Shown here in pieces: positions 1 through 33,467 of a stretch of 33,467 nt of DNA (its first letter is position 1; the number at the start of each line of letters is the position of its first letter). Made by a program: the position numbers and the translations under genes. The DNA lies in contig JBBTCT010000037.1 of the NCBI GenBank assembly GCA_038060895.1, positions 1 through 33,467 on the forward strand, written 5' to 3'. Origin of the DNA: Planctomycetota bacterium (lineage in GTDB: Bacteria > Planctomycetota > MHYJ01 > WSZJ01). The notes under the pieces are model-generated. The model was not told the DNA's origin. It searched no databases and saw only the letters and a program-made list of their open reading frames with translations.

Positions 1-1151
<1,151 letters not shown>

Positions 1152-1175
1152 AAAAGCCGGCGAAGGAGGTGCCTC

Positions 1176-1391
1176 TTGGAAAAGACGATGAAGCGCTGGT
1201 TTGGCCCGTTCGCGACCGGGGTCTTCCTCGGCCTGCTGACGTTTTTGCCCCTCTGTCCCCCCCTTCATGACTCAGGTTTTTCGCTCGTGCAATCCGTGGG
1301 AGCCATTGTCCTCAGCTCCGTAGTAGTCTCGCTCGGCGCCTGCATCGTTATCGACTGGATTGTCGCTCGGCGCGAACACGGCTCGGGCTAG
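1176..1391 (+). CDS. Small hypothetical membrane protein (two hydrophobic segments)
   Basis: Strong SD (AAGGAGGT) 5 nt before TTG at 1176. Two hydrophobic stretches. Fills the prkA-yeaH gap. Confidence 0.55.
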
Positions 1392-1396
1392 ACACC

Positions 1397-2503
1397 ATGG
1401 TCAAGAAGATCGAAAAAGACTTCTCCCGTTTCCGCGCGATTGTCCGCGGCAGAATCAAGAAGGAGCTGCGGAAGTACATCACGCGCGGCGAGCTCGTCGG
1501 CAAGGTGGGGAAGAACCTCGTTTCGATCCCGATCCCGCAGATCCAGATCCCGCATTTCCGGTACGGCAAGAACGACGGCGGGGGAGTGGGGATGGGGCCG
1601 GGGGAGCCCGGGACGCCGCTGGAGCAGGGCGAGCCCGGCGAGGGCACCGGCGCCGGGGACCAGCCCGGAGACCACCTGCTCGAGGTGGACGTGCCGCTGT
1701 CGGAGCTGGCGAAGATCCTCGGCGAAGAGCTTGAGCTGCCGAACATCAAGCCGAAGGGCTCGCGCACGATTGCGGCGGACAAGGAGAAGTACACGGGCAT
1801 TTCTCGTTCCGGTCCGGAGTCGCTCAGGCACTTCAAGCGCACGTACCGCGAAGCGCTGAAGCGCTCGATCGCGCTCGGCATCTACGACGAGAAGAACCCG
1901 ATCGTCGTTCCGTGGCGCGAGGACAAGCGCTACCGCTCGTGGAAGGTGAGGGAGATCCCGCAGAACAACGCGGTCATCATCTACATGATGGACGTGTCGG
2001 GCTCGATGGGCGACGAGCAGAAGGAGATCGTCCGCATCGAGGCGTTCTGGATCGATACGTGGCTGCGCTCGCAGTACAAGAAGATCGAAACGCGGTACAT
2101 CGTCCACGACGCCGTCGCGCGCGAGGTTGATCACCACACGTTTTTCCACGTGAAGGAATCCGGCGGCACGAAGATCTCCAGCGCGCTCCAGCTGTGCAAC
2201 GACATCATCGAGCGCGACTTCAATGTCCAGGAGTGGAACATTTACCCGTTCCATTTCTCCGACGGCGACAACTGGGGCTCCGAGGACACGCGCCGCTGCA
2301 TCGAGCTGCTCGAGCAGCGGCTCTTCCCGGCCTCGAACGTCTTCTGCTACGGCCAGGTGAAATCCGCGTACGGATCAGGCCAGTTCAAGAAGGACCTCGA
2401 CGAGCGCTTCGGCCAGGAAGACCCCCGCATCATCACCAGCGAGATCAAGGACCGAGAGGGGATCTACGACTCGATCAAGGACTTCCTGGGGAAGGGCAAA
2501 TGA
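1397..2503 (+). CDS. yeaH: YeaH/YhbH (DUF444) vWA-like protein
   Basis: Gly-rich GxGxG...GDQPG segment, [13 protein letters not shown]-like motif, ESGGT and [11 protein letters not shown]. Lies between prkA and spoVR. Confidence 0.92.
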
Positions 2504-4032
2504 GCGGGAGCACGCGCGGGATCAAGGGCGGGAATTCGCGCTCGGGCGGGCTGCGCGAGGAGATCTCGAAGTGCGCGTCGAAGATCCGCGAGTATGCGCT
2601 GGGGTACGGGCTGGACCCGTTCGACACGTCATTTGAGCTGATCGACCATGACGAGCTGAACGAAGTGGCGGCGTACGGCGGGTTCCCGACGCGGTATCCG
2701 CACTGGCGGTTCGGGATGCACTACGAGGAGCTGGAAAAGGGATATTCGTTCGGGTTGCAGAAGATCTATGAGCTTGTGATCAACAACGACCCGTGCACGG
2801 CGTACCTCATGAAGTCGAATTCGATGGTGGACCAGAAGCTCGTCATCTCGCACGTGTACGGGCACAGCGACTTTTTCAAGCACAACTACTGGTTCTCGCA
2901 GACGAACCGCAAGATGCTCGACCAGATGGCGAACCACGGGACGCGCCTGCGGCGCTACGTGGAGAAGTTCGGCGAGACGGTCGTGGAGGACTTCCTGGAC
3001 GCGTGCATGTCGATCGAGAACCTGATCGACACCCACTCCGTCTATTCGCCGAAGAAGCGGAAAGTCACCGAGCACGTCGAGGACCTGGAGCGCGACGTGA
3101 CCCCGCGGAAGATCCGGTCCAAGGACTACATGGACCGCTTCATGAATCCCAAGGACTTTGTGGACCGCCAGAAGAAGGCGATCGAGGACGAGATCGCAAA
3201 AAAGAGGAAGCTGCCGGAGCATCCGGAGAAGGACGTGCTGCTGTTCCTGCTCGACAATGCGCCGCTGGACAACTGGCAGCGCGACGTGCTGGCGATCGTG
3301 CGCGAGGAGGCCTACTATTTCGCGCCGCAGGGCATGACCAAGATCATGAACGAGGGGTGGGCCTCGTACTGGCACTCGAAGATCATGACGGAGAAGGTGC
3401 TCTGCGACGCCGAGGTGATCGACTATGCGGAGCACCATGCGGGGACGCTCGGATCGCGCCCCGGCGTGCTGAACCCGTACAAGGTCGGCATCGAGCTCTA
3501 CCGCGAAATCGAGGAGCGCTGGGACAAGGGGCGCTTCGGCTCAGACTGGGAGCGCTGCGACAACATGCAGCAGCGGCGCGAGTGGGACCTGAAGCTGGGG
3601 CTTGGGAAGAAGAAGATCTTCGAAGTCCGGATGATCCACAACGACCTGACGTTTATCGACGAGTTCCTCACGAAGGAATTCTGCGAGAGGCACGAGCTGT
3701 TCGTGTTCCGGCACAATCCGCAGACGAACCGCATGGAAATTGCCGACCGCGAGTTCGCGAAAGTGAAGGAGCAGCTCCTGTTCCGGCTCACGAACAGCGG
3801 TTACCCGATCATCCGCGTCGAGGACGGGAATTTTCGCAACAGGGGAGAGCTCAAGCTGGCGCACCAGCACGCGGGGCTCGACCTGGACGGGAAGGAAGGG
3901 CGGGACACGCTGAGGAACCTGTTCCGGGTCTGGAAGCGGCCGGTGCATATCGAAACGACGGTGGAAGGGGAGAAGAAGCTGATGTCGTTTGATGGGGAGA
4001 AGGTGGCGGAGGAGGCGGTGGAGGAGGAGTAG
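2500..4032 (+). CDS. spoVR: SpoVR/YcgB family protein
   Basis: [47 protein letters not shown] and LNPY motifs. Start placed at ATG 2500, an ATGA overlap with the yeaH stop. Confidence 0.93.
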
Positions 4033-4052
4033 GGGGGAAGGCCACGACAAGT

Positions 4053-4074
4053 CCCAAACCCCAACCCCAACCCC
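4053..4074 (-). repeat. (TTGGGG)n-type G-tract repeat between convergent genes, potential G-quadruplex
   Basis: Minus strand reads GGGG-TT-GGGG-TT-GGGG-TTT-GGG. Confidence 0.5.
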
Positions 4075-4081
4075 AAAACGA

Positions 4082-4849
4082 CTAGCGCTGGTAGTGCTCT
4101 GGGCGGCGATCGCCAAATCTGTCGTTCCGGGTCGCGATTGTCTTTTTCTTCGCCCTTGCCGGGTCGATGTCCACCGTCTTCGCTTCGTCCGCGGCATCTG
4201 CCGCTCGCACCAGGATCTTCCCGTCGGGGGCCGTCACCTGGCTCCGGCCGATGAACTTCAGGCCGCGCTCTTCGCCGTGCCGGTTGCAGGTGATGGCGAA
4301 GACCGCGTTTTCGAGCGAGCGCACCGGCATCGAGTCCGGGCACCAGGGGAGCACGAGGTTGGAGGGGTGGGCGATGATTTCGGCGCCGCGCATCGCGAGC
4401 GTCCGGGCGGCCTCAGGGAAGAACCAGTCGAAGCAGACCATCACGCCGACCTTCGCGCCCGCAACGTCCCAGACCTTGAATCCGGTATCGCCGGGGAGGA
4501 AGAAGTCCTTCTCGTTCTCGAACAGGTGCGTCTTGCGATAGACGCCGATCAGGCCCTTCGAGTCCGCGAGCAGGGCGCTGTTGTAGTTTCCCTCGCGGCT
4601 CTTCTCGGAAAATCCCGCGACCACGGCCGCGCCCGTCTTGCGCGCGATCCGCATCGCCGCTTCCAGCGTCGGCCCCTCGGCCGGCTCGGCGAGTTCCGCG
4701 GCCTGTTCCTTCGACTCGAAGTTGTACCCAGCGGCGCAAAGCTCGGGCAGGACGAGCAGTTCCGCCTGCGGCGCGAGCGATTCCGCCCGTTCGAGATTCC
4801 GTTCGGGGCGGCCCAGGACCGGCGCGAACTGGACGAAGCCGACGCGCAT
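4082..4849 (-). CDS. Carbon-nitrogen hydrolase (nitrilase superfamily)
   Basis: Glu-Lys-Cys triad motifs LVLPE, YRKTHLF and VCFDWFFPE, plus RSLEN. One-base TAATG overlap with the upstream kinase stop. Confidence 0.92.
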   Translation of the reverse strand: MRVGFVQFAPVLGRPERNLERAESLAPQAELLVLPELCAAGYNFESKEQAAELAEPAEGPTLEAAMRIARKTGAAVVAGFSEKSREGNYNSALLADSKGLIGVYRKTHLFENEKDFFLPGDTGFKVWDVAGAKVGVMVCFDWFFPEAARTLAMRGAEIIAHPSNLVLPWCPDSMPVRSLENAVFAITCNRHGEERGLKFIGRSQVTAPDGKILVRAADAADEAKTVDIDPARAKKKTIATRNDRFGDRRPEHYQR

Positions 4850-6963
4850 TACTTTGACCTCTCGAAAACGAGGCGGTCAATCTTGACGCCGGGGCCGCGC
4901 GCGTGGAAAACGAGGTTTCCCGGCTCGGACACCCACGCGTCGTCCACGGCGACGACCTCCTTGTCGTTCACGCTCATGGAAATGTGCTTCCCCTTGAACG
5001 TGACGGCAATGTCAAACAGCACGTCCCCGGCGAGCGGAATTTCCGCGGCCTTGATTTCTTCGGTTTTCGGAAGCGGTTTCGACTGGGTGAGGTGCTGGAT
5101 GACTGCCCGCACGCGGTCCCCGTCCTCGTCCTCGACTCCGGCGACCCATCCGACGCCGGATTCCTGGACCCGGAAGCCGAACCAGGCCTCCGACCGGAGC
5201 GCTTCTTCGATGCGCGGCTTGTTCCCGCCCGGTTTGTCCTTCACGCGCTTGGCGCGCTCGATGAAGCGCATTCGCGCCCTGAGCGTCCCGTCGAGCATGG
5301 CGACTCCGCCCTTGGGAGCGACGAATCCATTGCCCACCAGGAACCCGTTTTCCATCGGGCGCATTCCCCGGGACCAGAGGCGCGTTTCGAGGAAGTCGGC
5401 CTCTCCTTCGCGGCCGTCGAACTCGAAGGTATAGCGTTCCGCGCCGCCGGGCAGGTCGGTCAAGACGCCGGATGCGACGCGTTCGACGTGGATCCGGATC
5501 TGGTCGGCGTGCTGGAGGACATCCGCTTCGATTGACTTGTACGCGGGAGTCTCGGACAACATCCGGAGGGACTTCAAGGCGTCGGTGGCCTGCCGCCACT
5601 CGCGGGCGGCGATGGATTCGGTCAGCGTGCGATAGAGGTCCAGGACCTTCTTGTCCGTCGTCGGGGGATCGGGGGCAGGTCCCGCGCCGACCGCGGGCGT
5701 CGCTTCGGGCGGCCGGGCCGGCGCGGCCGGAACTTCCCTTCGGCTCTTGACCATCGCGACGACGATGACGGCGAAGAGGAGAACGCCGGCGATTCCGGCG
5801 CCGACGAAGAGCAGGCCGCGGGCGGAGGACTCGGGCTGCAGGATGACCTGCGAAAGTCCGCCGGGCGACGGCACGGATGGCAGGCTGCCCGACGAAACGG
5901 GCGTTCCGCCCCTTTCGAGCTCGTCGAGCGCCGCGACTACCGCGGCGCAGTCGGGGAACCGGTCCTCCGGTTTCTTCGCCATCATCTTGCTGATGACGTT
6001 TGCGACGGCTGCGGGGATCTCGGCGTTGATCTCGCGCAGCGGCCGCGGAGCCTCGCTCACGTGCTTCATGATGATCGCGAGCGGCGTGTCGGCGTGGAAC
6101 GGCTTCTTTCCTGATAGCAGGAAGTAGAAGGTGGCGCCGAGCGAATAGACGTCGCTTCGCCCGTCGATCTTCTGCGCCTGCGCCTGTTCGGGCGACATGT
6201 AGTCCGGCGTCCCCATGATCTGGCCGGTCGTCGAGAGCGAGACGTTCGAGTCGAGTGTCCGTGCGAGCCCGAAGTCCGCGACCTTGGCGACGCCGTCTTT
6301 CGCGATCAGGATGTTGTCGGGCTTGATGTCCCGGTGGACGACGCCCGCGGCGTGCGCCGACACCAGCCCGCGGGCCGCATCGCGCACGAATTTCAGCGCT
6401 TCCAGCCAGGGCACCGATCGGCGGCGCGACACGAGCTTCCCGAGCGATTCCCCCTCGACGAACTGCATGACGATGAAGTTATAGCCACCCTCGTTGCCGA
6501 CGTTGAGGACCTGCACGATGTTGGCGTGCTCGAGCTTCGCGGCGGCGCGCGCTTCTCGCTGGAAGCGCTCGAGGGCGGTCGCGTGCGTGGTGAATTCGGG
6601 AGGCAGGATCTTGATCGCGACCTTCTTGTCCAGGCCGATGTGGAGCCCCTCGTAGACGGCCCCCATCCCTCCGCTTCCGATTTTTCGCGAAATCCTGCAT
6701 CCTCCGAGCGAGCGGCCGACAAGCGGGTCGGGCGCTTCGGGACGAAGCGTGTTGGCCGTGGCATCCGCGACGCTGATCGTCGGCGCATTGCTGGCCGGGT
6801 GCATCGCCTTCCCGCACTTCTTGCAGGCCGCGGGCATCCCGGGCTTCCAGCCCACCGCGCGGACTTCGACGCCGCATCCCTCGCAACGCAGGCGCGTCGC
6901 GGGAGCGCGAGGGGGGGCGGACGCTGAAGCGGGGTTGTTCAAGGGGGCGTTGTCAGCAGGCAT
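4849..6963 (-). CDS. Membrane Hanks-type Ser/Thr kinase with N-terminal zinc ribbon and C-terminal extracytoplasmic beta-rich domain
   Basis: CxxC...CxxC, then GSGGMG, VAIK, HRDIKPDN, DFG and GTPDYMSPEQ. TM helix LLFVGAGIAGVLLFAVIVVAMV, a Pro linker and a ConA/DUF1080-like C-terminal strand pattern. Confidence 0.9.
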   Translation of the reverse strand: MPADNAPLNNPASASAPPRAPATRLRCEGCGVEVRAVGWKPGMPAACKKCGKAMHPASNAPTISVADATANTLRPEAPDPLVGRSLGGCRISRKIGSGGMGAVYEGLHIGLDKKVAIKILPPEFTTHATALERFQREARAAAKLEHANIVQVLNVGNEGGYNFIVMQFVEGESLGKLVSRRRSVPWLEALKFVRDAARGLVSAHAAGVVHRDIKPDNILIAKDGVAKVADFGLARTLDSNVSLSTTGQIMGTPDYMSPEQAQAQKIDGRSDVYSLGATFYFLLSGKKPFHADTPLAIIMKHVSEAPRPLREINAEIPAAVANVISKMMAKKPEDRFPDCAAVVAALDELERGGTPVSSGSLPSVPSPGGLSQVILQPESSARGLLFVGAGIAGVLLFAVIVVAMVKSRREVPAAPARPPEATPAVGAGPAPDPPTTDKKVLDLYRTLTESIAAREWRQATDALKSLRMLSETPAYKSIEADVLQHADQIRIHVERVASGVLTDLPGGAERYTFEFDGREGEADFLETRLWSRGMRPMENGFLVGNGFVAPKGGVAMLDGTLRARMRFIERAKRVKDKPGGNKPRIEEALRSEAWFGFRVQESGVGWVAGVEDEDGDRVRAVIQHLTQSKPLPKTEEIKAAEIPLAGDVLFDIAVTFKGKHISMSVNDKEVVAVDDAWVSEPGNLVFHARGPGVKIDRLVFERSK

Positions 6964-7024
6964 GAAATCCTTTCCCTTTTAAACACCCGAAACGCCGCGA
7001 GTTGCGCTTCACAACTCTTTTAGA

Positions 7025-7053
7025 ATTATAGAGATACGGAAATTCCCTTGCAA
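7025..7053 (-). promoter_or_regulatory. Sigma70-type promoter for the kinase-nitrilase operon
   Basis: Minus strand TTGCAA (7053-7048), 17-nt spacer, TATAAT (7030-7025), about 60 nt upstream of ATG 6963. Confidence 0.7.
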
Positions 7054-7104
7054 GCGGCCCCTGCGTCGGGAAGATACACCGCCTCCCGCCCCCGGGATTC
7101 GCCT

Positions 7105-8430
7105 ATGCGCTTACCACTTGTCGCCATCGTCGGCCGTCCAAACGTCGGTAAATCGACGCTCCTGAACGCCCTTACCCGGCGACGGGTGTCGATTGAAGCG
7201 CCGAAGCCGGGGACGACGGTTGATCGCGTGACGGCGGTGGTCGAGCGCGGCGACATCGTTTTCGAGGCGATGGACACGGCGGGGATCGTGGACGAACCGG
7301 ACAGCGAGGTCATGGCGCAGGCTCAGGCGCAGGTGGCCGTCGCGCTGGAGCACGCGGACGCGGTGCTCTTCGTCGTTGACCTGCGCGACGGACTGACGTC
7401 CGCGGACTCGAAGATCGCGGAGCGGCTGCGGCGCGGGAAAGTTCCGGTCGTGGTCGTGGCCAACAAGTGCGACTCCGAGAAGACCGTGGGGCAGGAAGCG
7501 GACTTCTTCCGGTTCGGATTCGGGCAGCCGGTGATCACGAGCGCGCTGACGCGGCGAGGGCTGGACGACCTCGCGGAAGTCGTGCAGGAGAGAATTCCGC
7601 CGGACCGGCGCGCCGGCGCTGTTCCCGATCCGGGGCTGAAGATCGCGATCATCGGGCGCCGCAACGTCGGCAAGTCCACGATGCTCAACAAGTTCGCGGG
7701 GGAGATGCGCGTGGTCGTCTCCCCGATCCCGGGAACGACGCGCGACTCCGTCGACGTGCGCATGGAGATCGACGGGAAGAAATTCACGATCATCGATACC
7801 GCAGGGCTCCGCCGGAAGCGCAACCAGGACGCGATGGACCATTTCGGCCGCGTCCGCACCGAGCGGGCGCTTCGCCGCTGCGAGGTCGTGTTCTTCCTGG
7901 TCGATGCCTCCGAATCGATTTCGATCGTGGACAAGAAGATCGCCCAGGTCATCGTGGACGCGGGCAAGCCCGTGGTGCTCGTCCTGAACAAATGGGACCT
8001 CGCCCAGAAGGCCGGCCGGGAACCCACCGAGTACCAGGAGTACTACGACGAAGTTCTCCCCGGCCTCGCGTTCGCACCGATCGTGTGCGCGAGCGGCAAG
8101 TCGGGCTTCAACCTGCGCGAGTTGCTGAAGCTCGCCGCCGATCTGCACGAGCAGTCCGGCACACGGGTCCCGACTTCGTTCCTCAACCGCCTCGTCGAGG
8201 ATGCCGCGAGCTACCACCAGCCCGCGCGCCGCGGGAAGCTCCCCAAGATCTACTTCGCCAAGCAGACCAAGGTCCACCCTCCCGAGTTCGTCCTCATCGT
8301 CAACAACGTCGATGGCTTCACCGGCGAATACATGCGGTACATTGAGAACCGGCTTCGCGAGAATCTCCCGCTTGCGGAAGTCCCGATCCGGGTGCTGTTC
8401 GAGGCGAAGATGCGAAAGGCCAAATCATGA
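7105..8430 (+). CDS. der: Ribosome biogenesis GTPase Der (EngA)
   Basis: Two G domains (GRPNVGKS/DTAG/NKCD and GRRNVGKS/PGTTRDS/DTAG/NKWD) plus a KH-like C-terminus (PP.F, Y.RYIEN.LRE, VPIR). Start taken at ATG 7105. Confidence 0.95.
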   Translation: MRLPLVAIVGRPNVGKSTLLNALTRRRVSIEAPKPGTTVDRVTAVVERGDIVFEAMDTAGIVDEPDSEVMAQAQAQVAVALEHADAVLFVVDLRDGLTSADSKIAERLRRGKVPVVVVANKCDSEKTVGQEADFFRFGFGQPVITSALTRRGLDDLAEVVQERIPPDRRAGAVPDPGLKIAIIGRRNVGKSTMLNKFAGEMRVVVSPIPGTTRDSVDVRMEIDGKKFTIIDTAGLRRKRNQDAMDHFGRVRTERALRRCEVVFFLVDASESISIVDKKIAQVIVDAGKPVVLVLNKWDLAQKAGREPTEYQEYYDEVLPGLAFAPIVCASGKSGFNLRELLKLAADLHEQSGTRVPTSFLNRLVEDAASYHQPARRGKLPKIYFAKQTKVHPPEFVLIVNNVDGFTGEYMRYIENRLRENLPLAEVPIRVLFEAKMRKAKS

Positions 8431-10010
8431 AGCGATGGCTCGGGTGCGCCGTGATGGCGCTCGTGGTGGCGGGGTGCGGCAAGGGCGCTTCGAAGGAAAA
8501 GGGCCCGCAGCCCCCGGGAGGGTTTGCCGGCGAAGTGCTCGTCTATGCACGCGGCGCCGACTCCAAGAAGCTCGATCCGCAGGCTATCGAAGACGGCGAG
8601 TCGGTCAACGTTGTCACCCAGATCTTCGACACGCTGGTCGCGTTCGAGGCGAAGGGGACGAAGGTCGAGCCGGCTCTTGCGACGTCCTGGACTTCTTCAC
8701 CCGACGGAATGACCTGGACCTTCAAGCTGAGGACAGGGGTTAAATTCCACGACGGAACCGCGTTTGACGCGGCTGCCGTGAAGTCCAATTTCGACCGCTA
8801 CCTGCAGCCGGCGCACCCGCTTCGCGCTGGTCTCACGGAAACGCCGTACGACTTCCTCTACAAGAACATCTCAAAGGTCGAAACTCCGTCGGGCGACACG
8901 GTCGTCTTCACCCTGACGGAAGGAAACGCGACGTTTCTGACCAACATGGCGATGTTCCCGGCCTGCATCTCGAGCCCGGCCGCCATCGCAAAGCACAAGG
9001 AGGCCTACGGGCAGAACCCCGTCGGCACCGGTCCCTTCAGGTTCGTCTCGTGGGAGCCCACCCAGAAAATCGTCCTGGAAGCGAACGTGGAGTACTGGGG
9101 GGGCTCACCGAAGACGAAGAAGGTGATCTATGCGGTCATTGCAGAGAATTCCGTCCGCGTCCAGCGCCTGCGCGCAGGCGAGGTTCATATCATCGACGGC
9201 GTGCCCCCGGGCGAGCTCGATTCGATCCGCGCCGACTCCTCGTGCCGCCTCCTGCTCGAGCCGGGGATGAACTTTTCTTACCTCGCGATCAATTGCGAGA
9301 AGGCTCCGTTCGACCGTCCCGAGGTGCGCCAGGCGATTGCGATGGCCATCGACAAGAAGGAACTCCTCAAGCTGGCCTACCGCGGCATCGGCCAGACGGG
9401 CCCGAATGCGCTTCCTCCCACCATCTGGGGCTACAACGACAAGGTCGCGGATTATCCGTTCGACCCGGTGAAGGCAAAGGCCGCCATCGCCGCGGCCGGG
9501 ATCGCGGGGAAGGAAATCGACTTCTACGTCATGCCGAATCCGCGGGCGTATGTCCCGGATCCCGCGAGCGTCGGCGCGGTTGTGAAGCAGCGGCTCGAGG
9601 CCATCGGGCTGAAGCCGAGGATCGTGAGCCCGGTGTGGGAAGGCGGCGTCTACCTCGGCGAACTCAAACAGGGAAAACACGACATCGCCCTCGTCGGCTG
9701 GATCACCGACAACGGCGACCCGGATAACTTCCTCTTCACGCTGTTCCACTCCACCGCGATCCCCGAACAGAATCACGCGCACTGGAAGTCGAAGGCGTTC
9801 GACACCCTCGTCGTGCAGGCACAGAAGGAGCCGGTGCAGGCGAAGCGCGCCGAGTTCTACGGCCTGGCGCAGGAAGTCATGCGTGGGGAGACGCCGGTCG
9901 TCCCGCTCGCGTACCTGCCGAACATCGCCGCCATTCGCGCCAACGTCGAGGGATACGCGCTTCACCCGATGGGCCTCGTCCGGCTGAAAGACGCCTTCGC
10001 GAAAAAATGA
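8427..10010 (+). CDS. dppA: ABC peptide transporter substrate-binding lipoprotein (SBP family 5)
   Basis: Lipobox VVAGC, P.LATSW, WTFKLR.GVKFHDG, PVGTGPF, VRQAIAMAID and GW..DNGDPDNF. ATGA overlap with der. Confidence 0.9.
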   Translation: MKRWLGCAVMALVVAGCGKGASKEKGPQPPGGFAGEVLVYARGADSKKLDPQAIEDGESVNVVTQIFDTLVAFEAKGTKVEPALATSWTSSPDGMTWTFKLRTGVKFHDGTAFDAAAVKSNFDRYLQPAHPLRAGLTETPYDFLYKNISKVETPSGDTVVFTLTEGNATFLTNMAMFPACISSPAAIAKHKEAYGQNPVGTGPFRFVSWEPTQKIVLEANVEYWGGSPKTKKVIYAVIAENSVRVQRLRAGEVHIIDGVPPGELDSIRADSSCRLLLEPGMNFSYLAINCEKAPFDRPEVRQAIAMAIDKKELLKLAYRGIGQTGPNALPPTIWGYNDKVADYPFDPVKAKAAIAAAGIAGKEIDFYVMPNPRAYVPDPASVGAVVKQRLEAIGLKPRIVSPVWEGGVYLGELKQGKHDIALVGWITDNGDPDNFLFTLFHSTAIPEQNHAHWKSKAFDTLVVQAQKEPVQAKRAEFYGLAQEVMRGETPVVPLAYLPNIAAIRANVEGYALHPMGLVRLKDAFAKK

Positions 10011-11002
10011 GGGCGTTCCTCCTCCGCCGCTTCGCGCTTGCCGTCCCGACGCTCCTGGGCGTGTCGTTCCTCGTGTTCGCGCTGGCGCACGTCGGGGGGG
10101 ATCCGGCGCGGGCGATCGCGGGCGAGAAGGCGCCGGCGGAAACGGTCGAGCGGATCCGGCATGAGTACGGGCTCGACCGGCCCGTGGTCGTCCAGTACGC
10201 GTCGTACATGGGCGGGCTGGCACGGGGAAACTTCGGAAGGTCTTCGCAGACGAAGAGACTTGTCGCCGAGGATCTGAAGCGGCACTTTCCCGCGACGGTG
10301 GAACTGGCCACCGCGGCGCTTCTGCTGGCGGCCCTGTTCGGCATGGCCGCGGGCGTGCTGGCTGCGCTCCGGCCCGGATCGTTCGTAGACCTTGCCGTGA
10401 TGAGCCTGTCGCTCGTCGGCGTGTCGATCCCGGTTTTCTTCCTGGGGATGCTCGCGCTGGTCGCGTTCAAAGGAATGCTTCCCGGAGGCGGGCGGCTCGA
10501 CTTCATGACGGATTTTACCGCCGACCGCACGGGGTTCGTCGTCCTGGACGCGCTTCTCTCGAGCCGCGCTGAAGTCGCCCGTGAGGCCTTGCTTCATCTC
10601 CTGCTCCCGGCCTGCGCGCTGGCCACGATTCCCATGGCCGTCATCGCGCGGCTGACGCGCGCGTCCATGCTCGAGACTCTCTCGAGCGATTACGTGCGGA
10701 CCGCGCGCGCCAAGGGACTTCCCGTCATGGCCGTCGCTCTGCGTCACGCGCTTCGAAATGCGCTCATCCCGATCGTCACGGCCATCGGCCTGCAGTACGG
10801 CACGCTGCTCTCGGGCGCCGTCCTGACCGAGACGGTGTTTTCGTGGCCCGGGATCGGCCGCTACGTGGTCGAGTCGATCAAGGGCAAGGACTTCATCGCA
10901 ATGCAGGGCGCCATCCTCGTCATCGCCACCGCGTTCGTGCTCGTCAACCTGCTCGTGGATGCGCTCTATGGGCGCCTCGATCCGAGGATCTCCCATGCCT
11001 GA
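10007..11002 (+). CDS. dppB: ABC peptide transporter permease DppB/OppB
   Basis: GDPA, YGLDRP..VQY, FPATVELA, EAA-like loop DYVRTARAKGL, HALRNA, ETVFSWPGIG and LDPRI. Confidence 0.92.
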   Translation: MRAFLLRRFALAVPTLLGVSFLVFALAHVGGDPARAIAGEKAPAETVERIRHEYGLDRPVVVQYASYMGGLARGNFGRSSQTKRLVAEDLKRHFPATVELATAALLLAALFGMAAGVLAALRPGSFVDLAVMSLSLVGVSIPVFFLGMLALVAFKGMLPGGGRLDFMTDFTADRTGFVVLDALLSSRAEVAREALLHLLLPACALATIPMAVIARLTRASMLETLSSDYVRTARAKGLPVMAVALRHALRNALIPIVTAIGLQYGTLLSGAVLTETVFSWPGIGRYVVESIKGKDFIAMQGAILVIATAFVLVNLLVDALYGRLDPRISHA

Positions 11003-11864
11003 GTTCATCGACGTTCTCCCGGCACGAGGTCCCAGTCGCGCCTGGCTCAAGGTCCGCCGCAGCCGCGCCGCCATGGCGGGCGCCCTGCTCGTCGCTCTCT
11101 ATCTCGGCGCCGCCGCGTTCGCGGGATTTGCGAAGCGCCCGCCGCGCGAGATCTCGCAGGATTCGCAGCTCCAGTCTCCCGGGGCGGGGAAGTGGTTCGG
11201 CACCGATCATCTCGGGCGCGACATGCTCTCCCGCGTCCTTCACGGGGCGCGCTGGTCGCTGTTCATCGGCGTCGTCTCCGTCGGCGTCGCCCTCATCATC
11301 GGCGTCCCGCTCGGCCTGTTCGCAGGCGCGGCGGGAGGCGCCGTGGACGCGCTCGTCATGCGGGTCGTGGACATCATGCTCGCGTTTCCCGCAATCCTGC
11401 TGGCCATCGCGATCGTCGCCACGCTCGGCCCGTCCCTCTTCAACCTCATGCTCGCCGTCGGTCTCGTAAACGTCCCGGTCTACGCTCGCCAGGTCCGCGC
11501 TTCCGTCCTCCAGGTCCGTGAACTCGACTACGTCACGGCCGCGCGTGCCCTCGGCGCCGGGCGGACGCGCATCATCGTGTTCCAGATCCTCCCGAACGTG
11601 GCCGCGCCGATCGTCGTGCTGGCAACGCTGGGCGTGGGAACGGCGATTCTCGAAGCGGCGGGGCTCGGATTCGTCGGGCTGGGCGTGGAGCCCGACACGC
11701 CGGAGTGGGGAACGATGCTGGCGCAGGCGCGCGAACACTCGTTCATGCAGTACCCGTGGACCGTGGCGGGGCCTGGAATCGCCATTTCGCTGGCCATCCT
11801 GGGGTTCAATCTCCTCGGCGACGCGTTGCGCGATGCCCTGGACCCCCGGTCGTCGAAAATCTGA
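10995..11864 (+). CDS. dppC: ABC peptide transporter permease DppC/OppC
   Basis: FGTDHLGRD..SR..HGAR.SL, DYVTAARALGA, ILPN, PEWG.ML and FNLLGDALRDALDP. Start at ATG 10995. Confidence 0.92.
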   Translation: MPEFIDVLPARGPSRAWLKVRRSRAAMAGALLVALYLGAAAFAGFAKRPPREISQDSQLQSPGAGKWFGTDHLGRDMLSRVLHGARWSLFIGVVSVGVALIIGVPLGLFAGAAGGAVDALVMRVVDIMLAFPAILLAIAIVATLGPSLFNLMLAVGLVNVPVYARQVRASVLQVRELDYVTAARALGAGRTRIIVFQILPNVAAPIVVLATLGVGTAILEAAGLGFVGLGVEPDTPEWGTMLAQAREHSFMQYPWTVAGPGIAISLAILGFNLLGDALRDALDPRSSKI

Positions 11865-11925
11865 AGCTTATGACGTAGAAGGAGTTGAAGCGGAATCCCG
11901 GGGCACGGCATTTTCGCTGTTTTCC

Positions 11926-11954
11926 TTGACACCGCCGGTACGTGCAAATACCCT
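11926..11954 (+). promoter_or_regulatory. Sigma70-type promoter
   Basis: TTGACA (11926-11931), 17-nt spacer, TACCCT (11949-11954), upstream of the GGAGG SD and ATG 12015. Confidence 0.65.
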
Positions 11955-12014
11955 ACCGGGCTCTTCCCCGCGCCCTCTTTCCGCCTGGACTATCCCTGGG
12001 AGGCATTAGCAACG

Positions 12015-13367
12015 ATGGCTGACGCTGCCACCGTCTCGAAGCTCCGTGACATCATCGAGAAAGACGAGATTTCCCTCGCGCAGATCATGGAAGCCCGCCG
12101 CGAGACCTATGGATCCATCGAACGCCGCCACGAGCTGGCCCGCATCGTCGATGGCAAGGACGTCGATCTTGAGAAGAAGCTCGGCGACAACAAGGGCCTC
12201 GGCCGCAAGGCTGCCGGCCAGTGGATCCTTGGCCGCACCAAGGAAGCGCTCGAGACGTTTTCCCACGTGCGCCCCTCGAAAGAGTCGCTCTTCGTCTCCG
12301 CGCTCGCGGCGATCGAAGCAAACGACCCTGAAAAGGCGCTCGAGTCGCTCGACAAGCTGAAGAGCCTCGACCTCGCCGACGGCGACGCCGTGCTGGTCAC
12401 GGGCGCTCGCTTCGAGGCGATGGAGAAGCAGGGGAAGCACGAGGAGATCCTCGCGGCGATCCCGAAGGCGATCAAGTCGCACGGCGAGCATCCCGACCTT
12501 CTGTACCACGCCGGAATGTGCTGCGACCTCACCGGCGCATACCCGGAGGCCGAGAAGCACTACGCACGCGCCCTCGAACTCGACCCGAACCACGAGCCCA
12601 CGCTCTTCCGGCTCGCGTACAACCACGACCTGCGGGGTGAGGACAAGGAAGCGCTGGAGGTTTACGAGCGCCTTCGCCTGATTCGCCCGCCGCGGGTTGC
12701 GACGCTGCTCAATCTCGGCGTTCTGTACGAAGACCGGGGCGACTACATGAAGGCCTCGGACTGCTACGAGCAGGTCCTCGACGTCTACCCGAACCACCAG
12801 CGCGCCCAGCTCTACTACAAGGACGCGCGCGCTTCACTCGGCATGTACTACGACGAGGAAGCGAAGCGTAAGGAAATGAAGTGGGGCAAGCTGCTGTCGA
12901 CGCCGATCGCGGAGTTCCAGCTGTCGGTGCGGAGCCGCAACTGCCTGGCACAGATCAACGTGATGACGCTGGGGGACATGGTGCGGAAGACGGAGGAGGA
13001 GCTGCTGACGGTGCGGAACTTCGGCGACACGTCGCTGAAGGAGATCCGGGAGCTGCTGCAGTCGAAGGGGCTGCGGCTGGCGAGGCCCGGCGAGGCCGGG
13101 ACGGAGCCGGTGCTGCCGTCCGACGTGCCGGCGCCGATGCCGGTCGTGGCGCGCCCGAAGGAAGACGTGCTGCAGAAGCTCATCGCGGAATTCGAGTGGA
13201 GCGCGCGCGCGAAGAAGGCGCTGGAAGGCCTCGGCGTGGGCGTGCTGGCGGACCTGACGATGAAGACGGAGAAGGAGCTGCTGGCGGTGAAGAACTTCGG
13301 GACGACGTCGCTGAACGAAGTGAAGCAGAAGCTGGCGCAGTACGGGTTGTCCCTGAAGGAAGGCTAG
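12015..13367 (+). CDS. TPR protein with two RNA polymerase alpha C-terminal domains
   Basis: TPR-like repeats (YARALELDPNH, NLGVLYEDRGDY..A..CYEQVL). Two alpha-CTD motifs: LSVRSRNCL...EEELL.VRNFG.TSLKEI and WSARAKKAL...EKELL.VKNFG.TSLNEV. No alpha-NTD, so this is not rpoA itself. Confidence 0.88.
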   Translation: MADAATVSKLRDIIEKDEISLAQIMEARRETYGSIERRHELARIVDGKDVDLEKKLGDNKGLGRKAAGQWILGRTKEALETFSHVRPSKESLFVSALAAIEANDPEKALESLDKLKSLDLADGDAVLVTGARFEAMEKQGKHEEILAAIPKAIKSHGEHPDLLYHAGMCCDLTGAYPEAEKHYARALELDPNHEPTLFRLAYNHDLRGEDKEALEVYERLRLIRPPRVATLLNLGVLYEDRGDYMKASDCYEQVLDVYPNHQRAQLYYKDARASLGMYYDEEAKRKEMKWGKLLSTPIAEFQLSVRSRNCLAQINVMTLGDMVRKTEEELLTVRNFGDTSLKEIRELLQSKGLRLARPGEAGTEPVLPSDVPAPMPVVARPKEDVLQKLIAEFEWSARAKKALEGLGVGVLADLTMKTEKELLAVKNFGTTSLNEVKQKLAQYGLSLKEG

Positions 13368-13389
13368 GTTTCGAGTGGGTTACACAGAG

Positions 13390-13424
13390 ACGGGGCTCGC
13401 CTTTGGCGAGTCCCGTTTTTTTTT
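13390..13424 (+). terminator. Intrinsic terminator
   Basis: 12-bp stem ACGGGGCTCGCC / GGCGAGTCCCGT (one G-U pair), TTT loop, followed by a T run. Confidence 0.9.
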
Positions 13425-13459
13425 GAACTTCAACCTCGTTCCATCGCGACAATAGAACT

Positions 13460-14479
13460 ATGCCCGCAACGACCGTGATGCCCGGAGTTCCCGACTGGTT
13501 CTGGATCGCCAGCGCAGCGGCGATGGGCGGCGCGATCGGGTCGTTCCTGAACGTCTGCATCTACCGTATGCCTCGCCGGTGCATGTCGATCTCGAACCCG
13601 AGGCACTCGCACTGCCCGCGCTGCGGCCACGCCATCCGGTGGTTCGAAAACATTCCCGTGCTCTCGTGGGTCTTCCTGCTCCGCGGGAAGTGCTCCTCGT
13701 GCCGTATGCCGATTTCCCCGATGTACCCGTTCGTCGAGGCGCTGACCGCGGCGTTCTTTGCGCTGGCGGCGATGATCGCCGTTGAACCCACGCCCTCGTG
13801 GCTTGCAGGCTCAGGGGCGGATTGGCTGCGCCCATTTGCGGCGACGCCCTTCATGCGCCTCGCCTGGTTCGCCGTCGCAGCGTGGCTCATCGCCGGGCTG
13901 ATCGTCTGCACGTTCATCGACTTTGAATTCCGGATCATTCCTGACCAGATTTCGATCAGCGGGATATGGCTGGCCCCGCTCCTGTCATTCGCCCTCCCGT
14001 GGCTGCACCGCCCCATCCTGCGCCTTCGACCGGGCACCTCTGTCGAAACCCTCACGGGTTTCGCGCACGTCGAGGGCCTCCTGGCCGCCCTGATCGGCGC
14101 CGCCGTCGCCGCCGGAGCGATCTGGATGGTCGGCTTCTTCGGCAAGGTCGCGTTCCGCAAGGAAGCCATGGGCTTCGGCGACGTGAAACTCATGGCCTGG
14201 ATGGGGGGCCTCCTCGGCTGGAAAGCGTCAATCTTCGTGTTCCTCATCGCCTCCTGTCTCGGCGCAGGAGTCGGGGTTCCCGTCATGGCCGCGAATCGCC
14301 TTACCAACGCCTGGCGCGCCGCGCGCGGGAAACCCCCGATCCCGTTCGATTCCTACCTCGCCTTCGGCCCCTACCTCGCCGCAGCCGGCCTCGCGATGTT
14401 CCTCTGGTACTCCGCCATCGATCGCTGGGCTTTCGAGGAATACCCGAAATTCCTCGAGTCGCTCTTCACGCGCGAATAA
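13460..14479 (+). CDS. pilD: Prepilin peptidase (A24 family, PilD/GspO-like)
   Basis: GSFLNVCIYRMP, CPRC and CSSC zinc motifs, ENIP..SW, catalytic ID and MGFGDVKL, AFGPYLA, multiple TM helices. Confidence 0.9.
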   Translation: MPATTVMPGVPDWFWIASAAAMGGAIGSFLNVCIYRMPRRCMSISNPRHSHCPRCGHAIRWFENIPVLSWVFLLRGKCSSCRMPISPMYPFVEALTAAFFALAAMIAVEPTPSWLAGSGADWLRPFAATPFMRLAWFAVAAWLIAGLIVCTFIDFEFRIIPDQISISGIWLAPLLSFALPWLHRPILRLRPGTSVETLTGFAHVEGLLAALIGAAVAAGAIWMVGFFGKVAFRKEAMGFGDVKLMAWMGGLLGWKASIFVFLIASCLGAGVGVPVMAANRLTNAWRAARGKPPIPFDSYLAFGPYLAAAGLAMFLWYSAIDRWAFEEYPKFLESLFTRE

Positions 14480-14582
14480 AGACCCTCAATTTTCCGCGAT
14501 CGCGCTTCAGGCGCCCCTCTCCGCACGCCGATCATCTCCCGGAGACACCACAGTCCGTCCGCCACTTCTCAGGAGAGGGATC

Positions 14583-15242
14583 ATGCGCGCCACTGCCAGA
14601 CTTCTCGCCATCGGCGCCCTCGGCCTCACTGCCGCGGGTTGTTCCACGACCGAGCTCGAAGAACAGATCCGCGACCGCGACCAGGAAGTCGCCGTCCTCC
14701 AGCAGGAAAACCAGGACCTTCGCAACCGGATCGCTTCCAAGGAGGGTTCCCTGCAGGATCTCCGCCACCAGCTCGCGGAGAAACCGAAGGAGGTCATCGT
14801 CGAGAAGACCGTAGTCGTTCCCGCGAAGCCGGCGACGGCGCTGACGGAAGCGGGCTTCAAGGTCGATGAGCGCGCCGAAGGCACGGCCATCGTCCTCGAA
14901 AGCGGCATCCTCTTCGACAGCGGCCAGGCGACGCTGACGCCTGCCGGCAAGGAGTCGATCGCGAAGCTCGTGAAGGTGCTGAAGAAGGACTACGCGGGCC
15001 GGAAGATCCGCGTCGAGGGTCACACGGACAACCAGCCGATCCGGATCATGACGACGCGCGGCTTCCGTTCGAACTGGGACCTCTCCTACGGTCGTGCGAA
15101 ATCGGTCTTCGACGAGCTGAACGGCACAGGGATCACGAAGATGTGCATCGGCTGCTACGCCGACACGAGGCCCAGGGCCGACAACAAGTCTGAGCCCGGC
15201 CGCAAGGAGAACCGGCGGGTGGAAGTCCTCCTCGAGAAGTAG
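14583..15242 (+). CDS. OmpA/MotB-like peptidoglycan-binding lipoprotein with coiled coil
   Basis: Lipobox TAAGC, heptad region, LFDSG.A.L, IRVEGHTD, SNWDLS..RA.SV and NRRVE. SD AGGAG upstream. Confidence 0.87.
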   Translation: MRATARLLAIGALGLTAAGCSTTELEEQIRDRDQEVAVLQQENQDLRNRIASKEGSLQDLRHQLAEKPKEVIVEKTVVVPAKPATALTEAGFKVDERAEGTAIVLESGILFDSGQATLTPAGKESIAKLVKVLKKDYAGRKIRVEGHTDNQPIRIMTTRGFRSNWDLSYGRAKSVFDELNGTGITKMCIGCYADTRPRADNKSEPGRKENRRVEVLLEK

Positions 15243-15268
15243 CCCCGGCAAATCGGTCGAAGAATCGC

Positions 15269-15304
15269 GCGGCAGGCCCGGTTACGGCCTGCCGCATTCT
15301 TTCT
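15269..15304 (+). terminator. Probable intrinsic terminator
   Basis: 10-bp stem GCGGCAGGCC / GGCCTGCCGC followed by ATTCTTTCT. Confidence 0.6.
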
Positions 15305-15387
15305 GCCCGCCCGCAAGCCCGCTCGCCCGCCCCTGGGTCATGCCAAACCGCGCGCCCCAACCGCCGCTCATGTAGACTTGGCCCTCC

Positions 15388-16122
15388 ATGCGCTTCGGCA
15401 TCATCTCGGACGTTCACGCCAACTGGGAAGCGATGCAGGCGGCTCTCGCGCGTCTCGACAAGGAGGGCGTTGACGAGATCGTCTGCCTCGGCGACGTCGT
15501 CGGCTACGGCGCCGACCCGAAGAAGTGCGTCAACGAGATCATGCGCCGGAAAATCGTGACGATTCGCGGCAACCACGAGCGCTACGTGGTCGGCGAGATC
15601 GACGAGGCGCTGAAGCCCGACACGGCGAAATCGATCGAGTGGACGCGTGGCCAGCTCAAGAACGAGGAATACACGGCCATCGAAGAGTGGCAGAACCGCC
15701 TCCGCCACCCGGGCGGATTCCTGATGTGCCACGGGTCGCCGCGCCACAAAGACGAGTACGTCCTCACGATCGACGCCGTCGTCGGCTCCCTGCGCGTCCT
15801 GCAGACGGAGTTCCCCGACACCAAGGTGGCGCTTCACGGCCACACGCACATGACCTCGCTCTTTGCCCCCGGCCAGGTCGTCAAGCCGATCCACAAGACC
15901 CAGGAGATCGCTCTCGATTTCTCAAAGGTCTACCTGCTCAATCCCGGAAGCGTCGGCCAGCCCCGCGACCGTTGCCCGCTCTCTTCGTACATGATCCTGG
16001 ACATGGAGAAGGCCAAGGCGACGTACTTCCGCGAGGAGTACGACCTCAAGGGCGCGCAGGCGAGGATCCGCGAAGTCGGGATGGCTGAGAAGTTTGCGGC
16101 TCGCCTCGAGACCGGAAACTAG
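15388..16122 (+). CDS. Calcineurin-like metallophosphoesterase
   Basis: SDVHAN, CLGDVVGYG, RGNHE, CHGSP, HGHTH and NPGSVGQPRD motifs. Confidence 0.92.
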   Translation: MRFGIISDVHANWEAMQAALARLDKEGVDEIVCLGDVVGYGADPKKCVNEIMRRKIVTIRGNHERYVVGEIDEALKPDTAKSIEWTRGQLKNEEYTAIEEWQNRLRHPGGFLMCHGSPRHKDEYVLTIDAVVGSLRVLQTEFPDTKVALHGHTHMTSLFAPGQVVKPIHKTQEIALDFSKVYLLNPGSVGQPRDRCPLSSYMILDMEKAKATYFREEYDLKGAQARIREVGMAEKFAARLETGN

Positions 16123-16181
16123 GGCGGGGAAGAGGAGCTGCTCGCGGTAAATCTAGATTGCCTCAGGCTGGCGATCCGGGG

Positions 16182-17558
<1,377 letters not shown>

Positions 17559-17575
17559 GGGGGCGGATTGTATCC

Positions 17576-17717
17576 CCCTCCAAGAATTGATCGTGCGAGA
17601 AAAGACCTGCAGGTCAGGCTCCGTCGGCCCGGGCGTGGTGACTTGTGCGGCTACGCTCAATCGGGCCGACTCCGCCCGACCCGCAGGTCTTTTCTCGCAC
17701 GTTCAATTCTCGGAGGG
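17576..17717. repeat. 142-bp long inverted-repeat element (MITE/REP-like hairpin)
   Basis: Arms 17576-17618 and 17675-17717 match at 39 of 43 positions as reverse complements. Inner stem GTCGGCCCG / CGGGCCGAC. Confidence 0.85.
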
Positions 17718-17728
17718 CCTTGTTACTC

Positions 17729-18208
17729 CTACGGCACCCGGTCCCTTGACGACTCGGCGCGGCCCTTGATCGGCAGGGCGTCCGAGTCGACCAGCGTGAC
17801 GAGTCGCACGACCAGGCGCGACGGGTCGCCTCCGAGGGACTCGAAGGCGACGCGGGCGACCACGACGCGGCCGCTCGGGTTGCGCTCGATCTGGTAGGCG
17901 GAGAGCTTGAGTTCTCCTGAGGTGAAGCCGCGCCGCGAGTACTGGGGCGGCGCGAATTCCGGCGTCGGCTCGACAGAAACGACGTGGACCAGCATGCGGT
18001 CGTAGACGAGCGTGATCGTGTAGGCGCCGAGGTCCCGGTCGCCGGTGTCGATGGAGATGTCCACGGGCTGCGGCCGAGTGAAGCCCGGCTTCGGTTCAGC
18101 AGACCTGCCGGCCGGCCGATCTTCGCGAACCGGCGACGCCTCGTCGCTGGCGCTGGAAGCGCATCCGGCGAGGACCGCGGCGAAGGCGAGGATCGAGAAC
18201 CTCTTCAT
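17729..18208 (-). CDS. Lipoprotein with cohesin-like beta-sandwich domain
   Basis: Lipobox VLAGC. The pattern VDISID....LGAYTITLVYD...V.VVSV....G.LKLS.......SG....ARVAF......S.L....LVD.D follows the cohesin strand pattern. ATGA overlap with the upstream gene. Confidence 0.72.
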   Translation of the reverse strand: MKRFSILAFAAVLAGCASSASDEASPVREDRPAGRSAEPKPGFTRPQPVDISIDTGDRDLGAYTITLVYDRMLVHVVSVEPTPEFAPPQYSRRGFTSGELKLSAYQIERNPSGRVVVARVAFESLGGDPSRLVVRLVTLVDSDALPIKGRAESSRDRVP

Positions 18209-18954
18209 TTGAGGTCCTCCTTCTCCGCGATGCGCTTCGCCGCGATCAGCGCGTCGGCGACGTCGGTGACTCCGTCCCCGTTGAGGTCCCGGGAGACGGG
18301 CTCGCCCTCGCCGAGAACCGTGCGCATGATGTCCATGCAGTCCGCGACCGTTACGTCGGCGAGCAGGCCCGCTGGCTCGGGAAGCCGCGGCGGAGGAGGG
18401 GTTCGATCGGGCGGCTTGGGAAGCGGCGGCAGTTCGCCGCCGGCGAGGAAGCCTCTTCCGCCGGGTGGAGCAGGCTCAGGATCGGGCGAGGGAGGCGTGG
18501 GGTCCGGCTTCGGATCCGCGGGGACGCCCACTTTAGGGTCGTCTGGAGGTTTGACGGGGGGGATCCCTGGGATTCCGGGGTCCGGGGGTTGGCGGTCGGC
18601 AGGGGCGTCCACTTGTGCTGTCGCTCGTCCCCCCGCAGGCGGAGTTTCGTGGTCCGACCTGTACTTGAGCCCGCCGATCACGGCCGCGAGCAGAACCGCT
18701 GCAGCGGCGGCCACCTGCCACCATCCGGCCGGCCGGCGGCGAGCCGCGTCGGCGGCCAGCTGCGGGATGGCCGCCCGGATGATCATGTCGTTCGCGTCCG
18801 GCACAGGCCGCTCGTCGGCGAGGGCGCGCAGCGCCCGGACCGCAAGCGTCACCGCGCGCTGCCGCTCTCGGCACTCCTCGCACCCCATCAGGTGCGAAGA
18901 GGCCTCCGCTGTAGGCGCAAGCATGAGATCGTTTGTGAGTTCGTCGCAGGTCAT
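18205..18954 (-). CDS. Zinc-finger (ZAS) anti-sigma factor with TM helix, Pro-rich linker and C-terminal dockerin-like domain
   Basis: MTC.E...HLMGCEECR (HxxxCxxC), TM WWQVAAAAAVLLAAVIGGL, a long Pro-rich stretch, then VTVADCMDIMRTVL...DLNGDGVTDVADALIAAKRI. Directly after an ECF sigma gene. Confidence 0.85.
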   Translation of the reverse strand: MTCDELTNDLMLAPTAEASSHLMGCEECRERQRAVTLAVRALRALADERPVPDANDMIIRAAIPQLAADAARRRPAGWWQVAAAAAVLLAAVIGGLKYRSDHETPPAGGRATAQVDAPADRQPPDPGIPGIPPVKPPDDPKVGVPADPKPDPTPPSPDPEPAPPGGRGFLAGGELPPLPKPPDRTPPPPRLPEPAGLLADVTVADCMDIMRTVLGEGEPVSRDLNGDGVTDVADALIAAKRIAEKEDLK

Positions 18955-19016
18955 GTTTTTCTTGCTGGCATTGGCTTCGGTGGGAACAGCCTCCGCCAGC
19001 TTCTTGTACAGCGCTG

Positions 19017-19565
19017 CTACAGGGGTTCAGTTCGCAATTTTCTCTGAAAATGCCCTTTCAAAAGCTCCAATCCGTTATGAATCCGCGATTTCACCGTCCC
19101 GACCGGAACGTCCAGCACTTCACTGATCTCCTCGTAGGGCAGGTCCTCGAAGAAACGAAGCGCCAGCGCCTCCCGGTAGACTTCGGGCATCTCCGCCAGG
19201 GCTTCCCGGACCTTGGCTGCCAGCTCGGTCCCGGCCGCGTGAGACTCGGGACCTGCCCCCGGGTCCGCCGCCGTTTCTTCCGTGATCGGCGCCGCCGAAC
19301 GTTTCTTTCGCCGGCGCAACTCCGTGACCGACAAGCTCGACACCACCTTGTACAGCAGCGTCGTGAACTTCGCGCGAGGCTCCCACTCGGGCGCCTTCCG
19401 GAACACGTAGAGAAACGCCTCCTGCACCACGTCTCCGGCCGCGTCCGCGTCTCCCAGCATCCCCGTCGCGTGCCGCATCGCCCGATCCCGGTTTCGCTCG
19501 TACAGCTGCCGGAACGCCTCCTCGTCGCCGCGTCGGCAGCACGCCATCAGCTCCTCGTCGGTCAT
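19017..19565 (-). CDS. ECF (sigma70 group 4) RNA polymerase sigma factor
   Basis: MTDEELM.....GDEEAF..LY, region 2 A.DVVQEAF and F.T.LY, region 4 YREAL.LR....L.YEEISEVL.VPVGTVKSRI. ATG 19565 overlaps the upstream stop (ATGA). Confidence 0.93.
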   Translation of the reverse strand: MTDEELMACCRRGDEEAFRQLYERNRDRAMRHATGMLGDADAAGDVVQEAFLYVFRKAPEWEPRAKFTTLLYKVVSSLSVTELRRRKKRSAAPITEETAADPGAGPESHAAGTELAAKVREALAEMPEVYREALALRFFEDLPYEEISEVLDVPVGTVKSRIHNGLELLKGHFQRKLRTEPL

Positions 19566-22500
19566 TCCGCCATCGCGCGGAGTTTCGAAGCGACTTCCCG
19601 CGCGCGCGCCTCTGCCGTGCGGGCGCCGGCGGCCTGGAGGGTGGAAGCGGCTTCCGTCGCGATTTCGGCGGCTTCCCGGGCTTCGTCTCGAGTGCCGGGA
19701 GACGAGGCGAGCAGGGCGGCCCAGGAAGCGCGGACGAGGGCGAAGGGGAGTGCGAGCTCGGAGTCGCGGAGGGTCTTGACGGCGCGGGCGTAATTGCGCA
19801 GTGCGCCTTCGCGATCGCCGTTGGCGGCGCGGCAATCGGCGAGACCGGAATAGACGCGGCCGATGAGCCCCGCGTCGGGCCACTTGTGGCCGAGGTGCTC
19901 GAGCGCGGCGTGGAAATGGGCCCGCGCTTCTGCCGCGCGGCCGGCCCGGAGAGAATTCTCGGCGCGTGCCGCCGGGAGGAGACCGGCGAGTTCGGGGGTA
20001 TTTGATGAAGCGGCGGCGAGGTCGAAGTACTGCGAAGCGCGCGCGGGGTCGCCGAGGGCGGAGTGAGCCTCGCCCAACGCTATGGCGGCGCGCGCGAGAC
20101 CGGACCGGGAGCCGCAGCGGTCGAAGGCGGCCTGTGCGGCGGCGGCGTGCTCCCGGGCGGCGTCGTAGTCCTCGGCGGCGAAGTCGGCGCCTGCGGCCGC
20201 GAGGGCGGCGCGCGCGGTGGTCGCGGGCGCGCCGGCGTGAGCGCAGGACTGAAGGGCAAGTGCGGATTGTTCGCGTGCCGCGGTGCCGCGGCCCGCGGCC
20301 GTTCGCGCCTGGACGAGCAGCGCGCGGAGTTCGGCCTCGAGGACGCGGTCGCCGCACCCCTCCAGTGCGCTCTCCACCCGGGCGGCGGCGGTCAGGGCGC
20401 GGCCCTGGAGGAGCTGGCAGCGTGCGAGCGTAAGAAGCGCCTCCGGTGCGCCTCCGCGCTCCAGCGCTTCCGTCGCGTCGGCTTCCGCCTGCCGAAGTTC
20501 ACCTTTCGCGAACCGGAACGCGGCGAGCCCGGCGAGCGCGGGCCCGGCGAGACCCGCGGCGTCCGCGCCGTGGCGCGCCGATTCGAGGCGCATTCCCGCA
20601 GTCGCCAGGTCGTCGGCCATCATCGCCAGCTTCGCGAGCAGCAATTGGGATGAAACCTCGTCCCGCTTGTCCTTCGGCTTGTCTCCCGCCATCGCAAGCG
20701 CATCGGCCGCCTCGCGCCGCCTTCCCAGCAGCAGATAGATCCGGGCCAGGTCAAGGCGAAGCGCCGGCATGCGCTCGGCTGGCGGCGTGCTCGAGAGCAC
20801 GCCCTGGAACGCGCGAAGCGCCGCATCGGGCTGCCCCGAGGCCAACAGCGCGCGCCCGAGCCTCTCGGCCTGCGCCACTGCCTGCCCTTTCGCCCGCGTC
20901 CGCTGCAGCCACGGCTCCGCCTTCTCCAGCCATGCCCGTGCTTCCGCCGGACGCCCCGTTTCCAGCGCCGCGTCCGCCGCCCGGTGCGCGCAATCCACGG
21001 CGCGTTCCGGCGTCGTCCCCTTTAGCGCGACTGCGGCCGCGCGCTCGGGATGCGATTTGTCCAGGCGCTCCAGCGCCGCCGCGCAACGATCGTGCATCGA
21101 CTGCCGGTCCCCGAGCGGGATCTCGCCGTAGACGCGCGAACGGAAAACGGGCGACACAAGCAGGAAGGCTCGCTTCCCCTTCTCGTCCTGCTCCGCGACG
21201 AGTTTCTGGGCGCTGAGTTCGTGGGTGGCGTGAAAAAGATCGTTCTGGCCGATCGCCGCAAGCTCCGAGAGAACGTCGAACGGAAGCCCGTCCTCGGAAA
21301 TCGAAAGCCACCGGACTAGTCCCGACGACCGCGCGTTGAGGCCGCGGAAGCGGTTCCAGAGCACTTCGCCCAGCCCCGAAACAAGGTCGTCCTCCGTCAG
21401 CGGGCCGCGCTTCTTCAGCCGCCAGAGTCCCGCGTCCTCGGCGACGAGCCCCGCCGTCGCCAGGTGCCTGCAGATCTTCTCGACCTGGTTGAGGTCTCCC
21501 TCCGTGACGCGCGCGACCTCGGTCGCGATCCGCGCTTCGGCGCGCGGCGGCTCGCCGCTTCCGTTCCATTTCAGTTCCCGGGCGAGAAGCGGGCCGAGCA
21601 TTTTGCGGAGGTCGTCGTCGGGCAGGCGGGGGACGAGGAATTCGCTCGCGAGCTTGCTGGTGCGGAAGCGCGGGTAGACCCGGGCCCACGGATTGGTTTC
21701 GGCGGCGGGGGAGAGGGAAGCGGCGGCGACGAGGACGAGCGGGCGTTCGCGGGTGAGCGTTGCGACGCGCTCGAGCACGGCGAGGGTTTCGGAGTCGGCG
21801 AGTTCGACGGCGTCGAGCGAGATAAAGAGCGGCCGGAGGTCGAGAACGGCGCTGAGAAGCTCGACGACGAGGTCGCGCATGCGCGCGTCGGTGACGGTGA
21901 GGTCGAAATTCCGGTTATGGGACAAGGCGAGCTTGCGGAATGCGTCGCCGAAGCGTCCGAAGTCCGGCGCGAACTTCATGGCGAGTTTCGTGTACGCGAG
22001 GAAATCCACCGCCTCGACGGCCCGGAGCGCGGAGAGGGCAATCGTGCGCCAGGGCGCGAAGTACTCGCCGAGATCGCCGGTGCAGCGGGCCTCGATGAAG
22101 TGGAAGTTGCGATACGAATTGCGGGACGCAAATTCCTCCATGAGCCGCGACTTTCCGGCGCCGGGCTTGCCGCGCACGAGCAGAAAGGCGCCCTTTCCAC
22201 GAGGGGCGTCTTCGAGTGCCTTTTCCATGACCTGAAGCGTGTTGGCGCGCCCGACGAACGCCGGGCGGGCCGGCGCCGCGGCAGGGAGTGGCGTGGCCGG
22301 GGCGGGAGCCGAGGCGACGGCGGCCGCCGCGCGCGCCGGCTCCGTCACGGTCGCGCCTCGAGCCGCCATTTCTGCCGTCAGATCCACGATCGGGAGGGAG
22401 GGTTCGGAGCTGTACTGCTTTTCGGCGGCGGGCGGTGTCCGTCCGGGCGCAGGCATTTCGTGTTCGTCGCGTCCCTCAAGCCTCTCCGCGGCTCTCCGCG

Positions 22501-24169
22501 CCTCGGCCGCTTCCGCCAGCCTCGCCCGGCACCGGTCGAGCCACGTTCTCGCCTCCTCGCGCGCCGGATCGAGTCGCAGGGCTTCCATGAACCGCGCCAT
22601 CGCGCCTTCGAGGTCGCCGGAGGCGAAACGAACAAGCCCCGCTCGCGTCGCCTCGAGCGATTCGCCAGCGGGCCCGCGCGCGGACGCCTCGGCCATCCCT
22701 GCGACCTCCGCGCGCGCCAGCGCTTCGCCGCATCGCTCCGCGTATTGACGCGCCTCCGCGTCCGTCGGGTCGGAGGCCAGCGCCTCCAGGAAGGCCGCAG
22801 AAGCCTCGCCGTGTCGGCCGGCTTCGAAGGCCGCGATGCCGCGCGTCCGGGCCGCGGCGGCCTTCTCCCTCGCCACTTTCATGGCGACGGCTTCGGCGGC
22901 CGCGCGTTCCTGCGCTTCGTAGCGGTAGCGCTTCGCCTCCAGCCGGTCCGGATTCAGGCGCAGCACGCGCTCGAACGTTGCGGCCGCTTCTTCCCAGCGC
23001 CTCTCATTGAAGTGCGTCAGTCCGAGCCGGAGGTTGTCCTCTTCGAACTGCGTCTGTTTCGTCCGGTCGCGCGCGACTTCGCTGACTTCGAGCTGGCGGA
23101 CGCGGGCGATGCGGCGGTGGCGGCGAGTTTCGAGGTGCGCGGGGTCGAGGCGGAGGGCGGCGTCGAATTTTTCGACGGCGTCGGCGTAGCGCTGGTTCGA
23201 CAGGAGTGAAAACCCGGCGGAATAGAGCGCTTCGACCTGCGCGGCCTCGTCGGGGGAAGGGACCCGCGCCGAGGCGAGGGCGGCGGGGGGGCGCAGAAGC
23301 GCGAGGACGTCGGCGCCGGCGGCCCGCGGGCGACCGGAAAAATCGGCGGCGACGTACTCCAGGGCGCGGAGGAAGCGGTCGGCGTCGGGGAAGCGCTCCG
23401 CGGGGTCCTTGGCTAGCGCGCGCAGCGCAAACCCGTCAAGTTCCGCGGGAATGCCGGGAGCGATCTGGCTGGGCGGGCGCGCGGCCTGCGTGAGGTGTGC
23501 CCGGTAAATCTCCATCGCGGAATCGCCGTCGAACGGAGGCTTGCCGGTCAGCGCTTCGTACAGAATCACTCCGAGCGCGTAGATGTCCACGCCGGTCGTG
23601 ACCTCGCCTTCGAACTGTTCCGGCGGCATGTACTTCGGCTTCCCGACGATCGACTTGCTGACGGCCAGCGCGGGGTCCTCGATCGCCGCCGCGATCCCGT
23701 AATCCATCACCTTCACGACGCCGTCCGGCCGCAGCAGGATGTTCTCGGGCGTCAGGTCGCGGTGGATGATCGGCGGCCGCCGCGACTGCGAGTACTGCAC
23801 CGCGCGCGCCGTCTGCGCGACGATGTCAAGCGCCTGCGCGGGGTCAAGCCGCCCGCTTTCCCGCAGGCGGCGCCGAAGCGTCGGCCCGGGTACGTACTCC
23901 ATCGCGTAACCGCAGAGCTGAGGCTCGTCGAAGGCGGACAGCACCCGCACGATGTTCGGGTGATCGAGCGACGCCGTGATCCGCAGCTCCGACAGAAACC
24001 GCTCGCGGAATCCCTTCTGCTCCATCACATGCGCGTGCAGCACTTTGACCGCGCGGTCAATGCCCAGCAGGGGGTCCGAAGCGCGATAGACCGTTCCGAA
24101 TCCGCCGCTCGCCAGGCGTTGCCGGAGAACGTAGTTCCCGACGGAGAGGCCCGTGAGGTCCGCGGCCAA
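19562..24169 (-). CDS. Large cytosolic Ser/Thr kinase - TPR - STAND (AAA_16-like) NTPase - TPR protein
   Basis: Kinase SGGFG, AVK, HRDLTPEN, DYG and YMPPEQ. Several TPR pairs (ALRLDP, VLRLNP). FVGR and Walker A GKPGAGKS. Long Ala-rich TPR-like C-terminus. TTG start 7 nt after the upstream stop. Confidence 0.85.
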   Translation of the reverse strand: MAADLTGLSVGNYVLRQRLASGGFGTVYRASDPLLGIDRAVKVLHAHVMEQKGFRERFLSELRITASLDHPNIVRVLSAFDEPQLCGYAMEYVPGPTLRRRLRESGRLDPAQALDIVAQTARAVQYSQSRRPPIIHRDLTPENILLRPDGVVKVMDYGIAAAIEDPALAVSKSIVGKPKYMPPEQFEGEVTTGVDIYALGVILYEALTGKPPFDGDSAMEIYRAHLTQAARPPSQIAPGIPAELDGFALRALAKDPAERFPDADRFLRALEYVAADFSGRPRAAGADVLALLRPPAALASARVPSPDEAAQVEALYSAGFSLLSNQRYADAVEKFDAALRLDPAHLETRRHRRIARVRQLEVSEVARDRTKQTQFEEDNLRLGLTHFNERRWEEAAATFERVLRLNPDRLEAKRYRYEAQERAAAEAVAMKVAREKAAAARTRGIAAFEAGRHGEASAAFLEALASDPTDAEARQYAERCGEALARAEVAGMAEASARGPAGESLEATRAGLVRFASGDLEGAMARFMEALRLDPAREEARTWLDRCRARLAEAAEARRAAERLEGRDEHEMPAPGRTPPAAEKQYSSEPSLPIVDLTAEMAARGATVTEPARAAAAVASAPAPATPLPAAAPARPAFVGRANTLQVMEKALEDAPRGKGAFLLVRGKPGAGKSRLMEEFASRNSYRNFHFIEARCTGDLGEYFAPWRTIALSALRAVEAVDFLAYTKLAMKFAPDFGRFGDAFRKLALSHNRNFDLTVTDARMRDLVVELLSAVLDLRPLFISLDAVELADSETLAVLERVATLTRERPLVLVAAASLSPAAETNPWARVYPRFRTSKLASEFLVPRLPDDDLRKMLGPLLARELKWNGSGEPPRAEARIATEVARVTEGDLNQVEKICRHLATAGLVAEDAGLWRLKKRGPLTEDDLVSGLGEVLWNRFRGLNARSSGLVRWLSISEDGLPFDVLSELAAIGQNDLFHATHELSAQKLVAEQDEKGKRAFLLVSPVFRSRVYGEIPLGDRQSMHDRCAAALERLDKSHPERAAAVALKGTTPERAVDCAHRAADAALETGRPAEARAWLEKAEPWLQRTRAKGQAVAQAERLGRALLASGQPDAALRAFQGVLSSTPPAERMPALRLDLARIYLLLGRRREAADALAMAGDKPKDKRDEVSSQLLLAKLAMMADDLATAGMRLESARHGADAAGLAGPALAGLAAFRFAKGELRQAEADATEALERGGAPEALLTLARCQLLQGRALTAAARVESALEGCGDRVLEAELRALLVQARTAAGRGTAAREQSALALQSCAHAGAPATTARAALAAAGADFAAEDYDAAREHAAAAQAAFDRCGSRSGLARAAIALGEAHSALGDPARASQYFDLAAASSNTPELAGLLPAARAENSLRAGRAAEARAHFHAALEHLGHKWPDAGLIGRVYSGLADCRAANGDREGALRNYARAVKTLRDSELALPFALVRASWAALLASSPGTRDEAREAAEIATEAASTLQAAGARTAEARAREVASKLRAMAE

Positions 24170-24176
24170 GGGTTGC

Positions 24177-26060
24177 TCAGTCCCTGACGCGGAATTCCAG
24201 GCCGGAGGGCGTCACCAGCTTGAACCCGCGCGCCTCCCGCTTGTACTCGAACTCGCGCCCCGTGGCGGGATCTTCAAACCCCGTCGGGATTTCTTCCGGG
24301 TACGTCCCCGAGGTCGCGCGGACTTCGCGGACTTTCATGGCGATCCGAAGCGCCGTGCGCGCGGTCATGGCGGAGAACGACCGGGCGCGCAAGTCGGTGA
24401 AATTCGAGAAGGGGCCGGGGCCGGTCCGAAGCGCGACCAGGTCCTCGCGCCGGGCGGCGTCGGGGCGGCTGCAAGCGCCGCGCACTTTGGCCGCGAAATC
24501 CTGCGCCTCGTGGACGACGTCGTACATGGCCTGCACCCCGCCTTCCAGCGACTCCACGGGTTCAGGGCCGAGAATCGGGAAACCTGCCAGCTGCAGGTCC
24601 AGCAGCGCCCGCGCTTCCTTGGCGCCGATCGTGATGGCCTCCAGCCGTGTCGCTTCGCCGGTCGCCGCGGCCTCGATTCCCGCAGGGTCAGGGCCGAGTC
24701 CTTCGATCGTCGCGCGCAGCCGCTGAAGCTGGGCCGGCGAGAGTTTCGGAAGCGTGTCCATGATCGACTTCGCCTGGGCTTCGACGATCTCGGCGGCCGC
24801 CATGCTGAAGTCGATGCGTCCCGCCCGGGCGAGGTGCCGCGCGAGTTTCAGCGCGGACACGTGGTCGTCGATGTCGCCCTTGAGCGACTTTCCGAGGCGC
24901 GCGAGGTCGCGTGCCAGCGGTGCGACGCGATTCATGTCGTCGGGGCCCAGCCCCGCTTCGAAGTTGTCGAGCTTTGCGCCGGCGCGGATCATTTCGAGCG
25001 CAGGTCCGTCGGCGAGATCGCAGGCGCGCCAGTAGCTTCCCGCGGCGTTCTGCTCGCCTTCGGGTGAAGGGGCCGTCACCCGCATCAAACGGGACAGGTC
25101 GAGGGTTCCAACGGCGGTTCGGCCGTCGGCGCTGAGCCCGATCAGCTGCCCTTTCAGGTCGAAGATCACGGCGCCGGACTGAACGCCTTCGATTTTCGCG
25201 GTCCAGACCTCGGGTCCGACTTTTTCCCACCCGCGCGCGAACACGTTGCCGACGACGCCGGCCGGGGAGAGCGCGACCAGCGGGTCCTTCTCAGGCAGCG
25301 GCCCGTAAGCCGGCCGTGCGGCCTTCACGTGGACGCCATCCACCTTCCACAGCGCGACGCCGCGCAACCGGTCGCGCGCCACCGCCCGTGCCACCCACTT
25401 TTTCCCGTCGTAGTCCACTTCCAGCCCCACGGACCCCATCGCCGCCTTGCCGCAGACCCAGATCTGTCCCTCGGCCGACGCCCAGACCCCGACGCCACCC
25501 GCGGAATTCGACCAGACCGCAGCCACGCTGGGCCCCTGGTCGCGCGCGATATCCTCCGACGTAGGCGCCTTCGGCTCCGGCGGCCTCACCGGATTCTGCG
25601 GCGGCTCCGCGAGCTTCTCCTGCTCCTTCTTCGAGAGCCACTTGCCCTCGACTTCCCGATACCCCAGCTCGATCAGCCGGCCGCGCGCGCGCGCGTGGTC
25701 CGTCTGAAGCGCCAGCGCCTCGATGTAGTGTTCGCCCGCCTTGTCAGCCAGCCCGTTCTTCACGCACCAGTCCGCGAGCTGCACCATCGAATCCGGATTC
25801 TTGCGGTCGGCCAGCATGAGCCGGCCTTCGTAGAGCTGCTCCGGCGAAGCAGCGCTCCTGTCGATCTTGTCCACCAGGTTCATCTGGAACGTCAGCGCGG
25901 CCCCGTGTTTCCCGATGTCGATCTTCACCTCGGTGCCCGTCTGGGTGATGATCTTGCCCTCGATGATTCTGCCGTCCTTCAGGTAGATCTTGTCGGCCAG
26001 GGCAGGGAGGGGAAGGACAGCGAGGACCGCGAGCACGAAAAGGAGGGGGGCTTGGCGCAT
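24177..26060 (-). CDS. Secreted multidomain protein: N-terminal DxIYLKDG domain, degenerate trypsin/HtrA-like domain, GspG-like C-terminus
   Basis: Signal peptide ending ALA, DKIYLKDGRIIEGKI, LADWC..NGL. Trypsin-like scaffold from PSV to SGAVIFDLKGQLIGL. C-terminal G.YP....DP.TG..FEY. Confidence 0.65.
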   Translation of the reverse strand: MRQAPLLFVLAVLAVLPLPALADKIYLKDGRIIEGKIITQTGTEVKIDIGKHGAALTFQMNLVDKIDRSAASPEQLYEGRLMLADRKNPDSMVQLADWCVKNGLADKAGEHYIEALALQTDHARARGRLIELGYREVEGKWLSKKEQEKLAEPPQNPVRPPEPKAPTSEDIARDQGPSVAAVWSNSAGGVGVWASAEGQIWVCGKAAMGSVGLEVDYDGKKWVARAVARDRLRGVALWKVDGVHVKAARPAYGPLPEKDPLVALSPAGVVGNVFARGWEKVGPEVWTAKIEGVQSGAVIFDLKGQLIGLSADGRTAVGTLDLSRLMRVTAPSPEGEQNAAGSYWRACDLADGPALEMIRAGAKLDNFEAGLGPDDMNRVAPLARDLARLGKSLKGDIDDHVSALKLARHLARAGRIDFSMAAAEIVEAQAKSIMDTLPKLSPAQLQRLRATIEGLGPDPAGIEAAATGEATRLEAITIGAKEARALLDLQLAGFPILGPEPVESLEGGVQAMYDVVHEAQDFAAKVRGACSRPDAARREDLVALRTGPGPFSNFTDLRARSFSAMTARTALRIAMKVREVRATSGTYPEEIPTGFEDPATGREFEYKREARGFKLVTPSGLEFRVRD

Positions 26061-26113
26061 CCCCGCAAGGATACCTTATCCAAGGGCAGATTTGGAGGGG
26101 GACCCGGCCGCCA

Positions 26114-26420
26114 GGTGCATGGCCGGTATAGCAAGGACTGACGGTCGCCCTGGTCGGAGAGATTCCGTGTCCCTCAGTTCCTCCGTGTTCTCCGTGTTCA
26201 TGCCGTTTTTTCCGCCCCCCGAGAGCAACTCCCCCTAGCCACTGAAAAAAAACGACGTACACGGAAAACACGGAGGAAAGGAGGCACACAGAAGGGCGTG
26301 ATTGATGAGCAGGGACAGGGTGGTCGGGATGCGTCGCAGGGAGTTTCGTTGAGGCCTGGATGCTTCCCACAGGGGACGTGGGCGGTCGTCCGGGCGGCCT
26401 TGTAATGCCGGCCATGCACC
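26114..26420. repeat. Nested inverted-repeat element
   Basis: Outer arms 26114-26136 and 26398-26420 (20 of 23 match). Inner imperfect arms of about 49 nt at 26163-26211 and 26245-26293, built from 9-nt CTCCGTGTT-like units. Confidence 0.75.
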
Positions 26421-26434
26421 CCCGGCCCCCCCAC

Positions 26435-26475
26435 AAGAAAATGAAAGCGGGCGTGAGGATGATCCCCACGCCCGC
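26435..26475 (-). terminator. Intrinsic terminator after the VIT-vWA gene
   Basis: Minus-strand stem GCGGGCGTGGGGA / TCCTCACGCCCGC followed by TTTCATTTTCTT. Confidence 0.75.
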
Positions 26476-26551
26476 ATAAGTGTGCCTTTCCTACCTCCTA
26501 CCCACTACCAACTCCACCCTACTCAACTCTCAACACTCCCGCCTGCCTTGG

Positions 26552-28804
26552 CTACTTCGGGGCCTCGTCCTTCCTAGGCTCCTCCACCTTCTTCGGCATC
26601 ACTTCGTAAGCCTTGCCTGAAACCACGACCACAACGTGGTCTCCAAGCGCCAGCCACTTGGCGACTTCCGGCTTCGCCGCAAGCAGCTTGAAGTACTCAT
26701 CGGACAGGTACTCGACCTTCAGCGTCTCCGCCTTCCCGTCCCACTTCTGGTCGTACCACCCTTCGTCCGTCCCGTAGAACGTCTTCCCGCCAATCACCTG
26801 CACTGCGCTCTTCGTCTGGCCCGTCCGCGCGTCCTTCCGCGCGAACCCGCCCGACGGCTTGCCCGGCTCCATCGCCTGCCCCTTCTTGGCCTTCTCCGCT
26901 TCCTGGCTCGCCTCCACCGCCGACTCGCCCTTCGCGCCCAACTCCATCCCGGCTGCGTCGGCGGCCGGGGCATCGGAGGCTTTGTCTTCGGCTTCGATCC
27001 GGCGAAGCGCTTCGTCAGCGCCCCTCAGGCGGCCACCGGCGGCGCCGGCCTGCTGCTGGACTCGCGCGTTGTCTTCCAGCACCAGCCATGAAGTGTATTT
27101 CGTCATCACGCCGAACTCCTTCGCCAGCGCGACGATCTCCTTCTTGAGCTCTTCGTTCTCACCCTTCAGCCGGATCGCATCCATCAGATGGCCGATCTTG
27201 CTGATCGCCCAGAGGCGAGGAATCGAGTCGTGCGAAGCGTTTTCCTTCGGGAATCCCGCCTCGTACACGAATTCGCGGGTCTTGCCGTTCACGGAGCCCT
27301 TGAGCTTGATCGAGCGCGAGCCGTCGCCCTTGAAGCGCCCGAAAACCGCGATCTGCTGGCCTTTGAACACGTCGGAGAGCTGCTTCGGGTAGATGTCGTA
27401 GATCTCGGCCGACGCGCCGCCGAATTCGATCTTGATGTCGGACAGAACCGGAGCGCCGATCTTCTCGTAGTACCCCGCCATCTTCGTCTCGAGCGATTCC
27501 GTCGGCGTGATGTACTCGCGAAGCCCGCGGTTTTCCTCGGCGATCCGGTCGAGCAGGCCCACGTTCAGCTCGAAGCCGACGCCCAGCGTAAAGATACGGG
27601 CCATCTTGCCGTTCGCGTCCCGCGTGATCTTCACGATCTTCTCCGGATCGGTCTCGCCCAGCGTCGGCTCGCCGTCCGTCATGAAGATCACCATGTACGG
27701 CCTTGAAGCGTCGCCCTGGTTCATCGAGAGCGCCATCTGCATGGCCTCGGAGATGTTGGTGCCTCCGCGCGCCTTGATCGCATCGATGAACTTTCCGGCG
27801 TCCGCGAGGTTCTCCGCGCTCACCTCGACCAGCGCGTCCTTCCACTTCACGGCCTCCGTCGAGAATCGCACGATATTGAAGCGGTCCCCGGGGTTCAGCG
27901 TCTCCAGCCCGGCCTTGAGCGCCTTCTTCGCCTGCGGCATCCGGTCTTCCTCGGCCATCGACATCGAGTTGTCGATCACGAAGCAGACGTCGCGCTTCAC
28001 CAGTTCCGCGTCCGTGGCTTCGGCCTTGGGCGAGAGCATCAGCATGAAGTACCCGTCTTCGCCGGCCTCACGCTGGGCGACCATGTTCATGCCGAAGTCG
28101 CCGTCCTGCTGCGTGAAGTAGAGGAGGAAGTCCTTGTCTGGCAGCACGTTCGCGGCTTCGTACACCACCGTGCCTTCGAGATCGTTCTTGCGGGCGACGT
28201 CCACCGAGTGCGTCGGGCTCATCAGCGACTTCAGCGGCACGTTCGACTTCACCTGGACCGCCACGCGGCACTCGTTGAGCGCCTTCGAGCTGAATTTCTC
28301 GGTGTTCAGCGGATACCGGTAAACGCACAGCCCGCTGTCAGCCTTGATCGTTTCGCTGTACTCGAGCTTCACGCGCTTTTCCTCGCCCGGCAGGATCGGA
28401 AACACGCGCAGCTTGAACATCTTCGTCCCGACGTACTCCAAAAGCGCCGGATCTTGCTGCGACCGTACGATCTCCTCGTAAGTCGCCCGCGCCTTGTCCG
28501 CATCCAGCAGCTCCGCTTCCATCTCCTTGCCGTCGATCCACATCGACAGCTTCGAGACCGAAGCCCCCGCCGGAATCGGGAACATGTACGTCGCTTCGAC
28601 GTTGAACCCGTTCGGGTTCACGAAAACCTGGTCAACTTTGGTCGTCGCCACCTGGTTGTCGATCACGACATCGACTTTGTGATACTTGACCGCCATCGGG
28701 ATCGCGTTGCGCGTGGGGCGGTCGATCTGCATGAAGCCGTCGGCGCGGGCCAGGGTGGCCAGGAGCGCGAGGGCGGCGAGGGAACGCATGATGCGGGACA
28801 GCAT
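26552..28804 (-). CDS. Secreted VIT and vWA domain protein (inter-alpha-trypsin inhibitor heavy chain-like)
   Basis: Signal peptide (ARA). VIT domain (VATTKVDQVF.NP....EATY.FP.P, A...YE.IV....DPALLEY). vWA MIDAS DNSMSM, GGTNI and FMTDG. Also RLWA and TKYTSWLV.E. SD GGAGG. Confidence 0.92.
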   Translation of the reverse strand: MLSRIMRSLAALALLATLARADGFMQIDRPTRNAIPMAVKYHKVDVVIDNQVATTKVDQVFVNPNGFNVEATYMFPIPAGASVSKLSMWIDGKEMEAELLDADKARATYEEIVRSQQDPALLEYVGTKMFKLRVFPILPGEEKRVKLEYSETIKADSGLCVYRYPLNTEKFSSKALNECRVAVQVKSNVPLKSLMSPTHSVDVARKNDLEGTVVYEAANVLPDKDFLLYFTQQDGDFGMNMVAQREAGEDGYFMLMLSPKAEATDAELVKRDVCFVIDNSMSMAEEDRMPQAKKALKAGLETLNPGDRFNIVRFSTEAVKWKDALVEVSAENLADAGKFIDAIKARGGTNISEAMQMALSMNQGDASRPYMVIFMTDGEPTLGETDPEKIVKITRDANGKMARIFTLGVGFELNVGLLDRIAEENRGLREYITPTESLETKMAGYYEKIGAPVLSDIKIEFGGASAEIYDIYPKQLSDVFKGQQIAVFGRFKGDGSRSIKLKGSVNGKTREFVYEAGFPKENASHDSIPRLWAISKIGHLMDAIRLKGENEELKKEIVALAKEFGVMTKYTSWLVLEDNARVQQQAGAAGGRLRGADEALRRIEAEDKASDAPAADAAGMELGAKGESAVEASQEAEKAKKGQAMEPGKPSGGFARKDARTGQTKSAVQVIGGKTFYGTDEGWYDQKWDGKAETLKVEYLSDEYFKLLAAKPEVAKWLALGDHVVVVVSGKAYEVMPKKVEEPRKDEAPK

Positions 28805-28839
28805 GGGGGGCCTCCGATGAAGTTGCTGGGTCTTTGCTG

Positions 28840-28867
28840 TCAGACGCAGCGCGGCGGTCCCGGTTCC
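28840..28867 (-). promoter_or_regulatory. ECF-sigma-type promoter upstream of the VIT-vWA gene
   Basis: Minus strand GGAACC (28867-28862), 16-nt spacer, GTCTGA (28845-28840). This matches the RpoE-like GGAAC-N16/17-GTCTnA pattern and lies about 35 nt before the start codon. Confidence 0.7.
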
Positions 28868-29306
28868 AGAAAAAGCGGATCTTCATGCCGACTCTGGCGG
28901 AAAGGCCGTGGTGGAGCACGTGGCAGGCGGGGTCGTGGTTGCCGCAAGCACCGAAACTGCGACCCGCTAGTTGTCTTACGGGAACTTCGCATCCAGATAC
29001 CGCGTGAATTCCTCGGACCGATCGCCCCCGTCACCCCAGGAGAACGCATCAAAAAAATAGTCTTGGCCACAGCGCCAAGTTTTCAGCGTTTTGTTAAGGC
29101 CGGCCACTCCTCGCGTCCCCAGCGCGCGCTTTTGTCCTCGTTTCGCTAGCGGGCTCTCCGCTCCGGTCACTGGCTCGAACATCCCAGCCGCACCAGCAAG
29201 ATCTTCCGCACTTGCTCTTGCTAACGAAGGGGCGGAATGGCTCGCGATACCCCACTCTGACTGAGGGGCTGGTCCAAGAAAAAACCTCCGAAGGTCGATG
29301 AGAGTC

Positions 29307-29817
29307 CAGACCTCCGGGCATGGACGCCTTCCAAAGTTTCCGCTTTCTCACCTATCTCGGGTCTTCTACGGCGTAGCGCAGCCTGAGGTCGGTGCCCGGG
29401 AAGGGGACGGGCGTCTTGTTCAGCTCGGTGCAGAGTGCGGCGACGGCTTTGGTGCGGTGAGCCGAGCTCAGCGCCACGATTGTGAGGCGGAGTTCTTTGC
29501 CAGCTTCGGCGATGTCGGCTGCGGCTGCGAGTGCGGATTGTGAGCCTCCGCCATCCGGTCGCCGACCGCGTACTGCGCGATCGGGACGCCCGACACAACG
29601 ATCACGCGCTTCGTGCCCACCGTCATCGACAGAAAGCATCCGTTGATGGCGACGCATCCGGCCGACTGCGGGAAAGGGTCCGACTGACTCGCTGGTCCGC
29701 TCATCGGCGAACCGTAGGCCCGTCTCAGAAAAGCGGACCGGTTTGGCTGCGCACCCCGGGAGGACTAGCTCGAGTCAGTTTCCGAGGGAAAACGGGGCGT
29801 CCATGTCAGGAAGTCTG
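29307..29817 (-). mobile_element. Internally deleted IS derivative (non-autonomous, MITE-like)
   Basis: 22-bp terminal inverted repeats CAGACCTCCGGGCATGGACGCC (29307-29328) and GGCGTCCATGTCAGGAAGTCTG (29796-29817), 19 of 22 matching. Flanks GAGTC / GAATC. Contains two out-of-frame transposase-like fragments. Confidence 0.78.
29352..29704 (-). pseudogene. Transposase remnant: N-terminal and C-terminal fragments joined out of frame
   Basis: N-terminal-like VAIN......G.KRVIVVSG.PIAQYAVGDRMAEAH joins near 29540 to C-terminal-like QSALAAAADI.....ELRLTI.ALSSAHRTKAVAALCTELN.T...FPGTDLRLRYAV. I recall both as the ends of a large putative transposase family, and both lie inside the IRs. Confidence 0.68.
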
Positions 29818-29861
29818 GAATCAGGCCGATGAGATCGATTTCCAATTGCAAGAATTCCATT

Positions 29862-30209
29862 TCATTGACTGCCTTCTGAGGCACTGGAATTGTCACGGGA
29901 ACCGAATACCGAAGTCAGAACTAGCCATCCAACTAGTACCGCGTTCAATGTCCAAAAAAAGAAGCCTTTTGATTCAAACATACCATTTGCAATTATGGCA
30001 ATGCTAAGAAAGAGCGGCATCCAAGCCAATTGGAATAATTGAAGCTTCCGACCGCGAATGGCGAACCTGGCCAAGAGCGCTGCTGATAGACCAAATTCAA
30101 TAATTACGATCGGCCAATTCCGCCATTCTAGCCTCGACATATTGCCAAGCGCAACCGTCGCAAAGAGAATGCCTCCGACCAAACTTGCTCGTCTGTCACC
30201 CTCGTTCAT
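29862..30209 (-). CDS. Small integral membrane protein (about 4 TM)
   Basis: Four hydrophobic segments in 115 aa, AT-richer codons, GGGGG upstream of the ATG. Confidence 0.6.
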   Translation of the reverse strand: MNEGDRRASLVGGILFATVALGNMSRLEWRNWPIVIIEFGLSAALLARFAIRGRKLQLFQLAWMPLFLSIAIIANGMFESKGFFFWTLNAVLVGWLVLTSVFGSRDNSSASEGSQ

Positions 30210-30524
30210 GTGCCACCCCCTAGTTGCCTGCTGCTATCCACGCTACGGACGTTGCTGCAATCTGGCCAACATCTTCCGTTTCGCGACTATTTGGTCCAGC
30301 CTGCTTAGAGCCCATCTCGGTAGCAATCAATCGAAGAGCCCTGCTCCGCCCTGAATAGAGGTCGAGCAAGAGATGAAGCATGCCACGCAGTATTGTGCCT
30401 TATTCTCCCGCCGGATCAGAATCCGGCGGAAGTGATTCATCCAACTTTGCGTTCTCCCCACGACCCACCGTTAGCTTCCCCCCTTCCTTTGGACGGGAAT
30501 CGAATGGATCCTCGAGGATCGGAA

Positions 30525-31634
30525 CTAATGGGGGACAGGATACCAAACTCCAGGAGGGAAAGTCAGAATAATGATGTCTACTCCGCTGCAGCGATCCATG
30601 GCTTCAATGGTCTTTCCGGCGATTTGAATGCCGCCAGCCAAGAGCCCTGCAGGCAGAGTAAGTGCGGGTATCAGCGCAGCCGCGCCAACAACCACGGTCA
30701 GAATGTCCATACCAAGTGCAATGTCTCTAACCTGCTCCTTCTCCAGATGCCAGGACCATCCGTACCACCTACTCTTGATTGGATTCCAGCTGGGATAAGT
30801 AGAACCGGTTCCTCCTGCGGCGTCGCCGGTACCTCCATAAGGAGGCATCGGTTCGAGGGTCACGTCCCCCCCCCAGCCGTCATTGGGGTCATACCCAGGT
30901 TGACCTGGACCCGGTCGGATGGGTTCCTCCCACCACTTCTTTGGGGGCAATGGGATCGGAGGCACGGGTCCCGGCCAATCCCAGGCGTCGTCTCCAGGCT
31001 CGGTGGGCGGTTCCCACCAAGACCGTTCGTCTGCCCAAACGGGGTCATCCGGACTTGCGGGTCCAACTAGGTTGAGCGCGTCAGCGTGTTGTGCTGCCGA
31101 ATTGGCGATCCCGATCAGCGTCTGAAGCGGAACGAGGTCCTCGACCGCTATCCGAACTGCTAGCGCCGTGTCATTCTCAAGGTTCAATAGTCCATTCTTG
31201 AACCGTAGCACGGAGTTAACGCGATCCAGCAAAATCGGCAGGAGAAAGGCCAAATGAAAATTCACTTCTCCGAGCGCATTCAGGCGGCGCATCTCTGCAG
31301 GGAGGTCGGAGAGGATTGGAGGAAGGGGGGGAATCGAAGGAGAGAAACTGTCTAAGTGAGCTTTACGTTGAGCCGGACGATGATTCTTCATCGGTTCGTC
31401 GCGGAGGATTCTTGCCGCTTGCAATTGGTTCCAAGTTACCTCCATGGCCGATCTATGACGGACGTTTTGGGATGATGCTCGTGAATCGTTTGTCATTGGT
31501 AGCGCGTGCGGTGAACCAATTGAGTGGGGCGCTTGAATTCTGCTCTCACGGGCGGGAGTGATCCCACTTCTGCCGGTGCCGTGCGAGGACAGGACTTGAT
31601 TTAGCGACGCCTGCGGGTCGAGTGGTGTTTGCAT
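30525..31634 (-). CDS. Hypothetical protein with Trp/Pro-rich linker and C-terminal hydrophobic hairpin (true start probably downstream, e.g. ATG 31391 or 31292)
   Basis: Long open frame in AT-richer DNA. WWEPP..PG / WWEEP..PG repeats. C-terminal WYGWSW...VVVGAAALIPALTLPAGLLAGGI...SGVDII. Confidence 0.5.
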   Translation of the reverse strand: MQTPLDPQASLNQVLSSHGTGRSGITPARESRIQAPHSIGSPHALPMTNDSRASSQNVRHRSAMEVTWNQLQAARILRDEPMKNHRPAQRKAHLDSFSPSIPPLPPILSDLPAEMRRLNALGEVNFHLAFLLPILLDRVNSVLRFKNGLLNLENDTALAVRIAVEDLVPLQTLIGIANSAAQHADALNLVGPASPDDPVWADERSWWEPPTEPGDDAWDWPGPVPPIPLPPKKWWEEPIRPGPGQPGYDPNDGWGGDVTLEPMPPYGGTGDAAGGTGSTYPSWNPIKSRWYGWSWHLEKEQVRDIALGMDILTVVVGAAALIPALTLPAGLLAGGIQIAGKTIEAMDRCSGVDIIILTFPPGVWYPVPH

Positions 31635-31667
31635 GAGGTGCCTCTTGGTTGGCGGTTGAATTTGAAC

Positions 31668-32393
31668 TTACTTCCGTGCTCTCATCCTCACTTGCCAATC
31701 CAAAACAGTGTTCCAGAGGGTGTGAAACCGCGAGACTTGGACCTCCGGGCTTCTCACACCTTCGTCCATCGGGACGTTTCCATCCACCTGAGGCCCGCCT
31801 GGACCCACGGCCGCGACAAAGTCACAGACCGCTCGGTAATGATCCAGTTTGTTCGCTGCCCGCCACTCGCGGCTGAGGTACAGAAACGCTTCGCTCGGCA
31901 GGAACCTTCTGTGAGTCGGATCCTGAAATGCCCGGTTCGACCGCAGCGCTGGCACGATGACGGTCATGAGCCCGCCCGGCTTGAGGATGCGCCAGCACTC
32001 GTCGAAGAATGCGAAGAAGAGGTCGCGGTCGCCGGTTGAGGCGGGGACGTTGCGGTACTCGCCCTCGGGGGAAACGTAGACCATCGGGATGTGTTCGACG
32101 AAGTGCGAGCAGTGCAGCTCATCGACGGAGCTGTCGGCCCAGAGCCAAGGGAACTTCATCAAGTTCACGCGGTGCTTCGCGTCCGAGAACATGTCTACGC
32201 CCTCGAAGCCCTCGCGGCAGGACTGGCCGCAGGCGAGGTCGAGGCGTAGTTCGGGGGGAGGAGGGAAAACAACTTCGGGAGCAGCAGCTCCTGAGCCATT
32301 CGCTTCGCCAGCGGGCTGGCAGGCGGGATGGCGGGCAGGCGGGCCGGCTACATTGGACGCTCGGCTGGAGGGTGTGACTTGGCAATCTTGCAT
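31668..32393 (-). CDS. Class I SAM-dependent methyltransferase-like protein
   Basis: LRLDLACG, G..GVD, DSSVDE....HFVEHI, E.WRILKPGG...VIVP and DPTH. SD AAGGAG 6 nt before ATG 32393. Confidence 0.8.
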   Translation of the reverse strand: MQDCQVTPSSRASNVAGPPARHPACQPAGEANGSGAAAPEVVFPPPPELRLDLACGQSCREGFEGVDMFSDAKHRVNLMKFPWLWADSSVDELHCSHFVEHIPMVYVSPEGEYRNVPASTGDRDLFFAFFDECWRILKPGGLMTVIVPALRSNRAFQDPTHRRFLPSEAFLYLSREWRAANKLDHYRAVCDFVAAVGPGGPQVDGNVPMDEGVRSPEVQVSRFHTLWNTVLDWQVRMRARK

Positions 32394-32403
32394 CGATGGC
32401 TCC

Positions 32404-32823
32404 TTATCCGCACCAGACGCGGGAGACAACAGTGAAGTTCGTCTTGTTTCCTGCTTGCTCGACCGCGACAAGGCGAATGTGCGCTGCCGCGTTGCCCGTG
32501 ATCGGACCCATGACGACGTAACCGACGGCCGTGGACTGCCCTGCAGAGCCCAGGTTGAAGAAGTTCACGCCGTCGTCACTGACCTGCGCCTGGAAGGCAG
32601 TCTGGATCGCCCCCGCGGCCGCAATGGTCAGAATGATGAAGTCGAACGCGTTTCCGCCACGGGCCGAGAAGGGGCGGGATACCTGCGTACCGTTCGCGTC
32701 GAGCGCGAGCGTTTCCCAGACGACTTCCGTGAATCGCGCGCCGCTGCCGCACGGCGTCGCGGCGGAGGCGGATTCAGCCACGGGGACTGGCGAGCCTTCG
32801 CAAGAGCAACCGTTTCCGCTCAT
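32404..32823 (-). CDS. Hypothetical small beta-sandwich protein (phage-like)
   Basis: Beta-strand pattern with QVSDDGVNF and AAHIRLV. ATGA overlap with the upstream gene. Its stop overlaps the SD of the next gene. Confidence 0.6.
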   Translation of the reverse strand: MSGNGCSCEGSPVPVAESASAATPCGSGARFTEVVWETLALDANGTQVSRPFSARGGNAFDFIILTIAAAGAIQTAFQAQVSDDGVNFFNLGSAGQSTAVGYVVMGPITGNAAAHIRLVAVEQAGNKTNFTVVSRVWCG

Positions 32824-33170
32824 GACTGGCCTTCCTTTCTCTCGCTAGAGGAATCGCCGGCGGGGTTCGCGGCTTCGATCAGGAGCAGTTCGGCGATGAC
32901 GAGACGCGCCTTCTCCAGCCAGAGGCGGGCACGCAGCAAGGGATACCGCGTCGCGACTTCGCCGGACGAGGAATATCCGGGGCAGGTGCCCTGCCACGAC
33001 GCGATCTCGGACCAGTCCGAGCCCTCGCCGGAGCCTTGGAGTGCCACATGGAGCGTCCCGCGGACGGGGTTCAGGAGGATCATCTCCACGCGCACGGGGC
33101 CATCGCCCTTGCGGCGGATCGGCTTGGAGAAGCAGTCTCCGTCCTTGAACTCGAATCTGTGACGCTTCAT
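32820..33170 (-). CDS. Hypothetical small beta-sandwich protein, resembles the downstream gene
   Basis: LQGSGEGSDW, GY and YPLLRAR parallel the neighbour's motifs. Start at ATG 33170 after AGGAA. Confidence 0.55.
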   Translation of the reverse strand: MKRHRFEFKDGDCFSKPIRRKGDGPVRVEMILLNPVRGTLHVALQGSGEGSDWSEIASWQGTCPGYSSSGEVATRYPLLRARLWLEKARLVIAELLLIEAANPAGDSSSERKEGQS

Positions 33171-33297
33171 CAGTACACGATTCCTGTTCCCGGGTCGATG
33201 TGCCCGACGTTCACGCGGAAATCGACCGCGAGGCGCTTTCCCGCCTCGCGGGCCTCCTCGCAAAAGTAGACGCCGATAGCTGCGGGGTGACGCATCG

Positions 33298-33465
33298 TCA
33301 GACGCTCAGCCTCAGGAATTCGCGCTCTTCGGCGACGGTGCTCTTGCCGGCGCGGATCTTGGCGCGCAGCTCTTCAGTGCGCGAATTCTCCGGTGCCGTC
33401 GCGGGTTCCGGAGCCGAGAGCTTGCGGCCGTCCTTCGACATCCGGCACCCGAAGCCGCCGTCTTT
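33298..33465 (-). CDS. 3' end of a hypothetical protein cut by the window edge
   Basis: Open frame ending ...EELRAKIRAGKSTVAEEREFLRLSV-stop, with high GC3 and the same strand as the neighbours. Confidence 0.45.
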   Translation of the reverse strand, partial: KDGGFGCRMSKDGRKLSAPEPATAPENSRTEELRAKIRAGKSTVAEEREFLRLSV

Positions 33466-33467
33466 CC

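Follow-up and report, generated by a model that had tools for sequence, protein, structure and literature searches.

A cohesin-dockerin pair as the putative envelope link of an ECF sigma factor switch in Planctomycetota

A plug and socket of the cellulosome type seems to have been reused for envelope-spanning signalling in three adjoining minus-strand genes, which encode an ECF sigma factor, a zinc-type anti-sigma factor and a lipoprotein and lie at positions 17729-19565 of the window, by which we mean the whole stretch of 33,467 nucleotides of planctomycetal DNA that was analysed. Cohesin-dockerin pairs are known as the assembly glue of extracellular enzyme complexes, being Ca2+-dependent, high-affinity and mechanically strong connectors that build cellulosomes, and we know of no role for the many non-cellulosomal cohesin and dockerin copies found in genomes. 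ZAS anti-sigma factors hold ECF sigma factors until an extracytoplasmic cue arrives. We consider it rather probable that the three genes form one unit, in which a dedicated periplasmic cohesin-dockerin link gates the stability of the anti-sigma factor, and this link probably spans the envelope. The gene structures, the cohesin fold, the dockerin homology, the predicted binding and the phylum-wide adjacency of the genes are supported by computation.

Outside the cytoplasm the ECF switch consists of nothing but the cohesin-dockerin pair, which is conserved in many families and in about 8% of the Planctomycetota genomes sampled. To students of sigma factors it would represent a new and simple sensor design built from two small proteins, for cohesin-dockerin biology the first regulatory role, and for the Planctomycetota a handle on how an unusual envelope is monitored. 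A search of the literature found no published description of a switch made of a dockerin anti-sigma factor and a cohesin lipoprotein.

The gene triad and its neighbours

The positions of the three-gene set, as proposed by a first-pass annotation of the same DNA, were borne out by the open reading frames and by reading the sequence (Table 1), as was the translational coupling of the lipoprotein to the anti-sigma factor, whose TGA overlaps the lipoprotein ATG as ATGA. The anti-sigma gene lies downstream of the sigma gene at a distance of 62 nt, and the sigma gene is in turn joined by an ATGA to the 1535-aa kinase gene upstream, its ATG overlapping the kinase stop.

Table 1. Positions of the triad, its protein features and the context genes in the window
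Feature	Position	Strand	Basis or content
ECF sigma gene, 182 aa	19017..19565	-	Sigma70_r2, Sigma70_r4_2 and Sigma70_ECF above cut-offs; TIGR02937
Anti-sigma gene, 249 aa	18205..18954	-	zinc-type N-terminal domain, one TM helix, Pro-rich spacer, C-terminal dockerin
Fourth candidate zinc ligand C3	18946-18948	-	invariant in 8-sequence alignment
Zinc motif H21-x3-C25-x2-C28	18871..18894	-	invariant in 8-sequence alignment
Single TM helix, residues about 75-99, RRR before helix (cytoplasmic side)	18658..18732	-	hydropathy scan, AF2 helix 78-101
Pro-rich spacer, ~100 residues	18358..18657	-	AF2
Dockerin module, residues about 200-245	18220..18357	-	hhalign against Pfam-valid dockerins
Intact second calcium loop, D223-D234	18253-18288	-	8-sequence alignment
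Lipoprotein gene, 159 aa	17729..18208	-	ORF, sequence, homologue alignment
Lipobox L-A-G-C16, Ala at +2	18161-18172	-	sequence
Cohesin-fold domain, residues 48-159	17732..18067	-	
Ser/Thr kinase gene with cNMP-binding domain (context)	16182..17660	-	Pfam
Ser/Thr kinase gene, 1535 aa, TPR and AAA_16 domains (context)	19562..24169	-	Pfam
Secreted 627-aa protein gene, no known family (context)	24177-26060	-	translation
Secreted VIT-vWA protein gene (context)	26552-28804	-	Pfam

Judged from its domain content, the product of the first gene belongs to the ECF sigma factors (sigma-70 group 4, with regions sigma-2 and sigma-4 only), scoring 45.0 bits against Pfam Sigma70_r2 (cut-off 24), 65.0 against Sigma70_r4_2 (25.7), 31.1 against Sigma70_ECF (21.1) and 98.5 against TIGR02937 (42.9). 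The second product has the features of a putative ZAS-type class I anti-sigma factor, namely the zinc motif, an extra candidate ligand and a gene placed directly after that of the sigma factor. The HxxxCxxC site, the one TM helix and the long Pro-rich spacer that had been read from the sequence were confirmed by alignment, hydropathy and AF2 prediction respectively, the last of which gives residues 102-202 neither helix nor strand (pLDDT 41-59). The zf-HC2 search proposed by the first-pass annotation succeeded for relatives (24.6 bits for P0022, 23.3-38 bits for six neighbours of the long form) and failed for the window protein itself, which Pfam did not list at E<=1. Among the full-length relatives, P0021 and P0022 exceed the Pfam cut-off for zf-HC2 and/or Dockerin_1, and the family NF052375 'anti-sigma factor' matched the window protein at E 7e-8, under its cut-off.

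The flanking kinase genes suggest further or alternative control of the sigma factor. The order of the 1535-aa kinase and sigma genes is preserved in relatives within the genus, while the cNMP-binding kinase gene, which follows the lipoprotein gene after 68 nt, is present at genus loci L002/L058 and L059 and absent at L003 and L060. Upstream of the 1535-aa kinase gene and co-directional with it lie the genes for the VIT-vWA and 627-aa proteins, in an order that is identical at L059 and L060. Phosphorylation by the coupled 1535-aa kinase, and perhaps by the cNMP-binding kinase, might regulate the sigma factor while the cohesin-dockerin link stays constitutive. The ATGA coupling and the preserved gene order speak for such control, as does the context of ECF217, with a kinase at +1 and Dockerin_1 in the ECF217s1 context, as given in part of the PMC7826278 supplement. 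Nevertheless we regard it as distinctly improbable: kinases flank the triad in this genus only, the Pfam-scanned upstream genes hold none at 8/10 other long-form and 7 short-form loci, and the anti-sigma domain is intact with its zinc ligands kept.

Three contigs from one RNA-library run (X11) match the window exactly, and that at 18923-19076 runs from within the end of the sigma gene into the beginning of the anti-sigma gene. The depth of about 2 leaves DNA carry-over possible, a contig is no proof of a single transcript, and the uncovered parts carry no information.

A cohesin-fold lipoprotein and a dockerin tip

Its lipobox, its invariant cysteine and the gene for a processing enzyme in the genome indicate that the third product is a bacterial lipoprotein. 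K2, R3 and A14-G15-C16-A17-S18 are invariant across 10 lipoprotein homologues, and the genome encodes two homologues of LspA as well as one of LolA (29.3 bits, above cut-off). The lipoprotein would be located at the outer membrane under the +2 Ala rule, which is enterobacterial and may not be that of the host.

In silico the lipoprotein has a cohesin-type beta-sandwich fold, in agreement with the cohesin-like domain first claimed for it. The HMM searches that had been proposed as a check on both binding domains gave scores for the window's own proteins that fall below the cut-offs and are suggestive only, the stronger case being made by the fold, the profile comparison, the complex prediction and the gene neighbourhoods: Pfam Cohesin reached 13.3 bits on the lipoprotein (E 0.099; cut-off 24.1), and Pfam Dockerin_1 reached 12.2 bits on the anti-sigma factor (E 0.22; cut-off 22.9). 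Seven of 10 lipoprotein homologues match Cohesin at E<=1, none of them above the cut-off, and two of 25 relatives match at E<=0.01; the window lipoprotein is among only three weak Cohesin matches in its own genome (86.5% complete). The lipoprotein family profile, compared with the PDB, matched signal-peptide regions only and no cohesin, and a family for the lipoprotein was not found in NCBIfam. Its nearest ESM Atlas clusters are annotated 'hypothetical protein', and in one set 32% of the members bear Cohesin, which is a lead only.

The anti-sigma factor ends in DLNGDGVTDVAD, which contains a complete 12-residue calcium loop of the pattern D223-x-N-x-D-x3-D-x2-D234, with D223, N225, D227, D231 and D234 invariant in an 8-sequence alignment. 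According to the alignment, calcium loop 1 is degenerate or lost in the window's clade and its helix retained; the window dockerin does not have two tandem calcium-binding loop-helix repeats, and owing to the loss of loop 1 it may depart from classical pairs in affinity and in its dependence on calcium. The profile of the tip nevertheless aligned over 49 columns with a profile of 21 neighbour dockerins, each above the Dockerin_1 cut-off (hhalign 97.6%, E 2.6e-12), and this 21-dockerin profile in turn matches solved type I dockerins such as the CelS dockerin 2mte (E 2e-11). Close relatives score 12.6-21.8 bits against Dockerin_1, and the distant full-length P0021 and P0022 score 35.2 and 43.7 bits. 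Despite its sub-cut-off Pfam score the tip thus appears homologous to bona fide dockerins on profile comparison, and the dockerin-like tip of the first-pass annotation stands as regards this homology to Pfam-valid dockerins and is to be qualified in that just one calcium site is intact.

No Dockerin_1 match was found in the host genome at E<=0.01. A cellulosome is rejected because the genome has no enzyme-borne dockerin at that threshold and because no glycoside hydrolase occurs among the 24 window proteins scanned with Pfam, an absence that had already been noted from the sequence.

Modelling of the tip with the lipoprotein and calcium, a check that had likewise been suggested, predicts that the two bind. 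The complex scored an ipSAE of 0.91 in 3/3 runs against 0.01 for the best of three controls, where the calibrated mark is reached by 116/157 solved complexes and 2/215 mismatched pairs, the run with our own alignments and a calcium ion lies outside the tool's calibration, and 0.91 may partly reflect memory of, or likeness to, solved cohesin-dockerin complexes. Contact agreement between runs was at least 97% and partner pLDDT at least 84. The predicted contacts involve both dockerin helices and one face of a cohesin sheet; those on the dockerin are conserved better than the rest (0.82 versus 0.68 mean column identity), and those on the cohesin show no such advantage over the remaining positions of their domain (0.78 versus 0.85). 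The model supports binding of the lipoprotein cohesin to the anti-sigma dockerin.

Two clades of a phylum-wide family

Relatives of the lipoprotein occur in 32/401 sampled Planctomycetota genomes and 29/288 genera, the 32 including the doubtful G004 and G194, whose matches are the weakest, cover residues 6-65 (signal peptide and linker) only and are not represented among the loci compared. Of the 26 loci from other genera, 23 have immediately upstream a gene for a TM protein with a dockerin, Dockerin_1 being above cut-off in all 23 of these proteins, and the remaining three loci have a contig end, a remnant only and no dockerin neighbour. A sigma gene adjoins 20 of the 23 dockerin-bearing loci, leaving three without a neighbouring sigma, and one locus (L032) encodes an in-frame TM-dockerin-cohesin fusion. 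The neighbourhood survey that the first-pass annotation had called for places the lipoprotein relatives beside dockerin-bearing membrane or anti-sigma proteins in other genera as well. That annotation had staked its reading on fold, tip binding and conservation, and none of the three refuted it in silico. Chance adjacency is rejected in view of the 23/26 conserved neighbours together with the fusion.

This near-obligate adjacency to a cohesin, the fusion and the predicted interface would all go unexplained if the dockerin were a stand-alone calcium sensor, whose calcium-dependent folding would set the turnover of the anti-sigma factor with the cohesin as its target or chaperone. Although the intact 12-residue loop and its invariant residues fit such a sensor, we give it very little credence.

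The family divides into two clades. The first, which includes the window, has long-spacer anti-sigma factors with lipoprotein cohesins, and in the second the anti-sigma forms have no spacer, the cohesins are soluble and a VIT-vWA protein is present. A lipoprotein cohesin is found at 11/11 long-spacer loci (spacer about 50-217 aa; 10 calls scripted, 1 by eye) and at 0/16 short-form loci. The long-form spacers range from coiled coil to Pro-rich while their length stays long. The association of spacer and lipobox is a single split on the tree (support 100/99), and consequently counts as one event and not as many independent ones.

The short-form unit, found at 16 loci, consists of an ECF sigma factor, a dockerin-only membrane protein, a secreted cohesin-fold protein and a VIT-vWA protein. 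It shares with the window the cohesin family, since one lipoprotein-family profile finds both, and the gene order; the window differs in that its membrane protein has a zinc-type anti-sigma domain and a spacer of ~100 residues, its cohesin is lipid-anchored and no vWA gene is adjacent. From an engineering perspective nature provides, in the long-spacer/lipoprotein and no-spacer/soluble forms, variants with which to approach the question of spacer length, and the pair could act as an orthogonal transmembrane switch.

A VIT-domain protein is encoded at most two genes downstream in 16/16 short-form loci, 3/10 long-form loci outside the genus have a YfbK-like vWA protein after the triad, and in the window's genus the VIT-vWA gene lies 7 kb upstream of the triad on the same strand. 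The triad does not stand alone: its family extends across the phylum, and a vWA-type protein is usually part of it. These neighbours, including the upstream VIT-vWA gene of the window, would also suit a structural or adhesive role in which the dockerin only anchors the cohesin protein and vWA-type partners to the membrane and the anti-sigma factor has other inputs. We think this quite unlikely, firstly because no vWA gene stands beside the pair in the window's genus and secondly because the dockerin is, by AF2 prediction, the sole folded extracytoplasmic part of the anti-sigma factor, which would be left without a sensor.

Proposed mechanism and known systems

For the cell itself we infer binding, the outer-membrane location, the way in which control runs, proteolysis and the signal as follows. 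In the cytoplasm the single-pass anti-sigma factor would hold the ECF sigma factor through its zinc-type N-terminal domain, and its ~100 Pro-rich residues would project the one-calcium-site dockerin away from the inner membrane and allow it to plug into the cohesin of the co-translated lipoprotein, probably at the inner face of the outer membrane. With the link intact the anti-sigma factor would be stable and the sigma factor silent. Loss of the link, for which non-arrival of the lipoprotein, calcium loss, a widened periplasm and outer-membrane damage are candidate causes, would leave a free anti-sigma tail open to periplasmic proteases, and intramembrane cleavage would then release the sigma factor. 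The genome contains homologues of M50 (RseP-like) site-2 proteases (7 matched stretches in 4 open frames).

In the RseA/RseB-sigma-E system of E. coli and the MucA/MucB-AlgU system of Pseudomonas, a co-encoded periplasmic protein binds a single-pass anti-sigma factor, and loss of this partner is thought to permit regulated proteolysis. The triad resembles both systems in its gene order of sigma, anti-sigma and partner and in having a periplasmic partner for a single-pass anti-sigma factor. However, neither sequence nor fold relates them to the triad, RseB being no cohesin and RseA lacking a dockerin, and the window has a lipoprotein as partner, a long-spacered anti-sigma factor and a putative protease step. 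Following the RseB logic of a co-encoded periplasmic partner, the cohesin might bind the dockerin near the inner membrane and shield the anti-sigma factor from a site-1 protease until it is displaced by a specific periplasmic ligand or by a dockerin-like competitor, envelope geometry being irrelevant. The predicted binding of lipoprotein and tip fits this, as do the short-form relatives, which must act near the inner membrane since they lack a spacer and their cohesin is soluble. We nonetheless find such shielding unlikely for the window, as it leaves unexplained the spacer of about 50-217 residues in every lipoprotein form and as the genome offers no competing dockerin at E<=0.01.

For a link across the periplasm, the pairing of lipoprotein cohesin with long spacer and of soluble cohesin with no spacer provides indirect support. 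The periplasm of Planctomycetota is unusually large and variable. More specifically, we put forward tentatively, and with clearly less confidence than the gating of anti-sigma stability, that the link is a trans-envelope tether and ruler, in which a calcium-dependent, mechanically strong bond and a spacer of set length would connect the inner-membrane anti-sigma factor to an outer-membrane lipoprotein, and by which periplasm width, outer-membrane attachment, lipoprotein trafficking or pulling force may be read directly as sigma activity. If true, the triad would be a dedicated sensor of envelope geometry, a signalling switch in which the cohesin-dockerin bond bears the force. FecR/FecA, TonB and TolA are precedents in which an inner-membrane protein reaches an outer-membrane partner via a long Pro-rich or helical spacer, and the contact of FecR with its outer-membrane partner controls an ECF sigma factor. 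In contrast to FecR/FecA, the proposed outer partner in the window is a small lipoprotein and not a TonB-dependent transducer, and the contact is of the cohesin-dockerin type.

Among the closest known systems are the type I cohesin-dockerin pairs of clostridial cellulosomes (PDB 1ohz, 6kgc, 2ccl, 3ul4), from which the window differs in lacking enzymes and scaffoldin, in its Gram-negative host and periplasmic pair, and in being wired to a sigma/anti-sigma system. The clostridial cohesin has ~140 residues versus ~110 in the window, whose cohesin is missed by Pfam Cohesin, and a dual binding mode is unlikely here because calcium loop 1 is lost.

Among cellulosome-linked regulators, RsgI of Clostridium thermocellum senses polysaccharides via carbohydrate-binding-type modules and, in the Sigma-I/RsgI systems, regulates cellulosome genes (PMC6582324, PMC10328401). 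It resembles the window protein as a cellulosome-linked anti-sigma factor with an extracellular sensor module at the C-terminus of a single-pass protein, and differs in that RsgI has no dockerin for a cognate cohesin and Sigma-I is not an ECF sigma factor. The planctomycetal groups ECF226 and ECF289 have vWA-DUF3520 anti-sigma factors, as stated in part of the PMC7826278 supplement, and together with ECF217 they resemble the window in being planctomycetal and in a context of vWA/YfbK_C (DUF3520), kinase and dockerin proteins. The excerpted text on these three groups mentions neither a cohesin partner nor a dockerin-tipped anti-sigma factor (PMC7826278).

In the 220 nt upstream of 19 sigma genes no shared ECF-type promoter motif was seen by eye; several of these genes are preceded by TATAAT-like -10 boxes, likewise read by eye.

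Organisation of the locus

The genome carrying the window (5.4 Mb, 86.5% complete) encodes, in minus-strand order, a 1535-aa kinase, a sigma factor, an anti-sigma factor, a lipoprotein and a kinase with a cNMP-binding domain, and the genus relatives examined keep the order kinase, sigma, anti-sigma, lipoprotein. Open reading frames, Pfam matches and junction sequences agree with the first-pass annotation, which had placed and described the central three genes. Two junctions, kinase/sigma and anti-sigma/lipoprotein, are ATGA overlaps, the latter as the annotation had read it, suggesting that anti-sigma and lipoprotein come from the same message; 62 nt separate the sigma and anti-sigma genes. 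The G+C content of the triad (0.66–0.70) matches that of the flanking 5 kb (0.63–0.75) and thus gives no sign of foreign origin. Flanking of the triad by two Ser/Thr kinases is specific to the window's genus, and the order of the VIT-vWA and 627-aa protein genes recurs in L059 and L060, two relatives within the genus, to the extent that their contigs cover it.

Features of the locus, with coordinates in the window
Feature	Coordinates	Strand	Basis or remark
Secreted VIT-vWA protein	26552–28804	-	Pfam; upstream of 1535-aa kinase, co-directional
Secreted 627-aa protein without Pfam match	24177–26060	-	Upstream of 1535-aa kinase, co-directional
Ser/Thr kinase, 1535 aa, TPR and AAA_16 domains	19562–24169	-	Pfam
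ECF sigma factor	19017–19565	-	Pfam
Anti-sigma factor, 249 aa	18205–18954	-	ORF and sequence features
Lipoprotein, 159 aa	17729–18208	-	ORF and lipobox
Kinase with cNMP-binding domain	16182–17660	-	Pfam

Inspection by eye found no common ECF-type promoter motif upstream of the family's sigma genes; TATAAT-like -10 boxes precede several of them (L035, L037, L041, L045, L046, L048, L053). An aquifer RNA library (X11) contains an exact contig at 18923–19076, which runs from the end of the sigma gene across its stop into the start of the anti-sigma gene, and two further exact contigs inside the 1535-aa kinase gene. Depth is about 2 and DNA carry-over is possible; the bridging contig is at most a weak hint of transcription.

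Identity and predicted pairing of the two modules

Judged by its sequence, the sigma factor is a standard ECF sigma. The anti-sigma carries C3, H21, C25 and C28 with an H-x3-C-x2-C motif at its N-terminus, a hydrophobic helix at about residues 75–101 preceded by RRR, and a Pro-rich spacer of about 100 residues for which no structure is predicted; sequence, alignment and AF2 model therefore uphold the putative zinc site, single TM helix and long spacer described initially. Its C-terminal module closes with a complete 12-residue calcium loop (D223–D234), so the proposed dockerin-like tip stands with its second loop, whereas the first is missing throughout the clade and only its helix is retained. 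An exhaustive phmmer search with the anti-sigma returned only 32 proteins at E ≤ 1e-3, two of which (P0021 and P0022) align over its whole length and score 35.2 and 43.7 bits against Pfam Dockerin_1, P0022 also passing the zf-HC2 cut-off. A profile of the clade's anti-sigma C-termini matched one built from 21 Pfam-valid neighbour dockerins with 97.6% probability (E 2.6e-12), and the latter matches solved cellulosomal dockerins (e.g. 2mte at E 2e-11). We file the tip as a half-degenerate dockerin that lies below Pfam's own threshold (Dockerin_1 E 0.22, 12.2 bits; cut-off 22.9). In the model it would be the sole folded periplasmic element of the anti-sigma, borne by a long spacer that is either flexible or rod-like; computation supports this view.

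The lipoprotein begins with K2, R3, a lipobox L-A-G-C16 and Ala17, all of which except L13 are invariant in ten homologues. It has only nine database homologues (63–76% identity), and Cohesin is matched at E ≤ 1 by 7 of the 10 family members, none above cut-off (window: E 0.099, 13.3 bits; cut-off 24.1). HMM searches thus leave both of the window's own proteins below the Pfam cut-offs, the dockerin being linked by profile comparison. A search of the PDB with the family sequence profile found no cohesin. The AF2 model is confident at residues 43–159 and its best Foldseek matches are cohesins, bearing out in prediction the fold first proposed. The domain, of about 110 residues and shorter than classical cohesins, is accordingly filed as a predicted cohesin fold below Pfam's own threshold.

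Modelling of the cohesin domain with the C-terminal 58 residues of the anti-sigma plus a single calcium ion predicted the binding that the first-pass annotation had supposed, with a score of 0.91 in all three runs against 0.01 for the best of three controls, although the use of our own alignments and of an ion lies outside the tool's calibration. In that calibration the mark was attained by 116 of the 157 solved complexes and by 2 of the 215 mismatched pairs. The runs shared at least 97% of their contacts, and the partner pLDDT was no lower than 84. The pass may stem from likeness to solved complexes. Predicted contact residues are more conserved than the rest in the dockerin (0.82 vs 0.68) and not in the cohesin (0.78 vs 0.85). 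The assembled 86.5% of the genome offers no obvious alternative partner: a search with Dockerin_1 gave nothing at E ≤ 0.01, and Cohesin matched in just three places, each time weakly and once in the window's lipoprotein.

Conservation and two forms across Planctomycetota

Among 401 Planctomycetota genomes sampled, from 288 genera, a profile of the lipoprotein family matched 32, spread over 29 genera, own genome counted, the two weakest matches covering signal peptide and linker only and being of doubtful membership; among genomes at least 90% complete, 16 of 243 matched. The neighbourhoods agree with a conserved pairing, since in 23 of the 26 loci outside the genus the gene immediately upstream, in the same orientation, encodes a single-pass membrane protein whose C-terminus is a dockerin, and each of these passes Pfam Dockerin_1 (24.5–49.3 bits). 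In the other three, the contig ends (L024), only a remnant of the dockerin helix persists in the same frame (L033), or the gene upstream is unrelated (L031). A sigma gene adjoins 20 of the 23 dockerin-bearing loci, and none was found at the thresholds used beside L047, L049 and L055. A frame in L032 (853–1884, plus strand), and likewise in L056 (6353–7384), joins a TM segment, a Pfam-valid dockerin and a cohesin without a signal peptide; as encoded, the L032 frame represents a naturally occurring fusion of both partners. Computation supports a dedicated cohesin-fold lipoprotein, an interface predicted with confidence, and linkage across the phylum.

Sorting by anti-sigma features separates a long form (the window's genus and ten loci) from a short form (16 loci). 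Long-form proteins all carry the HxxxCxxC motif (11/11; zf-HC2 above cut-off in six) and place about 50–217 residues between membrane and dockerin, compared with 4–58 in the short form, whose proteins mostly lack the zinc motif and span 146–208 residues, the L032 fusion excepted. All 11 long-form loci encode the cohesin protein as a lipoprotein, and none of the 16 short-form loci does; ten of the 11 were called by a strict script, and L011, whose C-A-G-C failed its filter, was accepted by eye. A single branch of the cohesin-domain tree divides the forms (support 100/99), so the association of spacer and lipid anchor counts as one evolutionary contrast rather than many. Most long-form spacers are coiled coil, seven of them (L008, L010, L011, L012, L018, L019, L022) with 150–200 residues and coiled-coil-type Pfam matches; those of the window, L009, L015 and L029 are Pro-, Ala- or Gly-rich. 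Within the long form, spacer length persisted as composition changed, which points to selection acting on reach and not on sequence. Downstream genes also differ: a VIT-domain protein, mostly VIT with vWA, lies within two genes in all 16 short-form loci, and of the 10 long-form loci outside the genus, three (L034, L038, L042) are followed by a vWF_A-VWA-YfbK_C protein, one by DUF4349 and the rest by unrelated or unknown genes or the contig end. In the window the cNMP-binding kinase comes next.

Proposed function and relation to known systems

We consider it somewhat probable that a dedicated cohesin-dockerin pair gates the anti-sigma. The dockerin would plug into the lipoprotein cohesin in the periplasm, and the bound state would keep the anti-sigma stable; loss of the link would leave the tail open to proteases, after which cleavage within the membrane would free the sigma, on the pattern of RseA/RseB. 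The opposite polarity, in which binding activates, is possible. For gating by release, as for lipoprotein sorting, machinery would be available, since the genome encodes homologues of LolA, LspA and M50 proteases. As every lipid-anchored cohesin is accompanied by a long spacer, the lipoprotein would probably be located at the outer membrane, with the complex bridging the envelope; that the pair serves as such a tether or ruler is a tentative and rather unlikely reading. The signalling clasp first suggested has thereby gained a predicted fold, a predicted partner and computed conservation, and its mechanism and sorting are what we infer.

In RseA/RseB and MucA/MucB a periplasmic partner guards the anti-sigma, and in FecR/FecA a regulator in the inner membrane makes contact with a partner in the outer membrane. 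The first two are closest to the triad in logic, with FecR/FecA close too, but none shares fold or sequence with its parts. Closest in parts are type I cohesin-dockerin pairs, from which the window's pair differs in a smaller cohesin missed by Pfam's model, a dockerin with a single calcium site, and a periplasmic setting without enzymes, wired to a sigma switch. We rate the triad as a known kind of design, a switch of ECF sigma and anti-sigma assisted by an accessory partner in the periplasm, whose cohesin-dockerin parts had, as far as our literature search reached, not been tied to signalling in print. The window contributes the long form, with zinc anti-sigma domain, long spacer, lipid-anchored cohesin, one-calcium dockerin and kinase flanks, together with its contrast to the short form.

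Clostridial sigma-I/RsgI systems regulate cellulosome genes and sense polysaccharides, with no dockerin-cohesin sensor in the available portions of the sources (PMC6582324, PMC10328401). The words 'dockerin' and 'cohesin' are absent from the main text of the ECF re-classification (PMC7826278). Passages of its supplement describe kinases at +1 for ECF217 (Planctomycetes), with a Dockerin_1 protein in the context of subgroup s1, and vWA plus DUF3520 (YfbK_C) in the putative anti-sigmas of ECF226 and ECF289; those passages mention no cohesin partner. The accessible part of a paper on freshwater Planctomycetes puts forward a 'planctosome', an assembly of cohesin/dockerin peptidase proteins in the outer membrane, and assigns it no signalling role. 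A full-text search, with some planctomycete papers outside its reach, found no description of an anti-sigma that ends in a dockerin and has a cohesin as its partner.

Elsewhere in the window, a 450-aa protein (12015–13367, plus strand) contains TPR repeats together with two segments that match the RNA polymerase alpha C-terminal domain (PF03118, 120.5 bits), an unusual fusion in a non-polymerase protein. At 29000–32000 the G+C content drops to 0.56–0.59, against 0.62–0.75 in the rest of the window, and the ORFs scanned there gave no Pfam match at E ≤ 1e-5. Pfam also identifies PrkA (AAA_PrkA and PrkA C-terminal domain) and SpoVR-like genes at 3–4032 (plus strand), which we take to resemble the prkA-yeaH-spoVR stress gene set.
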